Sequence record: PX969468.1
Source of the DNA: a phage
Length of the DNA stretch: 64,000 nucleotides
Direction: 5' to 3' (one strand)
In this document: in pieces, positions 1-64,000 of the stretch
Position numbering within the stretch: the first letter of the stretch is position 1
How the letters are laid out: the number at the start of each line of letters is the position of its first letter
Program-made: the position numbers and the translations under genes
The notes under the pieces: generated by a model
Databases searched by the model: none
Told to the model about the DNA's origin: nothing
The model's input: the letters and a program-made list of their open reading frames with translations, nothing else

Positions 1-2625
1 GTGGGCCAAGAAATGAGGGTTCTTGAATGGGAGTTCACCAAAAAGGGCGGTGTCAAGGTAAAACTCCGTCAAGATGCTAAAGAGTGGAATGATGCCACAG
101 GGCAACTTCCGGATTCTGGAGATGTGGATATTCCGATATCCCCGTCCGGTGTAGCTCAACCGCAAAACTTCAGATACTCTGTTCTTCAAGCTGGGGAAGT
201 AACTCATGGTGTTTTGGCTTGGGACAACGTTGGAACTTATGCTCAAAATATTGTGCAGGTAAGAAAGAACGGAGAGATTATTTGGACAGCGCAAACAGTC
301 GAGCAGTTTGTCCGCGTAGAAGGATTGACCAAAGGGTCATATACAGCAACCGTGGTTGCAACATCTTATAAGGGTGGTGTATCTCCAGAAGCCTACTGCG
401 AGTTCAACATTCAAGCACCTGAAGCTCCTGTTTCTGTAGAAGTTAAGCAGGGATACTTTGCTATCACCTTGATTCCGCACAGCAGGGACTTAGCAAGTGT
501 AAGCACCCAGTATGATTTTTGGACATCTGGTATGACAAGGTTGCCTGACACAAGTGATGCAACCGTTACTTCAAAAGCCACCCGTATGGGTGTTGGTTCA
601 ACTTGGACATCTGAAGGTCTGCAGAACGATAAGATTTATTATTGGTATATTCGAACCACAAACGCTTTTGGTAGTTCTCAGTTTGTAGAATGCGCTGCAC
701 GCTGCTACACCTCTATTGAAGATTTGATGCCTCAGATAGATGCTGAATTTAAAAAGACAGAAACTTATAAAGAGTTGATGAGCACTTTAGATTCCTCTAT
801 CGAGGAGGTTGAAAATCGTGTCATAGAGCTTAACAAGTACATGGACGGAAGGGTAGATGAGGCATTCCAACAACTTGGAGATAGGATAGGTGCGGTAGTT
901 ACAGAGACAACTCAGAAGTTTGAGGATGTCAATGGAAATATCACAGCTCTGGATAGGAAACTTGTTGCTGCACAGAACAAGTTCACCAACGATCTGAACA
1001 CTGAAAGTGGAAGACTGGCATCCCTGATCGAGACAACCAATAAAGCAACCACTGATCTTCTGAACAAAAAGACAGAGGCTTTAGACGAGAAATTGGTTGC
1101 AGCCAAAGGGGAGTTGGTAGAACAAATAAGTGGTGTGGAGAGCGGATACCTTGCCGGAGATAAAACTCTAGATGGCAAGATCAATACCCAGAGAACGGAA
1201 CTTGATGCAAGCATCTTAAGCACCAACCAGGCGACAGTGGATCTTCTCAACAGGACATCTGAAACTCTGGATCAAAAGATCAGTCAGACAAACGCGACGG
1301 TATCTAAGAACTATACCACCCTTGATGGTAAGATAACTACCGCAAAAACTGATCTCAATACCTTGATTGCCAATACCAACAAGGCCACCACAGATTTGTT
1401 GAATCAGAAAACCTCTGCACTGTCGGAGCAGATAACTTCTGCACGTGGGGAAATTTCTACCAACAAACAGGCGATTAAGGATTTAGATGGGAAGCTGACC
1501 TCCACAAAAACAGCACTGGACGCTACAATCTCCGATACCAACAAAGCAACCGTGGATCTTATTAACGGCACAGCGTCAGCTATTCGTCAAGAACTTGCTG
1601 TTGCTAAGCAGGAGATCATTGATGATGTCGGTGATGTGTCAGAGCTTAGAGCTGCAGTAGCTACAACATCTAAGGCTGTGACAGACTTAGAGGGCAAAGT
1701 AAATGCTCAATGGGGCACAAAAATACAGGTAGACTCCGCAGGGAATAAGTATGTGGCAGGTATCCAGTTAGGCATGGAAGGCTCTGGAGGCCAAGTTCAG
1801 TCATATTTCATGGTTAGCGCAAACAACTTTGCGGTATACAACCCAGGCAATGGAACAGCAACCCTTGCTTTCGCAATCAAGAACAACCAAGCGTTCTTGA
1901 AAGACGCTTTTATAGAGAACGGCACGATCTCTTCTGCCAAGATCGCGCAAGAAATTTCGTCAAACAACTACGATGGCAATGGGTACCACAAATACGGTTG
2001 GTATATTAACAAGAACGGGCACGCCCAGTTTATGGATGTGTGGGTGAAAGGTAACATCAACGCTAGTGCAGGTAACTTCACAGGGGCAGTTAACGCTACC
2101 AGTGGCACCTTCCGTGGAGATGTTTATGCCAACAATGGTAGCTTTAGAGGAACCATAGATGCAACAGGAGGTACATTCCGTGGACGTGTAGAAGCTTCCG
2201 TTATCCGTGCTAACCAGTTCGAAGGTGCGATTGTTGCACACAGGACTTACGGAGATTGTGCTCCAGTATACAACTCCCAGCAAAGGGTTTGCCGTTGGAG
2301 GTGGAGATATGTAGATAACGTTTCAGGTCAGGGTAAGAACGTAACATTCTTCTTTAAACTGAATGGTACTCTTGCCAGCTCCCAGCTTAACGTTTGGATA
2401 GCCGGACATCAAATCCTTGCAGGCAAGAAGTACGGAAACGACAACAACGGCATGTGTGCGGTAGGGATAACAGGTCTTGGTGAACAAACTATAGACATTA
2501 TCGTCGAGATTTACACACCATGGTCAACGTCAAGTGTGACAGGGGTTACAATATCTTGTCCAACCGTAATAGTTAGTCGTTCAAACTCTAGCCTCCAGGG
2601 ACCTTGGAACGAGTCTCATGACTAA
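1..2625 (+). CDS. Tail tip/tail fibre (host-specificity, J-like) protein, C-terminal 874 aa; 5' end outside window
   Basis: ORF open at window start; repeated coiled-coil units (NKATTDLLN.., TALDATISDTNKATVDL..), then SYFMVSANNFAVYNP and GxFRG repeats typical of tail tip/fibre C-termini; intrinsic terminator follows. Confidence 0.75.
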   Translation: MGQEMRVLEWEFTKKGGVKVKLRQDAKEWNDATGQLPDSGDVDIPISPSGVAQPQNFRYSVLQAGEVTHGVLAWDNVGTYAQNIVQVRKNGEIIWTAQTVEQFVRVEGLTKGSYTATVVATSYKGGVSPEAYCEFNIQAPEAPVSVEVKQGYFAITLIPHSRDLASVSTQYDFWTSGMTRLPDTSDATVTSKATRMGVGSTWTSEGLQNDKIYYWYIRTTNAFGSSQFVECAARCYTSIEDLMPQIDAEFKKTETYKELMSTLDSSIEEVENRVIELNKYMDGRVDEAFQQLGDRIGAVVTETTQKFEDVNGNITALDRKLVAAQNKFTNDLNTESGRLASLIETTNKATTDLLNKKTEALDEKLVAAKGELVEQISGVESGYLAGDKTLDGKINTQRTELDASILSTNQATVDLLNRTSETLDQKISQTNATVSKNYTTLDGKITTAKTDLNTLIANTNKATTDLLNQKTSALSEQITSARGEISTNKQAIKDLDGKLTSTKTALDATISDTNKATVDLINGTASAIRQELAVAKQEIIDDVGDVSELRAAVATTSKAVTDLEGKVNAQWGTKIQVDSAGNKYVAGIQLGMEGSGGQVQSYFMVSANNFAVYNPGNGTATLAFAIKNNQAFLKDAFIENGTISSAKIAQEISSNNYDGNGYHKYGWYINKNGHAQFMDVWVKGNINASAGNFTGAVNATSGTFRGDVYANNGSFRGTIDATGGTFRGRVEASVIRANQFEGAIVAHRTYGDCAPVYNSQQRVCRWRWRYVDNVSGQGKNVTFFFKLNGTLASSQLNVWIAGHQILAGKKYGNDNNGMCAVGITGLGEQTIDIIVEIYTPWSTSSVTGVTISCPTVIVSRSNSSLQGPWNESHD

Positions 2626-2632
2626 CAGTAAA

Positions 2633-2660
2633 GCCCCGCTTCGGCGGGGTTTATTTTTAT
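2633..2660 (+). terminator. Intrinsic terminator
   Basis: CCCCGC-TTCG-GCGGGG hairpin followed by TTTATTTTTAT. Confidence 0.75.
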
Positions 2661-2667
2661 GCTCGGA

Positions 2668-2696
2668 TTGACTATTGTTACAAAATTTGGTAAAAT
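2668..2696 (+). promoter_or_regulatory. sigma70-like promoter
   Basis: TTGACT, 17-nt spacer, TAAAAT; upstream of GGAGG RBS and GTG start at 2730. Confidence 0.6.
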
Positions 2697-2729
2697 ACCT
2701 TGTAGAGATTTTCATACCGGAGGAGTGAC

Positions 2730-4220
2730 GTGGCTAAGTATGGATTGACAGAGGCTGGTTTCGTTATACCAACCCTAAATGACCTAATCGTTGAAACTAA
2801 GCAAAGCCTGATCCGTGCTTTTGGCGAAAACTTCAACGTACAGAGTAACTCCGTTGCAGATAAGCTGACCACTATCTTCAACGAGCGAGAGTATCAACTT
2901 ATTCTTATGGCAGCATCTGTATACGCATCGCAGACGCTGTATGGGGCAGAAGGTATTTACCTGGATGAGCTTCTTGGAAGACAGGGTATTTACCGAAGAG
3001 GCCGTTCTAAATCATCAGGTACCTGCCAGTTGACAATCAACACAACTGTGCCGTACAATATGATTTATGATTCCAAAACTTATACGCTGGACAGTGGCAA
3101 CTTTGTTCTTAGCAACGATGTGCAGGTGGCGGGAAATCTTATTGCTCACAGAATAAACGCTCCAGACCTAAGAATTGGGAAATACAACTTTCAAATTACC
3201 AACCAGACAGACGGAAGTATCAAAACAAAAAGTTTGGTTTTAACAGATAAGGCTCTGGACTCTTCTGATTTGCCAAGCTTTTACGGCGAGATTAAGCAAT
3301 TCATTGTCGATAATACAACCCTGCTGAATGATGATTTAATTCAGATAGATATGTTGACAGGGACGTTGTGGATAGGGTACAATTCGAATCTTGATCAGGT
3401 TGGACTTAATAGCAGGGTAGATTTCAGAGTATCCCCGATTGTAGGGGAAAGAACTATCACCCTAGATGTTATCGCTAACGAGGCTGGTGAGCTGTCAAGA
3501 GAGGCAGAAACCGTGACAACAATGTCACCTACTCCCAGCGGATTTATCAAGCTTACCAACCGAGAAAGATTCAATGAGGGTAGGGATGTTGAGAAAGACT
3601 CTGAGTATCGCTTAAGAGCTTCCAGCACTAAACAGCTGACATCTAAAGCTACCCGTCCTGCAATCCTTAGCGCTGTAAGCGAGGTGAAAGGTGTTGAAAA
3701 AGTAAGAGTGTTCTCTAACAACACCGATAAAACGGATGTGAAAGGTATACCACCTTATAAGTTTCAAGTGGTGGTGTTTGGTGGTGCAACAGAGGATATC
3801 TGTCAGGCGCTGTATCAAACCATAGCTTGCACAAACAGAACTTATGGGAATATCTTCTACGATATTACCACATCAGACGGTCAGACTGAAAGGATTTATT
3901 ACTCCAAGGCAAATACCTACCGCCTAGATGTAAGAATTACCTACTCAGGTGCTGCGCTTTCCACAACCGAAAAAGATGCCATTGTAGAGGCTCTTTTGCA
4001 GGTTGTTAACGGACTGGATGTTGCAGATACGTTGTACAATATCCAATTGGTTGGTGCTGCATCGGCTGCTGTGTCAATAGGCAGATTTAACAGACTTGTA
4101 ATTCAAGTCAAACCTGTGGGGGCCTCTGATGAAGCTTACACTACAAACGATATTGTTGCAAACATGACTGAGGTGTTTGACCTAGACGAAAGTAATATAA
4201 CTTTCCAACAAACTATTTAA
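2730..4220 (+). CDS. Virion structural protein (tail/baseplate region), function unassigned
   Basis: 496-aa ORF, GGAGG RBS, GTG start; sits inside tail-fibre module. Confidence 0.6.
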   Translation: MAKYGLTEAGFVIPTLNDLIVETKQSLIRAFGENFNVQSNSVADKLTTIFNEREYQLILMAASVYASQTLYGAEGIYLDELLGRQGIYRRGRSKSSGTCQLTINTTVPYNMIYDSKTYTLDSGNFVLSNDVQVAGNLIAHRINAPDLRIGKYNFQITNQTDGSIKTKSLVLTDKALDSSDLPSFYGEIKQFIVDNTTLLNDDLIQIDMLTGTLWIGYNSNLDQVGLNSRVDFRVSPIVGERTITLDVIANEAGELSREAETVTTMSPTPSGFIKLTNRERFNEGRDVEKDSEYRLRASSTKQLTSKATRPAILSAVSEVKGVEKVRVFSNNTDKTDVKGIPPYKFQVVVFGGATEDICQALYQTIACTNRTYGNIFYDITTSDGQTERIYYSKANTYRLDVRITYSGAALSTTEKDAIVEALLQVVNGLDVADTLYNIQLVGAASAAVSIGRFNRLVIQVKPVGASDEAYTTNDIVANMTEVFDLDESNITFQQTI

Positions 4221-4231
4221 GGCGGTGAGAT

Positions 4232-4918
4232 ATGGCAGAGATTAAGTCGGATGTCAACCACATCCACACTCTGCCAGATTTTGTTCAGGGAGGTCTTGAT
4301 TACCTGCCTGGGGATTTTCTGGCTGAGAAGGTTAATTTAGTCACATTCTTAACCGTGTACCTTAAAAGGTTGGAGAATGTTGATAAAATACTGGTAGGCT
4401 TGGCTGAAGGAAGATTGCTTAACAATGCCAGCGGGAGATACCTTGACGAAGTTGGTAATCAACTTGGTATCCTTAGGAATGGTCTTTCAGACGCGGATTT
4501 TCGTGCTACGCTGATTATTCAGCAGGCAGCATCATCAAGAGGTGGTACTCGCGAAGATGTCATCTCCACCTTACGACAGTTGTTCGGAAGAGATAATTTC
4601 GATACGTGGAAAGGTGACAATTTCAGGTTTGACATAAACATTAGAAAAACTTGCTTTGACATATTGCAGTCTATCGACCAGATCTTAGATATGCTGCCAT
4701 TGCCTTGTCATTTGCGTCTTACGGAATCGCAAGGGCAAGCTTTTGGTTTTGAAGGGGACTCTGCAGCTCTCGGCTTCGGATCAGTGTGGGAAGAAAACCA
4801 GTTCGGGGTTGGTGGGTTGGCTACTTTGTTATATGTTCCTGACGTAAGACCTGATTGGGACACCACAACTATTTATTGTGAAAGTATTACAGTAAACGCA
4901 ACTAGACAGGAGGGTTAA
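4232..4918 (+). CDS. Structural-module protein, function unknown
   Basis: 228-aa ORF, RBS GGCGGTGAG; stop overlaps next start (TAATG). Confidence 0.55.
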   Translation: MAEIKSDVNHIHTLPDFVQGGLDYLPGDFLAEKVNLVTFLTVYLKRLENVDKILVGLAEGRLLNNASGRYLDEVGNQLGILRNGLSDADFRATLIIQQAASSRGGTREDVISTLRQLFGRDNFDTWKGDNFRFDINIRKTCFDILQSIDQILDMLPLPCHLRLTESQGQAFGFEGDSAALGFGSVWEENQFGVGGLATLLYVPDVRPDWDTTTIYCESITVNATRQEG

Positions 4919-6990
4919 TGGCAATAGCTGTTTTTAAACCTTACCGTGATTACTCTACAATGGCTGCACGGTTTCATTACCGCACAGTTCAAGATACTGC
5001 AGTTCCAGGTAGGGATTATGATCATGTTGAGGGTGATATAACTATTCCGGTTGGGGCAACCAGTATTGAGATTCCTGTAGAAATTGTTGACAAATTGCCA
5101 AACAGGTTGCCAAGAAGCTTCTTTATGGAGTTTTCATCAAACTCCCAAGGGGTTATGATTGGAACACAAAGAGCGAAATGTACAATAGTTTCAGATGAGA
5201 ATCTTGACAGAATATCTTGGGATACCGTTGAGGAGAGAATGTTTCACCCAAGATACTGGGTTACAACCACACAGCAGACTGAAAGCACCTGTATTGTTGC
5301 GGATAATAACTGCTGTATTAACCGTTTAGTGTCAAGAACATATGGAGGCATGGCTGGGTGCATTTGGGAAACAGTTGACAAGTATGACCATTTCGGTATT
5401 GGATTTGATGATCACTACGAGATGAGAAACACCAAGCTTTGGTTCAGAATGTCAATAACCAATGCCAGCAACTTTTCCACCCCTGAAAAGATGATTATGA
5501 CTGTAGACCTTGTTGATGGTACAATCATCTATGTTCCTTTAGCTCAATATGCTGTCAGCATCTCAGAGGATAAGAATGTTGCAGAAATTCATATTGATTT
5601 CGAGGACTGCGTCGGGATGGACCAGAACAACAACATGATGGGTGTTGATCCTCGGCAGGTGAGAAGGATTCTAATACCACTTATGCCTAAAGATTGGGTA
5701 GGTAATAGCACAGACCCGAGAACGGAAAATGTAGAGTGTGAGCTGCGTCTAGATCTGCTTCAGCCGGACACAGGCTGGAAAATGATGCAACTTAACAATA
5801 TCCAGGTGAAAGAGCACGACGTCGGGATCTGCACAGCATATGACGATATGTGGAACGTATCCCCTTTAAGGGTGTTGAGCAATATCAAGCGCCTTGGCTA
5901 TACCGGAACCATAAATCATTATGTTGGTATGAGTCATTATTATGACTACACATGGTCAGGAACCCAATGGTCTATAAACAAAACAGGGGCTCTAAACGCT
6001 GCAGCTTATAAATGGCATGATGATTTTATGTACAATGCCAAACGACATGACTTCGACGTTATGCAGTCTGTAAGCTTTGAGCTTTATAGCGATGCCTGCC
6101 CGTTGGAATGGACCCAGAGAGACTGGAACGATAACTATGCTAAAACAGGCTATACGCCTTGTAGTTACCTCCTGTCTCCAACCATTGAAGAGGGTATGAA
6201 TTTCCTTACTGCGGTATTTAAGAATTTTGCATCAGCCGCTATGAGAAACAACCTGCCAGTGATTATGCAGATTGGTGAACCGTGGTGGTGGTTCAATACC
6301 GATACTCGTAAGCCTTGTATTTATGACTACCCTACAAAGCAGGCGTTTTATGATGAGACTGGTGAATATGCACTAGACATTGGGACTATTGACGATCCTA
6401 AAACTGGCGGTGTTTATGACAAGTATGTAGCATTTTGTCGTGGTAAGCTTGGCGCTCGTATTGCAGCCATTTCAAAGGCAATAAAAGCACACGCTGCATC
6501 GGCTCAGATGACAGCTTTACTGTTTTTCCCCACTATTATGGAAACCGAGCTTACGCAAAAACTGAACCTTGCTGACCAATATAAAAAGGAAGCAGGTGCT
6601 CTTGATTTCTTCTGCACTGAGTGCTACGATTGGGTGATGCAGGGAGGTATTGAAAAGGCAAAAGAGTCTGTAAACATACCTATCGTTAAGTTAGGTTGGA
6701 AACCGTCTGAAATACAATACCTTGCAGGGTTCGTTCCTAGCAAAGAGCTTGCTCCGGTATATGGCTACGACCCAACCAGGAATTACCAAGAATTTTTATG
6801 GAGATGTATTTGCGGAAACATGGCAACCATAGAGTATAGATACCCTGAGGTAAAACAGTATGTGTGGGCATACCCGCAAGTAATGTCTGACAGCATCACT
6901 GTTACCGCTAGAGATTCTACCGTGCTTCATATGGGGCAGGTTGCTCTGAAAGGGTATGTAGAAGATGTTGTCCCGCCAGACTTCTCATAA
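4918..6990 (+). CDS. Structural-module protein with N-terminal Calx-beta-like domain
   Basis: 690-aa ORF; N-terminus TVQDTAVPGRDYDHVEGDITIPVGATSIEIPVEIVDK fits Calx-beta pattern. Confidence 0.55.
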   Translation: MAIAVFKPYRDYSTMAARFHYRTVQDTAVPGRDYDHVEGDITIPVGATSIEIPVEIVDKLPNRLPRSFFMEFSSNSQGVMIGTQRAKCTIVSDENLDRISWDTVEERMFHPRYWVTTTQQTESTCIVADNNCCINRLVSRTYGGMAGCIWETVDKYDHFGIGFDDHYEMRNTKLWFRMSITNASNFSTPEKMIMTVDLVDGTIIYVPLAQYAVSISEDKNVAEIHIDFEDCVGMDQNNNMMGVDPRQVRRILIPLMPKDWVGNSTDPRTENVECELRLDLLQPDTGWKMMQLNNIQVKEHDVGICTAYDDMWNVSPLRVLSNIKRLGYTGTINHYVGMSHYYDYTWSGTQWSINKTGALNAAAYKWHDDFMYNAKRHDFDVMQSVSFELYSDACPLEWTQRDWNDNYAKTGYTPCSYLLSPTIEEGMNFLTAVFKNFASAAMRNNLPVIMQIGEPWWWFNTDTRKPCIYDYPTKQAFYDETGEYALDIGTIDDPKTGGVYDKYVAFCRGKLGARIAAISKAIKAHAASAQMTALLFFPTIMETELTQKLNLADQYKKEAGALDFFCTECYDWVMQGGIEKAKESVNIPIVKLGWKPSEIQYLAGFVPSKELAPVYGYDPTRNYQEFLWRCICGNMATIEYRYPEVKQYVWAYPQVMSDSITVTARDSTVLHMGQVALKGYVEDVVPPDFS

Positions 6991-7002
6991 TCAGGAGATA
7001 AA

Positions 7003-8043
7003 ATGTCAAAACCTAGTTTTCCATTAGAGATTTGGGCAGAGGAGGATCAGGTTCTGCCTAACACCCACAGACAGAACAGGCTACGCCCGATTGATGATTT
7101 GTGGAGAAAAGGTTGGGATCTTGGTCAAAAGCCCTCATGTGAAGAACTTAACTATATTTTCAATATGCTCGGAACTTGGGCAAAATACATTGCTGACGAG
7201 CAGATCCCCGCTCAAGAAGGCCGTTATCTGGTACGCGATAATAACTTGAGTGATCTTTTGAACATCCCTGTTGCCCGTAGAAACCTTGGGATTATTACTA
7301 AGGAAGAGGCAGACGCCAGGTATGTAAAAGTTACAGGTGATACAATGACAGGCCCATTGGGTTTGCAACGTATCAACTTTAAAGCTGCCGAGACAGACAG
7401 GGCTTGGATAGAGACAACTATTGGCCCAGATAAGACAACTCTCGACTTTGGGTTAAGTGATAATATTGGGTCGTTTGATGATGGTGGTACATCTACAGTA
7501 GATGCGTTTCGTTGGAGATTTCAGCCAACTCAGCCGGATATCAATCCGGAGTTCACTTTGATGTACCTTAACGCGATCACGGCTAACCGTGCGCTGTTGA
7601 AAGTGGTAGGCAATGTTGAAGTTGTCGATAACATGAGGTGCAATAACCTTACTATTAGCAATACAGCAACATTCACCAACTGTAATGTGGCTAGTCAGTT
7701 GACGGCTGGGTCAGTGTATGTTAATGGTGGTACAAGTTGTGACAGTATGGTTGTAAGAAGTCAGCACTGTGTTGTCGGTAACAGAAATGTGGTGCGCTCT
7801 GTAAATGGAGTGACGGCTAACGGTAACGGTGATGTAACAATCACTATCCCGCAGACAGGTGTGCAAGACATCAGAATCGGTGCAAGACTTGTTGACGGCG
7901 TTTCCGAATCTCCAATTCGCAACGGCTACGTTGTCACAGGCTGGCATTTCGGTGACAAAAAAGAGATGCGTGGTTCAACCTACTGGGCAGGACCTTTACA
8001 AAAACTTGTAAATGGTCAATGGATCACTGTTAATTATGCATAG
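7003..8043 (+). CDS. Tail fibre protein (receptor-binding, P2 gpH-like C-terminus)
   Basis: 346 aa; C-terminus LQKLVNGQWITVNYA resembles recalled P2 gpH end (IQKYINGTWYNV); RBS AGGAGA. Confidence 0.7.
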   Translation: MSKPSFPLEIWAEEDQVLPNTHRQNRLRPIDDLWRKGWDLGQKPSCEELNYIFNMLGTWAKYIADEQIPAQEGRYLVRDNNLSDLLNIPVARRNLGIITKEEADARYVKVTGDTMTGPLGLQRINFKAAETDRAWIETTIGPDKTTLDFGLSDNIGSFDDGGTSTVDAFRWRFQPTQPDINPEFTLMYLNAITANRALLKVVGNVEVVDNMRCNNLTISNTATFTNCNVASQLTAGSVYVNGGTSCDSMVVRSQHCVVGNRNVVRSVNGVTANGNGDVTITIPQTGVQDIRIGARLVDGVSESPIRNGYVVTGWHFGDKKEMRGSTYWAGPLQKLVNGQWITVNYA

Positions 8044-8057
8044 ATCGGAGGACTAGC

Positions 8058-8642
8058 ATGAAAATACTTCAAGAGTTTAAACTTTACCAACCGGGATCTG
8101 GCGAATACCACGCCAACAAGGAAACCAAAGAGCTGACCCCTCAAGAGGTTGAGGATTACACCGCATACACTGGGTATTTTTTACGTAATGATGATGGCGA
8201 TTGGTATGTGCAGTCACGAACATTACGACAAGAAAATCCGGGTTGTATCTTCCTACTTGTTGACGAGAAGGGAATTCTTAAGACATCTACAGAAGAGCCT
8301 GATGCCTTATGGCCTGCTCCAGGTCTTCGTGTGGTTATCGCCAAAAAAGAAGAGGTACCAGAAAACATTATGCTTCACCACGACGCTTTGCGTTTAGTTG
8401 GTGATGAATTTGTCACAGATAATGAATTCTTTGTTCAACAGGCAGAGGGTGTCATAGAGACAGAACTTGCTTGGGCTACTGCTAGAATTGGTGCCTATCA
8501 AGACATGATTGACCTTGAATATGATCTTACTGATGACCAGAAACGTAACATCAGAGATTTGAAAATGTACAGGGTAAAACTTCTTGAAATAGATACATCT
8601 AAAGCCCCTGACATTTTCTTCCCGGAGCGACCTACCCTCTAA
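8058..8642 (+). CDS. Tail fibre assembly chaperone (Tfa family)
   Basis: 194 aa; C-terminal LKMYRVKLLEIDTSKAPDIFFPERP matches Tfa signature (YR..L..ID.S.AP....P..P). Confidence 0.7.
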   Translation: MKILQEFKLYQPGSGEYHANKETKELTPQEVEDYTAYTGYFLRNDDGDWYVQSRTLRQENPGCIFLLVDEKGILKTSTEEPDALWPAPGLRVVIAKKEEVPENIMLHHDALRLVGDEFVTDNEFFVQQAEGVIETELAWATARIGAYQDMIDLEYDLTDDQKRNIRDLKMYRVKLLEIDTSKAPDIFFPERPTL

Positions 8643-8653
8643 GAGGAGGTGTT

Positions 8654-8968
8654 GTGGAGTTGGATTTGGCGGCATTGTACGGTATCTGCATGGGTACCGT
8701 TGTCCCGATCTGTGTATGGGCTTTCAACCAGTGGCACACCAAATGGAAAGGCATTTCCAAGAGGTTGGATGAACTGGAGAAAGACCTCATCTTAGTGAAA
8801 AACAGTATGGTTACAAAAGATAAACTTGATTCCGTTATCGAGACCCGGTTAAGCAAGCTAGAGGCCGATATTAACGACCTTAAGCAGGATGTCAGGACAG
8901 ATGTCTCCGGCATCCGAGCTGATGTACAAAAGATTTTGCACATGCTTGTAGAGCATAGTAAAAGGTAA
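8654..8968 (+). CDS. Small protein with hydrophobic N-terminus and coiled-coil C-terminus
   Basis: 104-aa ORF, GTG start 4 nt after AAGAGGAGG; start uncertain. Confidence 0.45.
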   Translation: MELDLAALYGICMGTVVPICVWAFNQWHTKWKGISKRLDELEKDLILVKNSMVTKDKLDSVIETRLSKLEADINDLKQDVRTDVSGIRADVQKILHMLVEHSKR

Positions 8969-8998
8969 ACAAAGGTCAGGACGGAAAGGACTCCGTTC

Positions 8999-9027
8999 TT
9001 GCATTTTGTTTCCTAAAGTGTTAAAAT
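8999..9027 (+). promoter_or_regulatory. sigma70-like promoter between the two fibre cassettes
   Basis: TTGCAT, 17-nt spacer, TAAAAT; upstream of AGGAGA RBS and ATG 9058. Confidence 0.55.
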
Positions 9028-9057
9028 AGTCCTAAGGAATTTTCTCAGGAGAACGTG

Positions 9058-10101
9058 ATGACTAAACCAGTTATCCCTCTTGATATTTGGGCCAATCAGG
9101 ATGTTGTGCTTGAAAATACGGGAGAATTGAATAAGTCTCAACCAAAAAAAGAAGAGAGATTGAAAGGTTGGGATATGACACAAAGAGTGGCATGTGAAGT
9201 TGTTAACTTTGAACTTCACATGCTTTCTGCGTGGTTAAAGCATTTAACAGAAGATGTTGTCCCAGGATGGGATAATAGATTCTTAAGGGTCACTAATAAT
9301 CTAGCAGACGTTCCAGACAAAGCTGCTGCACGTCAAGTTCTCAATGTATACTCGCCTGAAGAAATGGACGATCTGTATGTTGACAAGTCTGGAGACATAA
9401 TGACTCAGACTCAAACTTTAGGCCTTCAAAGAATCGAGTTTGCATCTGCGTCAACAGACAATGCGGCAATATATACCACCATAACCTCAGACAAGACGAT
9501 GATGGATTTCTGGATTATGGACAACATCGGTGGTGCTGACGGCACAGATCTTGATGATCCTTCTCACCAAATAGACGGGTTCCGTTGGAGATTTCAGCCT
9601 TCTGGTGGGCAGCCTGTGTTTTCGGCTATGAAGCTCAATGCTATAACTGCCAACCGTGCAAGACTGGCTATTCAAGGAAATCTTGAATGCAACGATGCAA
9701 AAAGTTCCTCTGCAAATGCCAATGCAGTTACTATACCAAGAGCCACTGTTAATGGTCAACAATCCTGTGGAAGCGCTCAAATAGGTGGAAGAGTTGATTG
9801 TAACGATGAAACCGTCAGGGGCCAATATGCAACAGTTGGTGGAAGAAACGTGGTCCGTAGGGTAAATGGTAACAGCGCAGACGGTAGTGGTAACCTTACT
9901 ATTCCTATGCCTAGTAGGGGTGTTGAAGATGTAAGGATAGCAAACCGTTTCAGAACCACCTACAGAGAATCAAGAGTATACCCTGGGCATGTAATGTGCT
10001 CCGGCAATTACGCCTATAAACACCCGTATCAGGGCGACTATTGGACTGGAGCCATTCAAAAATTTGTAAATGGTCAATGGATCACTATATCTTATGCTTA
10101 A
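9058..10101 (+). CDS. Tail fibre protein, paralog of 7003-8043
   Basis: Conserved N-terminus (P.IPLDIWA..D.VL.NT...KGWD) and C-terminus (IQKFVNGQWITISYA) shared with 7003-8043; central part divergent. Confidence 0.7.
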   Translation: MTKPVIPLDIWANQDVVLENTGELNKSQPKKEERLKGWDMTQRVACEVVNFELHMLSAWLKHLTEDVVPGWDNRFLRVTNNLADVPDKAAARQVLNVYSPEEMDDLYVDKSGDIMTQTQTLGLQRIEFASASTDNAAIYTTITSDKTMMDFWIMDNIGGADGTDLDDPSHQIDGFRWRFQPSGGQPVFSAMKLNAITANRARLAIQGNLECNDAKSSSANANAVTIPRATVNGQQSCGSAQIGGRVDCNDETVRGQYATVGGRNVVRRVNGNSADGSGNLTIPMPSRGVEDVRIANRFRTTYRESRVYPGHVMCSGNYAYKHPYQGDYWTGAIQKFVNGQWITISYA

Positions 10102-10112
10102 AAAGAGGGTAA

Positions 10113-10379
10113 ATGAAATTAACTCAGTTTTTATGGGGGTTGGTTGCAGCATCTGATGACCCTACGAAAGTGTCCCAATCTAAGCTATGGTCAAACATAG
10201 GCATGGCAGTGATGACTGGGGTGTTTATTCATATGGGGTACAATGATACGCTTCCTGAATGGTATGCGTGGATATATGCACCTTCAGTAGCCTGCCCCCA
10301 GCTTATTAGCAAATTCATCTCGCTCCGGTGGGGTTGCCAGCACCCTGACCACGTTAAAAACGAAGAGCAAAAAGCTTAA
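10113..10379 (+). CDS. Hypothetical protein (88 aa) downstream of second fibre
   Basis: ORF with hydrophobic stretch; position equivalent to a fibre accessory gene but no Tfa motif. Confidence 0.45.
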   Translation: MKLTQFLWGLVAASDDPTKVSQSKLWSNIGMAVMTGVFIHMGYNDTLPEWYAWIYAPSVACPQLISKFISLRWGCQHPDHVKNEEQKA

Positions 10380-10388
10380 GGAGAAATC

Positions 10389-12134
10389 ATGGCGCAAGAC
10401 ATGACAAGCTTCGAGCAGGCGGTAGATCAAGTAATTGTTGATTCTGAACGTTTGCACTTGATTGTCAACGGTAACGCTGTGGATGAAGTTGTCGTAGAGG
10501 ATGGGACCACCATCCCTACGGTACGAAAAGCCATGCTTGACACCCTTTATTTTAAAACGCCACCAATCCCTTGGGCGTATGGTGCATCCACAACAGTTTT
10601 TAACCAGTTGTATGAGTTTAAAGGGGATACAGGCACTCAGTGGTGGTATGCCCCAGCAGCATCAAAATCTAACCCGGTTAGGATGCCAGCAGATCCTTCA
10701 CAATCTCCGAACTGGAGATTATATACCGATTCTGCAGTAATGGCAAAATACTACGCAAAACTTAACAGTCCAAGGTTCGAAGGTGACCCGAGAGCACCTA
10801 CACCTCCAATGGACGATAAGTCCGAGTCTATAGCAAACACAGAGTTTGTTGTTGACTATGTGGATAGTATATTCAAAGCCATGGAGGGGATGAAAGTAAC
10901 TGTAGGGTCTTTGGTAGTAAAAGGTCTTACAGAACTGGCTAACACCATAGTTGGTGGCACCCTTACCATACACGGGCCTGTTAATGGAGCGGATTCTACT
11001 GCACGCTTCAGGAACCTAATCCTTACTGCAAATACTTCTACACTAACTTTTGCGTGGAGCGATCCTAAGCATGCCGACTGGAGAAGCACAGAGCTGCAAC
11101 CTCATGAAGTATCCACCCACAGAGTTATAGCCGACACTATAACCTCTGGGAAACCAGTGGCTAATAACAACGATGTGCATTTTGACGGTCTAGGTAATAA
11201 CTTTTTTGACTACGTGTACATTCGTGGTAATGCCATGAAGGCAGCAACCGAACCGACATTGCAGGTCGATGGGACCACTAGGGTTAAGAACCTTGAGGTG
11301 ACAGGTACCGTTACAGGGATAACCTACTCTGTCGATGGCACCATGATCTACCCTAGCTATATTGAAAGCACGGGTGACGCATTAATAAATGGTGATTTGG
11401 AGGTTGGCGGGTCTGTAGTTATTCGAGGTACGGCCTCTATCCAAAACATAGCTCTGAATACTCTCAGAGTCAATGAGCGTGCAACTTTTGAAGGAGAAGG
11501 GCTTACAGCCAACAAAGGTGTAATTACCGAGCTGACAACCACCACTTTAACTGCAACAACTGCAAACTCTGAAAACTGCAACGTTACCAGAAACTTGCAG
11601 GTAAATGGGGATGTTAGTTTAAACGCAGCAGGTACGGGCACCACCTACCTTCACAACCTTGAAATATCCGGCACAGTGACTGGTTGGCTGCCAGACTTCT
11701 CTAATGTCAACTTTGTCTGTAATGGTATTAACTCTAGTGGTAAGATAACCACCTCTCAAGAAATTGAGGCTGGTAAAACCATCACTGCCCCTACTTTCCA
11801 CGCAGGGAAGGTAGATTTCGATTTAGAGGAGGTTGACGCGTCCAGTGGGACATGGACACCTAACGGGCAGGCCAGTATGTATGTTGTCCACGCTAAAGGG
11901 GATTTTACAATAGGCCAATGGCCTGGAACATCGGCTGAAGATAAACCTTACCCGTTTACTGCAATCATCTATGTCATTCAAGATGCCGTAGGCCACAACG
12001 TGACTTTGCACGATAAATATGCCATACTGTCGGCTACCCCTGTTATTAACAACAAAGCCAACAGCGTCACCTTGCTACAATTGACATATTGTGGTGTTGG
12101 TGATATCGTAGATGTGGTTATTGCACAACGTTAA
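10389..12134 (+). CDS. Tail fibre protein
   Basis: 581 aa, Thr/Gly/Asn-rich beta-type repeats (LEVTGTVTGITYSVDG..), RBS AAGGAGA. Confidence 0.65.
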   Translation: MAQDMTSFEQAVDQVIVDSERLHLIVNGNAVDEVVVEDGTTIPTVRKAMLDTLYFKTPPIPWAYGASTTVFNQLYEFKGDTGTQWWYAPAASKSNPVRMPADPSQSPNWRLYTDSAVMAKYYAKLNSPRFEGDPRAPTPPMDDKSESIANTEFVVDYVDSIFKAMEGMKVTVGSLVVKGLTELANTIVGGTLTIHGPVNGADSTARFRNLILTANTSTLTFAWSDPKHADWRSTELQPHEVSTHRVIADTITSGKPVANNNDVHFDGLGNNFFDYVYIRGNAMKAATEPTLQVDGTTRVKNLEVTGTVTGITYSVDGTMIYPSYIESTGDALINGDLEVGGSVVIRGTASIQNIALNTLRVNERATFEGEGLTANKGVITELTTTTLTATTANSENCNVTRNLQVNGDVSLNAAGTGTTYLHNLEISGTVTGWLPDFSNVNFVCNGINSSGKITTSQEIEAGKTITAPTFHAGKVDFDLEEVDASSGTWTPNGQASMYVVHAKGDFTIGQWPGTSAEDKPYPFTAIIYVIQDAVGHNVTLHDKYAILSATPVINNKANSVTLLQLTYCGVGDIVDVVIAQR

Positions 12135-12142
12135 TATATCTG

Positions 12143-12170
12143 ACCGCTCCTGACGGGGCGGTTTTCTTAT
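12143..12170 (+). terminator. Intrinsic terminator
   Basis: ACCGCTCC-TGAC-GGGGCGGT hairpin followed by TTTCTTAT. Confidence 0.65.
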
Positions 12171-12182
12171 CTGGAGAACACA

Positions 12183-15100
12183 ATGCTTCCAATCCCTTTG
12201 CTAAAACTTGGTCGTCATTTCCTCGATAAGAGGGGTGGAGTTAAGGAACTTGCTGTTCTGTCATACCCAATAGACAACAGTGACGGTACAAGCACTACAG
12301 TGCCATATGTAAATAGCTTAGCCATACTTTTTGACGACGGTCAACTCAATATTACAGGTTACAACAGGTTCGGGGAGTGCAGGACTGGAGATCTTGACAC
12401 GATAAACTACCCAAATGAGGCTGCCTGGAACGTTGATCATGTGTGGAGAGCAGACCGTGCGTTTGTGATCCGAACTTTTGATAATCAGTTTTTCTACATC
12501 GGCTGCACTGCAGGGCTTATTGGATCTGATGCTGCAGGTGGTAATGATGTTTGTGTAAGGGAGTGGACACCTCTTCCTGAACAGATTGTTAAAGGGTTGC
12601 ACCTTGACACCCACCCGGAGCGCCTTGTTGAGGTGATGGGTGGTATTAACAACACTGTCTGGGTTATTGCAGAGGCAGAAGGCACAGGCATACTGAATCT
12701 GTATGGGTCTGGTAACAACACCTACGGATCTTTGCATGTAGATAAAAATCAGCATGCAACCCCTGTAAAGATCGGTGAGACATCGGAAAATCCTGAAACA
12801 GGCCCTTGGAAAAACCCAAGCATTAACTGCGAGGTGCATGACAACTCTGTTATTTTCGGTGGTCCTAGAGGTTTCTGGATTGCTGGATACGACTTTCTGA
12901 GAAATAACAGTAGAAACGACCTTGTTTGGCCTCCTGTGCAGATTACTCGTAACGATTTGAGAGGCATTCCTGCAGATGAGGAGTGGAAAGGGTTTATGTG
13001 TGGTCCTAACGGGGCAATAATTGCCACACAGAGGATGCACAAACCTAATGACCAGCAGCTTGTTAACGTATTCTACGGGCAAGACGTCTGGGGAGATGAC
13101 ACATGGCGTTCCTTAAATATCACCTACACCCATGAGGTGATAATGGCTCGTGGATACGGCACAAGTGGCATTTTCTTCAATAATGGCACTAAGCAGTATC
13201 GTGGGTTCTCTCGCAACTTGTGTAATGATATTGGTGCACAATCTGCAAACAATAGCCCTAGGGCCAATTTTATCCACTATCAAGCTCTTGCTACAGCTAA
13301 ATATGTTGAGCAACGCCTGCCAGTTAGCTGGACAGAGAGTGTTTATTTCCAAGGCATCCACAGAGAAGGTTTCTTAGGGACCTTTACTGTTGTTAATGGT
13401 AAACTTTGGTGGTCAGGCATCCCGAGGGGAAGTTTTGCAGGATCTAACAACCTGTTTGGCGGCAGACTTAATAGTCAGGGGTTCACAGAGGTTCCTGAGA
13501 ATTGGTATAAAAATGTCCCAGTAGACAGTTGGGGTGTTGATGATATTTTCGATGTTAACGGTGTTAGCAGCGTTAGCAATATCTACATTGGTGACACGGT
13601 CAAGATGAAACTGAAGCCTCAGCCAGAGGGGGCTACGTTCATTATTGACAAAATTGAACTGGTAAATGCTGCAGGCACGGTTGTTACAGATGCAAATTAC
13701 CAATTCTCCACCAACTGGAACCACGGTGGGGCCAACGAAGTTGTTGTTACCCAATATAACAGAAATGTTAACAGACGTGGACTGTACTCTGTAAAAATAA
13801 CCTATCATGACAAACATGGCACAGGCAGAACCCACACAACAAGGACTTTGAACTGGAACACTATCGTCCCAGCGTACCCGTCTGATGGTAAATGGCATAC
13901 TGTCGGTAGAAACAAACAGTTCCATGTCAACGATACTGTATACTTTGGGTTGAATGCCGCCCAGCCTGCAGTAGAAGGGGATACATCGTATATGGTCAGA
14001 CTCCATAGAATGGATGCTGGATCAGTAACTTATGATGTTACTCAAGAGATTTATAATCAGCGACGAAATACCTATGATAACTTGGTGCAGACACAGGCCT
14101 TATGGGAGTTCAACCCAAACGGCAGAGGTGGTAAAATGTTGCAGGTCAATGAACAAAACTGGACATCGTTGACTGTTCACGAACACCAAAACCCTTGGCC
14201 TGATCCTGGAAAACCTAACTCTGGTGCTCGTACACTGAAAATTGTCAGCCATGATGTAGGGTATTTCGGAATACGCTGGGAAGCTACAGTAAGATATGCT
14301 GATGGGACAACAAACAACATAGGGATCACTCTTGGTGGCACTAGTGAGGATAACTCACTGAAAATTGCCTACACCCCTAGAGGCATCTCTATTGACAATA
14401 TGGATGTTGTTCGCAACGGTTACGGCGATGTGAATGTCAAAGTTACTCTTGGCGAACATCTTGGTGGGGAAAGGATCATCATGTATGCCTTTGATCATGA
14501 CCCTCGCACCAATGGAACCTATGCAGACCAAGCATGGAGTTACCTGATAAGCGCACCTGAGCCAAATACTAAAGAATTCTACTATGGTATGAAGCGAGAT
14601 GTGTGCAAGAAAACAGGAACACATGACTGGATTGCTATCTGCGTTAAAGATGAGCGCACAGCTTGGGATGAGCCTGTTAACAGATGGTTCATAGGTATTC
14701 CTACCAGAAGTGATAAGTATGTCGCAGAGTATATTGTATGCATGGGCGGTACCAACCTGAACATGTGTTGGAACGAAGATGTAAACAAATACTCTGATTA
14801 TGACTATATGAGGGATTACTCTTGCAATCTGTGGTTTAACCAAACTACAGGTTACCCTCCGCGTCAGGCAAGGGTAAATCCTGCAATCTTTACAGATACT
14901 CAGGTTTTCTTGACAAAACAGGCCAACGAGGTTCAGACCTTCAAGAATAAATACGATCCTAACAAGTGGTTCTACAACTGTTACGGCGCATTTTTCTGGG
15001 GCCCTGGTGAGTTACCTGGTGGAGGATCTTGCTTGAATGAGGCAACTTACGCCAGTGACTACATCATGGGGCAGGTCAAGAAGTATAAGATAATTCCCGG

Positions 15101-17810
15101 TCCTGAAACTCTGGGTAATGCCGTTGACCCTTATATCATCATGACTGCACTGAGATCCAACATGGACGGGACATCCATGTCTATGCAAATTCCGGTAACA
15201 AACGGGTACAAACGTGTTGTGATGATCATTAAGTGCGACTTAATAGGTAAACAAGTTCTTGCAGAAAACGGGACATCCACACATCCTTTTGAGGTTGCTC
15301 TGCACTATCAGTTTGCTGACTCACCTTTTGCAGGCGATAAGAGAATATCTGATACAGATGCACAGCGTTGTAAGAAAGTATTGTTGGGTGCAGGTTGGTG
15401 GTGGTATGAGTTTGATTTAACAGACAAATTCACCGACACGTCTAAAGTTGTAACAGGACTTCGTCTAGACCTTGGTGAGAACATGCACAAAGCTGTTTGT
15501 GATGGCACCTATGGTGACCCTACAATATACCTAAAATATATTTCTTTTGAGCATCCGGAAGATGTTGTCTACGGTCCAAAACTGAGATTGTTTGGCAGTT
15601 GGATTGCAAAAGATAGGGTAGGGATGGGTAAGAAGGTGAGAGGGTTCTTGGTTGATGCAGGAACAGAAGACATGCTGGTTAATGCAGTATGGCCTGAATT
15701 ACCCGGGACTCAGTGGAACAACTCAGCCAAATCTATAAACTGGTTTAACATTCATAGAGCCATGTGGACCACCAACTGCTACTTGTGGAGAGAGCTTAAC
15801 GATCAGGCCTTTGGCTTCAGCGATGGTAGAAGGATGGCGATCATTTGCTGGACAACACTGCAAAGATGTTATGACCATGACTACGAGATTGGGGGCAGGG
15901 CATGGAAAAATATCAGGGACAGAATCATAACCAATTTTGCAGACGACAACGGTGGTGGAGCACATAACTTTGGCACAAGCCGACTCATCCATTTGAACGG
16001 ATCCTCAGCCTACAAGAAAGAAGGTTACTCTGGGTCTATGATCGAGTGGGGTCTGGTGAAAGATGCTCGCGTATTGATGGGCCAGCAACTTGCTGCCGCA
16101 ATAGGTCCCAGCGCAGTGCAGTCGGTTAAACCAGCGTGGTTCGATATTCCAATATGGTCATCTGGAACACCAGGAACTGCTGCAATCAATCCTACTACCG
16201 GGGATCTGGAAATCTCTTGGGAGGACTTGAAGCAGGTTGGGGGCTGGGATAAGACAGGGTACCAGGTGCAATGGTGGAGGTCTGACGGATCGTTAGCTGC
16301 TGATGAGTTTGTTAAGGACAACTTCTACACCATGCCCTCTGCAAAAGCACAACAACTGTTCGGTCAGTCTACCCCGTCAACGATCACCATGTCCATGTGC
16401 TGTAAAGACAACAGGACTGGAGCTTTGGGCCCAAGGGTTGCTAAAGTTTTCTCAGGTATCAAATGGAATCTTCCTGTTCAAAGTGTTGCATGGAAGCAAA
16501 TAGGCGATAACAAGCTGCTAGTTACCCCAGCTTGTCAGTTCAACGCAACTCTTAACGTTGATCCTGCTGTTGCGGCAAACTCAGCTAAAGCTTCTGACTT
16601 CTCTGTGTCTAACACTGCCATGGCAGATGTGAGGAAGATTGACACGCTGAACGCCAGAATTACCTGTAAAAACACTTATGGCACATTTCAGATCATCAAC
16701 AACTTCACAGACGCGGATTCTAAGGTAGTGAGGACAGCAAGCCAGACTCTGAGTTTAGGAACTCTGGCCTATGCGGCCCTGATCACTGAACAGTCAGCAA
16801 CACTCCAAGGGGGTGGTGTAGGCAAGTCCATTACAACACCTGTGTGGAAGCCAAATGAGTGGGTTGTGTTTGATTTGACCGTGGACTTCTCCAGCGATAA
16901 TAACTGGACATGGGTAAGGAATTGCTTGTCACAACTGATGGGTGGTCCAAGCTCCGTTAGTGATAGCCACTACTCCACTGACCCGAGTGTGTTTCAGGTG
17001 GGTAAAACTCACCCGGAGACTGGAGCAACGTTGCCTGACAGGAAGTATGCTTTGGTTTGCATCTCTTACGGGAAGGCAGATGTCACCTTCTCAGGGACAC
17101 ACACTTATAACGGAACCTACAACTTCTCAAGGAAGTATAGTCTCAAAGCAGGGAACATTATAGACGAGGTTGGTGTGCTGTATAATCCTGGCAACGGCAT
17201 AGGGATTGTGGGCGGTAAACTGCAGATGCAGGAACCTTCTATTACCCCTTCCAACGTATCCGGGATTAGAAAGACTTGGGAAAGTAGTAATACCAACATT
17301 GCAACAGTGGATGCCACCACAGGGCTGGTAACATTTAAAGCTACTGGGAATGTCACCATAAAGTTTGTAGTTACAGATGATGCAGGCCGCAAAACGTCTT
17401 CAACATCGTTTACTGTCAGACAGATGGCACCTCAGTGGTTTATTTGGGAAGGAAATCCTCTTGACGGGGCTTACCCTAGACCTGCAGGAACGTCCAATAT
17501 GAGGGTCTTTACCGGTCCGGTCATGAACAATCCGACCACAACCACCAACCCTACATTTTTTGGTGCTTACATACCTGAAATTATTGGCCTACCAAGGAAC
17601 CAGATACAACTGCTTTTCGGAGCAGGTGTTGATGGTCTAGCCACTTTTGGGTACAGTGACAACATTGATGCAGCCAGAAGCTCGGGTTGGATTGGATTTA
17701 AGTTTCAGTGGAACCCTGGTGGTAGAACATTAGGTGTTGCAAGCATAGGTGTTATGCTACCTGGTGACCAGCAATACCATCTCGAAGCTTATACAAACTT
17801 CCCTAGTTAA
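12183..17810 (+). CDS. Large tail-associated protein (1875 aa) with C-terminal Ig-like (Big_2-type) domain
   Basis: Single long ORF; Big_2-like segment (ITPSNVSGIRKTWESSNTNIATVDATTGLVTFKATGNVTIKFVVTDDAGRKTSSTSFTV); Gly/Asn-rich repeats at N-terminus. Confidence 0.7.
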   Translation: MLPIPLLKLGRHFLDKRGGVKELAVLSYPIDNSDGTSTTVPYVNSLAILFDDGQLNITGYNRFGECRTGDLDTINYPNEAAWNVDHVWRADRAFVIRTFDNQFFYIGCTAGLIGSDAAGGNDVCVREWTPLPEQIVKGLHLDTHPERLVEVMGGINNTVWVIAEAEGTGILNLYGSGNNTYGSLHVDKNQHATPVKIGETSENPETGPWKNPSINCEVHDNSVIFGGPRGFWIAGYDFLRNNSRNDLVWPPVQITRNDLRGIPADEEWKGFMCGPNGAIIATQRMHKPNDQQLVNVFYGQDVWGDDTWRSLNITYTHEVIMARGYGTSGIFFNNGTKQYRGFSRNLCNDIGAQSANNSPRANFIHYQALATAKYVEQRLPVSWTESVYFQGIHREGFLGTFTVVNGKLWWSGIPRGSFAGSNNLFGGRLNSQGFTEVPENWYKNVPVDSWGVDDIFDVNGVSSVSNIYIGDTVKMKLKPQPEGATFIIDKIELVNAAGTVVTDANYQFSTNWNHGGANEVVVTQYNRNVNRRGLYSVKITYHDKHGTGRTHTTRTLNWNTIVPAYPSDGKWHTVGRNKQFHVNDTVYFGLNAAQPAVEGDTSYMVRLHRMDAGSVTYDVTQEIYNQRRNTYDNLVQTQALWEFNPNGRGGKMLQVNEQNWTSLTVHEHQNPWPDPGKPNSGARTLKIVSHDVGYFGIRWEATVRYADGTTNNIGITLGGTSEDNSLKIAYTPRGISIDNMDVVRNGYGDVNVKVTLGEHLGGERIIMYAFDHDPRTNGTYADQAWSYLISAPEPNTKEFYYGMKRDVCKKTGTHDWIAICVKDERTAWDEPVNRWFIGIPTRSDKYVAEYIVCMGGTNLNMCWNEDVNKYSDYDYMRDYSCNLWFNQTTGYPPRQARVNPAIFTDTQVFLTKQANEVQTFKNKYDPNKWFYNCYGAFFWGPGELPGGGSCLNEATYASDYIMGQVKKYKIIPGPETLGNAVDPYIIMTALRSNMDGTSMSMQIPVTNGYKRVVMIIKCDLIGKQVLAENGTSTHPFEVALHYQFADSPFAGDKRISDTDAQRCKKVLLGAGWWWYEFDLTDKFTDTSKVVTGLRLDLGENMHKAVCDGTYGDPTIYLKYISFEHPEDVVYGPKLRLFGSWIAKDRVGMGKKVRGFLVDAGTEDMLVNAVWPELPGTQWNNSAKSINWFNIHRAMWTTNCYLWRELNDQAFGFSDGRRMAIICWTTLQRCYDHDYEIGGRAWKNIRDRIITNFADDNGGGAHNFGTSRLIHLNGSSAYKKEGYSGSMIEWGLVKDARVLMGQQLAAAIGPSAVQSVKPAWFDIPIWSSGTPGTAAINPTTGDLEISWEDLKQVGGWDKTGYQVQWWRSDGSLAADEFVKDNFYTMPSAKAQQLFGQSTPSTITMSMCCKDNRTGALGPRVAKVFSGIKWNLPVQSVAWKQIGDNKLLVTPACQFNATLNVDPAVAANSAKASDFSVSNTAMADVRKIDTLNARITCKNTYGTFQIINNFTDADSKVVRTASQTLSLGTLAYAALITEQSATLQGGGVGKSITTPVWKPNEWVVFDLTVDFSSDNNWTWVRNCLSQLMGGPSSVSDSHYSTDPSVFQVGKTHPETGATLPDRKYALVCISYGKADVTFSGTHTYNGTYNFSRKYSLKAGNIIDEVGVLYNPGNGIGIVGGKLQMQEPSITPSNVSGIRKTWESSNTNIATVDATTGLVTFKATGNVTIKFVVTDDAGRKTSSTSFTVRQMAPQWFIWEGNPLDGAYPRPAGTSNMRVFTGPVMNNPTTTTNPTFFGAYIPEIIGLPRNQIQLLFGAGVDGLATFGYSDNIDAARSSGWIGFKFQWNPGGRTLGVASIGVMLPGDQQYHLEAYTNFPS

Positions 17811-17820
17811 CAGGAGGCAA

Positions 17821-17853
17821 ATAAAAAGGGGGCCAGACGGCCCCTTTCTTTTT
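17821..17853. terminator. Bidirectional intrinsic terminator between convergent modules
   Basis: GGGGCC-AGAC-GGCCCC hairpin flanked by A-tract on one side and T-tract on the other. Confidence 0.75.
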
Positions 17854-17857
17854 ATAA

Positions 17858-18058
17858 TTAGTAATATTCCCAACACGACCCATCTTCAGACGGCTGGACA
17901 CGCTTACCTTCATGATCGACATAGGTGTAACCACAGCCTTCACAGATAACAGGGGCCGCATAACCTTCCTTCCACTGGTCCTCTGTGATCAGTCCTTTCA
18001 GATCTCCGCAGTCACGACCAAACAACTCTTCAGAACAATCTTTGCAAAAATCAGCCAT
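17858..18058 (-). CDS. Zinc-ribbon protein (66 aa)
   Basis: CxxC..C..C and CEGCG Cys pairs. Confidence 0.5.
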   Translation of the reverse strand: MADFCKDCSEELFGRDCGDLKGLITEDQWKEGYAAPVICEGCGYTYVDHEGKRVQPSEDGSCWEYY

Positions 18059-18061
18059 TTC

Positions 18062-18508
18062 TCAGTCCTCGCATTTAACAAATTTTTCTACAGATCCACC
18101 AAGCACAGCTTGTTGTTTAATGGCACTTTCTTCATCATAGTGGGTAGATTTATGTTCCGTACCTCCAAACTTACCTGTGTGGAAGGTGTGCACCCAAATC
18201 TCTTTAGGAAGGGATTTATTCTCTTCCTCCACCAACTCCCACATACCCCACAAGTGATCTGTGATATCTCTGATGAAATATCCCTCACCGAGGTTTGTAT
18301 TCACACTATAAGCTGATTCGTGATCTCCGCAAATATAACGGAAGGCAGTGTACTCTTTACCTGGTGTGAAGTGAGTGTCCATTAGTATAGCTGTTAAAGA
18401 ATAAGGGTCTCGAAAGCCTAAGAACTTTAGTTTAACAATTTCGACATTTACATCCGCAAGATTATCCATGACGATCTCCTCTGTTCGGTTGGTGAGATAA
18501 TCATACAT
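18062..18508 (-). CDS. Hypothetical protein (148 aa); weak phosphoesterase-like motifs
   Basis: MDTHF and ICGDHES motifs only; weak. Confidence 0.45.
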   Translation of the reverse strand: MYDYLTNRTEEIVMDNLADVNVEIVKLKFLGFRDPYSLTAILMDTHFTPGKEYTAFRYICGDHESAYSVNTNLGEGYFIRDITDHLWGMWELVEEENKSLPKEIWVHTFHTGKFGGTEHKSTHYDEESAIKQQAVLGGSVEKFVKCED

Positions 18509-18633
18509 AGATCTGGTGTTGGTGTCAAGTTTAATTTTAAGCGATTCTGGGGAGGTATTTTGTTCAGGAGGGTAATCACACAGGGTAGGGCAATTTATGA
18601 AGGCACAGGCCTCGTTTGAGGCCTTAAAATAGG

Positions 18634-19014
18634 TTATGACGCTTTGACGTAGCGCTCTGACAAAGCTGGGAAGCCAAAAGCAGTACCTATACTACCGTAT
18701 GCTACCCACCAGTGAAGTTCATCGTGACACCATTTTCCGATCAGGAAGGTGCTGGGGTAGCGGGTCAGTATTTTGGCATAAGCTTTAGGGTCTGCATCCT
18801 CTGGGATAATGATACTTGGAACATCTTTGTTATGACCACAGCAGCAGTTTAGAGTTTTCAATCCTGCCGCCCATAGACTCATGATAGGCTTAGCCATGCA
18901 CTTATCAAGGCACACACGTTTTTTGCCGTCACGGAGCTTTTTAGGCACATCAACGATAACATTTTGATGCTTGGCACCTTTCACTTTCCAATTATAGGAT
19001 TTACACTTGCACAT
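18634..19014 (-). CDS. Cys-rich hypothetical protein (126 aa)
   Basis: CKCK..., CLDKC, NCCCGHNKD clusters suggest metal binding; GGAG RBS. Confidence 0.5.
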   Translation of the reverse strand: MCKCKSYNWKVKGAKHQNVIVDVPKKLRDGKKRVCLDKCMAKPIMSLWAAGLKTLNCCCGHNKDVPSIIIPEDADPKAYAKILTRYPSTFLIGKWCHDELHWWVAYGSIGTAFGFPALSERYVKAS

Positions 19015-19039
19015 TTAATCAGTCTCCATCTAGAAAGCA

Positions 19040-19215
19040 ATACTTTACTTAAAATCTTTGTCACCTATTACGATTGCACGAATCCACTCATTGTGATGTT
19101 CAATGGCGGTAAGATGTAACATAATGCAGTGATTGTCATTACCAAACACGGTGCGGTAAGCTTTAGCAGCACCATGATATAACTTCCACATCAGGTAATG
19201 ATATCTTCGCCTCAT
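19040..19215 (-). CDS. Possible small protein (58 aa), below ORF-track cutoff
   Basis: ATG overlaps stop of upstream gene (ATGA); His/Tyr-rich; low confidence. Confidence 0.3.
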
Positions 19216-19691
19216 GGCTCTTTCTCCGGTTCAGGATCTGGGTAATCTTCAATAATAAAGGGCCATCCGTTCCGCTTAGCCTCAGACTTGTACTCAATCT
19301 CCTTCATTGCAAACTCTAACTGATTTTTAGCCGGAATACATGCCGGAGAATCATCCACCCAGATGTCAGGGTAGATATCGAACTGCGCCAGGTAGGCTGC
19401 CTTCTGCACACCGCCTGTATAGAACACACCTACGTCCAACTCTTTGCGCCAATACTCAATGTCCACGTTGTCTTGAGTGATGAATCGGAAAGTCACAAGG
19501 TATACTGTCCACCCTTCCTTTTTCAAGTCCCTAATCAGACGGGAGAAGATGAAAGGACTCGCATTAAATGTTCCATCAAAGTCAATGGCAATGATGTGTG
19601 TGCCGTGGCGAGTCTCGTATGGATTGCTTGTGGTAAGATTACTGTAGTTAAAAGGAACTTCTTCCCCGCAGTAGCTGTAGTCCATATTCAC
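19212..19691 (-). CDS. HAD-superfamily phosphatase (nucleotidase-like)
   Basis: Motif I IIAIDFDGT and motif IV DIWVDD. Confidence 0.6.
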   Translation of the reverse strand: MNMDYSYCGEEVPFNYSNLTTSNPYETRHGTHIIAIDFDGTFNASPFIFSRLIRDLKKEGWTVYLVTFRFITQDNVDIEYWRKELDVGVFYTGGVQKAAYLAQFDIYPDIWVDDSPACIPAKNQLEFAMKEIEYKSEAKRNGWPFIIEDYPDPEPEKEP

Positions 19692-19963
19692 ACCTTCTCG
19701 TTGATAAATTTACGGGCGGTTTGGTGAGTTGTTTCTGCTGTCTTCAGAATGATATTAATTTTATTGTCAAGATCATTCATCTCTGCAGTTAATTCAGGAA
19801 TCTCTCCAGCATGCATAGTGAAATCATACATAGACATGCCCAGAATCTCATTGATGCGACGGTTGCATTCTGCAGCACGCTGGTTCATTTTCCAAGCTAA
19901 TACCAAAGCCTCCTGCGTAGCCTCTAGTGCAAAGTCTAATACGTCGGCCTCTTCTTTCGTCAT
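19688..19963 (-). CDS. Hypothetical protein (91 aa)
   Basis: ORF in operon-like array on - strand, overlapping stop/start with neighbours. Confidence 0.45.
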   Translation of the reverse strand: MTKEEADVLDFALEATQEALVLAWKMNQRAAECNRRINEILGMSMYDFTMHAGEIPELTAEMNDLDNKINIILKTAETTHQTARKFINEKV

Positions 19964-20018
19964 CTCAGTCTCTCCTGTTGTATTGTTGGTAGGTGCATGA
20001 ACACCTTATATCTCACTT

Positions 20019-20585
20019 TTATTCAAACTGCAATAGCAAGTCCACCACCGCACTAGGCCTGTCAACAAATTCCCCAGGTCCACATGCCCATAGAGGGTAT
20101 CCATCAACATACCGCCATATCCAACCTGCAGTGTGAAGCTCAAGCAGGGCAGTGCCGTCCTTACTGTCAACCACCCTTTCCCACAGTGTTGGGCAGCGAA
20201 GCTTGAGAATCGGATCACCCCCCTTATACCCGTCCATGTAGATGCCCATTGCAAAGTTCAGCATCATCTTTTTGTGCACTGATCTCTTACTGAGAGTGCT
20301 CATCACTTCCTCTTTGTGAATGTTTGTAAGCTTCTCTTTGGCTACCCGCAGATCGTTGCAACCATTGTTCAGCAGATCTTCCAGACACTTGATCCGAAGG
20401 TCGTGAATGTCTTTGTCGTGTACCGTTGGCACAGGGTCGTAGCGGTATAGCACTGTTGATACAAGGTTGCTCGGGTGTGGGTCTGACAGCAACCCATAAC
20501 CCCAATACTCTTCTGTATCTGAAAGGACAATACACCCAATGTCTCTGTCAAGCTTTCCTGTGTTGTAAGCCACATTGACCGCCAT
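20019..20585 (-). CDS. Hypothetical protein (188 aa)
   Basis: ORF, no recognised motif. Confidence 0.5.
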   Translation of the reverse strand: MAVNVAYNTGKLDRDIGCIVLSDTEEYWGYGLLSDPHPSNLVSTVLYRYDPVPTVHDKDIHDLRIKCLEDLLNNGCNDLRVAKEKLTNIHKEEVMSTLSKRSVHKKMMLNFAMGIYMDGYKGGDPILKLRCPTLWERVVDSKDGTALLELHTAGWIWRYVDGYPLWACGPGEFVDRPSAVVDLLLQFE

Positions 20586-20587
20586 GA

Positions 20588-20833
20588 CTATAGCTCCACT
20601 AACAAAGTGCTTTCAAAGTGCCGTTCATGCAGACCGTTGTAAGGGACCACTTCTACAACGCCATCACGGACATATGGGGCCATCATAGTAGTATAATCTC
20701 CAAACGGGTTGGTATTGTCACTAACCACAACCACCTTCTGCCCTTCCTTGGCAGAGTGCCAGATAGACCTGCACTTCATCAGGTGTTCGAGAGTTCCTGG
20801 TAAAATTTTGTTACGTTCTTTACGGGTCTTCAT
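20588..20833 (-). CDS. Hypothetical protein (81 aa)
   Basis: ORF, tightly packed with neighbours. Confidence 0.45.
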   Translation of the reverse strand: MKTRKERNKILPGTLEHLMKCRSIWHSAKEGQKVVVVSDNTNPFGDYTTMMAPYVRDGVVEVVPYNGLHERHFESTLLVEL

Positions 20834-21279
20834 AACAGGTATAGCTCCTTATGAAAGTAGTCTTTTAATTTCTCACTGAGAAACTTCTTGATACCTTCCT
20901 CTAAAGTGTTTTCGATGTAGTCCAGCTTAACTGCTTCGATGGACATATCATAGATCGCCAGCTCTAAGCTGTCAAGTCCCATCATAGCATGAACCATAAG
21001 ATTTTCATCTTCAGATACATTCAGGGGACTTCCTATAACATCTGTAGGGAGGATAGTTTCCCAATTATTCTGGGGGGTAGTTCTCCCGCCATCCACTTTA
21101 CGGCGCAGTTCGAAGGTGTTCTTAGTGTAGAACACTTCATAAGAAACGATACGACTATCGCTCTCATAATAAACGAAGTTCAGGTAGGAGCCTAGCCGCA
21201 GTCGGCAAACTTCTACCCCAAACCATTGTTTCTTATAAGAATTCAGGCTAATGCTGTCGCATTCACGTTTGCTCAACAC
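20830..21279 (-). CDS. Hypothetical protein (149 aa)
   Basis: ORF overlapping neighbour by 4 nt. Confidence 0.5.
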   Translation of the reverse strand: MLSKRECDSISLNSYKKQWFGVEVCRLRLGSYLNFVYYESDSRIVSYEVFYTKNTFELRRKVDGGRTTPQNNWETILPTDVIGSPLNVSEDENLMVHAMMGLDSLELAIYDMSIEAVKLDYIENTLEEGIKKFLSEKLKDYFHKELYLL

Positions 21280-21294
21280 GGCTCTCTCCTTTTG

Positions 21295-21528
21295 TTAATC
21301 TTCGTAAATCAGGATTTCTGCTTTAGGTTTTCGTGCTTTCAGGTCCAGCTCTATCCAGTGCACCATAGCTGTTTCAAGAAAAACAGCTTGGATGCATCCG
21401 TCCTCAGCGTGCCCCACCAACATAACAAGATCTTCACCTTCGTCATCTGCATCACGAACATACAGAATCTCTCCAGATTCAAAGTCTTTCACAACCTGAT
21501 TGCTGGATAATTTACGAATTTTTGCCAT
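21295..21528 (-). CDS. Hypothetical protein (77 aa)
   Basis: ORF. Confidence 0.45.
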   Translation of the reverse strand: MAKIRKLSSNQVVKDFESGEILYVRDADDEGEDLVMLVGHAEDGCIQAVFLETAMVHWIELDLKARKPKAEILIYED

Positions 21529-21529
21529 A

Positions 21530-21793
21530 TCAGAAACCCTCTAAAAAGCTCTTGTAGAAAATAATTTCAGTGTCCACACCTGTCACGATCTTATCGTTTC
21601 GGATCTCATCTGTGAGGTAGGTGTCAAAACGCAGAACCTGTGTGGTGTTGTCACACATCCACTCAGCTGTGACCATTGCGAAAATCTTAGCATCTTCATT
21701 ATCTGGTGTGAATGTTACCACCTCACCGCACTTAAACTTTTCGATAGGTTGAGTGTTGGCTTTCGGTTCTGCGATAGTGATTTTTGTGGTCAT
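21530..21793 (-). CDS. Hypothetical protein (87 aa)
   Basis: ORF. Confidence 0.45.
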   Translation of the reverse strand: MTTKITIAEPKANTQPIEKFKCGEVVTFTPDNEDAKIFAMVTAEWMCDNTTQVLRFDTYLTDEIRNDKIVTGVDTEIIFYKSFLEGF

Positions 21794-22059
21794 TACTCTT
21801 CCTCCATAGTTTCACCAAATACTTCGATACGAGCATCGAGCTCGGTTGCTTTCAGCTCCCCAACAAAATCTTTTAGTTCTTTCTCGTCCAGATCGTAAGC
21901 CCACACACAAGAAGAACATGCAGATTTCACAATCAGCAGCGTAGATATACGGCCTGACTCCGTGATCATGCTCACAATGGTTCCTACAGGGAACGTGTTG
22001 ATAGCTTTTTTAACTGGGCGTTCAGCTTTGATTACTACCTCTGTTGCCATAAATAACAT
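21793..22059 (-). CDS. Hypothetical protein (88 aa)
   Basis: ORF. Confidence 0.45.
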   Translation of the reverse strand: MLFMATEVVIKAERPVKKAINTFPVGTIVSMITESGRISTLLIVKSACSSCVWAYDLDEKELKDFVGELKATELDARIEVFGETMEEE

Positions 22060-22065
22060 CCTCTC

Positions 22066-23559
22066 TTACTTAGCGTACTCGATTAATTCCACAGTTTTCC
22101 CAAAGCTCGGAATATAATTTTTATTATACCCTTCGGTGAGAACCCATAGAGTATCGTACTTTTTCCACTTGTTGTCAACAGCCTTTTGTTCAAAGTTATG
22201 CTCAAAGTATAGGTCGGTCAGGACGATGACATCTTTTGCATTCGGTATGTTAGCATCCAGATACTCGAACACGCAAGCAGCTGTTGTGCCCCATGTTGAG
22301 TGGACCTCATAGTTGATCATCTCGTCTATGTTGCCGCGAGTGTATACTTTAACCTCTCCAACCTCAGTTGACCAACAGAACATTGTAACCTTAAACTCTT
22401 TATACAGATTGCACAATCCTGTGATTTCATTGAACATTTTCTTTAAAGTTCTTTGAGAGATCGAGCCAGAAACGTCCAAAGCCACCACAATATCTATAGT
22501 GTTTTCCGGATTACGACCAGGAACAATAACGTGTTGGTTCTTGTTTATAGCTCCGACTTTTCGCATTGTGCTGGTCAAAGACCCAGATCGGCGACCAGGT
22601 TTTCTGTAGGTCAGTTCGGCCTTTCTTTTAGACAACATACGCTGCTTGATGATGTCTATATAATTGATTACAGGCTTACCTCTATTCTTGACAAACTCAC
22701 GAACCGCCTCAGGGCAACGACCTCCGGAAGCTTGCATTGCTGCCTCAAGCATGTCACCAGAGTCCTGCATGGCCTGATCTTTATCAGATTGGCTGATTAC
22801 AGGTTGTGGCTGATCATACCCCATCGCCTTTCCAAGATCATCACTAGTGCCACCGTTACCACTCATGTGATCGTCGGTTTGTCGTTTATCTCCTTGAGAG
22901 TTCTCGCCTTTACCGTTCTTACTTTTACCGCTATTCTGATCTCTTTGCTTATCAAGAACCGCATAGACGTTCTCAGCAATCCATCCATGGAACCTCATGT
23001 CACAGTAGCAACTAGCTAAGAAGCCAAAAGACTTACCTTTTACAAACGTAGTGCTTTTCCCCTTCGGGAAGAAAACACAAGGGGGCTTGCTAAAGTCAAC
23101 CACAAGACCTGTGTTGATAACATGATCACAGGCAATATTGAACAGCTCCGGCTCAAAACTTTTGCCACGGACCAGATGATCACAGATAATATGCCCCACC
23201 TCATGCGATAGAAGAAATGCCACCTCTTTCACAGATTTTGGGGAATAGAAAACCTCAGCCATCTCAAACTGCTTGTCAGTCAAAGATGCTTTAAGAATGG
23301 TTTTGCGCTCATCCGCCAATCCCATAATGAACTCAGGGCTGTAATAAATGCGTTTATGGTCTGTTGCCATGGTGGAGCACCATGTGTGGTTTTCTACGAA
23401 CTGCAACCCTGACAACAGTGTGCCATAAAACGGCAGTTTTTCAAGAAGATACATACGTGCTGCCTGCAGCATTCGCAAGGCGTCATCTTTTTGTGCGGCA
23501 ATGATTTCTGAACTTCTGCTATCCATTAAAACTCCAGAAGGGGCCTTGGCCCCTGTCAT
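22066..23559 (-). CDS. vWA-domain protein with N-terminal HExxH metallopeptidase-like domain
   Basis: HEVGH motif (LLSHEVGHIICDH) and MIDAS DxSxS (VVALDVSGSIS). Confidence 0.7.
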   Translation of the reverse strand: MTGAKAPSGVLMDSRSSEIIAAQKDDALRMLQAARMYLLEKLPFYGTLLSGLQFVENHTWCSTMATDHKRIYYSPEFIMGLADERKTILKASLTDKQFEMAEVFYSPKSVKEVAFLLSHEVGHIICDHLVRGKSFEPELFNIACDHVINTGLVVDFSKPPCVFFPKGKSTTFVKGKSFGFLASCYCDMRFHGWIAENVYAVLDKQRDQNSGKSKNGKGENSQGDKRQTDDHMSGNGGTSDDLGKAMGYDQPQPVISQSDKDQAMQDSGDMLEAAMQASGGRCPEAVREFVKNRGKPVINYIDIIKQRMLSKRKAELTYRKPGRRSGSLTSTMRKVGAINKNQHVIVPGRNPENTIDIVVALDVSGSISQRTLKKMFNEITGLCNLYKEFKVTMFCWSTEVGEVKVYTRGNIDEMINYEVHSTWGTTAACVFEYLDANIPNAKDVIVLTDLYFEHNFEQKAVDNKWKKYDTLWVLTEGYNKNYIPSFGKTVELIEYAK

Positions 23560-24611
23560 TATTTAACGTGCTTGAAAATACCAGCCAACTCGGTCATTGT
23601 CATGCGGGTGGTCTTCATAAGGTCTGTCATAGCCTTCTCCATAATTGGAGATACTACCATAAAGTTACCTTTGGTGAAACCTTTATTCCAATCGGTCACT
23701 AATAGTGGTTTAAGTCCGGTCCCGAGACGCTCACCAGTTAAAGCACAACATTTTCGAATATACGTGCTCTTAAACTGACTGAATGACAGATCAACTTTCA
23801 TACCTGCATCGTAGAACGTCTGGCAATAGAAAGTGTAAGCTTTGGCAATCTCAACATCGTCAGGCAGTGCAGGAACCTCTTCTGTAAGCTCTTCTTCGGC
23901 CTCTTGAGGCTCTTTTTCCTCTTCGTGATCCTGTTGCATCATTTCTTCAATCTCTTCTGTTACAGGCTCATTTACGATGTCAGAAATGTGCTTGTTGGCT
24001 CCACGATTAGCCATGAAGTTTTTAAAATCCTGCATTGGTGACATATCTTCCTCCCATTCTTCGTCAAAGAGTGCTAGTTTATCCTCTTCCGTTCCATATT
24101 GCAAGATGAAATCTTCAAAAGTGTAATCACCTTTCAATTTCTCCATACGCTCTTCGCTCAGGTGGAGCATCATCTGCTGGACAATTTTTCGATCAGTTTT
24201 GTCTTTAATCAAGACTGCGGTCTTTTTATCTACCAGACAGTCCTTTAGAGAGTTGCATCTCAATCCCACCACACAACAATTATCAACAGCATAAGGACCT
24301 TCATCATCTATCCGCTCTAGGGAGGGGTAGAAAGGATTTCCCAGTCCGTTTTCATCTGTGTGCATGTCGAAAGGTATAAGGGTATAGTCGCACACCCCCT
24401 CTCCTAAAAGTTTTTTACCAAATAGGAGGTATTCTTCCCATGACAGGTTGAACTCTATATCTCGTTTCCGTGCATTATTTTGTTTGCGTCTGTATTTTTT
24501 GAGCAAGCGCTCTAACTCTTCTGGTGTATAATATTTTTCAAGATTCATGAGTTGTCTCTCGTGCTCTGTAAGTGAAGAAATCTTATCAATTGTCTCAACA
24601 GATGTCAACAT
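23559..24611 (-). CDS. HNH endonuclease-like protein (possibly degenerate), acidic central linker
   Basis: ARKRDIEFNLSWEEY and KVDLSFSQF repeats, IRKCCALTG..DWNKGFTKGNF resembles HNH_3 core but lacks terminal Cys pair. Confidence 0.4.
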   Translation of the reverse strand: MLTSVETIDKISSLTEHERQLMNLEKYYTPEELERLLKKYRRKQNNARKRDIEFNLSWEEYLLFGKKLLGEGVCDYTLIPFDMHTDENGLGNPFYPSLERIDDEGPYAVDNCCVVGLRCNSLKDCLVDKKTAVLIKDKTDRKIVQQMMLHLSEERMEKLKGDYTFEDFILQYGTEEDKLALFDEEWEEDMSPMQDFKNFMANRGANKHISDIVNEPVTEEIEEMMQQDHEEEKEPQEAEEELTEEVPALPDDVEIAKAYTFYCQTFYDAGMKVDLSFSQFKSTYIRKCCALTGERLGTGLKPLLVTDWNKGFTKGNFMVVSPIMEKAMTDLMKTTRMTMTELAGIFKHVK

Positions 24612-24621
24612 CAAAAACGTG

Positions 24622-24650
24622 TTGACTTTACTCTAAATCTCCGATATAGT
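24622..24650 (+). promoter_or_regulatory. sigma70-like promoter for + strand module, in divergent intergenic region
   Basis: TTGACT, 17-nt spacer, TATAGT. Confidence 0.65.
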
Positions 24651-24690
24651 GCACCCATTCGAAAGAAAACTAACATAGGAGCACTCACTC

Positions 24691-25590
24691 ATGGCAAATC
24701 TTAACAGTTTTAGTACGCGGTGGAAACAGGACATAACAACCAATCTTTCAGCTGGGGACATCCTTTCTGCAATTTACGAGGCTTTAGATGATAAAGCTAC
24801 TTCAAAAGCGGTTTGTACCAACCCACTAATTCCTATAGTGATGAAGGTGATTGAGCGTAGATTGGTATCGGGGTCTGATAAGTGGACATATTTAGATAAT
24901 GAAGGACACACCTATTCCAACGGGTATGTCGATATAAAAGTAGAATACGCGGTATCATACCGCCGGAGCGGTTCTGTGACTTTCAACTTTTCTGGAGGTT
25001 TTCGATCTCTGGCAACTTCACCTTTTGTTTCCTCAGAAGAGAAGTTTGAACTTCCGTTCCTTTGGATGATGGCTAACGCGACAGGAAAAACCCCCGTGAG
25101 CATTCGCGTAAAATACAACTACAACGGGTCCAGTAAGATCTATGCCGAGAGTATCTCAGCAAGTTTTTATTTTGTGATGGGGGATGGAATCCTCAAGCAC
25201 ATAAAGATGTGCGATATGCATGATGTTATAAATGAAGTGACTGATAAGAATGTTTTAGTGAAGGACCTCAACAATTTCTATACACCTGGGGACTATTACG
25301 TCAACCGCCCACTGTGCATCTTTAATGCCGCACACCCTTTAGGTGAATACCTGATCGTTAATAGTGACATTGCTAACAACATTTTTGAACTGGCAAGAGT
25401 ACAAAATGAGGTATTGACATCCTGCAAAAGTGGTGATAAATTTACTGATGAAGAGATGGGTGTTTTAGAAATGATGGGGTATAAATGCAGTCTTTGGGTA
25501 GATGAGGTGTTTAATGACTACATCTACGGACAGGATATTTACCCGTTAAAGAAGTATACTGATACAAGTTTAATTTATGCGGGGATTTGA
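24691..25590 (+). CDS. Hypothetical protein (299 aa), first gene of + strand module
   Basis: ORF with RBS AGGAG. Confidence 0.55.
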   Translation: MANLNSFSTRWKQDITTNLSAGDILSAIYEALDDKATSKAVCTNPLIPIVMKVIERRLVSGSDKWTYLDNEGHTYSNGYVDIKVEYAVSYRRSGSVTFNFSGGFRSLATSPFVSSEEKFELPFLWMMANATGKTPVSIRVKYNYNGSSKIYAESISASFYFVMGDGILKHIKMCDMHDVINEVTDKNVLVKDLNNFYTPGDYYVNRPLCIFNAAHPLGEYLIVNSDIANNIFELARVQNEVLTSCKSGDKFTDEEMGVLEMMGYKCSLWVDEVFNDYIYGQDIYPLKKYTDTSLIYAGI

Positions 25591-25865
25591 CTATGATGAA
25601 GGCATGTGGTAATGTATATTACGTCGGTGAGCATGTTCAGGCAGACAGTGTGTGGAAATCTATTAAGTCCACCACTGACGATGCCTTTCTGAGTGGACTA
25701 TGTTTCCCCAATCCGGGAGACATCCTCCCTCACCCTGGAGATTTTGTTATCAACAAGATGGACGGTTATACCGTGTGCCTGATGGTTGAGAAAATCTTTT
25801 TAGACACTAGGCACAATCACCGTCTTGTGTTAAAATTTCAAGAATGTAAAATGACAATTGCCTAA
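25587..25865 (+). CDS. Hypothetical protein (92 aa)
   Basis: ORF overlapping upstream stop. Confidence 0.4.
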   Translation: MTMMKACGNVYYVGEHVQADSVWKSIKSTTDDAFLSGLCFPNPGDILPHPGDFVINKMDGYTVCLMVEKIFLDTRHNHRLVLKFQECKMTIA

Positions 25866-25878
25866 GGAGGCCTTACCT

Positions 25879-26235
25879 ATGTCTAAAGTTACTTATCGTG
25901 CAGCTATTTACTGCAATGAACACCCAATCAATAATGATGGTCACTGCCTTTTTAAAGAAAATCAGTTGGGCTGTATTGTCCTACCTGATGAAGGGGAAGG
26001 TTATCTGATTGCATTGACAGGGTTTGAGCCTGAAGCTCTGGAAGCCAATCTGGACTACCTGGTAGAAGAGGGTGCTGCAGACCTGGTTGCTAATGGCCTC
26101 TCCGTAAGCCTTGACGAAGTGGAGCGCTTCATGGGCAATTACCGTGTAGTGCGGGAGTTTACTATCGATGTGGAAACTCCAGAGTGGGGTAGCACTGAAA
26201 CTAATGCCGAAGAAAAAGAAGAGGAGGTAGAATAA
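25879..26235 (+). CDS. Hypothetical protein (118 aa), acidic C-terminus
   Basis: ATG 8 nt after AAGGAGG; track start 25858 is an in-frame TTG. Confidence 0.45.
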   Translation: MSKVTYRAAIYCNEHPINNDGHCLFKENQLGCIVLPDEGEGYLIALTGFEPEALEANLDYLVEEGAADLVANGLSVSLDEVERFMGNYRVVREFTIDVETPEWGSTETNAEEKEEEVE

Positions 26236-26492
26236 TGAAAGTACAGATCTTGACTAATGCCGAGAAGATGTTTATTGAAGATACACCTTTTGAAGCTGGT
26301 GAGCTACAGTTTGTTTATTTTGTTGACTTAGATAAGGTGTTTCCTGCACTGAATCTGGGTCTGGATGAAGTTCCTCATAAGGTTTTGTGCCAAGTTGTTC
26401 GTGCCTTAGCGGCAGAGGGGGAGTTCCGCACCCTTCAAGATGTCCAGACCTACGGGTATCTTGAACTACAACGAGAAGAAGAGGTGGACTGA
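26235..26492 (+). CDS. Hypothetical protein (85 aa)
   Basis: ORF, ATGA overlap with upstream gene. Confidence 0.45.
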   Translation: MKVQILTNAEKMFIEDTPFEAGELQFVYFVDLDKVFPALNLGLDEVPHKVLCQVVRALAAEGEFRTLQDVQTYGYLELQREEEVD

Positions 26493-26494
26493 TA

Positions 26495-26875
26495 ATGGCA
26501 CGGTGGAAGACAACAGTTGACCTTCATGATCAGTGGTTAGGACGCATCACTGAAGACGGGAAACTAGTGGAGTGGGACAATAAGCATGTTAGCGAGTTGG
26601 CAAGCATTGTGGCTGGCAAGTTACGCTCCAAGTTCCCTGAACAACTGGATCCTGATAATTCAAAGTTCGATCCTGAGTTGGAGGATGTTGTATACTACTT
26701 CGATACCGTGGATGACTACGATGCGTGGTTTGCAGCACGAGAGCTTTACCCACAAGGCTCTGCTATGCGCCAGATGGAAGAAGATTATCCTCCGTGCGAG
26801 CAATTTAATAGCGCAATGACTTGCCTCTACGATTGGGCAGATAAGAACCTTGTCTGGATTCGGACTGCATTCTAG
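26495..26875 (+). CDS. Hypothetical protein (126 aa)
   Basis: ORF. Confidence 0.45.
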   Translation: MARWKTTVDLHDQWLGRITEDGKLVEWDNKHVSELASIVAGKLRSKFPEQLDPDNSKFDPELEDVVYYFDTVDDYDAWFAARELYPQGSAMRQMEEDYPPCEQFNSAMTCLYDWADKNLVWIRTAF

Positions 26876-26881
26876 CAGGTA

Positions 26882-27184
26882 GTGGCAAGGATGCCACTTA
26901 AAAGAGTAATAAACATGTTATACCAGAAACACGAACTTTGTGCAGAAAAAGAGTTAAATTTTGACAAAGTTATCCACAGATATTGTTATGGAAAAACCGG
27001 AAGACAACTAAGAAGATGCACTCCAGCATTCTTTCACCCCAGCAGGCGGCTAAGTCCTGAAGAGGCGACAGCAGAAAGGGTTGCATACAACTGGGAAGTT
27101 GTGTACGATATTGACAGATCCGATGTGACATCTGTTTTGGAAAACTTTGAAAACACTTACACACAAGTAGAGGATTTTTACTAA
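26882..27184 (+). CDS. Hypothetical protein (about 100 aa), start uncertain
   Basis: ORF; weak RBS. Confidence 0.4.
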   Translation: MARMPLKRVINMLYQKHELCAEKELNFDKVIHRYCYGKTGRQLRRCTPAFFHPSRRLSPEEATAERVAYNWEVVYDIDRSDVTSVLENFENTYTQVEDFY

Positions 27185-28368
27185 TGTCAAGAAACGTATT
27201 TGAAAGTGGTCAAATCACTGTCCGTGAGTTGCCAGCTATCATTCAGTTTGCCCAGCGTCATAACCGATCTGTCCTGATTTTAGGACCAATGGGTGTGGGA
27301 AAGAGTCAGGTGATGAAGCAGATCGCTGATAATATGTTCGGTGAGCGAGATGACAACCTGGTTGACGTGCGGCTGTCAGATAAAGATCCTGCCGACTTAT
27401 CTGGGCTACCTATCCCTGTAGAAGCTGATGGAACTACACGTACAGTGTTTGCAATTCCAGAATTTTGGCCTGCAGATCCGAACTGGAGCGGAATTATCTT
27501 TCTGGATGAGCTTACTCATGCAGATAACTATCTGCAAAAGGTTGCAATGCAGATTATGCTCGACCACAAGTGCGGCACCTATGCATTCCCTAAAGGCTCT
27601 GTTTTTGTGGCTGCGGGTAACCGTTCTACAGATGGTGCTGTTCTTTCGGCGCTCGAAGCTCCTCTGGCTAACCGCTTTATCATTGTAGAGGTTACAAGCA
27701 ATGCAGAGGTGTTTATTGAGGACTACGCATTCCTCAACGGGGTTCACTCCTCTGTAATTGGGTATCTGAAAAGAGTTCCATCAGCTATTGATAATTATGA
27801 GGCTATGGCTGAGATTAATTGTCCATCTTTTGCCACACCACGATCTTGGGTTGCTGCATCTGACATCTTGCACGATTTTGACAGCGGTATTATTTCTGAC
27901 GCTATGGCCCGTGTTCTTCTGCAAGGTGCTATTGGTCACACTGCAGCGGTAGAGATCTGGACCTACCACACCAAGAAACGCAACTTACCGGAAATCGGTC
28001 GGATTATGGCAGGGGGTTGCAAAGAATACGTAGGTCCTAAACAGCCAGACATCTTGTGGATTCTTGGATCTGAAGGTTGTATCGCTATTCGTAATATGAT
28101 GGAAAATGCAAGTATCTCCGACGAAGATCTTGTTAGCTGTGTGGCAAACTTCCTCGATTTCCTTTGGGAAAACTTCAAGGACGAGAACCGAGATTTTGTA
28201 TTCTCAGTCTTTATGGCGATGATGAAACCTAATGCCTTAGGAAATGCCTTGCTTATCGGTAAAGGTCGTGACAAGATTGTTGCTCAGCTGATCAAAGCAT
28301 ACCCAAACCTGATGAAGATTGTAAAAGAGTTTGGTGAAGAGTTTAGCGCCATTTTGGCTAAAGCTTAA
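27184..28368 (+). CDS. MoxR-like AAA+ ATPase
   Basis: Walker A LILGPMGVGKS, Walker B IIFLDELTHA. Confidence 0.75.
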   Translation: MSRNVFESGQITVRELPAIIQFAQRHNRSVLILGPMGVGKSQVMKQIADNMFGERDDNLVDVRLSDKDPADLSGLPIPVEADGTTRTVFAIPEFWPADPNWSGIIFLDELTHADNYLQKVAMQIMLDHKCGTYAFPKGSVFVAAGNRSTDGAVLSALEAPLANRFIIVEVTSNAEVFIEDYAFLNGVHSSVIGYLKRVPSAIDNYEAMAEINCPSFATPRSWVAASDILHDFDSGIISDAMARVLLQGAIGHTAAVEIWTYHTKKRNLPEIGRIMAGGCKEYVGPKQPDILWILGSEGCIAIRNMMENASISDEDLVSCVANFLDFLWENFKDENRDFVFSVFMAMMKPNALGNALLIGKGRDKIVAQLIKAYPNLMKIVKEFGEEFSAILAKA

Positions 28369-28377
28369 GGAGGTTGT

Positions 28378-28758
28378 ATGGCTAAAGTAGGTAAGCGGGG
28401 AAACTACCTGGTGGTATTGACCGAGGAGCCGGAGAAGGAGTACGAATGCAGCTCCACTTGCGTGATCGATATCCGAGAAAAAGATGTAGATGAAATCTGG
28501 TTTAAAATATTGGACGCTTGCGATAGCAGTGATTATTTCTTCATCTATGTCAACGATAAGGCTGGGTTCTTCCATGACGACGGAGAGTTGCCGTATGAAA
28601 TCTATGAACTTGTAGAGGCTTGCCATCGTGGAGATGCGGAGTTGTTTGGCCTACGGCTGAAAAGCGGTAAATTCTTCTATCAAGATGAGTGCATGAATCT
28701 TCATAACTTTGTAGAGGGAACTTGCAACGATGGAGAGATTTTGGCACACTACGATTAA
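28378..28758 (+). CDS. Hypothetical protein (126 aa)
   Basis: ORF with RBS AAGGAGG. Confidence 0.45.
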   Translation: MAKVGKRGNYLVVLTEEPEKEYECSSTCVIDIREKDVDEIWFKILDACDSSDYFFIYVNDKAGFFHDDGELPYEIYELVEACHRGDAELFGLRLKSGKFFYQDECMNLHNFVEGTCNDGEILAHYD

Positions 28759-28769
28759 TTTCTAATACC

Positions 28770-28797
28770 ACCCCGCTTCGGCGGGGATTTTCTATTT
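28770..28797 (+). terminator. Intrinsic terminator (same stem as 2633-2660)
   Basis: CCCCGC-TTCG-GCGGGG followed by ATTTTCTATTT. Confidence 0.7.
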
Positions 28798-28806
28798 GGA
28801 GTTATT

Positions 28807-29307
28807 GTGAAAATTAAGATCTTTGCTATTATTTTGAGCGCATTTTTATCGCTGCCTGTTGTTGCAGCACCAAAACAAAAAGTATATCATACTTGCAAGC
28901 CCTCAGATACTAAGGAAAACATTTTGGCATGTAATATCTACAGGGAAGCTAGAGGGGATGGCACGATGGGTATGCTGGCATCTGGGTTTGCCACATTAAA
29001 CAGGAAATCTCACCCTAAATACCCAGACACTATAAGAAAGATTGTCTACCAACCTAACCAGTTTTCGTGGACAAACCACGGCAAAACTTTTAAGGTGACA
29101 GAAAAAGATTCATGGGATCACGCTAAAAGTCTTGCAAAGATGCTTCTAAAGGTCTATAATAACAACCATGTTGCATACATGGCTATGGACATAACAGGTG
29201 GAGCAACACACTACCATACAACCAAAGTACTACCGAAATGGGCAAAAAAGATGCAGAGGACAGCTCAATTCGGGAGCCATATCTACTACAAGGAGCGCAA
29301 TAAATGA
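28807..29307 (+). CDS. Secreted cell-wall hydrolase, SleB/CwlJ-like
   Basis: N-terminal signal peptide (MKIKIFAIILSAFLSLPVVAAP); NIYREARGDG..ATLNR resembles EARGE motif of the family. Confidence 0.6.
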   Translation: MKIKIFAIILSAFLSLPVVAAPKQKVYHTCKPSDTKENILACNIYREARGDGTMGMLASGFATLNRKSHPKYPDTIRKIVYQPNQFSWTNHGKTFKVTEKDSWDHAKSLAKMLLKVYNNNHVAYMAMDITGGATHYHTTKVLPKWAKKMQRTAQFGSHIYYKERNK

Positions 29308-31286
29308 TTGTAAACAGTAATGAAACTAAAGCAGTGCTAACCGGAAATATGGAGGTCACCAGGGGCTCAATTTCTCTTAACAAAGAGACTTTTGGGCTAA
29401 TCATTAAAGGGATTTACGAAGATAAGGTGCTGGCAAGCTGCCGTGAACCAATCTTCAATGCTGTGGACTCTCATGTTGAGTCTGGACGGGGTGATGTGCC
29501 GATCATTATTCACTCTCCTACAGACCTTGAACCATACTTCTTTGTGCAGGACGTTGGATTGGGCATGTCAGAAGAGATGGTCCGCAACACTTTCATGAAC
29601 CTCGGTGAGTCAACCAAGCGCAACAGCAACGCTCTGGTTGGCAATAAAGGTGTTGGTTCAAAGGCTCCGTTCAGCATGGTGGACACTTTCGATGTTATCA
29701 GTGTGCACAATGGTATTGAAAGCACATATCTATTGTTCTTGGATCAGGGTATCCCAAACGTTACCAAGATCCGCGAGCGGAAGACTGAAGAGCACAACGG
29801 GGTAAAAGTTCAGTTCCATGTTAAGAAAGAGCATGTTCTGAAATATCGCACTGCTATTGCGTCATGCCTACGCTATGCAAAGTTTCCGTTTACCGTTACC
29901 GACCCTATGACCAGTAAGATGCTGGAAGGTGACAAGGTTGAGGCGCAGTATCGCTACGAGAAAGATGGTTGGAAAATGACTATCCTGAAAGGTTATACCA
30001 GCTCTGATGAGAGCCGTGTGGTGATGGGACACCAACCTTACCGCTCTAAGTTTCTGGAAACATTGACAGACTACCCTGCAATCTGTGTAGAGATCCCTAT
30101 CGGGGATTGCAATATTAACCCTGGGCGCGAATGGACCATAGAGGGGCACGACGATGGTGGATTCCAGGATCGCCTGGAGGCCTTTGTCAAAGAAGGTATA
30201 CGTCTTCGTGGGGCAGAAGTTGTTGCAGAACTGGAGACGGCAAAAACCTCCGCAGAAGCACGTGAAATGATGAAGAATAGTGGGGTGTTCGGACACATCT
30301 TCGGCAAAAACTTTATGTGGAACCGTTGGGAAGAAACAGGACTTGGAGACTTAGGCGATTGTGAAATTTTCGCTGGCGGCTTAAATAAAGGCCGCATAGG
30401 CTATGCTCGTTATGGAAAGTCAGAGTTCTTACGGGGAGTCTATTTAGTATTTAACGACGGAGACGGCAAATATAACCGAAATAAGTGTAACTACTTAAGC
30501 GAGATCACCGGACGCAACGTTTTCTATTGCCGTAACACGGATCTGGTGGAAGAGTTTAAAGAAGCGGCACACCACCCGTTCTTTGCAGATACAGTCAAAT
30601 TGTTATCAGAGCTCCCTCGCCGACCTGTCAAGAAAGGTGAAACAAAAACTCGTTATGAGCCAGGCTATTGGGTTAAAAAACTTGAGAAGGATGGTTACTT
30701 CCGCCGTGAGCGTATTACTAAGGCAGAGTTCCGGAAGATTAAACACTGCATCCCTTATGAGGGTGATATCCAACGTGGAAGTTGTTGGCTGGGGCAGATG
30801 AGTAACATCTACCAGCAAGATTATGACCGTGTACGTGCGGCACTTCAGATTCCTGAAGGTGAAGATCTGTATCTGGTATCTGAATCTCGTCTGCTTTGGA
30901 CTGATCCTGATTGCCAGTATGTTACAGAGAAGAATGTGGAGCACCTGTTGAAAGAGGATGCTTGGAAATTCTTACTGACCCGTGCAGCAAATGAGACTTC
31001 TTATGACAGCCTGTATAGACAATTAGGGAAAATTATTCCCATGCAAGATTTTGGAAATTATCGGCCACATTTCCACAAGTGGGAAGGTAACACCACGTGG
31101 AAGCACAGTGAGCTAAATCATCGTGCCAAAATCTTAATCGCCAACCGAGTTAAATGCGGGAAGGCCTATATTGCAAGATTGGAAAAGAAATACCCACTTT
31201 TGAAGCATGTAGGCTTGAAATATTGGGACACTCCTGCTATGATTGAATACCGTGAACTGATCGATACAAAGAATAACATCAAATAA
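29304..31286 (+). CDS. rIIA: rIIA-like protein
   Basis: N-terminal GHKL-type motifs (FFVQDVGLGMSEEM, GNKGVGSKAPFSM) matching recalled T4 rIIA N-terminus. Confidence 0.7.
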   Translation: MIVNSNETKAVLTGNMEVTRGSISLNKETFGLIIKGIYEDKVLASCREPIFNAVDSHVESGRGDVPIIIHSPTDLEPYFFVQDVGLGMSEEMVRNTFMNLGESTKRNSNALVGNKGVGSKAPFSMVDTFDVISVHNGIESTYLLFLDQGIPNVTKIRERKTEEHNGVKVQFHVKKEHVLKYRTAIASCLRYAKFPFTVTDPMTSKMLEGDKVEAQYRYEKDGWKMTILKGYTSSDESRVVMGHQPYRSKFLETLTDYPAICVEIPIGDCNINPGREWTIEGHDDGGFQDRLEAFVKEGIRLRGAEVVAELETAKTSAEAREMMKNSGVFGHIFGKNFMWNRWEETGLGDLGDCEIFAGGLNKGRIGYARYGKSEFLRGVYLVFNDGDGKYNRNKCNYLSEITGRNVFYCRNTDLVEEFKEAAHHPFFADTVKLLSELPRRPVKKGETKTRYEPGYWVKKLEKDGYFRRERITKAEFRKIKHCIPYEGDIQRGSCWLGQMSNIYQQDYDRVRAALQIPEGEDLYLVSESRLLWTDPDCQYVTEKNVEHLLKEDAWKFLLTRAANETSYDSLYRQLGKIIPMQDFGNYRPHFHKWEGNTTWKHSELNHRAKILIANRVKCGKAYIARLEKKYPLLKHVGLKYWDTPAMIEYRELIDTKNNIK

Positions 31287-31296
31287 GGAGACCAAG

Positions 31297-32502
31297 ATGA
31301 TTTTCATCTACGAACATTTCAAAACTCGTAAAGAAGCACGCGACCGCCGTGCAGAACTTGAGAAGAAAGGTTTCACATGTGCCATTGAGAAAGGTGACAC
31401 AACCTGGACACTGGCAGTGGGTGCCCCAGAATTGTTCGATCCTGACCGTGACAGCGTCTGCTACACCCGTGAGGATTTTGAAACCCGTGAAGAGGCCCGT
31501 CTATTTCGATATGGGCTGGAAGATAACGGTAAGTACGCCATGATCTTAGACTTAGGCGAAGGTTCCGTTAAACGTTGGGGCGTGATATACCCACTGTGTG
31601 TTGTTCACGGTGTGGGGTTTACTGGGGTAGCAATCAAGTCAGAAGAACCTTTAGTAGAAGTCAAAGATCCGGTGCTGGAAGTGGTGAGCAGTGTGTCTCA
31701 GCAACAGACTCGAAGCATCGAGCCTTTGGTAGTTATTTGCGGGGAACTCCTCCAGATCACCTGCAACGAAGGAATTTTTGAAATTCGCCGCAGCGAAAGT
31801 GAGGAAGTTTACCAGAAAGTCTTCGACCATATCTCTGTTCAGGAATATGATGAGGCAATTGGTGAAATCCTTGTCTGGCTGGAACGCAAGAATGAGTTCA
31901 CCACACTTGCAGACAACCTGATCATGAAAGATGGTAAGCTCTACTACTACGGTGTAGAGATGCGATCCACCATTGCAAAGAAAATTGAGAAAGATTATGC
32001 AGACGGAACGCTGGATGACCGCTATGTGAAATTCCTCGTTCGCCTGCTACGCAATCCTTCTGCAAAATCTGTAAACATGCTCTACGATTTTATGCAGGCC
32101 AATGATATTCAGATTGCAGAAGATGGTCGAATCATTTGCTACAAAGGGGTTCAGTTTAACGGCAGCAAGTGGGTGGATTGTCACAGTGGTAAAGTTCCAC
32201 AATACCAGGGTGCTTTTGTATCCATGCCTCGTAACTTTGTAGAGGATGATCCGGAAGCTGCGTGCTCCTATGGCTTACACTGCGCCAGCAAAGAGTATGC
32301 AAAGAGCTACGGCACTGTAATGACTGTTATGGTTGATCCTGCAGATGTGGTTAGTGTGCCATACCAACACAATAGCGCTAAGTGCCGTGCATGCCGCTAT
32401 GAGATTGTGGTAGCTCCGGAAGCACGCAAAGATGGAGACCCTATTGAATATGTAGTTGATCGTGACGGTAACACTATCGACATTCTTTACGAGGAGGCGT
32501 AA
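31297..32502 (+). CDS. rIIB: rIIB-like protein
   Basis: C-terminal signature (MLYDFMQANDIQIAEDG..DCHSGKV..MPR..SYGLHCASKEY..DVVSVPY..AKCRACRYEIV) matching recalled T4 rIIB. Confidence 0.65.
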   Translation: MIFIYEHFKTRKEARDRRAELEKKGFTCAIEKGDTTWTLAVGAPELFDPDRDSVCYTREDFETREEARLFRYGLEDNGKYAMILDLGEGSVKRWGVIYPLCVVHGVGFTGVAIKSEEPLVEVKDPVLEVVSSVSQQQTRSIEPLVVICGELLQITCNEGIFEIRRSESEEVYQKVFDHISVQEYDEAIGEILVWLERKNEFTTLADNLIMKDGKLYYYGVEMRSTIAKKIEKDYADGTLDDRYVKFLVRLLRNPSAKSVNMLYDFMQANDIQIAEDGRIICYKGVQFNGSKWVDCHSGKVPQYQGAFVSMPRNFVEDDPEAACSYGLHCASKEYAKSYGTVMTVMVDPADVVSVPYQHNSAKCRACRYEIVVAPEARKDGDPIEYVVDRDGNTIDILYEEA

Positions 32503-33872
32503 TGGAAAAAGGGCAGTATGATGTAGGCACAGATGCTGCCCTCGTTGCAATCATGAGCGGTGAGAATGTCTTCGTTTCAGGACCCGCAGGTTGTGGGAAG
32601 ACGTACCTCATCAACATGATCCAGTCAATGTATGGAGACTCTTGCATAACGGTTGCCCCGACAGGGGTAGCCGCTTTAAACGTTAATGGAGCAACAGCAC
32701 ACCGAACCTTCGATCTTGCAGCAGGTGTGAGCATGGAGTCAGACTGGACCGCAATAAGGGAAAAAACAGCAAAGCCTTTGAAAAGCAAGGCATTTACCAT
32801 CCTAATTATCGATGAAATCTCTATGATCCGTGCTGATAAGTTTATAGAGATGGATAGGAAACTCCGCTTCCTTCGAAAAAATGACAAACCTTTCGGGGGC
32901 ATACAGGTCATATTGTTTGGCGATTTTTACCAGGCACCTCCTGTTGTCTCTTCTATGGAGAAGGAAGCCTACTTCAACTTCTACCATACGGACCTATGTT
33001 GCTATACCGAATCTTGGAAAGAGCTTGACCTCCACAACATAGCCCTAATAGATCAGTTCCGACAGGAGTCTATTCGATTCGCCACAATGCTCAACTGTGT
33101 TCGTGAGGGTCGTCGCATAAAAGAGGTTGTAGCAGAGCTTAATGCTCGCTGTTACAAAGGTGGTGTACCAACAGACGCTCTCACAATTTGCGCCACCAAC
33201 AAACAAGCAGAGGAAGTGAACAGAAGGTTCTATGATGCCATCAACGCCCCAGAGAAGGTATACACTGGTGAAATGAAGGGTAAGTTTCCCTCCACCTTGC
33301 CAGTTGAGCAGGAGATGAAGTTGAAAATTGGCATGAAAGTTATGATAACCGCCAACGATGTTGACCCGACGCACAAAGTACCTTATTATGTTAACGGAAC
33401 ACGTGCCACGATTGTTAAATTTAAGAACAAGGCAGTGGTGGTAGAGCTTGAAGATGGAACACAGGTTGACATAGAGCAGAGGTTGTGGGAGAATAACGAG
33501 TATAAGCCATCTCAAAGATACAACATTGCAGAAAGGAAGATGGAGAAGTTTATAGAGAGGGTAGTGATTGGATCATACAAGCAACTTCCTCTGAAATCTG
33601 GGTATGCCGTAACATCTCATAAAAGTCAAGGACTTACGCTAGATTGTTACAACCTGGACCTTGGAAAGAACGGAGCTTTCTCTCCTGGGATGACGTATGT
33701 TGCTTTGAGTCGAGTTAAGACAATACAAGGAATAAACTTGTTGCGTCCACTAAGAGAAGTTGACATTATTGTTGACCCGCGAGTCGTAGAGTTTTACAAT
33801 ACAACATTCCCTGACTTAGACAAAATTGTCAGGAAAGATTTTGAAACCAGAGCAGAAGAGGGGGACGTATGA
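32502..33872 (+). CDS. SF1 helicase, Dda/Pif1-like
   Basis: Walker A VSGPAGCGKTY, Walker B ILIIDEISMI, YAVTSHKSQGLTLD motif. Confidence 0.75.
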   Translation: MEKGQYDVGTDAALVAIMSGENVFVSGPAGCGKTYLINMIQSMYGDSCITVAPTGVAALNVNGATAHRTFDLAAGVSMESDWTAIREKTAKPLKSKAFTILIIDEISMIRADKFIEMDRKLRFLRKNDKPFGGIQVILFGDFYQAPPVVSSMEKEAYFNFYHTDLCCYTESWKELDLHNIALIDQFRQESIRFATMLNCVREGRRIKEVVAELNARCYKGGVPTDALTICATNKQAEEVNRRFYDAINAPEKVYTGEMKGKFPSTLPVEQEMKLKIGMKVMITANDVDPTHKVPYYVNGTRATIVKFKNKAVVVELEDGTQVDIEQRLWENNEYKPSQRYNIAERKMEKFIERVVIGSYKQLPLKSGYAVTSHKSQGLTLDCYNLDLGKNGAFSPGMTYVALSRVKTIQGINLLRPLREVDIIVDPRVVEFYNTTFPDLDKIVRKDFETRAEEGDV

Positions 33873-34210
33873 GTTTGTGGAGAAATATAGTTAACTACGT
33901 GTGTGGCAATCCAACTCCTGAAGAGAAGGATGTTGTGATTCACGATTTTACTAAAAGATCTCGTGAAAAAGACCTACTGCTAACAAAGGTGACTGATAAA
34001 GATCCTGCAGTAGGGGACTGGGCAGGTTTTGCGTTTACATCGGACAAATACACCTTTAACAAAGGTGACTATCTTGTTGTAGATTTTAACGAAGACATTG
34101 ATGGTGCTGAACCCTACTATCAGACCCTTATTATTGCAGGGTGCGTTGATCTCTCTGCAGGCATGCACAGTTTGATTCTTTTTGAGCTTGACTCTGAAGA
34201 CCTTCAGTAG
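33869..34210 (+). CDS. Hypothetical protein (113 aa)
   Basis: ORF. Confidence 0.45.
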   Translation: MSLWRNIVNYVCGNPTPEEKDVVIHDFTKRSREKDLLLTKVTDKDPAVGDWAGFAFTSDKYTFNKGDYLVVDFNEDIDGAEPYYQTLIIAGCVDLSAGMHSLILFELDSEDLQ

Positions 34211-34270
34211 TAAGATGTTAGTCTAAAGGGGAGGCACTCCTCCCCACAAAAACTAAGGAAGCACTAAACG

Positions 34271-34573
34271 ATGAAACGTTATAAACCATACACTTTTGAA
34301 ATCGATTTCGAACTTGACGATATGTTTACTGTGGAAGCTCAAGCAGTTGTCCAGTTGCCAGACTCGGAGTGCCGTGACTCTGATGTTGACTATTACGGAT
34401 TTAGACAAATTACCGATGTGCGTGTTTACCACAACGGTGAAGAGGTGGACTTCCACCAACTGCCAAACGATATGCGCTACTCAATTTACAAACGTGCAGC
34501 CCGTGAACTAGAGTCCTATCTGGATGCAGCGACGACAGCAGCTGCATTTGCTGAAGAAGTTGGAGGTTTCTGA
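34271..34573 (+). CDS. Hypothetical protein (100 aa)
   Basis: ORF with RBS AAGGAAG. Confidence 0.45.
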   Translation: MKRYKPYTFEIDFELDDMFTVEAQAVVQLPDSECRDSDVDYYGFRQITDVRVYHNGEEVDFHQLPNDMRYSIYKRAARELESYLDAATTAAAFAEEVGGF

Positions 34574-34968
34574 TGATTACAGGTGTGAAGATTATCCAAT
34601 ACCACTTAACCAAATTGGAAGATGCTGAAAAAGAGCTTGCAGAAGTTCTGAATAGTGGATATACTTTGCTATCATGCGCCTGCTCAGATACCTACGCTGT
34701 GTGGACACTTACCCGGAAGGAAGAGCCTGCATGGGTCTTGGTGCCAAACCCTAAGATTATTAGTGAGGTGGATGACTACCCTCAGGACGGCCTGCCAGAA
34801 GACTGGGAAGTATGGGAAGGTGGTGAAAACCCTGCACCAGGTAAGTGGGTAAAATATAAACTACGTAGTGGTGCACAGTACGCTGACTACTCTGATAACC
34901 TAGACTGGAGTCATTCTTCACTAGGATCGTCTGCAAGTTCATATGATATCGTTGCTTTTCAGGAATAA
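34573..34968 (+). CDS. Hypothetical protein (131 aa)
   Basis: ORF. Confidence 0.45.
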   Translation: MITGVKIIQYHLTKLEDAEKELAEVLNSGYTLLSCACSDTYAVWTLTRKEEPAWVLVPNPKIISEVDDYPQDGLPEDWEVWEGGENPAPGKWVKYKLRSGAQYADYSDNLDWSHSSLGSSASSYDIVAFQE

Positions 34969-34980
34969 GGAGAAGGTAGT

Positions 34981-35463
34981 ATGTCAGATTTTATGTGGAA
35001 AGTAGGTTATGCCTCTCCTGAAATGTGCGAGGCTTGCTTTGTAAAAATAGGCCGCGAGGATATTGACAAAGTGATCTTTAAGTTTCGTGATGTATCTGTG
35101 ATCGGCAACCGAGTGCTTAAGCACTTAAAGAATCTGAAGCTCACCAAAAAGAAGTTCTTCGGACTTTTCGAAGAGAAAGTTGATGCTTGGACCCATTGCA
35201 TTCAGGAAGCTAAATCTCACTACAGTGCTATCGTTACCCCAGAACGGGTAGCCAAGATGGAAGGATTCATCAACAGCACAGAGTTTGAGTGCCTAAAGGC
35301 TGCCCTTAATAGTTATCCAAAGTGCCTCAAACACCTTGACAAGTATGTAGAAAAGGATGGGGAAATGTATCTCACCCTGGATGCATACTATGAGATGCAA
35401 GAAATTTTAAATTTAGATTTGACATTGGTATCCACCGAGTATACAATAGGTATCCGGGTTTAA
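34981..35463 (+). CDS. Hypothetical protein (160 aa)
   Basis: ORF with RBS AGGAGAAGG. Confidence 0.45.
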   Translation: MSDFMWKVGYASPEMCEACFVKIGREDIDKVIFKFRDVSVIGNRVLKHLKNLKLTKKKFFGLFEEKVDAWTHCIQEAKSHYSAIVTPERVAKMEGFINSTEFECLKAALNSYPKCLKHLDKYVEKDGEMYLTLDAYYEMQEILNLDLTLVSTEYTIGIRV

Positions 35464-35468
35464 CACTA

Positions 35469-35497
35469 GGCCCTGCCCGAAAGGGTGGGGCTTTTTG
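35469..35497 (+). terminator. Intrinsic terminator (identical stem-loop to 46467-46495)
   Basis: GCCCTGCCC-GAAA-GGGTGGGGC followed by TTTTTG. Confidence 0.7.
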
Positions 35498-35514
35498 CAT
35501 TAGGAGACAGCAAA

Positions 35515-36279
35515 TTGAAATTTATCTATAAAGAACACTACCACAAAGGTGTTGTGTGGAGTCTATTTGACGGATCTGGCGGTGCAGTCATTGACTGGGC
35601 AAAAGCTGGATATCTGTGCCTGTGCTTTAACGCAGAAGGTGCTGACCACGGCAGTTATGCAGAGGTGATCACCGATCATCCAAATATTCACTATGTAGAT
35701 TATTGGATTGATCCATGGTTCCCTCAGGAAACTTTCTGCATGTACCCAGCTCCGGACTTTGTTCTTGCATTTCCTCCGTGCACGCATTTAGCGGTATCAG
35801 GTGCTGCACATTTTAAGAAAAAGCTGGCTAAGGATCCTTTGATCCAAATTAATGCTGTAAAGGATGCTCGGGTTGCGGAAGAGCTGGGAGAGATTTACGA
35901 TTGCCCGTGGCATGTAGAGAATCCTGTTGGTGTTATGTCCACACTGTGGCGCAAACCTGATTACCGTTTTCATCCTTCTGACTATGGCGGGTATTTACCG
36001 GAGGATGATGTAAACCCCTGGTTTCCTGAATTTATAGCTCCACGTGATGCCTATCCAAAAATAACTTGCGGCTGGATAGGTAATGGATTTATAATCCCGG
36101 CCACAAAACCTGTCCCGCAAATAGTTGACGCGGTTAGCGGGTATTCCATGCAACACGCCAAGCTGGGTGGAAAGAGTGCAAGAACGAAGATGATCCGAAG
36201 CCTCACACCACGTGGCTGGGCAAAAGCCGTATTCTTAGCAAACGAGCCTGTAGTAAGGAGCAGAATTAATGGGAAGTAA
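35515..36279 (+). CDS. DNA (cytosine-5)-methyltransferase-like protein
   Basis: Motif I LFDGSGGAV (FxGxGG), motif IV FPPCTHLAVSG (PC), motif VI HVENPVG (ENV); TTG start after GGAGA. Confidence 0.55.
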   Translation: MKFIYKEHYHKGVVWSLFDGSGGAVIDWAKAGYLCLCFNAEGADHGSYAEVITDHPNIHYVDYWIDPWFPQETFCMYPAPDFVLAFPPCTHLAVSGAAHFKKKLAKDPLIQINAVKDARVAEELGEIYDCPWHVENPVGVMSTLWRKPDYRFHPSDYGGYLPEDDVNPWFPEFIAPRDAYPKITCGWIGNGFIIPATKPVPQIVDAVSGYSMQHAKLGGKSARTKMIRSLTPRGWAKAVFLANEPVVRSRINGK

Positions 36280-38347
36280 ATTTATGGCATCTGCATACAA
36301 CCGTTTCGGTGAGCCAAACCCGAAAGCAACTAAGTATAAAAGTGGGGGAAGTGTGAAACGAGACTATCGTGATGAAAAAGAAGTTGAAACTGTAGAGACT
36401 GTTTTAGAAAATACTAAAATTGTCCCTGTCCCACAACAAAATATCGGTCTGATGGCTGCACAATATTTTGGTGTGCGATCAGCATTGTCCCAAGAAGACG
36501 GTGTGACAGTCACTGCAACATATTTCCCATATTACGACCGCTACGGAAATCTGTCCGGTTTCAAAAAGCGTGACTGGACGATTCCTAAAGAGCAAAGGGG
36601 CCATTTCTCCGTTGTTGGCATCGTAAAGGCCAACTCCCAGATGTTTGGTCAAAAGCTGTGTGCATCTTCCAACAACCGTAAGCAGATTAACGTTTGTGAG
36701 GGAGAAGGTGATGTTATTGCAGCATGGCAGGCTGCATATCAGATACAAGTAAAAGGGATTCTCACCAACGCTAAAGCCCCGGCAAAGGTGAAGCAGTGGG
36801 CTAAAGAGGTCCAGGACGGGATCGACGCAGTTATCAACGGTGGTGATCTGGCAGGAAAACCCTGCCTGCCTTTTGTTGGAATTAACTGTGGATGTGCAAA
36901 CGCAGTAGATACTTTTGCAAACAATGAGAAGTTTATCCGTAGCTATGGAACAGTTGTGCTGGCAATGGATAACGATGCAGCTAACGAGGTAGAGAAGCAA
37001 AAACACGTCATTAAAGGTGTTGAGGCCACGCACAATATCGCAGCATTTTTGATGGCTGATAACGTTTACCACGTAGAATACCCTGGTGAAGTAAATGACC
37101 CTGACGGTGTAAAAGATATCCGAGACATGCTGAAGGCTAAAAAGCTGGAAGATATTGTCAACATGTTCCGGCACCCTGTTAAATATGTGCCTGATGCTGT
37201 GTCGGATTTAGAAGACTTCTCTATCGAATCTTTGCGGAAAAAGACTTCCAACGGGGTAGATATCAGCGCAGAGTTCCCAAAACTGCAAAAAATGCTAAAA
37301 GGCTTGCACAAAGGGACACTTGTAATGCTTACAGGTCCATCAGGAGGCGGTAAAACAACTGTAGCTAAAAAACTGGAACACTGTATTGCAAGATACCTAA
37401 TGGACCCGACATGCCAGAAGGCTGATGACTACGAAGAGGATGATCGTCTATGTATGATCCATCTTGAGGAGGACCCAGAGGAAGCAATTAACTCCTTGTA
37501 TGCAAACCAGTTAGGGTTCGATGTTAAAGAGTTTGTTGAAGATCCTAGCCAGTTTTTAACTGATCAAGAACACGCAGAGATTCACCAATCATGGGCAAAA
37601 GCTGGAAAAATCAAAGTGTTCAAACATTTCGGGTCTATTCCGGTGGACGAGTTGATTACCAAGCTTAAGCAAATGGTTTGCCTGTACCATTGTCGTTATA
37701 TTGTACTGGATCACCTGTCCATGGTAATTTCAGGGCTTAATGTTAAGGATGAGCGAAAAGAACTGGACATAGCTATGACCCAACTGGCTGCGTTTTGTAA
37801 GCAGTTTAATGTGTTTATCTTGGTGATCGCTCACCTCAAACGTACAGAGATTGTGCCTCCTAAAGACAAGGATGGTAACCCGTTACCTTTCTGGTATCCT
37901 GTGCGAAAAGAGAATTTGCGAGGATCGGCTGGGCTTGAACAGTTGAGTTGGGTAGTTATAGGTGTCGAGGCCGAAGAAATGGTGGATCGTTCTCGTGGAC
38001 GTGTCCGTCTGGTAGGTCTTAAAAACCGTCCAGCAAAAACTTTAGGTATTGCTGACACTTTGGTTATGGACCCGCATACAGGTAAGTTCCATGATGCCAG
38101 TAATTGGTACTGGGACAAAGAAATGCAAATGTTTACAGATGGAGAAGGTGGGGAGGTTGTTTGGAGACCTCAGGCTATGTTTGAGGATCAGGAGCATGCA
38201 GTTGTAGAAACACCTATGGGCAAGGTTGTGGCTGATAAGGTTGTAACTCCTACTGTTAAGCCTGTTGACACGCAGGAAGACCTCCAGTACGATGATCCGT
38301 CCTCTGACCCTGTTCCTGGTTTTGAAGACGATGAAACACCTTTTTAA
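36269..38347 (+). CDS. Replicative primase-helicase (DnaB/gp4-like helicase domain)
   Basis: Walker A LTGPSGGGKTT, Walker B IVLDHLSMV, RecA-like fold motifs; N-terminal domain putative primase. Confidence 0.7.
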   Translation: MGSKFMASAYNRFGEPNPKATKYKSGGSVKRDYRDEKEVETVETVLENTKIVPVPQQNIGLMAAQYFGVRSALSQEDGVTVTATYFPYYDRYGNLSGFKKRDWTIPKEQRGHFSVVGIVKANSQMFGQKLCASSNNRKQINVCEGEGDVIAAWQAAYQIQVKGILTNAKAPAKVKQWAKEVQDGIDAVINGGDLAGKPCLPFVGINCGCANAVDTFANNEKFIRSYGTVVLAMDNDAANEVEKQKHVIKGVEATHNIAAFLMADNVYHVEYPGEVNDPDGVKDIRDMLKAKKLEDIVNMFRHPVKYVPDAVSDLEDFSIESLRKKTSNGVDISAEFPKLQKMLKGLHKGTLVMLTGPSGGGKTTVAKKLEHCIARYLMDPTCQKADDYEEDDRLCMIHLEEDPEEAINSLYANQLGFDVKEFVEDPSQFLTDQEHAEIHQSWAKAGKIKVFKHFGSIPVDELITKLKQMVCLYHCRYIVLDHLSMVISGLNVKDERKELDIAMTQLAAFCKQFNVFILVIAHLKRTEIVPPKDKDGNPLPFWYPVRKENLRGSAGLEQLSWVVIGVEAEEMVDRSRGRVRLVGLKNRPAKTLGIADTLVMDPHTGKFHDASNWYWDKEMQMFTDGEGGEVVWRPQAMFEDQEHAVVETPMGKVVADKVVTPTVKPVDTQEDLQYDDPSSDPVPGFEDDETPF

Positions 38348-38405
38348 TGTTTAACCAAGAGTGGGAGGGGTAGTACAACCGCCTCCCCTTTAAGGAGAAC
38401 ACTTT

Positions 38406-40835
38406 ATGAGTATGTATAGCTTCGATTTTGAGGCCTCTGGGCTTTTGGAAGATCCAGACCTTTATTATCACTGCGGCCTGTTTAAAGCGTTGAATAAGAA
38501 CCGTTTTATGCTGTTCCTTCCTCTAAATGACCGCACACACTACTCCGAGGAGGATATAGAAAAGGCTAAGAACTTCATTCTGGCAAAGAAAACTCTTTAT
38601 AAAGATTTTGAAGTTCGCATAGCAGATTTTTCAGAGTTGGAAGGTTGGCTTACAGGAAATTCTGACTGGTCACCAACAGCTTTGAACTGCCATAACTGCT
38701 ACAGTTATGACTTTATGCTGATGGAAAGATTATCTGGTATTCATTTTGATATGTTCCGTGATCCTAAATGTATGGGGACTATCAACGATCACCAGGTTAA
38801 CCTGTTTGATACGTTGGCGATGAGCCGAATCTTGTGGCCTGATCGCCCTTTACCAAAAGGTTGTCCGGACTCTGTATTCAACCCGGTTACTAAGAAAATG
38901 CAGCCTGTTGGTCCTCACGGCCTTATGGCATGGGGCTACGCCCTTGGTAACCAGAAAGTTCAAATTGATGACTGGCGCGATCTTCCGTTATGGAAGTATG
39001 TGGATCGTGTATTTGAGGACGTTATCATCCAGGAGCTGCTCTGGAAAGAGCTGGTAGCGGAATCAAAAGGTGTATTCTACGGCAAATCTGACATGCAGAA
39101 CTTTATGTACGATCCTGCCAAAGAGAAGCCGAAAGGGTTCAAGAAGATCACCTGGAAGAACGCATTACGTCGAGGCATGTTGCAGCACTTCCTGATGGAG
39201 CTGCAGGCCCGTCAGGGTGTATACTTCGACATAGATGGAGCTATTGCTTTACGTGACCGTTGCGATGCGTGGATGAAAGAAATCGCTGATCGTGTTGAAC
39301 CACAACTGCCTTTAAAAGAGCTGTCAATGTCTCAGCGGCCCAAGTTCCCTGAAAAGCCGTTTAACCAAGATGGGACAATCTCTAATAATGGTTGGAAATG
39401 GTTAAAAGATAAGCTTGGCTATCCTGTGGACATGAGTGCTTTAGAGTTCAAAGCCCCACCTAAGCGAGCATTTACCTCTACAGGAGATGTCAGTAAGATG
39501 GGGATAAAATGGTGTGAAGAGATGGGCTGCAAAGACCACGATAAGATGGCTGATTTCTTGAGAGGCTATATTAAGGGCACCTCCACACCACAACCTTTAC
39601 CTAAAGAGCTAATGGATCAGGCAATAAGTGATCTACAGCAGAAGCGAATGCCGGACTGCAAGATACCTATGAAAATCAGCAATCAGGACGACATTAAGCG
39701 ATACCTGATCAGTGCTGGTTGGCTTCCGACAATGTGGAGAACTAAGGATGTAACTAAAGACAGCAAGAAGAAAGCTTTACCTGATGCAGATGTTGATGCA
39801 CGAGTATATGCATATATGGACGAGCTTTTGGAGTCAGAGTATTGTGACCTAATTATCAACTTCTGGAACAAAACTGATGCTAAGTTCCAGACAACCGTGC
39901 ACAAGTTCCGAAGCTTTCCTAACTCCGAAAGGATTAAAAAGGAAGTATTCGGGAAAATACGTAGAAAAGCTAGGGCACTTATTACTTCTCCGCAACTGAA
40001 AGATACGTTTGGACACCTGTGTCCGAATCTTGAAAAATTGAACGGAGAGATGGCTAAAGATATCGTCTTATGGTTATCATTGCGAAACCGCAGATCGGTA
40101 CTTGATCCAATCAAGGAGGATAAGGTTGACACTGGTCTTCTTAATCACCCACGTTTGAAGATTGACCATAAGCTTCCTGCTAAAAGCTCTGGATTAACAA
40201 ACACTTCCAGACAGAAACACAGTATTTGTGCAAACATGCCTAAACCCTCTCCTAAAGTGGTTATGGGTAAAGAGATGCGTAGCTTGTGGGGTGTTCCTCC
40301 AGGATACTTTGAGATCGGTATCGACGGGTCCAACTTAGAGCAGCTTATCGGGGCTTGGGGTGCCTTTGAGTTCGACAACGGCCTGTATTACGATGTTGTA
40401 AGTAACGGAGACGCACACCAAAACAATGCTGAGGCATATACAAAAGTAGCAGGCAGAGAGGTGTCCCGTAACGACGGTAAACCTATCACGTATGGGGTTA
40501 TGTACGGGGCACAAAAAGATAAAGTTGCAGATATGCTGGACATCTCTCCAGAGTTGGGACAAAGGGTAATCGATGCGCTTTGGGATGCCAACCCTGGTCT
40601 TAAGGGCCGTAAAGAGGATCTGGAGAAATTCTGGGAAGCAACGGGTAAGAAGTTTATCTACTCTTTTGATGGTCATGCCATCTGGACCCGATCTAAACAC
40701 TCTTTACTTAATGCATACCAACAGAATGGTGGTGCATCGCTGTGTGACTTAGTTGGGATACTCATGCACCACCAAATGGTGAAGCGTGGGTGGTACGATG
40801 AAGGTGTTCGTCGTATTATTTATTACCATAAATAA
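38406..40835 (+). CDS. DNA polymerase, family A
   Basis: Exo I FDFEASG, motif A IGIDGSNLEQL, motif B RNDGKPITYGVMYG. Confidence 0.85.
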   Translation: MSMYSFDFEASGLLEDPDLYYHCGLFKALNKNRFMLFLPLNDRTHYSEEDIEKAKNFILAKKTLYKDFEVRIADFSELEGWLTGNSDWSPTALNCHNCYSYDFMLMERLSGIHFDMFRDPKCMGTINDHQVNLFDTLAMSRILWPDRPLPKGCPDSVFNPVTKKMQPVGPHGLMAWGYALGNQKVQIDDWRDLPLWKYVDRVFEDVIIQELLWKELVAESKGVFYGKSDMQNFMYDPAKEKPKGFKKITWKNALRRGMLQHFLMELQARQGVYFDIDGAIALRDRCDAWMKEIADRVEPQLPLKELSMSQRPKFPEKPFNQDGTISNNGWKWLKDKLGYPVDMSALEFKAPPKRAFTSTGDVSKMGIKWCEEMGCKDHDKMADFLRGYIKGTSTPQPLPKELMDQAISDLQQKRMPDCKIPMKISNQDDIKRYLISAGWLPTMWRTKDVTKDSKKKALPDADVDARVYAYMDELLESEYCDLIINFWNKTDAKFQTTVHKFRSFPNSERIKKEVFGKIRRKARALITSPQLKDTFGHLCPNLEKLNGEMAKDIVLWLSLRNRRSVLDPIKEDKVDTGLLNHPRLKIDHKLPAKSSGLTNTSRQKHSICANMPKPSPKVVMGKEMRSLWGVPPGYFEIGIDGSNLEQLIGAWGAFEFDNGLYYDVVSNGDAHQNNAEAYTKVAGREVSRNDGKPITYGVMYGAQKDKVADMLDISPELGQRVIDALWDANPGLKGRKEDLEKFWEATGKKFIYSFDGHAIWTRSKHSLLNAYQQNGGASLCDLVGILMHHQMVKRGWYDEGVRRIIYYHK

Positions 40836-41102
40836 CATTGTGGCTTCATAGAGTAATCTATGTCGAATAACCTCTTTAACTGCGGGAAGCCTAAACCTTA
40901 TGGCAAGGTAATCCGCAACGAAGCGCTCAAAAGAGCGAACGCTCAGAGGCCATTCCGAAAGGAAGTAGACCAGCAAGTGCGGTCGAAATGGGAGGATTCC
41001 TGTGGTTGCTTATCATAGGAATATGAGATGGTCCGATCCTACGTGAAAACGTATGGCTATGCACGTAATGGTGCGGGGTAGCTTAACGACCTACCTGAAC
41101 TA

Positions 41103-41459
41103 TTGGATGAGTACCAACTTCAAGTGCCTGACACACCGAAGTATAAGACTGTGTACACCTTCGACACAATTGAAGAACTGGAAGCATTTAAGGCAGAACA
41201 GGAGGCCAAACTTCATGTGTTCGACGGTCATAAGTACAAAAAGGCACGCAAAGATGAGGACGGAAACGAAGTAGTTGACAGGGACGGAAACACGGTGTAC
41301 GATCCTATCCTGAACGATGACGGAAAGCTTGAACTTATCTGGAGCCCTGTGGGCGAAATGGTGGTGCATTGCTTCTGGCAAGCTTCTAAAATGATGGGCG
41401 TTCCGTTCCAGATCACAGGTGAATACTTGTGTGGTCGTAACTGGGGCGATTGTCACTAA
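41103..41459 (+). CDS. Hypothetical protein (118 aa), start uncertain
   Basis: ORF; weak RBS. Confidence 0.4.
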   Translation: MDEYQLQVPDTPKYKTVYTFDTIEELEAFKAEQEAKLHVFDGHKYKKARKDEDGNEVVDRDGNTVYDPILNDDGKLELIWSPVGEMVVHCFWQASKMMGVPFQITGEYLCGRNWGDCH

Positions 41460-41508
41460 TGTAAACTATCAACACACGGAAGTGTTGTTAGATAGAGAGG
41501 AGACTTTT

Positions 41509-41793
41509 ATGGTAGTAGAACCGACAAAAACATTTACCTCCATGACTATTCCTGTTATTATGCAGGTAGAGTGCGTTCAGGTGTCTCAAGTGTGGCCAGG
41601 TACTAAAATTCCAACAGGGCCTGATTTCTTTCAGGTCGGCAAAGTGTATAATGTCTGGAAGGCACCGGATTGTTACCCTTTCATTAAAGATGACCGTGGA
41701 ATGTTATGGTATCTGGGAAATGATTTGACACTGCATCTTGGAAATGCTATTATTGCAGTGTTCCGGCTCAACAAGAAGGAGGCAGATCAATGA
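41509..41793 (+). CDS. Small protein, paralog family A (member 1)
   Basis: RBS AGAGGAG; C-terminal DDRGMLWYLGNDLTLHLGNAIIAVF shared with next two genes. Confidence 0.45.
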   Translation: MVVEPTKTFTSMTIPVIMQVECVQVSQVWPGTKIPTGPDFFQVGKVYNVWKAPDCYPFIKDDRGMLWYLGNDLTLHLGNAIIAVFRLNKKEADQ

Positions 41794-42017
41794 CAACTTT
41801 GGTTAAAGCGACGTTTGTAGAAGAAAAGATGACAGACCTGTCATTCTTTGAAGAAGGTAAGGTCTACAAGGTTTACTACGATAAGGATCGCAGGAACAAT
41901 ATGATCGAAGACGAGGAAGGTGTTGCCTGGTTTATCTCCCATCTGGCAAATGGTGAGTATCATATCTATGGAACCACCCTACTTGCCAAGTTTGTAGCTG
42001 TTGAAGAGGATCTATGA
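41790..42017 (+). CDS. Small protein, paralog family A (member 2)
   Basis: DEEGVAWFISHLANGEYHIYGTTLLAKFV. Confidence 0.45.
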   Translation: MTTLVKATFVEEKMTDLSFFEEGKVYKVYYDKDRRNNMIEDEEGVAWFISHLANGEYHIYGTTLLAKFVAVEEDL

Positions 42018-42208
42018 AAGTAAAGTATCTGGCTGAAGGTATGAGTAGGTATTTTACCCTCGGAGAGGAGTATTGGCCCTTTACGGAAAATGGAGATGTA
42101 TACGTGAAGGATGACCAAGGTGTGCCGTGGTTTCTGCACCATAATGGGTTGGGGTATTCCATCTACTGCGGTGCAGTGAACAACACAACCCTTGCAGAGT
42201 TTGTCTAG
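42014..42208 (+). CDS. Small protein, paralog family A (member 3)
   Basis: DDQGVPWFLHHNGLGYSIYCGAV. Confidence 0.45.
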   Translation: MKVKYLAEGMSRYFTLGEEYWPFTENGDVYVKDDQGVPWFLHHNGLGYSIYCGAVNNTTLAEFV

Positions 42209-42218
42209 AGGAGGCAGA

Positions 42219-42590
42219 ATGTTAGTAAAAGGTACCCACACAGTCAAGCAACGTATTGAAGTTGAGATCGATGATTGTGAGCTGAAGCATATTTTGCGGT
42301 CATGCTCCAACGTTTTGCTCCTTAGTATTCTCCAGGAGCGAGCGGAGAACGAGTTCTTAAATGCACTGGCAGGTCGCCCCGGTGACTTCTGTGTGCGTAA
42401 GCGTGGTGACAACAAGTCATGGTTGTGGGAAATCGATGCCGACTGGGATTACCACAAAAATGAGGGTATAGATGAGCCTATTCGTGAATTGACAGACAAA
42501 GAGATTCAGATGTACAATGAAGTTTGTCATTGGGCAACACGCCAACAAATTTACCTCGACCCTGTGTGGCTGATTGAAAATAGCCATTGA
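42219..42590 (+). CDS. Hypothetical protein (123 aa)
   Basis: ATG after GAGGAGG. Confidence 0.45.
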   Translation: MLVKGTHTVKQRIEVEIDDCELKHILRSCSNVLLLSILQERAENEFLNALAGRPGDFCVRKRGDNKSWLWEIDADWDYHKNEGIDEPIRELTDKEIQMYNEVCHWATRQQIYLDPVWLIENSH

Positions 42591-42666
42591 CAAGAAGTAA
42601 GATTAGATATAAGATGCTTCACACAAACAGAGCGTTGATTTTTAAATAACCAAGGAGACTGCCAAG

Positions 42667-42921
42667 ATGAAAATCACTTTGAAGCCAGAAGAAGTTGCAA
42701 ATGACCGAGCTTTTAAGGATTGCACAGTCGGTGCAATTTATGAAGCAGAGTTTTGTGAGAACCCTCTGGTAAAAGCCCTTCTGGAAGAAGGGGCCCCTTT
42801 ATCACAAGAAGAGATTGATGAGCTGGAAAACTCAGCACAGTGCCTTACCTTTAAAGACGATGAAGGAGACTCTGTCTTGTGCACTGTTAACGAAGTAGTT
42901 TTTGTAAAACCTGAACATTAA
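42667..42921 (+). CDS. Small acidic protein, paralog family B (member 1)
   Basis: AFKDCT...DDEGDSVLCT motif shared with 42985-43245 and 43944-44189. Confidence 0.45.
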   Translation: MKITLKPEEVANDRAFKDCTVGAIYEAEFCENPLVKALLEEGAPLSQEEIDELENSAQCLTFKDDEGDSVLCTVNEVVFVKPEH

Positions 42922-42924
42922 TAC

Positions 42925-42961
42925 TTGACAACAGTGATAGGGCCTAATATAATGGCCCTAT
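42925..42961 (+). promoter_or_regulatory. Consensus sigma70 promoter with -10 embedded in an 8-bp-arm palindrome
   Basis: TTGACA, 17-nt spacer, TATAAT; ATAGGGCC-TAATATAAT-GGCCCTAT. Confidence 0.6.
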
Positions 42962-42984
42962 CAAAACGAAAGGGGACCACAGCA

Positions 42985-43245
42985 ATGACTAAACAATATC
43001 AACGAATTAAAGCCAAGGTTAAGCCAGACTATCTGGAGAAGGACTCTGCTTTTCGGGACTGCACAGCGGACAAAGTTTACACAGGGGCCGTCCTGTTGAA
43101 CGATGAACTTGAAGTAGATGTTCTGGGTAAAGAGGCCGTTATCGAGGATGACAACGGTGACTGTGTTTTCTGCACCACACGGGAGCTAGAAGTTTTAGAA
43201 TACTTCGGTGAAATCTTCAACTCCTTAGACGAAGAGGAAGCGTGA
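42985..43245 (+). CDS. Small acidic protein, paralog family B (member 2)
   Basis: AFRDCT...DDNGDCVFCT; ATG after AAAGGGGA. Confidence 0.45.
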   Translation: MTKQYQRIKAKVKPDYLEKDSAFRDCTADKVYTGAVLLNDELEVDVLGKEAVIEDDNGDCVFCTTRELEVLEYFGEIFNSLDEEEA

Positions 43246-43634
43246 TGAAAAATATTTGGGATATTGATATCTTTGAAGCCTCTAAGCTTGACGGTGCTGA
43301 TGGAGTGATTATGGTGTCTGATGGCAAGGCAACACTAACTTCCGGAGATACCATCTATGCCTTGGACGAGCTGGCGCTTCTGAAATCTACCGGTAACACT
43401 TTAGAGGAGCGTCTTCAAGGCTTCGCCTTCAAAGAAGGCACAAATACCGCCATGATGGGTACCACACGGACAGTCCAGGTTGGTAACGGTGTCTATATGA
43501 TCATTGCTGTGTGTCCTAAATTCAGCAACGTCAACAAAGATGATGCTGACGCTGTCAACGATGTGGTTGTTCTCTTCGTGGGTGACGCTATGGCAGACCT
43601 GATGAATGCAGGAGAAGCGGCAAATGAAGACTGA
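43242..43634 (+). CDS. Hypothetical protein (130 aa)
   Basis: ORF. Confidence 0.45.
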   Translation: MMKNIWDIDIFEASKLDGADGVIMVSDGKATLTSGDTIYALDELALLKSTGNTLEERLQGFAFKEGTNTAMMGTTRTVQVGNGVYMIIAVCPKFSNVNKDDADAVNDVVVLFVGDAMADLMNAGEAANED

Positions 43635-43926
43635 AAACATTACCCCAGCAGGGTTCTTAAAAGTATACCGTGAACTGCTATATACTACAGAGGACAGTGT
43701 TCTAGAGTATCCAGAATATCTTTTGCTGTATAAGTATCTACAGGAAGCTGGTGAAAATCTGCCAGTTAGTGCAGAAGGTGGTCCGAACTGGATATACAGC
43801 GCATGGAGAAAGGTTGACATTCTCCCAGATCCAGGTAAAGATATGGTAGTTTGGCAGCTTATCAACAACATCGGGATTCCAATCTTCGATGAAGCTGTTA
43901 AAATCTATTTTGAACTTGACGATTAA
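43624..43926 (+). CDS. Hypothetical protein (100 aa)
   Basis: ATG after GGAGAAG, overlaps upstream stop. Confidence 0.4.
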   Translation: MKTENITPAGFLKVYRELLYTTEDSVLEYPEYLLLYKYLQEAGENLPVSAEGGPNWIYSAWRKVDILPDPGKDMVVWQLINNIGIPIFDEAVKIYFELDD

Positions 43927-43943
43927 TATCAGGAGACCTTAAG

Positions 43944-44189
43944 ATGGCTGAAGCAGTTGCTCGCGCGGGACAGAAAGTACGTTGTGTTGAAGTAGGTTTT
44001 GGTGGTAAAGGGTGTCAAAACTTGACTCAAGGTAAGGAATACGCTGTTATTTCTGGTGGTGGCGACGAAAGTATTGTGTTCGAGGGCCACATCCTGGATG
44101 CTGAAAACTTTGAAATCTTTGACGACGATGGGGATCCGATCACCTGCCTGCTGGACGGGAATTGGGGAACTTTCGAAGTGATTGGCTAA
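43944..44189 (+). CDS. Small acidic protein, paralog family B (member 3)
   Basis: DDDGDPITCL motif. Confidence 0.45.
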   Translation: MAEAVARAGQKVRCVEVGFGGKGCQNLTQGKEYAVISGGGDESIVFEGHILDAENFEIFDDDGDPITCLLDGNWGTFEVIG

Positions 44190-44272
44190 CAAATACCTAT
44201 TGTAATTTACAGAAGGGGATGCTAAAATAGTGTCTCCTTCTATGTTGTTCAAATAAAATCGGAGATTCCATA

Positions 44273-44638
44273 ATGGAACAAATGAACGATCAAGCGTCGG
44301 TTGCGATGAACGAGCAAGAACAACCTCAAGAATTTTTCTTAGGGTTAAGTAAAGATCAAGTGTCTCTTCTGCTAGTGCTTTCTTCTTTCATGGGAAGACT
44401 TCAGGAGCTCACACAACAACCGGAGGCTGAACAATTATTTCAGGCTCTGCGTGAAGAAGAAAAATATCGTCGTTTGGACTATGCCTTAGGTTGGGTAGCT
44501 CAACAACGAGATATGCTGATGGCCCTCTCTGGGACCACAAGTTTTGCAATGGGCCTGTTGGCTCAAGTTCAGGACAAATTAATTCAAGCAGGGTTTGCAC
44601 ACACGGCAAACACTAACGAAGAACAAGGAGACAAATAA
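44273..44638 (+). CDS. Hypothetical protein (121 aa)
   Basis: promoter-like TTGTAA-17-TAAAAT upstream; RBS GGAGA. Confidence 0.45.
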   Translation: MEQMNDQASVAMNEQEQPQEFFLGLSKDQVSLLLVLSSFMGRLQELTQQPEAEQLFQALREEEKYRRLDYALGWVAQQRDMLMALSGTTSFAMGLLAQVQDKLIQAGFAHTANTNEEQGDK

Positions 44639-45864
44639 TGAGCGTTATTCAACAATTCGCTAACCCGATGAATCCGCGTGAAACTGTTTTACTGGCTCAC
44701 GGCATGATCAAGCGTGTTAGCATCAAGCCTATCAAAGGTGCTGATCCTACAACAGGTATTAAAACCACTGTGTGGCAAGGTAAGAAAATTGAGTCCAGCC
44801 ACACCATCTCTTTACTGATTTCTGAACTGGATTCCTCTGATAACCTACTTCAAGGTGGTGAAGAAGTTTGGATCAGTATGGGCGATAAGCTGCTTAAACC
44901 GGGTCATCAAGACTCTGTCTCTGTTAAAATTGATGACAAGTGGGAAACCGTAACGCCAGGATGGATCGTAAATATCCCTTTGAAGGCAAACGAGCATAAC
45001 GGTAAGACCTACTACAAAGGCTCACTGGCTAAGATGGTTAAGCTGGGTGCAGGAGAGGCTCCAGCAGCGACTCAGCAGCAAAAACCGCAACAAGGTGCAC
45101 AATCACAAGGCCAGAAGCAGAAACATCAGCAGAATGCCAATCAGGACGTTTTACGCATCTATGGTGATGTGACTCAGATTGTTGGCAACGTGGTTACTGT
45201 TAATGACCACAAGATTGGCGAAGGTGCTATGGTTGTAACTGATGAGCAGCTTAAAGACCTGGTGGTAGGTGGTCGTGTTGCAGCCATTGTTGACAAAGAC
45301 ACCGGAAACATTATCAGTGGTTTCAAGGCCTATCCTCCTAAGGCAGAGAACGGCACTCAAGGCTCTGGTGGCAAGCGTAAATCCTCTTACGACCCTATCG
45401 GTGTGGAAACGGGGCATAGCATCAATGCGTTGCAAATCATCCTGGATCGCGGGTTTAAGGTAGACGACCCACTAGGAGTGGCTAAAACACTACACGTAGT
45501 CACTATTGAGCTTAAGAAAGAGTATGCTCAAGCCACCAACCGAACTGAAGATGAAGTAGGTGCCAGTGTCGGTAATGCGGTGTTGAACGCTTGTCGCCGT
45601 ATTGACAAGAAAACGAAAGTTGATGATTTTGCAGCGGCAATTACTGCAGAAGCAAAAGATGTCTTGACTAATCTGGCTGAGCCGTTGTACGATTGGATCA
45701 AGAACGGTGCTGGGTCAACTGACCATCAAGAACCTCAGGCTGCCAAACAGGAAGCAGCTCCACAGCAAAACACTGTAGACGCTCCTCCTGTAAATGATGA
45801 GGAAGATGACCCAATGGATCAGAATCCAGCACAGTATGAGTTCGATGACTCGATCCCCTTCTGA
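44638..45864 (+). CDS. ssb: Single-stranded DNA-binding protein-like, with acidic C-terminal tip
   Basis: C-terminus ...EFDDSIPF resembles SSB acidic tip (DDDIPF); Gln-rich low-complexity linker. Confidence 0.55.
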   Translation: MSVIQQFANPMNPRETVLLAHGMIKRVSIKPIKGADPTTGIKTTVWQGKKIESSHTISLLISELDSSDNLLQGGEEVWISMGDKLLKPGHQDSVSVKIDDKWETVTPGWIVNIPLKANEHNGKTYYKGSLAKMVKLGAGEAPAATQQQKPQQGAQSQGQKQKHQQNANQDVLRIYGDVTQIVGNVVTVNDHKIGEGAMVVTDEQLKDLVVGGRVAAIVDKDTGNIISGFKAYPPKAENGTQGSGGKRKSSYDPIGVETGHSINALQIILDRGFKVDDPLGVAKTLHVVTIELKKEYAQATNRTEDEVGASVGNAVLNACRRIDKKTKVDDFAAAITAEAKDVLTNLAEPLYDWIKNGAGSTDHQEPQAAKQEAAPQQNTVDAPPVNDEEDDPMDQNPAQYEFDDSIPF

Positions 45865-45872
45865 GTCCAGTT

Positions 45873-46451
45873 ATGAAATGCAAACGTTGTGGGGAGGACA
45901 AGGAGGCCTCCGACTTCTATACCAGCAACAAATCAACGTGCAAAGAGTGTTGCAAGAAGGCCAGTAGAGAGTCTGACCAATTTGCTAGAGACTCTTCAGA
46001 AAAAGGTGTAATACGCGTGTTGTACAAGGCTCAAAAGTGCAACAGCAAGCAAAGAGGTCACCCTCCTCCGACTTACACCAAGAAAGAGTTTAAGGATTGG
46101 CTATACCTAAACGGTTACAAAGAGTTGTATGACCAATGGGTAGCCAGCGGATACGACAAAAGGAAAAAGCCTTCTTGTGACAGGATAGATGATTTCAAAG
46201 GATACTCTTTTGATAATATCCGTTTAACGACTTGGGGAGAAAATAAAGACAAGCAGACAGAGGATATTCTATTGCATAGAAGCACCAGCGGTAGACGGTG
46301 TAAAAACGTAAGAAGGCTGGACAGGAATGGCAACATTCTCAAAGAGTGGGTATCTCACAACTCTTGTAGGAGAGAAACCGGAATATGTGTTGATTACTAC
46401 ATTCATGAAAAAATTCCAGCCCCCGATGGGTACTTCTATGAATACTTTTAA
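45873..46451 (+). CDS. HNH homing endonuclease
   Basis: N-terminal CxxC..CxxC zinc motif; PSCDRIDDFKGYSFDNIRLTTWGEN resembles HNH_3 core. Confidence 0.6.
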   Translation: MKCKRCGEDKEASDFYTSNKSTCKECCKKASRESDQFARDSSEKGVIRVLYKAQKCNSKQRGHPPPTYTKKEFKDWLYLNGYKELYDQWVASGYDKRKKPSCDRIDDFKGYSFDNIRLTTWGENKDKQTEDILLHRSTSGRRCKNVRRLDRNGNILKEWVSHNSCRRETGICVDYYIHEKIPAPDGYFYEYF

Positions 46452-46466
46452 CACCTAGTTAACATA

Positions 46467-46495
46467 GCCCTGCCCGAAAGGGTGGGGCATTTTTG
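46467..46495 (+). terminator. Intrinsic terminator (identical stem-loop to 35469-35497)
   Basis: GCCCTGCCC-GAAA-GGGTGGGGC followed by ATTTTTG. Confidence 0.7.
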
Positions 46496-46513
46496 TATAA
46501 GGAGATCTGAAAA

Positions 46514-46930
46514 ATGACATTAGAAGATATCATTGTTAAACCTGAGAACTATAACCAATACAATCTATCAACCCAATCTGTGGACCTTGGATGCGCCACT
46601 GTCAGTGCGTGGCTGGTTAACGGAAAAGAGTTGGATAAATGCTTAGAAGCTCACATGACTGTGAACAAGTTCCTTGATGAAAATACTCACTGGCTGGAAG
46701 GTGCAGGTGTATACGCTTCGTGGCTAGAGAGTATGGGATTTGACTACCAATCTGAAGAGGGGTGGTGGAGCTATCTGGCTATCTGTCCAGAGACATTGCA
46801 ATGCTTCATGAAATATTCTGAAGATTTGGAGTACCGGGCGGTGGTTGACAGTGCTATTGCTCGTTATAGCCGTAAACCTTTTTCCCACGACATTAAAACT
46901 GTGGAAGAATTTGTTGAAGTTTTCTGTTGA
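46514..46930 (+). CDS. Hypothetical protein (138 aa)
   Basis: ORF with RBS AAGGAGA. Confidence 0.45.
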   Translation: MTLEDIIVKPENYNQYNLSTQSVDLGCATVSAWLVNGKELDKCLEAHMTVNKFLDENTHWLEGAGVYASWLESMGFDYQSEEGWWSYLAICPETLQCFMKYSEDLEYRAVVDSAIARYSRKPFSHDIKTVEEFVEVFC

Positions 46931-47026
46931 CACAGGTTGTAAGGTGTGCAATTATAACCTTGTAGAGCTGGAGGATGTGATGAACGAAGAAAACTGGGAT
47001 GTGTAACTAACAGGAGGCCACTGCCC

Positions 47027-47224
47027 ATGATTTATCGAATCCGTGTGAGAGAAGATGCACCAGGTTGTTACTTTGACTGGCGTGGGTGGTGGTTTCTCCA
47101 CCCAATGGATGGACTCACAGATAGAATGCTGGATGCTGCCCTTTACACAGATACCGACATAGAGTATAATCTTTACTTGAAAGATGGTATCGATAACGGC
47201 CTGTTTGAAGCAATTCCTGCGTAA
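47027..47224 (+). CDS. Hypothetical protein (65 aa)
   Basis: RBS AGGAGG. Confidence 0.4.
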   Translation: MIYRIRVREDAPGCYFDWRGWWFLHPMDGLTDRMLDAALYTDTDIEYNLYLKDGIDNGLFEAIPA

Positions 47225-47289
47225 GAGAATGTGATCGCCATGTTTTATGATCTTCCTGTAGCACCACCTATTGATCCTGGAGAACTACG

Positions 47290-47709
47290 ATGATTTATGA
47301 AATGCCAAAATTGATCCGTGACGATGCCCAAAACCACACCATTATTATGGGTAAACGCATGAATATCCTTTGCCGTAACGATTTCTGTGGTGTAGAATAC
47401 GTTGCAGACTACTTCGGTGAGAATGGTAAACACCCTGTTCAGTTCTTCCTTGACCATGAGGATAACATTATCTGGGAGTTTGAAACTGAAGATATCCGCA
47501 ACCTCTTCATCTTCCTCGGTGTCAAGGTTAAGGCCAATTTCGCGGAAGGTGAGTGCGACGATTGTGGATTTTATGAGGTGACAGACTTCTATCTCCCGAG
47601 TGGCAAGAACCTTTACTATGAGAGTCACTTCGGAAACACCAACATGCCTCAAAGCTGGGAAGAATTTTTCAGTATCGTAGAAGAGGAGCTGGCATACCGT
47701 GATTATTGA
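47290..47709 (+). CDS. Hypothetical protein (139 aa), overlaps macro-domain gene
   Basis: ORF with two Cys pairs (C..C, CDDC); 11-nt overlap with downstream gene. Confidence 0.45.
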   Translation: MIYEMPKLIRDDAQNHTIIMGKRMNILCRNDFCGVEYVADYFGENGKHPVQFFLDHEDNIIWEFETEDIRNLFIFLGVKVKANFAEGECDDCGFYEVTDFYLPSGKNLYYESHFGNTNMPQSWEEFFSIVEEELAYRDY

Positions 47710-48157
47710 TACTGTAAAGGGAGATTTAATCTCCCTTTTTAAGAGCGGTGCTGGTCACCTAATCCACGGTTGTAACTGCTTCCACACAATGGGTAAGGGC
47801 ATAGCAAAACAGATTGCCCGTGAGTTTCCTCAAGCATTGTCAGCCGACAAAGAGACCAGACACGGTTGCCTAAGTAAACTGGGTGCGTTCTCCCGATGGG
47901 AGCACTTATCTCCGAGAGGTATTGTCTACGGAATCAATCTGTATACTCAGTTCTACCCAGGGCCTAATGCTGAATATTTCTCAATCCTGAAAGGCTTTGA
48001 GCTAGTCAATGAGGTATTCGAGGGATCGACTTTACCATTCTACATCCCTAAGATCGGATGCGGTATAGGCGGTTTGAAGTGGGAGCACGTAGAGGACGTT
48101 ATTAACCTCGCCACTTTTGATATAGATATTATCGTGGTGGAGTACAAAGAGTGTTGA
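47699..48157 (+). CDS. Macro-domain protein (ADP-ribose binding/hydrolase-like)
   Basis: GDL..HGCNCFHTMGKGIAKQI resembles macro NAAN..GGGV..AI; IPKIGCGIGG resembles second Gly-rich motif; GTG start. Confidence 0.6.
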   Translation: MIIDTVKGDLISLFKSGAGHLIHGCNCFHTMGKGIAKQIAREFPQALSADKETRHGCLSKLGAFSRWEHLSPRGIVYGINLYTQFYPGPNAEYFSILKGFELVNEVFEGSTLPFYIPKIGCGIGGLKWEHVEDVINLATFDIDIIVVEYKEC

Positions 48158-48213
48158 CAGCTGACTTTTGAGATGGTATAGTCACCACAACGATTGAGAG
48201 AGGGAGCACCACT

Positions 48214-48414
48214 ATGGAGACTAAAATCTTAATTCTGGCTGTGATAGATACGACCGAAGGGGCCGTGTTCGAATCTGCAGGAGGGTATTTCTACCTGCCC
48301 TACGGAAAAATAACTTCCGAACCGAGTAAAGATTCAATCCTTAAAGTGTTCCCTTGTGCTTTCTGGCTGGAGATTCTGGTAGAAGATTGCAGAGGATTGG
48401 GGAGAGAATTATGA
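48214..48414 (+). CDS. Hypothetical protein (66 aa)
   Basis: RBS GAGGGAG; ATGA overlap with next gene. Confidence 0.4.
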   Translation: METKILILAVIDTTEGAVFESAGGYFYLPYGKITSEPSKDSILKVFPCAFWLEILVEDCRGLGREL

Positions 48415-48605
48415 GAAACAAGAAAGAGCTTTACTCTGGCGAGTGGATCAACGATCAACAGGTCGGAGAGGTAACCTGCTTCCGGTGTTTTACTCGGTAC
48501 AATCTTAAAACTGCACCAAAAAGTGTTCCAAAGACTGACGGTTATTACATAAAAGAACCTCATTGCCCAAAATGTAAATGCCGATTGTACTGGAGCAATC
48601 TATAA
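48411..48605 (+). CDS. Zinc-ribbon protein (64 aa)
   Basis: CFRCF ... CPKCKC. Confidence 0.45.
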   Translation: MRNKKELYSGEWINDQQVGEVTCFRCFTRYNLKTAPKSVPKTDGYYIKEPHCPKCKCRLYWSNL

Positions 48606-48668
48606 GAGGTTGACATCTGAAAACTGCAGTGTATAGTATACACATAAACTAACAGAGAGCGATGTATT

Positions 48669-48860
48669 ATGGTAATTTTTAACCGGGATGGTATCATAGT
48701 TAGACAGCACCCGTTCCTTGAATACTATCAAATTGAGCAATGGTGCTACGGGGATTGCAGTCACTCTTATGGGCAAAGTTGGGGATATCGCACAGTTTTT
48801 GAATCAACAGACCTTGACAAAGTAAGACAGAAAGTTTTAGAACTTATTAACAACAAGTGA
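48669..48860 (+). CDS. Hypothetical protein (63 aa)
   Basis: ORF. Confidence 0.4.
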   Translation: MVIFNRDGIIVRQHPFLEYYQIEQWCYGDCSHSYGQSWGYRTVFESTDLDKVRQKVLELINNK

Positions 48861-48870
48861 GTATCGTGCC

Positions 48871-49203
48871 ATGGTAACATTGGAAAGACGTAAAGCTATC
48901 GCCGCCACACTGGCAGACATCTTTTGGGATTGCAACTTAAAAGATACTCGAAATTGTGGCGCATCTGTAGATGTATTATTCCCACGGCCCACCATTGTTG
49001 CAATGGGAAACCTGCTCGATGTGGTATATGGAGCATGGGACAAGGAAGGTGGATTCTATATCTGGCAACCTGACTACGGGACTTGGAAAGAGGTTAGTGG
49101 TTCTTCGGACTTCACTCCTGCAGTGGCTAAAATGGATAGCTGGAAAATCTATGTCGGTAACGACATGGAACTGAAAGGCGAAATTGTTTACTGGTTACCT
49201 TAA
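48871..49203 (+). CDS. Hypothetical protein (110 aa)
   Basis: ORF. Confidence 0.45.
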   Translation: MVTLERRKAIAATLADIFWDCNLKDTRNCGASVDVLFPRPTIVAMGNLLDVVYGAWDKEGGFYIWQPDYGTWKEVSGSSDFTPAVAKMDSWKIYVGNDMELKGEIVYWLP

Positions 49204-49224
49204 GAAAGTCCAGGAGATAAAGTT

Positions 49225-49470
49225 ATGAACAAAGGGTGGACATTTGTAGACGGCGTTAAAAACATGCCTCTAGGAAAGTATATTGTAGCCATGGCAGATG
49301 AGAATGGCAATGTGGATTTCGGAGCTTGCGAGGTTGTTCTTGCAGGATCTGGTAACTATGTGGACAAAACCGGGATAATTAACGGTCAGTTCTACTTTGA
49401 TCACAACCCTGTTGTAGCGTATATGGCTATGCCAGAGTTCAAGTTCCCAAAGGAGGGTGCAGATGTTTAA
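49225..49470 (+). CDS. Hypothetical protein (81 aa)
   Basis: RBS CAGGAGA. Confidence 0.45.
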   Translation: MNKGWTFVDGVKNMPLGKYIVAMADENGNVDFGACEVVLAGSGNYVDKTGIINGQFYFDHNPVVAYMAMPEFKFPKEGADV

Positions 49471-49660
49471 GCTTAAATCTGCATGGAACATCGCTGTGGG
49501 GGACGAGATCCGTATCCCAGGTGGAAAGACCATTATGAAGATATCTCGTATCGAGTACGAAGGTGATCGTGTATTTCATATCTTTGCAGAGGATGGTCGA
49601 GAAATTTATATACAGGCAGGCTCTCACATCTATATTCGTAAGAAAGGGGACGACAAATGA
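49463..49660 (+). CDS. Hypothetical protein (65 aa)
   Basis: ATG after AAGGAGGG. Confidence 0.4.
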   Translation: MFKLKSAWNIAVGDEIRIPGGKTIMKISRIEYEGDRVFHIFAEDGREIYIQAGSHIYIRKKGDDK

Positions 49661-49983
49661 CAGAGATCATCGTTTCAACTGCAGGGTATGTATTCCTGAC
49701 AATCATTGCGCTGGCTATTCTGGTGGCGGTGTATGGATTTGTTATCCTGCCCATTCTTGAGACATTTAGTTTGTGTCGGTGTTGGAGAAAAGCTTACGGT
49801 CCACAACCATGGAAGGACTGGCCCCACCTGGTGCGCTTAGCGTTCTCTTATGCTTACGATCACTCCAGCAGTGCATGCATAACCGGATACCACGCCCACA
49901 ACTGGAGCTGGGAAGGGTTGAGGAAATGGAATGTTACAAAGACCATACCTCTGCGCATGTACAAAGGAAAAAGGAGGGATTGA
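49657..49983 (+). CDS. Small membrane protein (108 aa)
   Basis: N-terminal TM helix (YVFLTIIALAILVAVYGFVILPIL). Confidence 0.45.
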   Translation: MTEIIVSTAGYVFLTIIALAILVAVYGFVILPILETFSLCRCWRKAYGPQPWKDWPHLVRLAFSYAYDHSSSACITGYHAHNWSWEGLRKWNVTKTIPLRMYKGKRRD

Positions 49984-50627
49984 TGGGGATACCTGTTAAA
50001 GACAGAAAAATATGTGGTCGTGGAGTAAACGATTTAAAAGACAAAGTCCCAATGTACCAATCTGTTAATGGTAAGAGAGTACCAGAACCTCACTATGCTA
50101 CATGGAAAGCATTATTCCAGAGGTGCTACGGCGATAACTCAAAGTACCATACAGGTTGTGAAGTTGTAGAAGATTGGTGGTTGTTCTCAGAATTCTGGAA
50201 ATGGATGGATACACAAGAGTGGAAAAGAGACGCTAAGAAGTTCACTCTTGACAAAGACCTGAAAATCCCCGGAAACAGAATATACTCCCCAGAAACATGT
50301 ATGTTTGTTCCACCACAAATAAACACCTTATTTGGCATAAGACAGGCAGCACGAGGGGATTTACCTTTGGGTGTGACACTTAGAAAAGATGTAAACAAGT
50401 ATCTCGTGCATTGTCATCAAGATGGAAAAATTGTTCATGGTGGTCATTTCGATGATCCGCAGATAGCACACAAGGTGTGGCAAGAAATGAAACTTGAGGA
50501 GATGAAGCTTCAAGCTATTAAAAACAAAGATGAGATTTGGCTGTTCGCCATTAAACGTGCAATAACTATCCTTGAGAATGATTTGAAAAATAATAAGGAG
50601 ACTATAACATTGGTGAAATTTATTTAA
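49983..50627 (+). CDS. Homing-endonuclease-associated DNA-binding/HNH-like protein
   Basis: ATG after AAGGAGGG; YATWKALFQRCYG..YHTGCEVVEDWWLFSEFWKWM motif common in phage HNH/AP2-type proteins. Confidence 0.45.
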   Translation: MGIPVKDRKICGRGVNDLKDKVPMYQSVNGKRVPEPHYATWKALFQRCYGDNSKYHTGCEVVEDWWLFSEFWKWMDTQEWKRDAKKFTLDKDLKIPGNRIYSPETCMFVPPQINTLFGIRQAARGDLPLGVTLRKDVNKYLVHCHQDGKIVHGGHFDDPQIAHKVWQEMKLEEMKLQAIKNKDEIWLFAIKRAITILENDLKNNKETITLVKFI

Positions 50628-50639
50628 GATATTTATGGT

Positions 50640-51250
50640 GGTATTTATTTTAAAATTATAAAAATTTTAGGTGATGAGGGAAAATATGTAATGGATTTTC
50701 CCTTATTTATCAGATATTTGCAGATATTTGGAAATCCTTAGAAAATCAGAAAATGGATCGAAAACTAAAATGGATTTTTCAGAGTAGGCGCGACAAGCTG
50801 AATAACTCATCCTATCGTTTGCACCATATTCCAGGCCACCATTATAGATTTCCCACACATGCTAACCTCCCTCTACTAGAACTTCCTCCACTTACCCTTG
50901 ACCTTCTATGGTAACAATCTAACCACTATCTTGAAGTTGCGGTGCAGCTTTCCAGGTACTCGATCTACTTTTCATTTCAGGGCTTGGATTTTCTGAAAAT
51001 TTTTCTCGATAAATTTCTCAGTACTCGATCTGTTTTTCGTTTTCTGAATCGGATTTTCTGGAAATCGTTCCGGATCTAGGCCTGAAATTTTTAGGGACGA
51101 AATCGATTTTTCGTTTTCAGAAATGGATTTTTAAAATTTCTATATGGGAATATTTTAGTGGATACTATTTTATAGGAAATTGTTACGGAGGGTAATTAGC
51201 GTGCTAATTAAATTTATTAAATGCGAGGAGTTCTCATTTAGAATTTTGAA
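50640..51250. repeat. AT-rich non-coding region with short direct repeats (origin-like)
   Basis: AAATGGATTTTTC / GGATTTTCTG copies, tandem CAGATATTTG x2, GTACTCGATCT x2, GATTTTTCGTTTTC x2. Confidence 0.6.
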
Positions 51251-51278
51251 TGATAATCATTCTCGTTTGCAGAATAAC

Positions 51279-51308
51279 GGGCAGGCCCGGTGATTGTCTC
51301 CCGGCCCC
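51279..51308. repeat. Left copy of 25-bp inverted repeat GGCAGGCC(C/T)GGTGATTGTCTCCC
   Basis: Matches reverse complement of 61065-61089 at 23/25 positions; partial third copy at 51419-51437. Confidence 0.7.
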
Positions 51309-51675
51309 TACTGCCCCGGCTTGTTATTATAGTAACACACAGGACAAAGAAAGCAAGAAGTTTTTGCATAAATTTTTAGACGATAATGATAATCGTTCTC
51401 ATTTCATGCAGCGCCCATCCCCGGTGGTTGTCTCCCCCGTCACCGGTGCCTGCCGTCCTTTCGATATGTATATTGTGCCACCTGGCGGGGCCGCTGTCAA
51501 CACTTTTCAAAAAATTTTTTCTAACCTGATGCGCTAACCGCTGCAACCTGGCGGGGCCAGCCTGGCAGGACCTAACTGACCAGGTAGGGGAGAATGAAGG
51601 CTTGCAAACCTGGTGGGCCTATGCTATAGGATAGGTAACAATTGAAGAGGAGGTACAAAAAATGAAAGGTAATAT

Positions 51676-51840
51676 ATGATCCCCCTGGAAAATGTAGCTA
51701 TTAATGACACTGAGGCTATCGCCCTGGTTGAAAAGGCTATGGCGGGAGCGTTGGAACATAAAGAAGAGTACGAAAAAATGATGGTTAACCTGGCAGGGGC
51801 GGCGGCTGGAGAATTCTACCCAAAAAATAATTTTAACTAA
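51676..51840 (+). CDS. Possible small protein (54 aa), below ORF-track cutoff
   Basis: ATG after GGAGG and a 5-codon leader mini-ORF. Confidence 0.3.
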   Translation: MIPLENVAINDTEAIALVEKAMAGALEHKEEYEKMMVNLAGAAAGEFYPKNNFN

Positions 51841-51843
51841 TGG

Positions 51844-51872
51844 TTGACAGCTCGGACAGTTCTTGTTATTCT
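51844..51872 (+). promoter_or_regulatory. sigma70-like early promoter
   Basis: TTGACA, 17-nt spacer, TATTCT. Confidence 0.55.
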
Positions 51873-51925
51873 TATCCTCGCAAGGTGAACAACACCACAC
51901 CAATTAACAGAGAGGATAAAAAATC

Positions 51926-52123
51926 ATGAACGCCTACGGAATTAAAGTACGTCGCAACACTCGCCAGGTGGTCACCAATCAAGTGATTTGCCGGGTGGAT
52001 GTAACCATCAACAACGGGCAAGGCCTTTATAAATTTCGTCGCGGTCATAGCTATACCCTGCAGCAGCTTAACCGTTGCGCCCTGACAAAAGGTCAGATCA
52101 ACCACTGGTTTAATAAAAAATAA
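51926..52123 (+). CDS. Early-region small basic protein (65 aa)
   Basis: RBS AGAGAGG; own promoter. Confidence 0.5.
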   Translation: MNAYGIKVRRNTRQVVTNQVICRVDVTINNGQGLYKFRRGHSYTLQQLNRCALTKGQINHWFNKK

Positions 52124-52136
52124 ATATTGACACGTA

Positions 52137-52165
52137 GTCTGACACAAAATATACTTAAATCACAA
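52137..52165 (+). promoter_or_regulatory. sigma70-like early promoter
   Basis: TTGACA, 17-nt spacer, TATACT. Confidence 0.65.
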
Positions 52166-52187
52166 AAGACACTAAGAGGATAAAATC

Positions 52188-52586
52188 ATGAAAACTACAA
52201 CCTTTAATTTTGACAATGCCGACTTCTCTTTTTCTGATGTTAAGAATTGCCGCCGTGATCGTGGATTTTACAAGGCTTATAATCTGGTTGGCCTAGACGA
52301 TGATAATAATTTGCACGAAGTAGCGGAGATCCGGTACTATGCCGCCGCCAGCGGTAACACTAACTACTGCGTTTTTTGGATACACGACAACAAGAATAAT
52401 AAGTACGGTTATACTGGTGGCAAGGCGAGCGGTCACGGTTATGATAAGGCCAATGCAGCACTTGAGAGCGCGTTAAATGCTATGGGGATCACTGCCAACG
52501 GCTGGATCTATGAAGATGAGTTTTTGTCAGCACTTGCTGCCCACCTGGGGTATAAAAAGCACATTGTGACATGCGCCCACGAATAA
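52188..52586 (+). CDS. Early-region protein (132 aa)
   Basis: RBS AAGAGGA; own promoter. Confidence 0.55.
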   Translation: MKTTTFNFDNADFSFSDVKNCRRDRGFYKAYNLVGLDDDNNLHEVAEIRYYAAASGNTNYCVFWIHDNKNNKYGYTGGKASGHGYDKANAALESALNAMGITANGWIYEDEFLSALAAHLGYKKHIVTCAHE

Positions 52587-52597
52587 AAAAAAAATTA

Positions 52598-52654
52598 TTG
52601 ACACGCTGCAAAATTAAAGTAAACTAGACACAAAAGGCGGGAATGTTTCCCGCC
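52598..52654 (+). promoter_or_regulatory. Early promoter plus 5'-leader GC hairpin
   Basis: TTGACA-N16/17-TAAACT, then GGCGGGAA-TGT-TTCCCGCC hairpin, CA-rich spacer, SD, ATG 52675. Confidence 0.55.
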
Positions 52655-52674
52655 AACACAAAGGAAAAAAGATC

Positions 52675-53070
52675 ATGAATAAGAACGTACGCCGCATCAT
52701 GAACGAACTGGCAAACGATGAAAAAATTATTGATATGCATTTGGTAAACATTTGCCGCCGTTGTGTAACATATAACAACCGCGCCGCAAAAGCGCGTGAG
52801 ATGAACGCAAAAGGCACCTTAAAGCCCTTTCAGGTGGTTGTAAAATCTATAACCAGTGCAGCAGGCCAGGCGCATGACCACAACAACGGGAGCACTAATA
52901 TTGATCCGTCTTACGTAATGAAACGGATCCGGACTTGCAAGAATAAAGAGCAGGTGTATAACGTCATAGATTGGCTGGACTCCCTGGGCGATGTGGTTTA
53001 TAATAGGTTTTCTGCAGCTATCGAGATCCAGCTTGACAGACTGGACGGGAAAGTACTGAAAACTTACTAA
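52675..53070 (+). CDS. Early-region protein (131 aa)
   Basis: RBS AAAGGAAAAAAG; own promoter and leader hairpin. Confidence 0.55.
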   Translation: MNKNVRRIMNELANDEKIIDMHLVNICRRCVTYNNRAAKAREMNAKGTLKPFQVVVKSITSAAGQAHDHNNGSTNIDPSYVMKRIRTCKNKEQVYNVIDWLDSLGDVVYNRFSAAIEIQLDRLDGKVLKTY

Positions 53071-53082
53071 GTTTATTTTTAG

Positions 53083-53119
53083 ATGGCCTTGACGCCAGGG
53101 CCATCAATAAAGTAAACTA
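53083..53119 (+). promoter_or_regulatory. Palindrome-embedded promoter element, copy 1
   Basis: GATGGCC-TTGACGCCAG-GGCCATC with -35 TTGACG in the centre and TAAACT at -10. Confidence 0.6.
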
Positions 53120-53149
53120 ATCCCAGTTAAGCTAAAAGGAGGCTTGAAG

Positions 53150-53269
53150 ATGAGCACTACACGCCAGCACACAAAGGTAACTATTATCGTTTGCATCATT
53201 GGTTATATCCTGGCGCAAATGTTGATGGGTAGCGCCAACGGTGTCGCAAAATTTTTCTTAAACTTTTAA
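53150..53269 (+). CDS. Possible small hydrophobic peptide (39 aa)
   Basis: ATG after AAAAGGAGG immediately downstream of palindromic promoter; TM-like core. Confidence 0.4.
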   Translation: MSTTRQHTKVTIIVCIIGYILAQMLMGSANGVAKFFLNF

Positions 53270-53324
53270 TTGACAAGCTAACTTAGATCGGTATACTAAA
53301 CACATCAACGGGAAAACTTCCCAG
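53270..53324 (+). promoter_or_regulatory. Early promoter plus 5'-leader hairpin
   Basis: TTGACA-N16-TATACT, then GGGAA-AAC-TTCCC hairpin. Confidence 0.6.
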
Positions 53325-53347
53325 AACACACAAAAGGAGAAAACACC

Positions 53348-53689
53348 ATGACCACTATGACCGCCGCAGAAAAAGCTATTCAGATCGCTGCCCTGAAAAA
53401 ACAGATCGCAGACCTTGAGAATAAGATCGATAACTTTGAAATCGACGAGGACAAGTACGACGAAAACTATGATGAATGGTTAGACGAGATCTACGGCGAA
53501 ATTATGATCGGAAACATTTCTTTTCTTCCGTCGCGTATCCTCAAGGAGCTAGATCCTATCGCTTACCGCTGCGGATTTAGCGACTACATCGACAGCCTGG
53601 ATATTGAGGACGATGAAGAATACCAGGAATTACAGACAGAGTTGGAAGAAGCAAAAGAAGAGCTTGCGGAGCTGGAAGAAAACGAGTAA
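53348..53689 (+). CDS. Early-region highly acidic protein (113 aa)
   Basis: RBS AAAGGAGA; Asp/Glu-rich throughout. Confidence 0.55.
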   Translation: MTTMTAAEKAIQIAALKKQIADLENKIDNFEIDEDKYDENYDEWLDEIYGEIMIGNISFLPSRILKELDPIAYRCGFSDYIDSLDIEDDEEYQELQTELEEAKEELAELEENE

Positions 53690-53702
53690 GATTATTTTTA
53701 GA

Positions 53703-53738
53703 TGGCCTTGACTCCAGGGCCATCAATAAAGTAAACTT
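53703..53738 (+). promoter_or_regulatory. Palindrome-embedded promoter element, copy 2
   Basis: GATGGCC-TTGACTCCAG-GGCCATC then ATAAAGTAAACT. Confidence 0.6.
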
Positions 53739-53778
53739 TATACTGTTAACACTGAACTAATGCATAGGAGTTAAAACC

Positions 53779-54024
53779 ATGGCAGCACTAATCACTAAAT
53801 ATTACGCCCCTACCAACACCAAAAGCGCCCGTATCATGGTAAAAGGCTTCGGACGTAAAAAGGTTTACACCTGGGATTATGCCTTAGACATGGAAGACAA
53901 CTACACCAACGCGATGACAGATTTTATTAATGAGCTGAACACGCGGATCTTGACAAATTATAAAATTACCGATATTGCCTATATAGGGGAAGGCGGGATC
54001 TGTTTTGTCGGTATCGTCAAATAA
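53779..54024 (+). CDS. Early-region protein (81 aa)
   Basis: RBS TAGGAG. Confidence 0.5.
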   Translation: MAALITKYYAPTNTKSARIMVKGFGRKKVYTWDYALDMEDNYTNAMTDFINELNTRILTNYKITDIAYIGEGGICFVGIVK

Positions 54025-54100
54025 ACTGTTTTTTCGGTGGTCCTGGTAGCAGGGCCATCTATAAAGATAGTTTATCAATACAATGAAAGGAGAAAGTAAC

Positions 54101-54454
54101 ATGATCAGTGGGGCAAGTTTTATTATTGGCGCTATTGCTACGGCTTTAATTGTAAACAAGATCCAATCTAAAAACGAAAAAGAGAGCAACGCGCTCACAG
54201 AATACCCATTTTGGATATTCAACGACAATGAAGACTACATTATCAAGTACAAGAATGAGAAGGGCGACCAGGTAACACCGCGACCGATCCCGGCCTACAA
54301 GATGCAAGAAACACTATACCGCCTAAAGGCTGGAGGCGCAAAAATCGTAGACTTTTGGGGATATGATTGCAAGGATCAGGAGGTTATAAAACGGCGTATC
54401 CGGGCTATTCAGGCCAATATTGAAGTTAGCAAGGGGGGAATATATGAAGATTAA
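54101..54454 (+). CDS. Early-region membrane protein (117 aa)
   Basis: ATG after AAAGGAGAAAG; N-terminal TM helix. Confidence 0.5.
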   Translation: MISGASFIIGAIATALIVNKIQSKNEKESNALTEYPFWIFNDNEDYIIKYKNEKGDQVTPRPIPAYKMQETLYRLKAGGAKIVDFWGYDCKDQEVIKRRIRAIQANIEVSKGGIYED

Positions 54455-54641
54455 TTTTGAGAAGATTGTAAAGCGATCTCATGATTCCGAAGAGCTGCCG
54501 GAACGCCGCCAGCGTAACAATAAACTGAATAAGCCAAAAAGATTTGGGAAGATCTGGCGGAATCATTATGATCGTAAATTGCCGGGCCTCCTTTTGGAAC
54601 GTGAACGGCAGGCGGAACGATACCGCCATAAAGACAAATAA
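54444..54641 (+). CDS. Early-region small basic protein (65 aa)
   Basis: ATG after AAGGGGGGAA; Arg/Lys-rich. Confidence 0.45.
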   Translation: MKINFEKIVKRSHDSEELPERRQRNNKLNKPKRFGKIWRNHYDRKLPGLLLERERQAERYRHKDK

Positions 54642-54659
54642 CAACCAACGCCCCGCCAT

Positions 54660-54689
54660 CGTGCGGGGCTTTTTATTTCTACCCTACGA
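54660..54689 (+). terminator. Intrinsic terminator
   Basis: CCCCGC-CATCGT-GCGGGG followed by CTTTTTATTT. Confidence 0.7.
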
Positions 54690-54884
54690 ATAGCGCCCCT
54701 GGTTGGCCCCACAACGCCAAAAAGGCCCCACCTATGCAATCGCCCCCCTTTAACCTGAAAACATCGCTTAGGGCCGTTTTATGGCGTTAAAAATATCATT
54801 GACAGTGATTTTATTTAAAGCTTGACATCTAAAATATTCTAGATATACTAATCACATCAAAGCGAGAAGTAAGGAGTAAACGCC

Positions 54885-55145
54885 ATGCGTAAATTAAAAA
54901 ATTTTGATAAAGTTGATATTGTCCTGAATAATTTTTACTACTGCAATAACAAGGCCGTTTGGTGGCGTGATAGTTCCACCGATAAAGTCAAGGCGCGCTT
55001 TCTCCAGGGGCACTGGCAAGGCCGCCCAGTGATTAAAATCATGGGGCAATTGGTAGCGTTTAAAAATTGCCGCCGTGTTGATGACGTTGAAGAGATTTTA
55101 AACATTTTGCGCCACAATAATTTAAAAAATAGTGTTGACAAGTAA
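54885..55145 (+). CDS. Early-region protein (86 aa)
   Basis: RBS AAGGAG; promoter-like TTGACA-N16-TATACT at 54827-54856. Confidence 0.5.
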   Translation: MRKLKNFDKVDIVLNNFYYCNNKAVWWRDSSTDKVKARFLQGHWQGRPVIKIMGQLVAFKNCRRVDDVEEILNILRHNNLKNSVDK

Positions 55146-55191
55146 ATCTCAATAAGTATAATTAAAAACACAGGCGGGAAAACTTCCCGCC
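55135..55191 (+). promoter_or_regulatory. Early promoter (overlapping upstream stop) plus leader hairpin
   Basis: TTGACA-N16-TATAAT, then GGCGGGAA-AAC-TTCCCGCC hairpin. Confidence 0.65.
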
Positions 55192-55219
55192 ACTAACAAA
55201 GAAAACAGGAGAAAATATC

Positions 55220-55843
55220 ATGACCACCGTTAACATTACCACAGGTTACAATTTAGCTTTCGACGTGCTGACCGACGAACAAAAAGAAAAAGCCGTGGAA
55301 ATGGTCCGCGAAAGAGAAGAACACAGCGGGGATAACTTTTTTGCAGAAAGTGTAATTGAGTACTATAAAGAATATATCTTTCCAGAGTACGGCCTTGAAG
55401 ATACCGATGTACATTGGTCAGGCTTTTGGTGCCAGGGTGACGGCGCGTCAATCAGTGCGGAAAACGTGGATTTAGAAAAATTCTTGCGTAAAGTCAAGTC
55501 TCTGACTAAATTCCGCTCAATTCGTCACTTGTTCGGCACAATGCACGATGGCGAGTTATCCGCAAGTGTTGAGCGTGATCCATATAGCCGCTATAGTCAC
55601 GAAAACACTGTAAACGGATACATCGATACTACATGGCTAGACCTGACCACCAAACAAGAAAACAAAGTGGAAGATCTGGAAGAGCTGATCACCGAGACGG
55701 TACGGGAGTTATCCCGCAAGGTTTACGTAGACCTGGAGGAAGCCTATCTTGAACAATTCACCGCCGAAAACTTGATCGGCCTTATCGAGGCCAATGATTG
55801 GCGGTTTGATGTCGATGAACACGGTGAGATGACTTTTTCATAA
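55220..55843 (+). CDS. Early-region acidic protein (207 aa)
   Basis: RBS CAGGAGAAAA; own promoter and leader hairpin. Confidence 0.55.
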   Translation: MTTVNITTGYNLAFDVLTDEQKEKAVEMVREREEHSGDNFFAESVIEYYKEYIFPEYGLEDTDVHWSGFWCQGDGASISAENVDLEKFLRKVKSLTKFRSIRHLFGTMHDGELSASVERDPYSRYSHENTVNGYIDTTWLDLTTKQENKVEDLEELITETVRELSRKVYVDLEEAYLEQFTAENLIGLIEANDWRFDVDEHGEMTFS

Positions 55844-55931
55844 ATAAAGTGTTGCAATAACCTAAAAACCTGCTATATTAAAACTCAAGGGGCAAGACGT
55901 TTGCCCCACACAAAACAAAGAGGTAAACATT

Positions 55932-56312
55932 ATGAAAAACACTACTAAAGCTATTGACACCGTTATGTTTAACCTGGTTACATTCCGTGAAGATATGAAA
56001 GATCTTCCACGTGAAACAGTGTGCGATCACATTGAAAACTATCGCAAACTAATCAAAGAGTTGCCTTTAAAACGTGACCAGTATGCGGCTAACGCTATGC
56101 TTAACGCCATGATCAAAAAGATGATTCAGTGTGATTTAACTCTGGCCTATGATTATGCAGGTGGTCGTTTTGCAGTATACAATCAGCCCGTGCCTGGTAT
56201 GAGCACCACCGAAGAATTGCACGCGTTAAATCTGAAACAAGATGTATGGGATAACATGCCCCGCGTGGTGGTGTGGGCAGAAAGCGGAAAGATTTACGGC
56301 GATAATTTTTAA
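55932..56312 (+). CDS. Early-region protein (126 aa)
   Basis: promoter TTGCAA-N16-TATATT upstream, hairpin GGGGCAA..TTGCCCC, RBS AGAGG. Confidence 0.55.
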   Translation: MKNTTKAIDTVMFNLVTFREDMKDLPRETVCDHIENYRKLIKELPLKRDQYAANAMLNAMIKKMIQCDLTLAYDYAGGRFAVYNQPVPGMSTTEELHALNLKQDVWDNMPRVVVWAESGKIYGDNF

Positions 56313-56376
56313 TCAGGTAACAGGCGGCATATTTGCCGCCTTATTGTTAAACAGAACTGCAAAAGAGGTACATAGA

Positions 56377-56748
56377 ATGGAATTTATTATTTTGGCTGTA
56401 GTAGTTGCCTTGTTCAACGCCTGGATCGCTGGCAAGATAGGTAGATCCGCTTTTCTATGGTTTGTTATATCTATTTTCCTGGGAGTGGTTGCAACTATTG
56501 TATTGGTTATCCTTGCAATTGTTGACAAGGGCGATAATAGAAAGGGTAAAGTGTTTTCCGACCTGTATGACGCACAAACGTTTGTCAACGCCTATTATAG
56601 TGATCTTCCAGTCTCCCTACGCTGCAGCCTGGCACAACAGGTTTTTGATGAGGCTAAAACCAGAGACCAAGCCCATGAGATATGTTTAACTGAAGCGGAT
56701 CGCCTATTTGAGAGGAATAGAAAATATGTGGACCAGCCGTTTAAATAA
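56377..56748 (+). CDS. Early-region membrane protein (123 aa)
   Basis: ATG after AGAGG; two predicted TM helices; leader hairpin GGCGGCA-TATT-TGCCGCC. Confidence 0.5.
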   Translation: MEFIILAVVVALFNAWIAGKIGRSAFLWFVISIFLGVVATIVLVILAIVDKGDNRKGKVFSDLYDAQTFVNAYYSDLPVSLRCSLAQQVFDEAKTRDQAHEICLTEADRLFERNRKYVDQPFK

Positions 56749-56947
56749 CGCCACGTTAATTAATCCCTTTAGTGAAGATTTGAAGCCAGCCGCCTGGCGT
56801 GACGGATTCAATAACGAACGCTTTATTTTCAGGCCTGATCTTGAGGAATTTTATAACAATGGATCGAACAACAGCGGAGATAATTTTTCTTGTGGTGTGC
56901 GTGGTGATAGGACTCCTGGGGGCCATTGTAAACCACGTCACCACTAA
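56726..56947 (+). CDS. Possible small protein (73 aa); alternative overlapping frame also possible
   Basis: ATG after GAGAGG; overlaps 56859-56984 frame that would encode a TM peptide. Confidence 0.3.
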   Translation: MWTSRLNNATLINPFSEDLKPAAWRDGFNNERFIFRPDLEEFYNNGSNNSGDNFSCGVRGDRTPGGHCKPRHH

Positions 56948-56967
56948 CAGGAGGGAAGGGGGAGACG

Positions 56968-57087
56968 ATGACAACCAAGGATAAGCCATGCGCTGATAAG
57001 GTGCGCCGTGTTATGGTATGGCTTGAGATTATCGCCCTTGAAATATTGTTAGGCGTAGGGATGTACTTTATCGCTGTAAGTAACTAA
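56968..57087 (+). CDS. Possible small membrane peptide (39 aa)
   Basis: ATG after AGGAGGGAAGGGGGA; hydrophobic core; terminator follows. Confidence 0.35.
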   Translation: MTTKDKPCADKVRRVMVWLEIIALEILLGVGMYFIAVSN

Positions 57088-57091
57088 GAGC

Positions 57092-57125
57092 GGCCCCCGA
57101 TCATGGGGGCCTATCTTTTAAAAAA
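57092..57125 (+). terminator. Intrinsic terminator
   Basis: GGCCCCC-GATCAT-GGGGGCC followed by TATCTTTTAAAAAATTTTTC. Confidence 0.7.
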
Positions 57126-57225
57126 TTTTTCTTCCGGGGTGTTGCAATCCGGTCCGGAATGTGGATAATAACAATCAACGGGGAGCTAATCCCCACCACC
57201 ACAAAAACCAGAAAGGAGAAACAAA

Positions 57226-57426
57226 ATGAGCAACAATATCCGCGTTATTAACTTCAAAAAAGAAGAAAAAATTGCCGTGCTGATTGACGGTCAAGAAATC
57301 TTCAAGGGCGACTATGAAGATCATCAAACGGCGATTAGTATCACTCGCGTGATTGGTTATCATAATTTCTACCCCCAAGGCGCTGAGGCAGCAGTTAAAC
57401 GAATCAAAGAGATTGTAGGCCTGTAA
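57226..57426 (+). CDS. Early-region protein (66 aa)
   Basis: promoter TTGCAA-N17-GATAAT upstream, hairpin GGGGA..TCCCC, RBS AAGGAGA. Confidence 0.5.
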   Translation: MSNNIRVINFKKEEKIAVLIDGQEIFKGDYEDHQTAISITRVIGYHNFYPQGAEAAVKRIKEIVGL

Positions 57427-57438
57427 AATTTATTTTTA

Positions 57439-57475
57439 GATGGCCTTGACTTCAGGGCCATCGATAAAGTAAATT
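57439..57475 (+). promoter_or_regulatory. Palindrome-embedded promoter element, copy 3
   Basis: GATGGCC-TTGACTTCAG-GGCCATC then GATAAAGTAAATT. Confidence 0.6.
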
Positions 57476-57510
57476 TAAACCCTGTTAAAATACCACGCAG
57501 TTAACAAGGA

Positions 57511-57819
57511 GTGATAGACATGTTTATCCAGGCTAATAATCTTTATTTCTTTGATGGTCAGATCGTAGATGGTGTGGAAGTGGAGATCACCGGGTGCCCT
57601 GGCGGTCAGGCTATGACTTTTCGGAATAATGCCTTTGATGATTCTCATATCGTTATGAGAATGGAAGTTACGAAGCTGGACGACAAGAAAACACTTATTG
57701 ACTATTCTGTGAAAGATCATCCAGACTACCGCATGATCCATGGTGATTTGTGCATTGTTGACCGTGACAAGGTGGGCGGCATTGTGATCGCTATTGTGAA
57801 CGATGTTTTCTCAAACTAA
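57511..57819 (+). CDS. Early-region protein (102 aa)
   Basis: RBS AAGGAG. Confidence 0.5.
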   Translation: MIDMFIQANNLYFFDGQIVDGVEVEITGCPGGQAMTFRNNAFDDSHIVMRMEVTKLDDKKTLIDYSVKDHPDYRMIHGDLCIVDRDKVGGIVIAIVNDVFSN

Positions 57820-57836
57820 TTTCAGCAGGCGATTTT

Positions 57837-58187
57837 ATGAAAGTCAAACTATATTACCTTAATGAGCTTAACCCCCTTGCCCAGGTCCGCGCCCTAGCTA
57901 ATACCTTGATTTGTGAGAAATCTGTATATTGTGTTGAGCTTAACGCCATGCGTGAACGTCTCAAAGGTGGTTACTTTGACATCCATGCTGCAATCAACGG
58001 CCTGAATATGGAATTTATACGCTTACGTAACAGCCGCCGGAATCTGGCAAGAATGGAACAAGATCCGGCCCACCTTCGTAAGCTGGTTATTGAAAATCAT
58101 CTGATGTTTAATGCCGAGGGTGATTATTACCATTTTCACCGCAAACGCTGGTACCGTGGCGGCAATACAGGCAAGAATGCAAAATAA
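57837..58187 (+). CDS. Early-region protein (116 aa)
   Basis: ORF; weak RBS. Confidence 0.45.
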   Translation: MKVKLYYLNELNPLAQVRALANTLICEKSVYCVELNAMRERLKGGYFDIHAAINGLNMEFIRLRNSRRNLARMEQDPAHLRKLVIENHLMFNAEGDYYHFHRKRWYRGGNTGKNAK

Positions 58188-58222
58188 GGCCCCTAGCAGG
58201 GCCTGCAGCAATATAATCACAT

Positions 58223-58255
58223 AAAGGCCATGCGGTTGCATGGCCTTTATTATTT
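58223..58255 (+). terminator. Intrinsic terminator
   Basis: AAAGGCCATGC-GGTT-GCATGGCCTTT followed by ATTATTTTGG. Confidence 0.7.
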
Positions 58256-58389
58256 TGGCGTTACAACGGCATACGGGGCGCTTAAAAAATTTTTAAAGAA
58301 GTACTTGCATCATTCCCGACAATATGGATAATAAGAGTTGTCGAGGGGGAGGCCCCCAATCGTTGACCAGATAGATAGGAGTTAAAATC

Positions 58390-58674
58390 ATGGCTATTGT
58401 TACCGCTGGCGATGTAGTAGAAATGGAAGCAAAATACTTAAAAGCGGGTATGCACATCCTACGGAATGATCAAGAGTTATTATTAACGATGGTTGACTAT
58501 AATCACGGCCAGGATTATCCAAGCATCGACTACTTTTTTGAGTATGTTGATGAAGAGTTGAAAGAGGATGAGGCCTATTGCGGTGAGTTCTGCAACTTCT
58601 TTTGTCCTGATGAGGTTGTAAAGGTTATTTATCAACCTGGCGTAGCTTTCCCGCTGCACGCTATCAATAAATAA
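58390..58674 (+). CDS. Early-region acidic protein (94 aa)
   Basis: promoter TTGCAT-N17-GATAAT upstream, hairpin GGGGG-AGG-CCCCC, RBS TAGGAG. Confidence 0.5.
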   Translation: MAIVTAGDVVEMEAKYLKAGMHILRNDQELLLTMVDYNHGQDYPSIDYFFEYVDEELKEDEAYCGEFCNFFCPDEVVKVIYQPGVAFPLHAINK

Positions 58675-58729
58675 ACCTGGCGGGGCCGAAAAGGCCCCCA
58701 ATTATGAAAATAAAGAGAGGCAAATCATC

Positions 58730-58963
58730 ATGATGGAACAAATTAAACGCGCCGAGGCTATTAATGGCAACGTGATCTATTTTGTCAGCAAAAACGAAAA
58801 AGGCGTACCATATGCGGCAGTAATAGTACAACCTGACGGCGATTATTGGTTTACTGTGTACGGCACTTATTCTTTTGGGCGTCCAGTGCATGATAAAATT
58901 TTGAAAGTAGCGAACCCTACCGGGAAGAATATCACAGCAGAAAAATTTTTTGAAAATAGTTGA
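58730..58963 (+). CDS. Early-region protein (77 aa)
   Basis: RBS AGAGAGG. Confidence 0.5.
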   Translation: MMEQIKRAEAINGNVIYFVSKNEKGVPYAAVIVQPDGDYWFTVYGTYSFGRPVHDKILKVANPTGKNITAEKFFENS

Positions 58964-59038
58964 CATGACCATATAAGACTGTAATATATAAATCAAAGGG
59001 GGCAACGAACCCCACCAACTACAAAGAGGATAAAAATC

Positions 59039-59218
59039 ATGGCTATTATTGCAAAGACTGAGATCGTAGGCTTAGATTCTATTCTCCTCGCATATGAGGA
59101 AGCTATAGAAATGTATGTGGTTTCCTATGGTGAGTATATCCGTGAATATAAATCTATTGATCTGGCTTTTGAATGTTATATCCGCCAGGTTAATAAAGCG
59201 TACGATGATTATCGTTAA
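59039..59218 (+). CDS. Possible early-region protein (59 aa), below ORF-track cutoff
   Basis: promoter TTGACA-N16-TAATAT at 58968, leader hairpin, RBS AGAGGA. Confidence 0.4.
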   Translation: MAIIAKTEIVGLDSILLAYEEAIEMYVVSYGEYIREYKSIDLAFECYIRQVNKAYDDYR

Positions 59219-59224
59219 AATAGT

Positions 59225-59253
59225 TTGACAACAGCCATCTTACAAAGCATAAT
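59225..59253 (+). promoter_or_regulatory. sigma70-like early promoter
   Basis: TTGACA, 17-nt spacer, CATAAT; followed by GGCGG..CCGCC leader hairpin. Confidence 0.6.
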
Positions 59254-59305
59254 ACATAAGGCGGTGGAATGGTCCGCCACCTGGAACAAAGAAGAGGTAA
59301 ACACC

Positions 59306-59551
59306 ATGAAAAGCAATAAAGGTTATAACGGTTACAAAAACAAAACTCATTGGAATGTAAGCCTTTGGATTAATAACGATGAGTCATTGTACCGGTTGGC
59401 CCAAGGCTTTATTAACGCCAATGCTAATCGTAATGATGCGGCGCGGGATATGATGCTTTTTCTGGAGCTAACCGGACAAGATAAGACCCCGGACGGCTTC
59501 AAGTACAGCACTACGGCGATCCGTGCCGCGATGGTTGGAATGAAACACTAA
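59306..59551 (+). CDS. Early-region protein (81 aa)
   Basis: ATG after AGAAGAGG; track ORF start 59225 lies in promoter. Confidence 0.5.
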   Translation: MKSNKGYNGYKNKTHWNVSLWINNDESLYRLAQGFINANANRNDAARDMMLFLELTGQDKTPDGFKYSTTAIRAAMVGMKH

Positions 59552-59628
59552 AAGCACATAGCTGCCTTACCCTGGGGCTGTGGTAGCGGCCCCATGAATA
59601 AGGTTACTAACAGAAGAGAATAAACACC

Positions 59629-59733
59629 ATGAAACAGAAATTAATCGATGCAGTGATCTTGGTTATTGCCCTGGGTATTGGCCTGATTGCAACCATGTCT
59701 AATATGATCTTGTCTTCCAACGGTATCGGGTGA
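59629..59733 (+). CDS. Possible small membrane peptide (34 aa)
   Basis: ATG after AGAAGAG; hydrophobic core. Confidence 0.3.
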   Translation: MKQKLIDAVILVIALGIGLIATMSNMILSSNGIG

Positions 59734-59742
59734 GGTTGGCAA

Positions 59743-59958
59743 ATGATCACTAACAAAACAGGCAAAACGGAATTTTTACGCAACTTACAGATCGGCAAGC
59801 CTGAGATCTGGTACTGCACTAAAACACCGCGTGACGAAATGAAAGACTTCACCGCCACGCTGCAACGGGTAAAGATATCTATCACGCAGAAAAAGGCCTT
59901 ACTAGTGGTGGAAGGGGAGATCCCCCAAACCGTTGTTATAGTTGAGCGTACAGCATAG
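59743..59958 (+). CDS. Early-region protein (71 aa)
   Basis: RBS GAGGTTGG. Confidence 0.45.
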   Translation: MITNKTGKTEFLRNLQIGKPEIWYCTKTPRDEMKDFTATLQRVKISITQKKALLVVEGEIPQTVVIVERTA

Positions 59959-60049
59959 TTTAATTTATACAGATACCTGAAAATTAACCAACAAAGCATA
60001 AACAGGCGGTTACCGCCGCCTTAAACGTAGCAGAAAGAGGATAGACACA

Positions 60050-60334
60050 ATGAAAAAGATGATCGCAGTGGTTACCCTGGTTGTTGGACTTAATGCGCCT
60101 GTAATGGCTAAAGAGCTGGCAAAAGAGGTTAATCTAACGGATATTCATGCCGTCAATCAAATCGGGGTTACTTATCGCTTATGCCTTGCCGCTAAAACTT
60201 TTAAGGACGGCACAACAGAGTACTACGGATTCGAGGGTATCCGGTGCGGTGAGCTTGCTCGCGACCTTAAGGAAGATCCAGACCTGGAGGATCTGCCCAT
60301 AACCGTGAACGGGAAAACTTACGTGAACCGTTAA
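60050..60334 (+). CDS. Early-region secreted protein (94 aa)
   Basis: signal-peptide-like N-terminus (MKKMIAVVTLVVGLNAPVMA); RBS AGAGGA; leader hairpin GGCGG-TTA-CCGCC. Confidence 0.5.
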   Translation: MKKMIAVVTLVVGLNAPVMAKELAKEVNLTDIHAVNQIGVTYRLCLAAKTFKDGTTEYYGFEGIRCGELARDLKEDPDLEDLPITVNGKTYVNR

Positions 60335-60336
60335 CC

Positions 60337-60471
60337 ATGAGAAAGATAATTATTACCATGGGGATCGTGGCGGCAATGTTGGCGATCTTTCCCTTTATGG
60401 TTAGGTATGTGCTGATTAATGTTGTCCTGGTAGTCAGCGATCTGGTGTTATATATTAACTCATTGTTTTAG
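60337..60471 (+). CDS. Possible small membrane peptide (44 aa)
   Basis: ATG 2 nt after upstream stop; hydrophobic. Confidence 0.3.
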   Translation: MRKIIITMGIVAAMLAIFPFMVRYVLINVVLVVSDLVLYINSLF

Positions 60472-60479
60472 GCGCGATA

Positions 60480-60671
60480 ATGACAGCGGAAGAAGTTAAA
60501 AAAGTACTGGCGGTACTGCGTTATCATAATCATTGCAAGGTGAAGAATGATCCTGATTATCTTGATTCATCCCTTGAAGAGGATACACTACAAGCCATAA
60601 GCAACATGCAAGAATTGCTTAAGCGTATGACAGAGAAAAACCGACCGGACTACATAGGGGGTAAAATATGA
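60480..60671 (+). CDS. Early-region protein (63 aa)
   Basis: ORF. Confidence 0.4.
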   Translation: MTAEEVKKVLAVLRYHNHCKVKNDPDYLDSSLEEDTLQAISNMQELLKRMTEKNRPDYIGGKI

Positions 60672-60979
60672 TCGCTATTACGCCAACCGTTTTAGATTGG
60701 TATCGGCAACGCATAGCGCCTCCGCTGGCTATCTTCAAAGATGCGGAAGCAAAACAACGCCGGATCTCAATACATGAGATCATCAACCTTAACGCTGGAG
60801 GCACACCATACCGCCCAGGACCTGGCCGTGAGATGGACAATACATTGGCGATCCTGAAGATACGCCGTAAACGGTCCTCCCTTACGCTGGATTCATTACA
60901 CACAATGCAGTCTCCGTTCCAGGTGACTGGGAAACGGATCGCCAGGTCCTGGACAAAGGCCAATGACCGGACCGTATAA
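60668..60979 (+). CDS. Early-region protein (103 aa)
   Basis: RBS AGGGGG; ATGA overlap with upstream gene. Confidence 0.45.
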   Translation: MIAITPTVLDWYRQRIAPPLAIFKDAEAKQRRISIHEIINLNAGGTPYRPGPGREMDNTLAILKIRRKRSSLTLDSLHTMQSPFQVTGKRIARSWTKANDRTV

Positions 60980-61064
60980 ATAAAAAGTGTTTTGGTACTG
61001 ATTTTGGGGTTGACTTGTTCGGCCCCTTTTGCTATTCTTATTAAACGGGCGGCACTTGGGAACA

Positions 61065-61089
61065 GGGGGAGACAATCACCAGGCCTGCC
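61065..61089. repeat. Right copy (inverted) of 25-bp repeat GGCAGGCC(C/T)GGTGATTGTCTCCC
   Basis: GGGGGAGACAATCACCAGGCCTGCC is the reverse complement of the 51279-51308 core. Confidence 0.7.
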
Positions 61090-61197
61090 TGTCATATAAG
61101 AACTATAAAAACCGTTGACATCTGCCAGGGGGTGGGGTAACATTTATCTTGAAGGGGCAAAGGTGCCCACACAACAACCAGAAGAGAGGAAAACACT

Positions 61198-61470
61198 ATG
61201 TCAAGCTGGATTAATCAAGAAGTCGAATCACGTTTTAATGCTATTTGGGATCTCATCGAAAAAGAAGACGGCACATCAAGCCCCTACCTCAACAATTTGG
61301 AATTCCATTTTGTGGAAGCGATGAACGCAGAACATGATCACGAAGGTGGTGCGGACGAGTTCGCTAAAGGGTATGGCTTCAATAATGCCAACGAAATGAT
61401 CGAGGCGGTTGTACTCCAGGCTGAGGAAGATTATCAATTAAAAACGCTTGAATTCTGCCGCCGTAAGTAA
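61198..61470 (+). CDS. Early-region acidic protein (90 aa)
   Basis: promoter TTGACA upstream, leader hairpin GGGCA-AAGG-TGCCC, RBS AGAGAGGAAAA. Confidence 0.5.
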   Translation: MSSWINQEVESRFNAIWDLIEKEDGTSSPYLNNLEFHFVEAMNAEHDHEGGADEFAKGYGFNNANEMIEAVVLQAEEDYQLKTLEFCRRK

Positions 61471-61530
61471 TAAGATAATGACACGGGCCGGGAGGCCCAC
61501 TAATCAGAACCACACAAAGAGGTAAACATC

Positions 61531-61794
61531 ATGAAACGTCTTGATCAGCTTAAACTAGTTCAGTACATGGCCTACAAAGTTCTTGAAGTCCAAAAAGGTA
61601 GCAAAAAAGAGGTTTGCGAGAAAGCATATAAGATCTTTACCCGTAAAAAAGATGATTGGATGTTACGCCAGACCAAAAAAGCCGATATCCTGGGATACCT
61701 GGAAGAAGAGATCCGACTTGAAGAACAAGAAGAGATCCGCCGTAGTGAGGCAGATTATCAGGCAGCTTGGGAAAACTGGATGAGCAACAAATAA
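61531..61794 (+). CDS. Early-region protein (87 aa), Lys/Glu-rich
   Basis: leader hairpin GGGCC-GGGA-GGCCC, RBS AGAGG. Confidence 0.5.
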   Translation: MKRLDQLKLVQYMAYKVLEVQKGSKKEVCEKAYKIFTRKKDDWMLRQTKKADILGYLEEEIRLEEQEEIRRSEADYQAAWENWMSNK

Positions 61795-61937
61795 TACAAC
61801 AAGTTACATGGTCAGGGGCAATAAAGCCCCTTGATCACATAAAAATTATGCTATCCTTGGTTGACAAGGATCGGCAGTTTTGCTATATTCTTTTTGAAGG
61901 GAAGTTGTAAGAAAATTAACTAAGAGGTAAAAACACC

Positions 61938-62357
61938 ATGAACATTAAATCTAATAATCCGGCATATAGCTTTGATAACGCTTTTTGTCACGGTCCGGCG
62001 GCGAAAGGATTCGAAATCGATGGTAAACTAATTATTGTCAATGTTGACGGGGAAGAGGTTGCAGTATATCCGGTGGCAGACGTAAAAAGCCGTTTACAAT
62101 GCCGCATTGATGTTACCGCCTATCAGCTTGATCCGGTCCGCATAGTTGCCCTGGTCCTGGAAGAAGAAATTAAAGCCATGCACCATAGCAACAGATTTAT
62201 TGGTGACGCGCAGGATAATATGAAAGTATGCCGCCATAAAGTTAATGAAGTGCTTAAAGAGTACGGCTATAAAGATCTTATGATCAAACGTGAGGAAAAA
62301 TTCCGCTACCGTAACGACCTGGCAAATCGAATCTATGAAATATACGAATCATTATAA
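61938..62357 (+). CDS. Early-region protein (139 aa)
   Basis: promoter TTGACA-N17-TATATT at 61861-61889, RBS AGAGG. Confidence 0.55.
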   Translation: MNIKSNNPAYSFDNAFCHGPAAKGFEIDGKLIIVNVDGEEVAVYPVADVKSRLQCRIDVTAYQLDPVRIVALVLEEEIKAMHHSNRFIGDAQDNMKVCRHKVNEVLKEYGYKDLMIKREEKFRYRNDLANRIYEIYESL

Positions 62358-62376
62358 TTTCTTAACTAAACTATCA

Positions 62377-62403
62377 GGGGCTTTAAAAGGCCCCTTTCTT
62401 TTT
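62377..62403 (+). terminator. Intrinsic terminator closing the small-gene block
   Basis: GGGGCT-TTAAAA-GGCCCC followed by TTTCTTTTTG. Confidence 0.7.
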
Positions 62404-63020
62404 GTCTGTATTTCTCCTACCACAAACGGCCCAGCCTGGCAAGTGGAATAATTGACTAGCCATCAATCCCACACACTGTACAAATATACATGGAAAATAA
62501 CTATTGCATAATCTTTCATTGTGTGGTAGCAGGGACATTTTTACCCGTTTTCTCTCCCAAAAGTGCACGTAATGCCGCTATTGCACAAATTTTAACCTGA
62601 TGCACATCTCCAATATCTTGTCAACAACTAAAAATCTTTATAAGTCATACACTTACACAACATCGAAAGCGTGTCCTACGCGAAAAATCGAGTATAACTA
62701 TAGCCGCCAAATCTCAGAATTCACGTACGCACGCCATTCTATAGCCTGCAAAGTATTTATTCCAACCACAGAATAACGGAATAGTCAATACCTGCATAAA
62801 ATAATTATTCGTGTAAACTGCATAACATAAATCCGCTCAGGTGTCAACATTTTTCGTAAACAGTCCGAAATTATCACGATGAGTTATCATAAACAAAGAA
62901 ATCTTTAGTCGTCTAATGTTTACTGTACATTACTATACTGACTGGAATCATTAGATGACTAAGAGAAAGATAAGGAATAATTAACAATGTAAGTATTTTA
63001 CCTGCAACAATAAGGCAACT

Positions 63021-63040
63021 ATGCAAACGAATGGCATGGC
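63021..63040. repeat. 20-bp direct repeat, copy 1
   Basis: ATGCAAACGAATGGCATGGC; second copy at 63325-63344 with one mismatch. Confidence 0.7.
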
Positions 63041-63053
63041 GCGACGGAGTCGC

Positions 63054-63205
63054 GACATAATATAAAAGCAGTAACAATCACCCCCGTGATAGTTTTTCTG
63101 CAATCTATTATTCAGATCATAGTTGCCTTGTATCCAGTTAATCATGACATAATAAGCAAGGCAACTATAGATCTGATAATAGTTGCCCTGCTTTTATATT
63201 ATGTC
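63054..63205. repeat. Perfect 18-bp inverted repeat pair enclosing AAGGCAACTAT sites
   Basis: GACATAATATAAAAGCAG (63054-63071) and CTGCTTTTATATTATGTC (63188-63205); four AAGGCAACTAT-like copies between 63011 and 63190 in both orientations. Confidence 0.75.
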
Positions 63206-63256
63206 ATAGAAACGCCCGAAGGGGTGACCTAGTCACCTGGCATAGCCAGCGAAAGA

Positions 63257-63320
63257 TTATTAACTTGTTAATCGTCAGCTTGTTGGCTGTTAGCTTGTCA
63301 ATTGTTAACTTGTTAATTGT
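63257..63320. repeat. Iteron array 1 (4 x about 15 bp, TTAACTTGTTAAT-like)
   Basis: TTAACTTGTTAATCG, TCAGCTTGTTGGCTG, TTAGCTTGTCAATTG, TTAACTTGTTAATTG in tandem. Confidence 0.7.
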
Positions 63321-63324
63321 TTTC

Positions 63325-63344
63325 ATGCAAACGAATGTCATGGC
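63325..63344. repeat. 20-bp direct repeat, copy 2
   Basis: ATGCAAACGAATGTCATGGC. Confidence 0.7.
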
Positions 63345-63356
63345 TTATCATATCTG

Positions 63357-63432
63357 TGTAAACTGTCAAGGTGTAAACTATCCAGGCGTAAACAGTCTAT
63401 GCGGGAACAATCTATACGTGAACAGTGAAACA
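63357..63432. repeat. Iteron array 2 (5 x about 15 bp, GTAAAC-N3-TC-like)
   Basis: GTGTAAACTGTCAAG, GTGTAAACTATCCAG, GCGTAAACAGTCTAT, GGGAACAATCTATAC, GTGAACAGTGAAACA. Confidence 0.7.
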
Positions 63433-63453
63433 TGAAATAATAACAGTCGTTAT

Positions 63454-63545
63454 TGTGTCGAAAGTGTATAAAGTGTCAGATTATGGCATATTGTGTGACA
63501 TTGTGTCAAAGGTAAAAGTGTCAAAAGTGGCAAAAGTGTCAGACA
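63454..63545. repeat. Iteron array 3 (about 8 x 10 bp, AAGTGTCA-like)
   Basis: TTGTGTCGAA, AAGTGTATAA, AAGTGTCAGA, TTGTGTGACA, TTGTGTCAAA, AAGTGTCAAA, AAGTGGCAAA, AAGTGTCAGA at about 10-bp period. Confidence 0.7.
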
Positions 63546-64000
63546 AGTTTTTCTCCTCTTTGTCAAGTGCTGCATGAAAAATTTACAAACTGGTATGGTA
63601 GCATTTTTGCGGCCCTGTTTACATTCAGGAGTGTATGTATAACCCTTGTTGTGTGGGCGTTTAGACGTCTGGACGGTCAGAAGTCCGCAGGTTAATATCT
63701 AATCTATTGGTCGCTAACTATATCCCCCACAAATAATAAGAAATGCAATTGTTATGTGCGTAAACAGTGACTCATGTTATCAATCCCTGTATGTATCGCC
63801 AGTGGTGCGCATAATGGGTATTATGTTAAATTGCCCGTAATGATAACTATTCTCACAATGATAGGTATTCTCATTCAACCCCGCAAAACAGGTTGCAAAT
63901 GTTGTGCCACTGTGTGAACGGCCTCACCTATTAATCTGCCTCACTGCCCCGATATTTGAGAATTGTTATAAGAATGAGAAGTATTCCCATTTCGTCCGCC

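Follow-up and report, generated by a model that had tools for sequence, protein, structure and literature searches.

Do a MoxR-type ATPase and a metallopeptidase-like vWA protein work together when their genes lie on opposite strands of a phage genome, and what would such a pair do for the phage? The question is raised by a stretch of 64,000 nucleotides (record PX969468.1, hereafter the window) from a Vequintavirus, an rV5-like coliphage (95–97% nucleotide identity) that is a non-jumbo myovirus with a genome of roughly 137 kb. Both open reading frames are present at the coordinates listed in the table, and they correspond to gp4 (previously annotated "MoxR ATPase") and gp12 of rV5. The pair is a rediscovery of one already annotated and published. 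The evidence strongly supports the view that the two genes are a functionally linked pair of a known kind, in an unusual arrangement.

Table. Features of the two genes and their surroundings (window coordinates; motifs are given with the protein that carries them).
Feature	Position	Strand	Remarks
Putative zincin metallopeptidase + vWA protein (rV5 gp12, N4 gp25 homologue)	22066..23559	-	497 aa
vWA protein, MIDAS TD	22213-22218	-	D449 in MIDAS set
vWA protein, MIDAS GT	22285-22290	-	T425 in MIDAS set
vWA protein, MIDAS DxSGS	22462-22476	-	DVSGS
vWA protein, conserved NIACDHVIN	23113-23139	-	
vWA protein, HExxHxxxxH	23176-23205	-	HEVGHIICDH
Srd-like (anti-sigma/sigma-70 decoy-like) gene, 5' of vWA gene	23559..24614	-	phrog_3118, phrog_4592, phrog_1400
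Back-to-back sigma-70-like promoter candidates	24580..24650	.	consensus matches only
Sigma-70-like site	24608->24580	-	TTGACA-17-TAAGAT with TG
Sigma-70-like site	24622->24650	+	TTGACT-17-TATAGT
MoxR-class AAA+ ATPase (rV5 gp4, N4 gp24 homologue)	27184..28368	+	394 aa; phrog_1297, 9e-111
ATPase, Walker A	27283-27306	+	GPMGVGKS
ATPase, conserved putative H2-insert segment	27364-27405	+	
ATPase, Walker B	27493-27510	+	IIFLDE
ATPase, sensor-1 NR	27619-27624	+	N146
ATPase, R-finger	27664-27678	+	LANRF (R164)
ATPase, sensor-2 TPR	27835-27843	+	R220
Intrinsic-terminator-like hairpin	28771..28796	+	6 G-C pairs, then T-run

The Walker motifs noted in the preliminary description are indeed present in the ATPase and, like sensor 1, the arginine finger, and sensor 2, they are intact: G37, G39, K40, S41, D108, E109, N146, R164, and R220 show no variation among 38 homologues. 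The MoxR assignment made there fails as a direct Pfam match but stands by other routes. The protein is below the gathering scores of AAA_5 (PF07728; 16.8 bits, cut-off 22), bpMoxR (15.3 bits, cut-off 27), and all other AAA models, and AAA_3 (PF07726) is not reported for it in the Pfam search. On the other hand, its homologues at E about 1e-44 bear AAA_3, AAA_5, and bpMoxR, the family profile matches the AAA_5 modules of midasin (1.4e-10), and the predicted model (pLDDT 84) has NorQ and CbbQ2 at ranks 1–17 of a Foldseek search against the PDB (E 7e-8 to 7e-6; TM-score normalised to target 0.58–0.66), with cso-CbbQ also among the matches. Hence, the MoxR-class assignment is supported. The predicted model places a hairpin (E75–81/E84–90), a candidate for the β-hairpin insert of helix 2, between β2 and β3 and a short EE--EE element (129–135), a candidate pre-sensor-1 hairpin, before β4, and it has an additional helical C-terminal domain of about 125 aa after the lid.

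The partner had been described as an HExxH N-domain joined to a vWA MIDAS motif, which is correct. DUF2201_N (PF13203; 99 bits versus a cut-off of 23.2, E 4.7e-28, residues 99–325) is followed, in N-to-C order, by the VWA-like DUF2201 (PF09967; 43.7 bits versus 26.4, E 3.7e-11, residues 357–492), both above the gathering score. The HExxH motif and the full MIDAS set show no variation among 21 homologues, with H119, E120, H123, and H128 invariant. The C-domain carries the DxSxS...T...D signature on a Rossmann-like vWA fold, and it is matched by the VWA domain of NorD. The N-domain is a putative zinc peptidase. Because the matches listed include no solved structure that resembles this zincin domain, and its only sequence matches, to M48-type peptidases, are non-significant, the case for peptidase activity is one of motif conservation. 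The start of the gene is most likely ATG 23526 (Met12), since a GGAG precedes it by 8 nt, Met12 does not vary among homologues, and the product annotated in phage nom has 486 aa; ATG 23559 has no Shine-Dalgarno sequence. The PHROG label of this protein, "HNH endonuclease" (phrog_1314), was rejected, as there is no HNH Pfam match and the zincin and vWA domains cover the protein. It is a mistake of annotation that RefSeq records have taken over, and this recurrent mislabel in RefSeq/PHROG-based annotation should be corrected.

The proposal that the two products are functional partners is supported by gene co-occurrence. Among 80 viral ATPase loci, 67 have the vWA gene directly downstream on the same strand; the other 13 comprise 10 cut by contig ends, 1 without a vWA gene, and 2 with the genes split. 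Adjacency and co-direction are thus found in 67 of the 70 informative loci (the 80 minus those cut by contig ends), and in tblastn searches both proteins have almost the same number of records per host genus, which strongly supports a functional partnership. The MAG loci with enough downstream sequence show the genes adjacent in 9 out of 9 cases (L089–L097; L088 ends too soon). Both genes occur in each of N4, RaK2, Internexus, S-TIM5, and CRP-7, and the hosts of the pair range from cyanobacteria to Bacillus. The two split loci among the 80 are those of Vequintavirus type, with the genes on opposite strands and about 3.6 kb apart. A relative at 53% identity (L009) is split as in the window, and one at 36% identity (L010) retains adjacency; hence, the split is derived, and it is the exception, not the rule. 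Both genes are under strong purifying selection (dN/dS 0.014–0.033; ATPase 0.014–0.017, vWA gene 0.033).

The preliminary description had the two genes split across a divergent promoter at 24.6 kb. They do lie on opposite sides of it, but neither abuts the divergent gap (24615–24690): the ATPase gene is the seventh of the plus-strand unit, and the vWA gene is the second of the minus-strand unit, after the Srd-like gene. The latter is shared with the 53%-identical relative and probably starts at ATG 24545, downstream of the promoter. The gap has two back-to-back promoter matches at 10/12 positions, whose -35 boxes form the arms of an inverted repeat (24604–24626); over the whole region, promoter-like matches are no commoner than in shuffles (15 versus 13.4 ± 3.6). 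The rV5 record has promoter features, and bidirectional promoters have been reported at the same place (PMC3606486). The hairpin probably ends the plus-strand unit that holds the ATPase gene and the next gene (28378–28758). Co-regulation without co-transcription, as had been suggested, is plausible, because both genes belong to non-late units leaving a bidirectional sigma-70-type promoter.

The gene context of the pair points, as a correlation, to early or middle expression and nucleotide metabolism rather than to morphogenesis. In N4, it includes dCTP deaminase, thymidylate synthase, and rIIA/B; in the metagenomic clade, a 5'–3' exonuclease and ThyA; and td is near the pair in RaK2, as is ThyX in S-TIM5 and gyrase B in Internexus. 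Of 49 informative loci, only 27 have thymidylate synthase in the vicinity, and most of the loci sampled come from a single clade.

We consider it rather likely that the two gene products make up a single ATP-driven machine for protein remodelling and processing, of the N4 gp24/gp25 type, that this machine is intracellular and of early or middle timing, and that its genes derive from an ancestral operon that was split. The ATPase would assemble as a MoxR-type hexameric ring, on which the C-terminal vWA domain of the partner would dock, its MIDAS site and/or N-terminal domain holding a specific client protein. ATP hydrolysis would then twist or stretch the adaptor, as in NorQ-NorD, and this would bring the client to the fused HExxH zincin domain or render it open to cleavage there. 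The docking model is borrowed from cryo-EM work on NorQD, whose authors presume finger-in-pore docking to be general (PMC13036017). Since the compact predicted vWA model has no obvious NorD-like finger, the docking mode may differ. The machine would be made early or in mid-infection, not late, and would most likely act inside the cell rather than as a virion component, on a client with a part in DNA or nucleotide metabolism or in host takeover. In Vequintavirus and close relatives, a rearrangement would have broken the ATPase-to-vWA operon and left the two genes on opposite strands, both presumably still being read outward from one bidirectional early promoter region.

Homologues of both proteins are also found in cells. 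In five out of five Clostridia-type loci, an operon runs from an SF2 helicase through MoxR to DUF2201, with overlapping or abutting genes. Its ATPase and DUF2201_N+DUF2201 proteins are homologous to the phage pair (HMM E 1e-72 and 1e-120), and its third component is an SNF2/ResIII-type helicase of roughly 1,100–1,260 aa that neither the window nor any of the phage loci examined contains. The operon is not a recognised defence system, and it is apparently so far undescribed. It is conceivable, though unlikely, that the gp24/gp25 module is the phage two-gene core of a cellular helicase-MoxR-zincin/vWA system acting on nucleic-acid-bound proteins, in which the AAA+ ring and the MIDAS adaptor would pull a protein off DNA or RNA and the zincin would cut it, for clearing or processing on the host or phage genome in early or mid-infection. 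SPRTN/Wss1 with p97 would be the functional analogue. If so, the Vequintavirus split would show that the parts need only co-expression, not co-translation.

Three further explanations bear on the role of the pair. For group 2.2 jumbo phages with this very architecture, Iyer et al. (2021; PMC7824862) explicitly proposed a virion-assembly chaperone that would aid the folding and assembly of head or tail proteins, the metallopeptidase trimming structural proteins in maturation; an analogy is provided by Acidianus two-tailed virus, in which tail development requires MoxR/vWA proteins. The core-gene status of the pair in N4-like phages fits an essential morphogenetic role. In S-TIM5, the neighbours of the pair, Hsp20 directly upstream and a "virion structural" gene downstream, agree with an assembly chaperone just as well as with the early, DNA-linked role; RaK2 has a head completion protein about 5 kb upstream, and RPP1 a mid-phase second structural module near the gp24/25 homologues. 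However, the N4 genes are middle transcripts amid nucleotide-metabolism genes, and gp4 and gp12 of rV5 are outside the late/morphogenesis unit, genes 27–66 (PMC3606486). The carrier lineages (podoviruses, myoviruses, and jumbo phages) have no virion type in common, and the cellular relatives build no virion and are linked to an SF2 helicase instead. The absence of gp4 and gp12 from the virion proteins listed for rV5 speaks only weakly against it, since chaperones are not packaged. An assembly role appears rather unlikely.

A host-takeover or counter-defence protease, which would act early in infection by recognising and cleaving a host protein (e.g., a defence, nucleoid, or transcription factor), is in our view quite unlikely, although it agrees with the early/middle placement and with the co-transcription of the split-lineage vWA gene with an Srd-like anti-sigma/decoy gene. 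Cellular MoxR-vWA-peptidase systems recur in conflict systems (PMC7159879; PMC12839542). In N4 as well as in rV5, rIIA/rIIB lie near the pair. Genes for counter-defence tend to be patchy and to evolve fast, whereas these are Schitoviridae core genes and highly conserved here (dN/dS ≤ 0.033); neither protein has a PADLOC match, and a host range from cyanobacteria to Bacillus argues against a host-specific target. It is very improbable that the partnership has ended in the window lineage, with independent roles after the split or one gene decaying. The location on opposite strands, 3.6 kb apart, would allow this, and in at least one phage, Vibrio Va1, a relative of the ATPase lacks a partner within 6 kb. 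Yet every catalytic residue is retained in both proteins, purifying selection is strong on both genes, and they are kept together in all of the 100+ Vequintavirus records as well as in the split-type relatives at 53% identity.

Genes of the gp24/gp25 type belong to the Schitoviridae core and recur in Vequintavirinae, RaK2/PA5oct-type jumbo phages, S-TIM5, and Bacillus jumbo phages. In the searchable literature, no experiment on such proteins from any phage was found. Phages of the rV5-like and N4-like groups are common in cocktails, and a conserved, apparently essential, putative ATP-driven protease or remodeller is a gap in the biology of therapy and biocontrol phages. The rV5-like phages, which infect E. 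coli K-12, offer a tractable system, where the natural split permits deletion and complementation of each gene separately without polar effects.

Several known systems resemble the pair to different degrees. Midasin/Rea1 has an AAA_5 ring with an in-cis MIDAS domain but is a giant eukaryotic factor for ribosome assembly, made of a single chain and lacking a peptidase. The MoxR-vWA-VMAP/iSTAND ternary conflict system (Kaur et al. 2020) was rejected, as phage loci have no third conserved partner (VMAP or iSTAND), the ATPase is below the bpMoxR cut-off, and PADLOC gives no match. NorQ-NorD and CbbQ-CbbO likewise combine a ring ATPase with a vWA adaptor bearing an N-terminal client-binding domain, and they provide the best structural matches for the ATPase (NorQ/CbbQ), while the NorD VWA matches the partner's C-domain. 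Sequence identity to them is only 15–21%, the N-domain of NorD or CbbO is not a peptidase, and metalloenzymes (cNOR and Rubisco) serve as clients; the phage pair differs further in the NorD finger, not evident in its vWA model, and in the extra C-terminal helical domain of its ATPase. The closest relatives are gp24 and gp25 of N4, two of the 14 core genes of N4-like phages (Schitoviridae) and middle genes transcribed by the phage RNAPII (PMC4193335). They are direct homologues (tblastn identity 26% and 22%; family HMM E 1e-56 and 7e-79) with the same motifs and, for gp25, the same two-domain architecture, so that, judged by homology, the window pair is the rV5-type copy of this module. The homology does not extend to gene order: the N4 genes are adjacent and co-directional (9938–10996 and 11164–12306), ATPase before vWA, whereas those of the window are separated and behind host-type promoters. 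The Vequintavirus ATPase is also longer than gp24 by about 40 residues overall, with about 125 extra C-terminal residues past the AAA+ lid, and the vWA protein is longer than gp25 through insertions in the zincin domain. The same MoxR-vWA-metallopeptidase pair has been described in group 2.2 jumbo phages (Iyer et al. 2021, Viruses 13:63; PMC7824862); it shares architecture and family, as the gp24-like and gp25-like proteins of RaK2 match both queries, but was described for jumbo phages only, as adjacent genes and with a proposed virion-assembly role. The module is known from sequence already, and in the window it is, unusually, split onto opposite strands.

The region 22000–28400 of the window is 90–97% identical in nucleotide sequence to 122 phage records (94.7% for rV5), which identifies a Vequintavirus. 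The ATPase is the counterpart of rV5 ORF4, labelled "MoxR ATPase" in its record, and the zincin-vWA protein is the counterpart of rV5 ORF12/13, which the rV5 record calls "hypothetical" and that of phage nom "metallopeptidase"; they are homologs of gp24 and gp25 of phage N4, respectively. Gp24 and gp25 belong to the core set of 14 genes in N4-like phages, with the entries "Unknown" and "vWFA domain", and N4 transcribes them as middle genes (PMC4193335, PMC2784036). Both genes have been annotated before and the pair has been reported in the literature; the peculiarity of the window is the derived arrangement in which the pair is split. Literature searches on MoxR+DUF2201, DUF2201, rV5 MoxR, N4 gp24/gp25, and COG3864/PF13203 found no functional or experimental study, and the pair goes unmentioned in the PA5oct transcriptome preprint. 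Sixteen records filed as C. jejuni phages (MG0656xx; "Campylobacter phage" D1, A147, C5, and others) match the E. coli Vequintavirus region of the window at 95–96% identity, and the ATPase of D1 is 100% identical to that of the window, which suggests that this data set has mislabelled hosts or coliphage contamination.

The motifs reported in the preliminary description are real in both proteins, and their conservation goes well beyond chance. Walker A (GPMGVGKS), Walker B (IIFLDE), N146, R164, and R220 are invariant in 38 homologs of the ATPase, down to 31% identity. The HExxH and MIDAS motifs noticed in the partner are likewise intact, H119-E120-x-x-H123, H128, and the set D362-x-S364-G-S366, T425, and D449 being invariant in 21 homologs, down to 22% identity. 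Profile searches place DUF2201_N ("putative metallopeptidase", E = 4.7e-28) and DUF2201 ("VWA-like", E = 3.7e-11) in the partner, both above the curated Pfam cut-offs, whereas the ATPase alone misses every cut-off of Pfam and NCBIfam, with only subthreshold generic AAA matches. Among PDB sequences, phmmer finds only P-loop-local Clp matches for the ATPase and none for the partner. The MoxR-class label is nevertheless accepted, as an assignment of fold and clade for which the direct profile test failed, because three independent lines converge on it: homologs of ~360 aa that match the ATPase at E about 1e-44 carry bpMoxR, AAA_3, and AAA_5, the 17 best PDB matches of the AlphaFold model (pLDDT 84) are NorQ and CbbQ, and the family profile matches midasin AAA_5 modules at 1.4e-10. 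Affiliation with a different family was looked for and not found.

For the partner, ATG 23526 is the most likely start: a GGAG lies 8 nt before it and it encodes the invariant Met12, whereas ATG 23559 has neither feature. A G+C-rich palindrome (AGGGGCCTTGGCCCCT, 23539–23554) lies just upstream of the GGAG, in the stretch that separates the stop of the Srd-like gene from this probable start, and could serve in attenuation or in RNA stability. The label "HNH endonuclease" carried by the zincin-vWA family (phrog_1314, spread to RefSeq) has to be rejected, as no HNH domain is present. This misannotation is widespread, affecting the gene of the window, N4 gp25, and many RefSeq phage records, with "DNA repair ATPase" used once.

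The two genes closely co-occur in phages. Among 80 IMG/VR loci recovered via the ATPase family, they are adjacent on the same strand in 67 and split on opposite strands in two; one locus lacks the partner and 10, at contig ends, are uninformative. An ATPase alignment search of genome contigs found 10 MAG loci, probably phage contigs binned with MAGs, of which nine have the adjacent same-strand arrangement and one is uninformative (contig end), none being split or without the partner. Stop-to-stop gaps in adjacent loci range from −58 to 548 nt. The pair is also adjacent in N4, RaK2, Internexus, and S-TIM5, and in CRP-7 the genes lie on the same strand 1.6 kb apart. The tblastn records per host genus run in parallel for ATPase and partner (Escherichia 214/214, Cronobacter 17/17, Achromobacter 17/17, Pectobacterium 26/26, Pseudomonas 108/104), the lower counts of the faster-evolving partner being at least in part an effect of sensitivity. 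A lack of co-occurrence is thus not what the genomes show, and the proposal of a functional pair, like the observation behind it, was essentially right. In Vibrio phage Va1, no partner was found within 6 kb of the gp24-like ATPase (HMM E = 9e-37), and a ClpP gene lies ~4 kb downstream; the partner may have been swapped or may be encoded elsewhere in the genome.

Both split loci are of the Vequintavirus type, with the genes 3.6–3.85 kb apart. A locus with 53% identity (L009) has the arrangement of the window, down to the Srd-like gene that precedes the vWA gene, and one with 36% identity (L010, CR8/A5-4-type) keeps the ATPase→vWA adjacency; the split is the derived state. Strong purifying selection on both genes persisted after it (dN/dS against rV5 and nom: ATPase, 0.014–0.017; vWA gene, 0.033). 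The earlier suggestion that the pair flanks a divergent promoter holds in that the genes lie on opposite strands, in units diverging from the promoter region, but neither abuts the gap. The −35 boxes of the two opposed sigma-70-type sites form an inverted repeat. In rV5, bidirectional promoters are also reported at the same place, and the late genes (27–66) are sited elsewhere (PMC3606486). Because both units leave this bidirectional sigma-70-type region and the rV5 late genes lie elsewhere, the sequence makes co-regulation of the two genes plausible.

Coordinates of the features discussed, in the window and in comparison loci
Sequence	Feature	Coordinates	Strand	Remark
Window	vWA gene	22066–23559	−	gene 2 of minus-strand unit, behind Srd-like gene
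Window	Srd-like gene	23559–24614	−	
Window	sigma-70-type promoter match	24608→24580	−	
Window	divergent gap	24615–24690		touched by neither gene
Window	sigma-70-type promoter match	24622→24650	+	
Window	first plus-unit gene	24691–25590	+	
Window	100-aa ORF	26882–27184	+	
Window	ATPase	27184–28368	+	gene 7 of plus-strand unit
Window	strong hairpin	28771–28786	+	apparent end of plus-strand unit
N4 (L007)	gp25	3165–4307		
N4 (L007)	gp30 (thymidylate synthase)	5844–6785		
L003	ThyA	8578–9462		
RaK2 (L105)	td	9620–10549		
S-TIM5 (L107)	Hsp20	4524–4958		
S-TIM5 (L107)	ThyX	8667–9338		
Va1 (L108)	gp24-like ATPase	5947–7056		
L098	three-gene operon	616–6239		
L101	three-gene operon	543–6371		
L102	three-gene operon	1118–7455		
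L103	three-gene operon	1579–7341		
L104	three-gene operon	1432–7356		

While phrog_3118 labels the Srd-like gene "HNH endonuclease", the gene also matches the PHROGs "Srd anti-sigma factor" and "decoy of host sigma70"; its product has an unusual acidic middle region (about residues 180–250). ATG 24545 is probably the true start of this gene, since the predicted promoter lies downstream of the TTG at 24614 that is given as the start. In rV5 records the gene that opens the plus-strand unit is called a "putative alpha 1-3 fucosyltransferase", an annotation that looks unsupported: it has no Pfam match and its only PHROG match is phrog_12338 (unknown function). The 100-aa ORF whose last base is shared with the ATPase start codon is named "ATPase" or "MoxR ATPase" in PHROGs and some records and is without an ATPase domain, the name probably having been copied from its neighbor. 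As a third partner this ORF (phrog_13164) is ruled out, being restricted to Vequintavirus.

Gene context argues for an early or middle role linked to DNA metabolism. The vicinity of the pair includes dCTP deaminase, thymidylate synthase, and rIIA/B in N4, a 5′-3′ exonuclease upstream and ThyA downstream in a metagenomic clade, and td (RaK2), ThyX (S-TIM5), or gyrase B (Internexus) in other lineages. In rV5 the pair belongs to nonlate units, and rIIA follows the ATPase unit at a distance of 1 kb. Four independent phage lineages have a thymidylate synthase 2–4 kb downstream of the pair, the S-TIM5 version being the nonhomologous ThyX. As an obligate neighbor it is ruled out, being within 6 kb in just 27 of 49 informative loci, and there is none close to the pair in the window.

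Iyer et al. proposed instead that the pair acts in virion assembly with peptidolytic processing (PMC7824862), and the pair of cyanophage S-TIM5 is flanked by Hsp20 and a structural gene. This small heat-shock chaperone gene, immediately 5′ of the MoxR gene, is the one context favoring a chaperone or assembly role. Most loci sampled for context belong to one clade. Weighing the context evidence against the S-TIM5 flanks and this one-clade sampling, we therefore put first an intracellular remodeller-protease acting early or in the middle of infection, which is fairly probable for the machine as a whole and less so for the specific role; the assembly chaperone comes second and is rather unlikely. 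A protease directed at the host is more doubtful still, and a PADLOC defense-system scan of the phage proteins was negative. That the partnership has been lost is very improbable.

Cellular relatives are linked to a helicase. In all five sampled Clostridia-type loci, MoxR and DUF2201 genes follow an SF2/SNF2-like helicase gene in one operon of overlapping genes, coding for an SF2/SNF2-ResIII helicase of 1,076–1,263 aa, a MoxR ATPase of ~370 aa, and a DUF2201_N+DUF2201 protein, in neighborhoods that are otherwise housekeeping. No PADLOC or NCBIfam defense system matches the trio above threshold, PADLOC giving generic SNF2 matches only, and no helicase homolog was found in the window or in the phage loci. 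The literature search found no paper on this operon.

The closest guide to mechanism is NorQ-NorD, where cryo-EM shows the vWA domain seated on the concave face of the MoxR ring, with a finger in the pore, and ATP-driven rotation stretching the adaptor linker and remodelling the client; its authors presume this docking mode to be general (PMC13036017). Because of this analogy, one may propose that the vWA domain of the partner (rV5 gp12) would dock on a hexamer of the ATPase (rV5 gp4), that the client would be held by the MIDAS site and/or the N-domain of gp12, and that ATP hydrolysis would hand the client to the fused zincin, or activate the zincin. The predicted vWA model of gp12 is compact and shows no clear finger, so that its docking mode may differ from that of NorD.

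Follow-up and report, generated by a model that had tools for sequence, protein, structure and literature searches.

A predicted exported SleB-family cell wall hydrolase homologue encoded directly upstream of rIIA and rIIB in an rV5-like phage of Escherichia coli

The gene that directly precedes the rIIA and rIIB homologues of this phage encodes a member of the SleB catalytic-domain superfamily, which carries at its N-terminus a typical, cleavable-looking Sec signal peptide, so that export and cleavage are predicted. The reading we favour, and hold to be rather probable, is that of an accessory SleB-family lytic transglycosylase homologue, made at a low level and exported independently of a holin, which would work beside the main lysis system of the phage; within this model, the accessory role is much less secure than the identity and the export. 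The window (the whole stretch of DNA that was analysed) comprises 64,000 nucleotides, and the features discussed below are collected in Table 1. Judged by its sequence, the source phage is a Vequintavirus, an rV5-like myovirus of E. coli; between 27 and 33 kb of the window, it shares 97-98% nucleotide identity with more than 100 deposited phages.

In the present phage, the hydrolase gene corresponds to gene 2 of rV5, which in 2013 was entered as 'cell wall hydrolase, 166 aa, PF07486' and which adjoins gene 1, rIIA (PMC3606486); the two agree in length, domain, preceding terminator (t003 in rV5), and position before rIIA. Orthologues within the Vequintavirinae include navn_192, slur16 gp061, CB7_83, and CR3_087; identity is 97-98% in nucleotides and about 98% in protein. 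More than 100 related genomes carry an annotation of the gene, which in relatives is called either 'cell wall hydrolase SleB' or 'endolysin'. The CB7 homologue has been described as conserved in all genera of the Vequintavirinae, with a signal peptide (PMC7344957), and the presence of 'two endolysins' has been noted for PVP-SE1/BME3, for T5-like Salmonella phages, and for Phapecoctavirus (PMC12210895, PMC11180984, PMC10793346). The gene, its Pfam family, its terminator, its signal peptide, and the two-lysin situation are thus already annotated or published for rV5-like phages. As to function, T5.083, the homologue in T5, is absent from the main text of the papers searched, 'SleB-like' together with phage occurs only in genome descriptions, and a transposon-mutagenesis preprint holds nothing relevant to the function of the hydrolase. 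What is added here is comparative: the recurrence of export signals of different kinds, the recurrence of an upstream hairpin and of weak start codons, and a small membrane open reading frame (ORF) in Seunavirus and Mydovirus, all of which leave the classification unchanged.

Table 1. Positions of the hydrolase gene, its parts, and neighbouring signals and genes in the window.
Feature	Position	Strand	Basis
Sigma-70 promoter equivalent to rV5 P010	24622-24650	+	exact match to the P010 sequence TTGACTTTACTCTAAATCTCCGATATAGT (rV5 Table S4)
Intrinsic terminator, CCCCGC-TTCG-GCGGGG followed by ATTTTCTATT / ATTTTCTATTT (T-rich tail)	28771-28797	+	terminator scan
Shine-Dalgarno sequence GGAG, 5 nt 5' of GTG	28798-28801	+	read directly from the sequence
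Cell wall hydrolase gene, 166 codons/aa	28807-29307	+	intact ORF, GTG start
Predicted Sec signal peptide, residues 1-20 (MKIKIFAIILSAFLSLPVVA)	28807-28866	+	n/h/c regions, -3/-1 rule
Mature SleB-family (Hydrolase_2) catalytic domain and stop codon	28867-29307	+	Pfam, sequence and fold matches
Codon for conserved Cys30	28894-28896	+	
Codon for conserved Cys42	28930-28932	+	
Codon for catalytic Glu47	28945-28947	+	alignment with SleB
Promoter-like TTGCAA-17-TATAAT inside the hydrolase gene	29132-29160	+	promoter scan, 10/12 matches
rIIA homologue	29304-31286	+	PHROG 612, E 3.8e-124; HATPase_c_3
rIIB homologue	31297-32502	+	PHROG 609, E 7.4e-62

The original prediction had placed the hydrolase ORF where it is in fact found. 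Its GTG is the sole sensible start, since the next in-frame methionine is residue 54, past the catalytic motif. Among 11 neighbouring genes, the hydrolase gene is the only one with a non-ATG start; its homologues in KB57, SSE121, and ESCO9, which belong to three other genera, start with TTG.

A profile match to the Hydrolase_2-type families was looked for and found: the protein matches Pfam PF07486 (Hydrolase_2) with E 9.5e-19 and 68.3 bits (gathering cut-off 27 bits), over profile positions 2-100 of 100. A second match is to PHROG 938 (E 4.5e-27), which bears the label 'endolysin', and an exhaustive protein search returns 11,038 cluster representatives at E <= 0.001; homologues across families are 33-55% identical over their full length. 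The only solved structures matched by sequence are the Bacillus SleB catalytic domains 4F55 and 4FET (E 2.5e-6), in which the catalytic-glutamate motif, YGESRGE, aligns with Y45-R-E47-A-R-G-D of the phage protein; E47 is invariant in 11 aligned sequences and in all nine phage lineages aligned, and ten further positions of the hydrolase alignment are invariant as well. An AF2 model built from the alignment of 11 sequences has a mean pLDDT of 88.3, and a Foldseek comparison of this model with the PDB again returns only 4F55 and 4FET as significant, with probability 1.00 and target TM-scores of 0.75-0.79. The profile match, the alignment of E47, and the fold together bear out the original description of a SleB-like hydrolase with an EARG-type motif.

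Membership in the superfamily does not extend to SleB itself. Against the spore_SleB equivalog of NCBIfam (TIGR02869), the phage protein scores 47.8 bits, where the equivalog cut-off is 236.5 bits, and it covers profile positions 83-201 only, which represent the C-terminal domain; an N-terminal peptidoglycan-binding domain (PG_binding) is not found in it by Pfam. SleB proper, or an orthologue of it, was rejected as an identification because the score is far under the cut-off and the two-domain architecture is missing. The phage enzyme thus has the same catalytic domain fold and catalytic-glutamate motif as Bacillus SleB, at 24% identity, but it lacks the N-terminal peptidoglycan-binding domain and takes no part in germination. 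SleB is a lytic transglycosylase of the spore cortex, as the titles of the PDB entries also state, and by analogy the chemistry of the phage hydrolase is presumably the same. The specificity determinant of SleB is muramic-delta-lactam, which the wall of E. coli does not contain; since SleB needs it, activity of the phage enzyme on ordinary peptidoglycan is assumed here.

The predicted signal peptide shows the three regions expected of a Sec substrate. The n-region, MKIK, carries a charge of +2; the h-region comprises the 15 residues I5-V19 (IFAIILSAFLSLPVV), residues 1-20 thus reading MKIK-IFAIILSAFLSLPVV-A; and the c-region has P17 at -4, V18 at -3, and A20 at -1, with a predicted signal peptidase I cut after A20. 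Kyte-Doolittle hydropathy averages 2.12 over the 19-residue window that starts at residue 1, and the best 10-residue mean of the h-region, 2.95, is strongly hydrophobic. In the AF2 model, the residues of the signal peptide have a pLDDT of 51-55 and lie apart from the globular domain. A lipoprotein signal was rejected because there is no lipobox and the first cysteine is residue 30. Its h-region, with 15-17 residues, is rather long for a signal peptide that is cleaved. The call is based on these n/h/c features and on conservation in diverged homologues, which also uphold the cleavable-looking signal peptide of the original prediction.

Signal peptides of the same architecture and different sequence are found in the homologues of Mydovirus, Seunavirus, Certrevirus, Justusliebigvirus, the T5-like phages, and Sugarlandvirus, and their cleavage sites look legitimate (VLA/K, SFA/K, VVA/Q, SQA/S, and AQA/K, the slash marking the cut); in the Pseudomonas phage homologues, the N-terminus resembles an uncleaved anchor or SAR-type segment. 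A crude heuristic, applied to 156 Met-initiated proteins, finds a signal-like N-terminus in about 123, these 156 being drawn from 150 listed representatives (of the 11,038) and from the homologues of an earlier word-indexed protein search, which had returned 11 only. A further conserved feature is the pair C30/C42 (C-x11-C), kept in the proteins of Vequintavirinae and Stephanstirmvirinae across five genera, which fits a disulfide formed in the periplasm.

The terminator that the original prediction saw before the gene is recovered by the scan as a hairpin with a stem of six G-C pairs and a tetraloop (28771-28786), 10 nt 5' of the Shine-Dalgarno sequence; with its T-rich tail, it stops 1 nt short of that sequence. 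It is identical to t003 of rV5, with a dG of -16.0 kcal/mol. Upstream of the gene block to which the hydrolase belongs, the equivalent of P010 is the sole promoter of consensus type that is predicted, as in rV5, where the gene belongs to a long unit, 10-1-238-164, with P010 as the sole predicted upstream sigma-70 promoter (PMC3606486). Neither the late-promoter motif (TGGTAAAATA) nor a sigma-70 promoter is found in the interval from the terminator to the start codon, and the late motif is also not found nearby. Since the terminator leaves no space for a promoter ahead of the Shine-Dalgarno sequence, transcripts of the hydrolase gene must cross the terminator. An unrecognised phage-specific promoter for the gene is possible. 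The promoter-like site inside the hydrolase gene, about 145 nt 5' of rIIA, may serve as an internal promoter for rIIA/rIIB, to judge from its match to the consensus; such sites are no more numerous in this region than in shuffled controls.

A GC-rich hairpin directly 5' of the gene also occurs in Mydovirus, Seunavirus, Certrevirus, Justusliebigvirus, Pakpunavirus, and phage 7-11; seven lineages thus have a hairpin at this place, the stems being unrelated in sequence, with a T-run behind the hairpin in most. In Justusliebigvirus, the hairpin is followed by a promoter of its own, TTGCAA-17-TACAAT. For one of these lineages, Pakpunavirus, there are transcript data: transcripts of gp151 of PAK_P3 (Hydrolase_2) are present at 3.5 min and again at 13 min, with a log2 fold change of 0.62 that is not significant, and the normalised counts of gp151 are 3-9-fold lower early and 2-3-fold lower late than those of the similarly sized upstream gene, from which it is separated by a GC hairpin without a T-run. 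The recurrence of the hairpin, together with that of weak start codons, suggests a deliberately low dosage of an exported enzyme that is potentially harmful.

A terminator ahead of the gene and a weak start codon could also be taken to mean that the gene is unexpressed or its product catalytically dead, a relic, a wall-binding protein, or an inhibitor, and to these can be added the score far under the SleB equivalog cut-off (47.8 vs 236.5 bits) and the T5 homologue, whose knock-down has no fitness effect. We regard this as very improbable: the catalytic glutamate and the ten other positions are invariant in proteins that are 33-55% identical over their full length across families, the Shine-Dalgarno sequence is intact, the homologue in PAK_P3 is transcribed, and expression of the CB7 homologue in E. 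coli has been reported to be toxic (PMC7344957, where the data are not shown).

Gene order and PHROG matches agree with the original placement of the gene directly upstream of rIIA/rIIB and inside a block of replication genes. Its stop codon overlaps the ATG of rIIA (ATGA); rIIB is followed by a gene for a Dda/PIF1-like helicase, after which an annotated relative has genes for a methylase, a primase-helicase, and a DNA polymerase. The structural genes are about 11 kb away, hence far, as had been said. Likewise, the claim that neither a holin nor a spanin is evident nearby stands: no holin-like small membrane ORF and no spanin is found between 22 and 40 kb of the window, and the lysozyme, Rz, and Rz1 of the relatives have no homologue within the window. 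Among the real plus-strand genes of the 22-40 kb region, only the hydrolase has a strongly hydrophobic segment; a hidden holin ORF beside it was considered and discarded, since the hydrophobic ORFs of this region are out-of-frame artefacts within known genes. Also discarded was a conserved upstream partner (a chaperone, inhibitor, or immunity protein), for example the acidic, 126-residue gp3, because the upstream neighbours are unrelated between genera.

A location of this kind is what a non-lytic, envelope-conditioning or auxiliary metabolic enzyme might have, one that would turn over peptidoglycan, that might liberate precursors or pieces of the wall or make the sacculus looser so that the cell could go on enlarging, and that might be linked to rII anti-exclusion or to superinfection control. 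In Vequintavirinae, the T5-like phages, Pakpunavirus, and Nankokuvirus, the gene lies in modules for replication and nucleotide metabolism, not in lysis cassettes. PAK_P3 gp151, which sits in a replication module between the ligase and helicase genes, is transcribed already at 3.5 min, and the PAK_P3 authors suggested that it serves as an auxiliary gene, which would explain the accumulation of cell wall precursors. The order SleB-like gene, rIIA, rIIB is kept in Vequintavirus and Seunavirus, with translational coupling in the present phage, and rII modules counter RexAB exclusion. Against this, the synteny with rII is lost in Certrevirus, which is without rII, and in all other lineages compared; no mechanism connects such a hydrolase with Rex; the metabolomic link in PAK_P3 is a suggestion only; and none of the present results favours superinfection exclusion. 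We therefore consider a purely non-lytic role unlikely.

The accessory reading, to return to it, draws on the lysis genes that relatives carry elsewhere. The near-identical phage slur16 encodes a 156-residue endolysin of the lysozyme type without a signal peptide, gp191 (MKLDKNVQRK...IAYSEGT...), and an Rz/Rz1 spanin pair beside the terminase. The counterpart of gp191 in rV5 is Gp89, called 'an obvious lysin' by the rV5 authors, who proposed gp129 as the holin (PMC3606486); LysECP26, the orthologue of this lysozyme in phage ECP26, has been purified and lysed 29/29 Gram-negative strains (PMC9728275). The original prediction met no other lysis gene because the lysozyme and Rz/Rz1 genes lie outside the window. 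It had offered the hydrolase as either the lysis enzyme or a factor in superinfection or peptidoglycan remodelling; a wall-hydrolase homologue with an export signal is indeed what is found, but the suggestion that it is the lysis enzyme is not supported in that form, given the relatives' separate lysozyme and Rz/Rz1 genes and the muralytic activity of LysECP26. The hydrolase is unlikely to be the main lysin. The location of the two genes does not help to tell the enzymes apart, because in rV5 the canonical lysozyme is also encoded in a sigma-70-driven unit and not among the late genes.

Nor does the protein resemble two other familiar kinds of phage lysin. A canonical, holin-dependent cytoplasmic endolysin is at odds with the export-signal features and with the missing linkage to a lysis cassette, and a virion-associated hydrolase with a free-standing protein of 166 residues that has a signal peptide and is encoded about 11 kb from the structural genes; nor does the main text of PMC3606486 name the hydrolase as one of the virion proteins of rV5.

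More serious is the possibility that the hydrolase is the principal or a co-principal endolysin of the secretory type, Sec-exported early, restrained in the energised envelope, and set free by depolarisation through a holin or pinholin, in the manner of SAR endolysins and Lys44. SAR endolysins, such as Lyz of P1 and R21 of phage 21, and Lys44 of the Oenococcus phage fOg44 reach the wall by a holin-independent Sec route, and the hydrolase shares this concept with them, although the enzyme families are different. SAR domains are weakly hydrophobic, rich in Gly and Ala, and uncleaved, whereas the h-region of the hydrolase is strongly hydrophobic and is followed by Pro at -4 and V-x-A at -3 to -1, features which favour cleavage; a cleavable N-terminal signal peptide of the Lys44 kind is what sequence features and conservation indicate. 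P1 Lyz, R21, and Lys44 are each the sole endolysin, paired with a holin or pinholin, whereas the present phage type has a canonical lysin in addition and no holin gene beside the hydrolase; a partner pinholin gene is not found in the window.

Support for such a partner comes from sister genera. In Certrevirus, a class II holin candidate overlaps the hydrolase homologue (PMC7344957), and in Seunavirus and Mydovirus an analogous small ORF follows the gene, encoding 53 residues in SSE121 (L006, 4549-4710) and 51 in KB57 (L005, 4536-4691), at a position for which the fetched record tables of the two phages give no annotated feature. The two products are 43% identical (E 7e-15) and have two hydrophobic segments and a basic C-terminal tail, which in SSE121 is RKARKRNPINNCK and in KB57 is limited to R43 and a terminal KK. 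The rV5-like gene of Vequintavirus, unlike the orthologues in these three genera, is without a small membrane ORF: in the window and in the whole slur16 genome, a search for homologues yields chance-level matches only, so any such pairing of hydrolase and small ORF has been lost in Vequintavirus. Where it exists, the combination looks like a hydrolase/pinholin pair, and this speaks for a genuine part in lysis, at any rate in an ancestor.

The T5-like phages offer a parallel outside the subfamily. Their homologue, T5.083 or AKFV33 orf081 ('cell wall hydrolase SleB'), belongs to PHROG 938, is about 40% identical, and has a cleavable-looking signal peptide (MKAALLLVAALTFSFSSQA/S); like the rV5 type, it coexists with a canonical endolysin, in T5 with the known lys/holin pair, and lies among the genes of the early or replication side. 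It differs from the present hydrolase in its cysteine pattern, its ATG start, its lack of an upstream terminator (the gap is 5 nt), and its lack of rII neighbours. The PAK_P3 protein differs in another way, in that its N-terminus is anchor- or SAR-like, not cleavable-looking, and its linker is longer. In a transcriptome-wide CRISPRi screen of T5, both T5.083 and lys were scored 'Not Fit', while knock-down of the holin gave a fitness defect; the screen has many false negatives, ltf and D10 being 'Not Fit' along with lys. This pattern fits a redundancy of the two hydrolases.

A principal secretory endolysin would be consistent with the label 'endolysin' of PHROG 938, with phages such as 7-11 and GAP52, in which the homologue is the only annotated endolysin, with the toxicity of the CB7 homologue and the overlapping holin candidate in Certrevirus, with the small two-segment ORF conserved in Seunavirus and Mydovirus, and with the T5 screen, where lys can be knocked down without a fitness defect and the holin cannot. 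It is opposed by the standard signal-less lysozyme of this phage type, which is active in vitro, by the lack of a small membrane ORF with the gene in the window and in the whole slur16 genome, by the weak start codon and upstream terminator, which point to a low dosage, and by T5.083, whose knock-down has no effect. Moreover, cleavage would release a soluble periplasmic enzyme, which thus has no obvious tether to hold it inactive. On this evidence, a principal or co-principal role is doubtful, though it deserves somewhat more credence than the purely non-lytic one.

The accessory reading can be stated as a sequence of steps. The gene would be transcribed with the replication-gene block from P010, and only where the polymerase reads through the hairpin terminator; this read-through and the GTG start should hold the level of the hydrolase low. 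Sec export and a cut after A20 would yield a soluble, probably disulfide-bonded, basic periplasmic enzyme of about 16.5 kDa, which would reach the wall without a holin because of its Sec signal peptide and its release into the periplasm. From before the late phase, the lytic transglycosylase would cut glycan strands, and would so nick or loosen the sacculus ahead of lysis and while it proceeds. The principal lysis machinery would be encoded elsewhere in the genome: the signal-less lysozyme of the Gp89/LysECP26 type, a putative holin, and the Rz/Rz1 spanins.

In many unrelated virulent phages of Gram-negative hosts, among them Vequintavirinae, Stephanstirmvirinae, T5-like Demerecviridae, Pakpunavirus, and Nankokuvirus, the hydrolase is present besides a normal endolysin and lies in early or replication modules. 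A broader proposal is that the protein is a tightly dosed, exported lytic transglycosylase of the SleB family, a conserved factor that conditions the envelope and is not a lysis enzyme, that it remodels or turns over peptidoglycan from early infection on, and that in the rV5 group it is co-regulated with rII; we put this forward as a speculation that is more likely wrong than right.

Well away from their lysis genes, many large virulent coliphages and phages of Salmonella and Pseudomonas encode a second wall hydrolase that is predicted to be exported, and what it is for is a genuine, if modest, question. Its role would refine the standard picture of lysis by holin, endolysin, and spanin, would show developers of enzybiotics which of the 'two endolysins' serves, and might reveal a deliberate remodelling of the cell wall in the course of infection.

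In Salmonella phage SSE121 (Seunavirus) and Klebsiella phage KB57 (Mydovirus), the SleB-like hydrolase gene is separated from rIIA by a small ORF, for which the record tables of the two phages show no annotated feature at that position. The two products share 43% identity (E 7e-15) and, because each has two hydrophobic segments followed by a basic C-terminus, they look like a holin or pinholin; an analogous ORF with two transmembrane segments is found in Certrevirus. Vequintavirus, checked in the window at 29300-29310, has no counterpart of this ORF, the stop codon of the hydrolase gene overlapping the start of rIIA. For phage T5 (NC_005859; genes T5.040, T5.041 and T5.083), the supplementary tables of a CRISPRi-ART knock-down screen score the holin as 'Fit', but the SleB-like T5.083 as 'Not Fit', and likewise lys, the known endolysin (PMC11879866); the two wall hydrolases being redundant would account for this pattern, but so would plain false negatives.

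Features in and around the hydrolase-rII region
Feature	Location	Strand	Description
ORF, ~97 aa	window 26891-27184	+	MoxR-type ATPase per annotation of relatives
ORF, 394 aa	window 27184-28368	+	MoxR-type ATPase per annotation of relatives
GC-rich hairpin	window 28771-28797		directly 5' of SleB-like gene
TTGCAA-17-TATAAT	window 29132-29160	+	sigma-70-like match, 10/12
rIIB residues 8-42	window 31318-31422	+	weak, sub-threshold SPOR match
Small ORF, 51 aa	L005 4536-4691		KB57, between SleB-like gene and rIIA
Small ORF, 53 aa	L006 4549-4710		SSE121, between SleB-like gene and rIIA

Just 5' of the hydrolase gene, two MoxR-annotated ORFs adjoin each other, the longer of which matches PHROG 1297 (E 9e-111) and, weakly, Pfam AAA families. 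On the other side, the SPOR peptidoglycan-binding domain is matched weakly by the N-terminus of rIIB, at 19.3 bits (E 0.0014), which is below the cut-off of 21. Two basic/acidic repeats that resemble each other, FKTRKEARDRR... and FETREEARLFR..., seem to be present in this N-terminus. When the 6-kb stretch at window 27000-33000 is compared with the phage collection, 16 GenBank records titled 'Campylobacter phage' (the MG0656xx series), whose stated host is C. jejuni, share 97-98% identity with rV5-like phages of E. coli; they look mislabelled or contaminated.

Two elements bear on transcription. The top sigma-70-like match of the region is located inside the hydrolase gene, ~145 nt 5' of rIIA, and may, from its consensus match only, be an internal promoter for rIIA/rIIB. 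The GC-rich hairpin, for its part, recurs in at least seven phage lineages, where it stands immediately 5' of the Hydrolase_2 gene and usually has a T-run after it (the window and loci L005, L006, L007, L008, L011, L012 and L013 from further phages), and its stem sequences are unrelated among lineages. In Pseudomonas phage PAK_P3 (Pakpunavirus), RNA-seq counts drop 3-9-fold across the hairpin; its recurrence and this drop therefore suggest that attenuation of the Hydrolase_2 gene by an upstream hairpin is conserved.

Follow-up and report, generated by a model that had tools for sequence, protein, structure and literature searches.

The window analyzed here is the whole 64,000-nt stretch of phage record PX969468.1, to which all coordinates refer. 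Between an intrinsic terminator and a primase-helicase gene it carries a short open reading frame that was originally predicted to encode a C5-cytosine methyltransferase-like protein. This raises the question of whether so compact a protein methylates DNA and, if so, at which site and to what benefit for the phage.

The longest open frame at the locus extends from GTG 35485 to 36279 on the + strand (264 aa). As the original prediction pointed out, it begins inside the upstream terminator: GTG 35485 sits within the stem of the hairpin at 35468-35493, lacks a usable Shine-Dalgarno sequence and was rejected as the start. The TTG at 35515 following GGAGA, put forward as more plausible, is well supported by the sequence evidence, because a Shine-Dalgarno motif precedes it with a 7-nt spacer, it is the annotated start in both Murica (RefSeq) and MaxBurger (BASEL), the homologous codon in an 80% identical metagenome relative (L005) is a GTG preceded by AGGAGG, and the competing GTG lies inside the terminator. 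The GGAGA is annotated as RBS in Murica. A distant relative (L004) keeps the terminator hairpin, carries GGAGG where the window has GGAGA, and starts with an ATG slightly downstream. The hairpin folds with a dG of -21.8 kcal/mol (z = -3.8; 1 of 200 shuffles folds equally well) and the terminator, also annotated in Murica, ends the upstream transcription unit. A consensus scan additionally predicted a promoter that falls within the end of the upstream 160-aa ORF. From 35419-35498 onward the order is thus predicted promoter, terminator, RBS and gene, which is unusual and could be coincidental or reflect a leaky arrangement like an attenuator or a short transcript; from sequence, the link of this candidate promoter to the methyltransferase gene is uncertain.

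Table 1 Coordinates of the methyltransferase gene, its flanking signals and the encoded motifs in the window
Feature	Position	Strand	Description
Sigma-70-like promoter, predicted	35419..35447	+	TTGACA-17 nt-TACAAT; consensus scan only, 11/12 matches
Intrinsic terminator	35468..35498	+	11-bp G+C-rich stem, GAAA loop, T5 run
Shine-Dalgarno GGAGA	35503..35507	+	7-nt spacer to TTG 35515
CDS	35515..36279	+	TTG start, 254 aa; compact DNA (cytosine-5) methyltransferase, PHROG 757
Motif I, F18-D-G-S-G-G23	35566..35583	+	SAM-binding loop after strand beta1
Motif IV, P87-P88-C89	35773..35781	+	Catalytic Pro-Cys
Motif VI, E135-N136-P137	35917..35925	+	Canonical form is ENV; aligned to DNMT3A ENV by forced global hhalign
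Family-specific insertion, residues 153-183	35971..36063	+	HPxxYGGYLPxDDxxPxFPxxIxxRDAYPK; between strands beta6 and beta7 in the model
DNMT3-like motif VIII, K182-I-T-C-G-W-I-G-N-G-F192	36058..36090	+	Family consensus KKTCLWTGNGF; DNMT3A RARYFWGNLPG
Variable region, residues 193-227	36091..36195	+	Position of the target-recognition domain; class-defining loop GYSMQHAKLGGKS
Motif IX-like block, R228-S-L-T-P-R-G-W-A-K-A-V-F240	36196..36234	+	Opens the C-terminal helix
Primase-helicase gene	36269..38347	+	692 aa; context, not part of the enzyme

With residues counted from TTG 35515, motifs I, IV and VI occupy residues 18-23, 87-89 and 135-137 of the 254-aa protein, which bears out the predicted canonical order. 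A chance match was rejected by a shuffle test: the relaxed pattern [FY]xGxG..PC..EN[VPIL] at the observed spacing appeared in 33 of 200,000 protein shuffles and the strict three-motif pattern in none (0/200,000). Among the open frames of the window, the three-motif pattern is unique to this one. Conservation was assessed in 40 homologues and in 111 diverse cluster representatives. P87, P88, C89, E135, N136 and P137 are invariant in all 40 homologues, and in the diverse set they are kept at 91% (P87), 75% (P88), 93% (C89), 97% (E135), 91% (N136) and 98% (P137). In alignments FDGSGG falls opposite SLFDG (DNMT3B/3A) and LFSGAGG (M.HaeIII), and the Pro-Cys opposite the PC of DNMT3A/B, HhaI and E. 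coli Dcm. Motif IV had been called divergent, with PPC rather than PCQ. This description does not hold: the Pro-Cys is there, just as in the widespread GPPCQ form, and the only departure is a Thr instead of the Gln that comes next (PPCTHLAVSG). The stretch resembles PCNDLS of DNMT3, aligned in register, with Asn in DNMT3 and Thr in the window protein after the Pro-Cys.

The acidic residue of motif II normally binds the SAM ribose. In the wider family 89% of members have Asp there, and the window protein has Asn39 (35629-35631); this Asn is invariant among the enterobacterial-phage enzymes, a subgroup to which the active enzyme of phage K42, discussed below, belongs. Further downstream, the family-specific insertion has eight residues invariant in the 40 homologues (P154, L161, D165, P168, P171, D178, Y180 and K182) and three that are nearly so (G158, G159 and Y160, at least 90%); it is a candidate DNA-contact element. 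K182, T184 and W187 of the motif VIII region are likewise invariant in this set. In a forced global hhalign, K182-I-T184 (KKT in the family) stands opposite R790-A-R792 of DNMT3A, and the conserved R146 or R228 might substitute for the motif VIII arginines.

The region in the position of the target-recognition domain spans about 35 residues and is flanked by highly conserved blocks. The loop that precedes GGKSxRTK falls into two classes among 120 close hits, GYSxQH in 80, including the window protein, and NPGW in 31, including the K42/KarlJaspers enzymes. Judged from sequence, the two classes may represent two target specificities. R228, S229, L230, P232 and R233 of the C-terminal block are invariant in the 40 homologues. 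The segment RSLTPRGWAKAV of the window protein resembles motif IX of E. coli Dcm, and the alignment of the C-terminal block RSLTPRGWAKAVF with Dcm motif IX RRLTPRECARLM is the best local BLASTP match between the two proteins, with an E-value of 1.2 that is not significant. An alternative assignment of the PRGW in this block as the GRSW motif X of DNMT3 was dropped because the match to Dcm motif IX is better. No GN[AS]V motif X is recognizable after the motif IX-like block, where the protein ends after one helix.

The window protein belongs to PHROG 757 'DNA methyltransferase' (full-length HMM match, E = 1.1e-86, 290.9 bits; residues 2-251 aligned to positions 5-226 of the 247-position profile). 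It is identical to MaxBurger bas54_0074, annotated as 'Dcm-like C5 cytosine methyltransferase', and differs by one residue from Murica gp074, annotated as 'DNA methyltransferase'. Scans against Pfam and NCBIfam yielded no methyltransferase hit, with PF00145 absent even at E ≤ 10. The original prediction had named the lack of any methyltransferase profile hit as evidence against itself; such a lack was found for Pfam and NCBIfam, libraries without this divergent family, but not for PHROG. Three homologues exceed the PF00145 gathering cut-off of 22 (P0070 with 28.5, P0072 with 25.4 and P0054 with 24.7 bits) and 28 of 40 touch the model at E < 1, always via the motif I-IV region. The family is therefore a divergent branch at the margin of what the model captures. 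Searches of PDB sequences gave a similar picture: phmmer returned just a motif I match to HaeIII (E = 1.2), and the family profile only weak matches (E 0.2-1) to DNMT3B and M.HaeIII with SLFDG and PC-x-DLS in register.

The family is widespread in phages. Using tblastn we detected it in 1,502 phage records, including Drexlerviridae, Webervirus, Kagunavirus, Dhillonvirus and Felix-O1-like phages, and a collection of 5.8 billion proteins contained 3,530 members at E ≤ 1e-3. An exhaustive HMMER scan gave 1,007 clusters at 50% identity, and among the 150 best-scoring of these 1,007 cluster representatives the median length is about 232 aa. Members typically comprise 225-255 aa, apparently among the smallest C5-methyltransferase architectures. 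In two BFVD entries from uncultured phages, A0A6J5SE15 (1397 aa) and A0A6J5NPY6 (1126 aa), the compact methyltransferase fold is fused into 'Helicase/UvrB N-terminal' proteins, and in many siphophages the family adjoins helicase genes.

A confident AlphaFold2 model built from 40 homologues (pLDDT 90.1, pTM 0.89) displays the class I SAM-methyltransferase fold with C5-methyltransferase topology, with strand E13-17 before the motif I loop and a helix at residues 233-253 at the C-terminus. The top Foldseek matches in the PDB are exclusively C5-methyltransferases, namely DNMT3A/B and the CP-933R prophage methyltransferase, and DNA methyltransferases outscore Dnmt2 in the fold search. For comparison by hhalign, the DNMT3A and HhaI sequences were entered by hand and that of E. 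coli Dcm was fetched. Local alignment of the family to these three covered motifs I-IV alone, whereas the forced global alignment to the DNMT3A catalytic domain brought motifs I, IV, VI (ENV/ENP) and VIII (RARYFWGN/KKTCLWTGN) into register. In its overall architecture the window protein comes nearest to the catalytic domain of DNMT3.

The window protein also differs from known enzymes. Identity to the catalytic domains of DNMT3A and DNMT3B is only 13-15%; the window protein has no regulatory domains, and the clear motif X of DNMT3 (GRSWSV) is not recognizable in it. M.HhaI and M.HaeIII are about 330 aa long, with a recognition domain of roughly 80 aa and motifs VIII (QxRxR) and X (GNxV); the 225-255-aa family has neither a clear QxRxR motif VIII nor a clear GNxV motif X. 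E. coli Dcm (M.EcoRII-type, PF00145, 472 aa) would share its predicted chemistry with the window protein, and it shares the label 'Dcm-like' in public annotation, with CCWGG as the assumed target of the window family. However, the window protein is about half its size and lacks a canonical target-recognition domain and motif X. Comparison of the two reached no better than E = 1.2 in BLASTP and E = 0.17 in hhalign, the latter at motif IV only, and by sequence the window protein and host Dcm are not orthologues.

The closest characterized relative is found in phages. The window protein shares full-length 53% identity (E = 4e-86) with the 236-aa Dcm of KarlJaspers (Bas06, bas06_0055; 711-bp gene), a phage 95% identical to K42 (Drexlerviridae), which was studied by Wang et al. 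(bioRxiv 10.1101/2023.08.16.553469; elsewhere cited as Cell Rep 2024;43:114857). In that work, each of the four phages that escaped retron Ec86/Eco1 carried a lesion within the 711-bp dcm or immediately upstream of it, and expression of Dcm was toxic to cells with the retron but not to cells lacking it. LC-MS revealed that 5mC in the msDNA was raised by wild-type Dcm but not by a C82A/E128A/K175A/K176A mutant. Of the Ec86-sensitive phages in the collection, 34 of 35 encode Dcm, and no Vequintavirus was reported among them. The CCWGG specificity of K42 Dcm was taken from the enzyme name and not measured (10.1101/2023.08.16.553469).

In the window protein, residues C82, E128, K175 and K176 of K42 Dcm correspond to C89, E135, K182 and I183. 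Three of them, namely the catalytic Cys, the Glu of ENP and the first motif VIII Lys, are thus the same in both proteins, while K176 is replaced by Ile183. The K42 5mC data together with these mapped active-site residues therefore tie the family experimentally to DNA 5mC formation. Both proteins are compact (236 and 254 aa), solitary and encoded in the phage replication region. They differ in a 12-residue N-terminal extension of the window protein and in the loop preceding GGKSxRTK, which is NPGW in K42 Dcm and GYSxQH here, and since the loop class differs the target site is not transferable. The phages also differ, the K42 type being a 51-kb siphovirus and the window lineage a 135-kb myovirus. 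The identification as C5-cytosine methyltransferase-like is thus supported by PHROG 757, the top fold matches, public annotation and a 53% identical homologue that makes 5mC.

The genes around the locus form a replication module, in the order Pif1-like helicase (32502-33872), four small ORFs, methyltransferase, primase-helicase and DNA polymerase (from 38406). The methyltransferase stop and the primase-helicase ATG (36269) overlap by 11 nt, which suggests from sequence that the two genes are co-transcribed and translationally coupled. The order methyltransferase/primase-helicase is also found in distant relatives.

The gene, its start codon, motifs and fold and the homology to a characterized enzyme are established here; the activity of this particular protein, its target site and its benefit to the phage are inferred. 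By analogy, it is very probably an active, solitary SAM-dependent DNA cytosine-5 methyltransferase of the compact phage family PHROG 757. The enzyme would have no partner restriction enzyme and would be expressed together with the replication genes. As in all C5-methyltransferases, Cys89 of the Pro-Cys would attack C6 of a flipped-out cytosine, Glu135 of the ENP would protonate N3, and SAM bound by FDGSGG would donate its methyl group to C5. DNA would be recognized through the very small region in the target-recognition position and the family-specific insertion 153-183, and the product would be site-specific 5-methylcytosine in phage and host DNA, with CCWGG favored as the candidate site purely through the analogy to K42 Dcm. 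The missing Pfam/NCBIfam hit, Asn39 in motif II, the Lys and Thr of motif VIII in place of the canonical Arg-x-Arg and the unrecognizable motif X speak against this reading. Still, the alternative of a catalytically dead or non-DNA enzyme, either a DNMT3L-like regulator or a Dnmt2-like tRNA m5C methyltransferase, is hardly credible given that the family as a whole conserves the catalytic Cys and Glu as well as the SAM loop, that K42 Dcm, 53% identical, acts on DNA, and that DNA methyltransferases score above Dnmt2. Transfer of a group other than methyl appears only marginally less remote. The phage protein CmoX (PDB 8yf3), a C5-methyltransferase homologue, transfers carboxymethyl from Cx-SAM; its defining features are an SPPC motif and an Arg (R350) at the position of HhaI N304 that binds the Cx-SAM carboxylate (PMC12783734), and a similar activity here would yield 5cxmC or a hypermodified base. 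The window protein instead has FPPC, with F86 before PPC in 87% of the diverse set and at least 90% of close homologues. R233 precedes the terminal helix, and the alignments showed no clear equivalence between it and motif X. Annotated neighbors within about 5 kb on each side are the helicase, small hypothetical proteins, primase-helicase and DNA polymerase, with neither CmoA (Cx-SAM synthase) nor CmoY (amide ligase) among them. In addition, the K42 homologue yielded 5mC in a cmoA+, Cx-SAM-producing host, and Vequintavirinae are highly restriction-sensitive, unlike hypermodified phages. The short length of the protein, read in the original prediction as leaving room for a different nucleotide-modifying activity, instead reflects a minimal DNMT3-like DNA-recognition region, in line with FPPC rather than SPPC and with the 5mC made by the K42 homologue.

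Within the preferred reading of a cytosine-5 methyltransferase, the same 5mC chemistry may act on something other than the CCWGG of a 'Dcm', either at a different or relaxed site or with a preference for replication-fork, single-stranded or hairpin DNA; we consider this possible but rather doubtful. The GYSxQH loop as opposed to the NPGW of K42 Dcm and the likeness to E. coli Dcm being limited to short motifs argue in this direction. The K42 site itself was assumed, and in the dcm+ host MG1655 the msDNA was poorly methylated without the phage enzyme and methylated with it (10.1101/2023.08.16.553469). The overlap with the primase-helicase start, the helicase fusions in BFVD and the helicase neighbors in siphophages would fit a replication-linked target, and the minimal recognition region together with the link to helicase genes would fit a relaxed or fork target. 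On the other hand, Ec86 no longer defended against K42 once either C of the msDNA stem-loop CCTGG had been mutated (10.1101/2023.08.16.553469), and the variable loop is flanked by conserved blocks. A frequent purine-mC target is further disfavored by restriction: phages with the gene were isolated on McrBC+ MG1655 and McrBC targets RmC, which argues against frequent purine-mC methylation. The more specific proposal of a minimal replisome-coupled C5-methyltransferase, in which the GYSxQH loop would dictate a different or relaxed target, possibly single-stranded or hairpin DNA at the fork, is a tentative one that we regard as unlikely. If true, it would explain why the gene is kept in about 1,500 phage genomes despite no visible restriction protection and exposure to Eco1. 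Word frequencies in the window carry no information on the target for CCWGG and other palindromes; CCWGG, with 132 sites and a Markov ratio of 0.84, is not avoided and thus uninformative.

A phage methyltransferase would ordinarily be expected to mask specific restriction sites. Restriction protection by a cytosine-5 methyltransferase in the window is plausible; the likely consequence is masking of particular sites, and the likely liability is that methylation of its msDNA activates retron Eco1/Ec86. In BASEL, Vequintavirinae are described as 'exceptionally susceptible' to the restriction systems tested, so any protection would be at best narrow, and for Drexlerviridae methyltransferase genes and restriction resistance showed no simple link. 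We found neither a methylome of any Vequintavirus nor a report of Eco1 restricting Vequintavirinae in the literature. The gene is a small phage DNA cytosine-5 methyltransferase already annotated in public rV5-like genomes (GenBank/RefSeq) and a family member has been characterized, so the assignment is correct but ordinary and already known, and for this window the finding matters little. The family is of some general interest, as it is missed by Pfam/NCBIfam, carried by about 1,500 phage records and includes one member that triggers retron Eco1/Ec86.

A 1-kb stretch around the gene shares 99.9% identity with Escherichia phage Murica, with PDX and with further rV5-like myoviruses (Vequintavirus). 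It is matched by 117 phage records, 116 of which cover at least 80% of it. Because the gene is core in the genus (116/117 records) and syntenic in relatives of 80% identity, we conclude that it is under selection. The junction at 34211-34270, just 60 nt between the 113-aa and 100-aa ORFs of the window, is the site at which Murica and MaxBurger have a 1,326-nt N6-adenine methyltransferase gene. Contiguous matches across this junction occur in only 29 of 117 Vequintavirus records. The adenine methyltransferase is therefore an accessory indel, unlike the cytosine methyltransferase, which belongs to the core. Sixteen unannotated 'Campylobacter phage' records (MG065635, MG065659 and 14 more) are 98-99.9% identical to E. 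coli rV5-like phages at the locus, and their host label looks doubtful.

Follow-up and report, generated by a model that had tools for sequence, protein, structure and literature searches.

A tandem pair of small acidic Vequintavirus proteins with a predicted SH3-like barrel fold, and a neighbouring third protein of a separate family

Small acidic phage proteins that are made early and bind host factors are a familiar kind of protein, and T7 Gp2, T7 Ocr, T4 Arn, anti-CRISPR proteins and other anti-defence proteins all belong to it. The SH3-like fold, for its part, is represented by the SH3 domain, the Mib/HERC2 domain, the C-terminal domain of retroviral integrase, the KOW domain and the B. 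subtilis SPbeta protein YorP (PDB 2HEQ), the members with which we compare the proteins described here. Vequintaviruses are common candidates for therapy and biocontrol, and are represented in the BASEL collection. In the PHROGs database, the two proteins of central interest, which we call B1 and B2, are placed in separate families of unknown function, and neither their paralogy nor their fold is recorded there. With moderate confidence, we favour an overall explanation in which B1 and B2 are paralogs built on a small barrel, the similar-looking protein B3 stands apart from them, and the B1/B2 pair would act early as protein-binding modules.

The DNA under study is a stretch of 64,000 nucleotides (record PX969468.1; hereafter the window) from a Vequintavirus, an rV5-like E. 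coli myophage. Over bases 41000-45000, the window shares 96% identity with Escherichia phage RudolfGeigy, in which every gene of the region is annotated 'hypothetical protein', and at least 80% of this interval is covered in 113 of the 132 matching phage records. The ORFs of B1, B2 and B3 are all present on the plus strand, within a dense run of small genes that leads from the DNA polymerase gene to an SSB-like gene (Table 1). Two conserved genes, unrelated to B1, B2 or B3, lie between B2 and B3 (43245-43926) and have overlapping start and stop codons; the second of them, the DUF7238/phrog_1451 gene, has homologs in other genera of the Vequintavirinae, and in those genera the annotated gene order upstream of the SSB-like gene matches. 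An Rfam scan of positions 38000-47000 gave no match in the B1-B3 region; its only result was a group I intron within the polymerase gene. The initial annotation had described the three products as small and acidic, which they are (net charge -10 to -13, pI 4.1-4.2). Nearly all neighbouring gene products are acidic too, however, and acidity thus does not define the family. Being common to unrelated neighbours, it also says little about what B1 and B2 do.

Table 1. Features of the small-gene run and its borders, with positions counted from the first base of the window.
Feature	Position	Strand	Remarks
DNA polymerase gene	38406-40835, second exon ending 41459		borders the small-gene run
Family A	41509-41793, 41790-42017, 42014-42208	+	three tandem small paralogs; similar GxxY...DDxG motif
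Sigma-70-like promoter upstream of B1	42587..42615	+	TTGACA-17-TAAGAT; consensus scan 10/12
B1 (copy 1)	42667-42921	+	84 aa, pI 4.17, phrog_12544
Perfect-consensus promoter upstream of B2	42925..42953	+	TTGACA-17-TATAAT; consensus scan 12/12, 17-nt spacer
Hairpin/palindrome at the B2 promoter	42935..42963	+	10-bp stem bracketing the -10 hexamer; -18.3 kcal/mol, z -3.7
B2 (copy 2)	42985-43245	+	86 aa, pI 4.20, phrog_11936
Gene after B2	43245-43634	+	phrog_8284; conserved, unrelated to B1, B2 and B3
Gene before B3	43624-43926	+	DUF7238/phrog_1451; conserved, unrelated to B1, B2 and B3
B3 (copy 3)	43944-44189	+	81 aa, pI 4.10, phrog_4927
Terminator-like hairpin after B3	44211..44241	+	consensus scan only; weak T-tract
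SSB-like gene	44638-45864		408-aa protein with SSB-like acidic tail

That B1 and B2 are true tandem paralogs with an SH3-like small β-barrel fold is the part of this explanation of which we are most confident. The relationship between these two copies, which the initial annotation had already suspected, is borne out by pairwise comparison: BLASTP aligned them with an E value of 5e-9 and 30% identity across 77 aa, and the Smith-Waterman comparison gave a z score of 11.5, its score being reached in none of 2000 shuffles. Indeed, when 1055 ORFs of a local database were searched with jackhmmer, either protein as query recruited its partner and nothing else. Each protein matches its own PHROG from end to end (E 2.5e-56 for B1 and 3.6e-55 for B2) and also cross-matches the PHROG of the other as well as phrog_17459, with E values of 1e-4 to 1e-5, and a profile built from both collects orthologs down to approximately 50% identity. 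The N-terminal motif AF(K/R)DCT is found at exactly two sites in a six-frame pattern search of the window, namely as AFKDCT in B1 (42709-42726) and as AFRDCT in B2 (43048-43065). It had been ascribed to all three copies, but this stands for B1 and B2 only, as the nearest string in B3 is GCQNLT.

Further evidence comes from a metagenomic relative (L021), in which a single 80-aa gene, P0032, replaces both B1 and B2. Its N-terminus derives from B1 and its C-terminus from B2, fused in frame, with the junction at a CAGGTG shared within the DCTxG codons. The chimera thus shows that B1 and B2 align in register and that natural two-to-one copy variation occurs, and the two genes can still recombine into one hybrid gene. 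Because the identity at the junction extends over only ~7 nt, assembly collapse is an unlikely source of P0032. In three divergent viral contigs (L004-L006), the polymerase is ~73% identical and the small proteins are ~50% identical to those of the window, and the order polymerase, family A-like genes, B1, B2, two conserved genes, B3 and SSB-like gene is kept. Since both B1 and B2 are retained in the same gene order at this distance, their duplication is old; it is older than the split between Vequintavirus and this uncultivated sister lineage of ~50% identity.

All three genes are conserved across the genus. For each of them, 116-119 phage records contain the gene, B1 and B2 occur in practically all Vequintavirus genomes that have been sequenced, and no copy-number variation within Vequintavirus was found among these records; the departures observed are occasional truncated B1 alleles and the single B1/B2 chimera of the sister lineage. 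With dN/dS values of 0.05-0.40 across the three genes (0.05-0.30 for B3), B1, B2 and B3 are under purifying selection and core to the genus Vequintavirus. They are confined to Vequintavirus and its sister lineage, and in other genera of the Vequintavirinae the flanking conserved genes are kept and different small genes occupy the B positions.

The AlphaFold2 model of B1 (pLDDT 86.2, from an alignment of 22 sequences) has strands at residues 2-5, 25-30, 59-63, 69-73 and 77-79, and helices at residues 7-12, 33-40 and 47-56. Its five-stranded barrel topology superposes on known SH3-like members, and B1 is accordingly modelled as an SH3-like small β-barrel with a helical insertion at residues ~31-58. 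When the model was searched against BFVD, the best match was a B1 ortholog, and the second-best, which is the best non-self match, was a 101-aa rV5_ev146 protein (E 4.7e-5) that is 28% identical to B1 and that we infer to be the ortholog of B2. This match, together with the homology between B1 and B2, suggests an SH3-like fold for B2 as well. When the two proteins are aligned, the main difference is an insertion of ~16-25 aa that B1 carries between its second and third strands and that B2 lacks; it corresponds to the two helices of the model. This two-helix insertion of B1 takes the place of the short n-Src loop of SH3 domains. No SH3, KOW or Mib Pfam profile matched B1, B2 or B3 at E values up to 1, and in our reading the canonical ligand-binding residues of SH3 domains are not recognisable in the sequence.

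In the same model, the DDxGD motif of B1 lies at the turn joining strands 3 and 4, and its conservation may thus be largely structural. The motif is part of the longer C-terminal pattern D(D/E)xGDx(V/I)xC(T/L), which had been reported for all three copies and is indeed there in each: a six-frame translation search found it as DDEGDSVLCT in B1 (42856-42885), DDNGDCVFCT in B2 (43147-43176) and DDDGDPITCL in B3 (44121-44150), and nowhere else in the window. From composition, ~4e-5 occurrences would be expected, but the pattern was defined post hoc, and this number is hence no fair test. The restriction of the pattern to these three ORFs is one of the points in favour of the original proposal, namely that B1, B2 and B3 form one paralog family in which an N-terminal and a C-terminal cysteine would make up a metal-binding pair or, as a variant of it, a redox pair. 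The other is that every full-length B1 or B2 sequence has C19 and C72 (B1 numbering), with further cysteines in the orthologs: B1 orthologs have additional conserved C29 and C59, and divergent B2 orthologs have up to six cysteines (CxxxxCxxCxC plus two more).

The remaining cysteine data speak against such a pair. C19 and C72 are the only two cysteines that are invariant in B1 and B2, and P0058, a 159-aa relative of B1 made up of two tandem domains and encoded on a 1-kb contig, has no equivalent of C72 in either domain. The N-terminal cysteine of B3 does not align with that of B1 and B2, and its own orthologs have another residue in place of its C-terminal cysteine (DDAGDLIVGV), as have most of its relatives from Aeromonas phage and from an unrelated viral contig (L018). 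Conserved histidines and CxxC knuckles are absent from B1 and B2, the conserved Cys/His ligands fall short of four, and no metal-binding family in Pfam or NCBIfam matched B1, B2 or B3. A metal site in B1 and B2 is thus unsupported by the sequences, and given also the position of B3 described below, we consider a three-member family with a metal-binding or redox cysteine pair very improbable.

As for B3, it belongs to a separate family, and what its sequence has in common with B1 and B2 appears to be confined to the DDxGDx(V/I)xC hairpin and a strand motif, TxGxxY. It matches a different PHROG, phrog_4927, with an E value of 1.2e-27, and this PHROG is more widely distributed than those of B1 and B2, with members in Aeromonas phage and on an unrelated 48-kb viral contig. 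Absence of pairwise similarity had been named at the outset as the observation that would speak against the proposed family, and the outcome differs between the pairs: the similarity of B1 and B2 is significant, while that of B3 to either is not. BLASTP of B1 against B3 gave an E value of 0.023 over a 12-aa hairpin only (shuffle p 0.015), and that of B2 against B3 an E value of 0.72 (shuffle p 0.09). Nor was B3 recruited by jackhmmer from B1 or B2 among the 1055 ORFs of the local database, and HMM searches linked it to B1 and B2 at E values of ~1 only. An exhaustive search of 1.84 billion representative proteins with the family B profile returned 18 matches, and B3 was not among them. Several long multi-repeat proteins did match this profile (P0048, P0049, P0051-53 and P0055-56); we set them aside as apparently repeat-driven false positives, a verdict read from P0048 and P0052 only, in which the repeats end in '..TDAKGCTTT' or '..GEDVTCTYT'. 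In the opposite direction, jackhmmer from B3 recruited its own orthologs, a 71-aa ORF on the 48-kb contig mentioned above and three Aeromonas phage ORFs (L019), but neither B1, B2 nor family A. The AlphaFold model of B3 is all-β and of low confidence (pLDDT 56), and gave no BFVD match at an E value below 0.01; likewise, tblastn with a divergent B3 ortholog gave no match in the phage collection. B3 is probably a small, all-β protein family. Lacking the N-terminal motif, having a PHROG of its own, not being recruited in the profile searches and giving borderline profile-profile scores, it does not belong to the three-member paralog family that had been proposed.

These profile-profile scores bear on a broader proposal, namely that the three genes of family A, which are interlinked by all-vs-all BLASTP, shuffle tests and jackhmmer, descend together with B1, B2 and B3 from one SH3-like barrel gene by serial tandem duplication in the replication module, so that only the GxxY and DDxG motifs survive. 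Each of the six ORFs, like an additional gene of one divergent contig (L005), has the two motifs in unchanged order and at a similar distance from each other. By hhalign, the combined B1/B2 profile matched B3 with P 3.7e-4 (probability 36%), with TxGxxY and DDxGD in register, and family A matched B3 with P 9e-4 (probability 23%), as compared to P 0.07-0.9 for 18 control pairs of unrelated neighbouring families. In addition, P0058 matches B1 (E 2e-8) and, weakly, a divergent B3 ortholog (E 3e-4), and B3 and family A have weak common cross-matches to phrog_10169 and, via the L018 relative, to phrog_3523. The direct comparison of family A with B1/B2 was not significant, however (P 0.069), HMM searches stayed at E ~1, the poor B3 model without BFVD matches does not support a common fold, and short β-hairpin motifs like DDxG can converge. 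We also obtained an hhalign probability of 84% after adding P0058 to the B3 profile, and rejected it as circular, P0058 itself being a B1 relative. Common descent of all six genes is thus a possibility that we doubt but take seriously, and B3 may at most be a remote relative, about equally distant from family A and from the B1/B2 pair. An extension of it would make the six genes an adaptor set on one diverged SH3-like barrel, each with a different host or replisome partner, with the cysteine pair of B1 and B2 (4-6 cysteines in some orthologs) serving as a metal or redox switch for partner binding; this we hold to be improbable.

Returning to B1 and B2 as a pair separate from B3, we looked at the signals from which they might be expressed. 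B1 would be expressed from its own sigma-70-type promoter, which is conserved in close Vequintavirus relatives and absent from the divergent lineage (L004/L005), where B1 overlaps the upstream gene. The perfect-consensus promoter noted earlier between copies 1 and 2 holds up on scanning, with all 12 consensus positions matched, and is conserved: its hexamers and their spacing are invariant in the lineage with ~50% identical proteins, where the spacer sequence has changed. The hairpin predicted at this promoter is the strongest among the near-consensus promoters of the window (-18.3 kcal/mol, as compared to -13.6 or weaker), and in the divergent lineage, where the arms are entirely different in sequence, the same hairpin is predicted (-18.8 kcal/mol, z -4.7). 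From B2 through the two genes that follow it to B3, start and stop codons overlap or lie almost side by side, and the promoter would drive these four genes as a tight unit headed by B2, with the terminator-like hairpin after B3 as the possible end of this transcription unit. The GenBank-style start of B2, an ATG at 42952, falls within the -10 hexamer, and two contigs of the sister lineage (L004/L006) do not have it; we therefore place the start at the ATG at 42985, which is conserved and lies behind a Shine-Dalgarno sequence. From the match of the promoters to consensus, host RNA polymerase probably transcribes B1-B3 in the early or middle phase of infection. In the literature on Vequintavirus transcriptomics, paralogs and small-protein function, we found nothing specific to B1-B3.

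Database searches gave few leads to function. None of the six small proteins (B1, B2, B3 and the three of family A) had a significant match in Pfam, NCBIfam, PADLOC or the PDB sequences, there being no PADLOC family for any of them, and their PHROG matches are all labelled as of unknown function. Tentatively, we propose that B1 and B2 could be early-expressed protein-binding modules, a suggestion drawn from their modelled fold, size and charge and from the absence of catalytic and cofactor motifs: without such a motif, with a fold typical of binding modules and too acidic for direct contact with nucleic acids, they would bind a protein of the host or of the phage and so act stoichiometrically in host takeover or replication. 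A different use of the same features would be as DNA mimics, that is, acidic decoys like Ocr and Arn, or as nucleic-acid-binding barrels of the KOW, Sm or integrase C-terminal domain type. The strong acidity of B1 and B2 (net charge -12 and -13) and the location of their genes within the replication module are in line with this, but a net charge as negative as -12 speaks against direct contact with nucleic acids, and mimicry is hardly indicated by an acidity that unrelated neighbours show as well, by a globular barrel of 85 aa, which is small for the purpose, or by comparison with known mimics, to which no similarity was found. We therefore give both the mimic and the nucleic-acid-binding possibility very little credence.

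In summary, more than 100 Vequintavirus genomes can have their annotation corrected and refined, in that two 'hypothetical proteins' are recognised as paralogs with a predicted SH3-like fold, the start codon of B2 moves from within the -10 hexamer to position 42985, and the proposed third member, B3, is shown to lie outside the B1/B2 family. As a conserved pair of small proteins behind strong, presumably early promoters, B1 and B2 are worth including in screens based on deletion or interaction. They were previously uncharacterised, but the kind of phage protein they represent is already known, and current understanding is not challenged. No sequence or structural similarity of B1 and B2 to T7 Gp2, Ocr, T4 Arn or anti-CRISPR proteins was found, and the comparison with them is one of functional analogy only. 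Within these bounds, the putative binding modules B1 and B2 would resemble proteins of the T7 Gp2, Ocr and T4 Arn type in being small and acidic, in having strong promoters of the early type, in lying among accessory genes and in their narrow taxonomic range.

The -10 hexamer of the perfect-consensus promoter that separates copy 1 and copy 2 of the family B proteins is flanked on both sides by a hairpin with a 10-bp stem (42935-42963; -18.3 kcal/mol, z -3.7). None of the near-consensus promoters elsewhere in the window folds as strongly (-13.6 kcal/mol or weaker, against -18.3 kcal/mol). In the sister lineage, represented by viral contigs with small proteins about 50% identical, the arms have a wholly different sequence, yet the hairpin is still kept (-18.8 kcal/mol). 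Because the arm sequences changed while the fold was retained, this comparison points to selection acting on the pairing. The hairpin could belong to the copy 1 transcript, as a 3' or processing element of that RNA, or it could be an operator. As for promoters in general, at least 15 with 11/12 or 12/12 matches lie on the + strand of the window, and the only 12/12 consensus promoter in the window besides the one at 42925 is TTGACA-16-TATAAT at 55135.

The same hexamer also bears on the start of copy 2. GenBank records such as RudolfGeigy place it at ATG 42952, within the -10 hexamer (97 aa), a codon that the sister lineage lacks. ATG 42985, which is preceded by AAGGGGA and gives a product of 86 aa, is the start that is conserved. 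In the metagenomic relative L021, one in-frame gene with the N-terminus of copy 1 and the C-terminus of copy 2, joined at a CAGGTG common to both paralogs, stands in place of the two copies and the intervening promoter. One sister-lineage contig (L005) carries an extra gene between the copies.

Features in the window and in related contigs
Feature	Location	Remarks
Group I intron in DNA polymerase gene	window 40820-41055	Rfam RF00028, 64.7 bits, E 5.6e-15
Family A members	window 41509-41793, 41790-42017, 42014-42208	
408-aa protein	window 44638-45864	phrog_4477, unknown function
Extra 136-aa gene	L005:6285-6695	between copies 1 and 2; phrog_14592 (label: virion structural protein)
Chimeric gene	L021:5001-5243	Logan ERR14040474, 124.8-kb contig
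Copy 3 family (phrog_4927) ORFs	L019:1348-1611, 2420-2737, 2979-3269	Aeromonas phage phiA050

The product of this extra gene also has the GxxY...DDDG pattern, at its N-terminus. The family A proteins carry a GxxY...DDxGxxW motif that recalls family B. The initial annotation had described family A as three tandem paralogs (41509-42208), and this is confirmed by BLASTP, shuffle tests and jackhmmer, which all link them. In the unrelated phage phiA050, three ORFs of the copy 3 family, near one another, lie directly upstream of the SSB gene, and this family thus has its own local expansion outside the window's phage.

Upstream of family A, the DNA polymerase gene is interrupted by a group I intron. 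The match of the ORF at 41103-41459 is to a family of phage DNA polymerases, at their C-terminal end, and in the RudolfGeigy annotation the polymerase is a join of two pieces. In the sister-lineage contig L004, an HNH endonuclease gene (4034-4540) lies between the two polymerase segments. Sixteen GenBank records (MG0656xx) named 'Campylobacter phage', with C. jejuni as stated host, match this region of the E. coli Vequintavirus at ~95% identity, which suggests that their hosts are wrongly labelled or that the phages are contaminants.

Downstream of copy 3, the 408-aa protein is kept among Vequintavirinae genera at 27-42% identity. Its last residues, ...EFDDSIPF, resemble the acidic tip found at the C-terminus of bacterial SSB.
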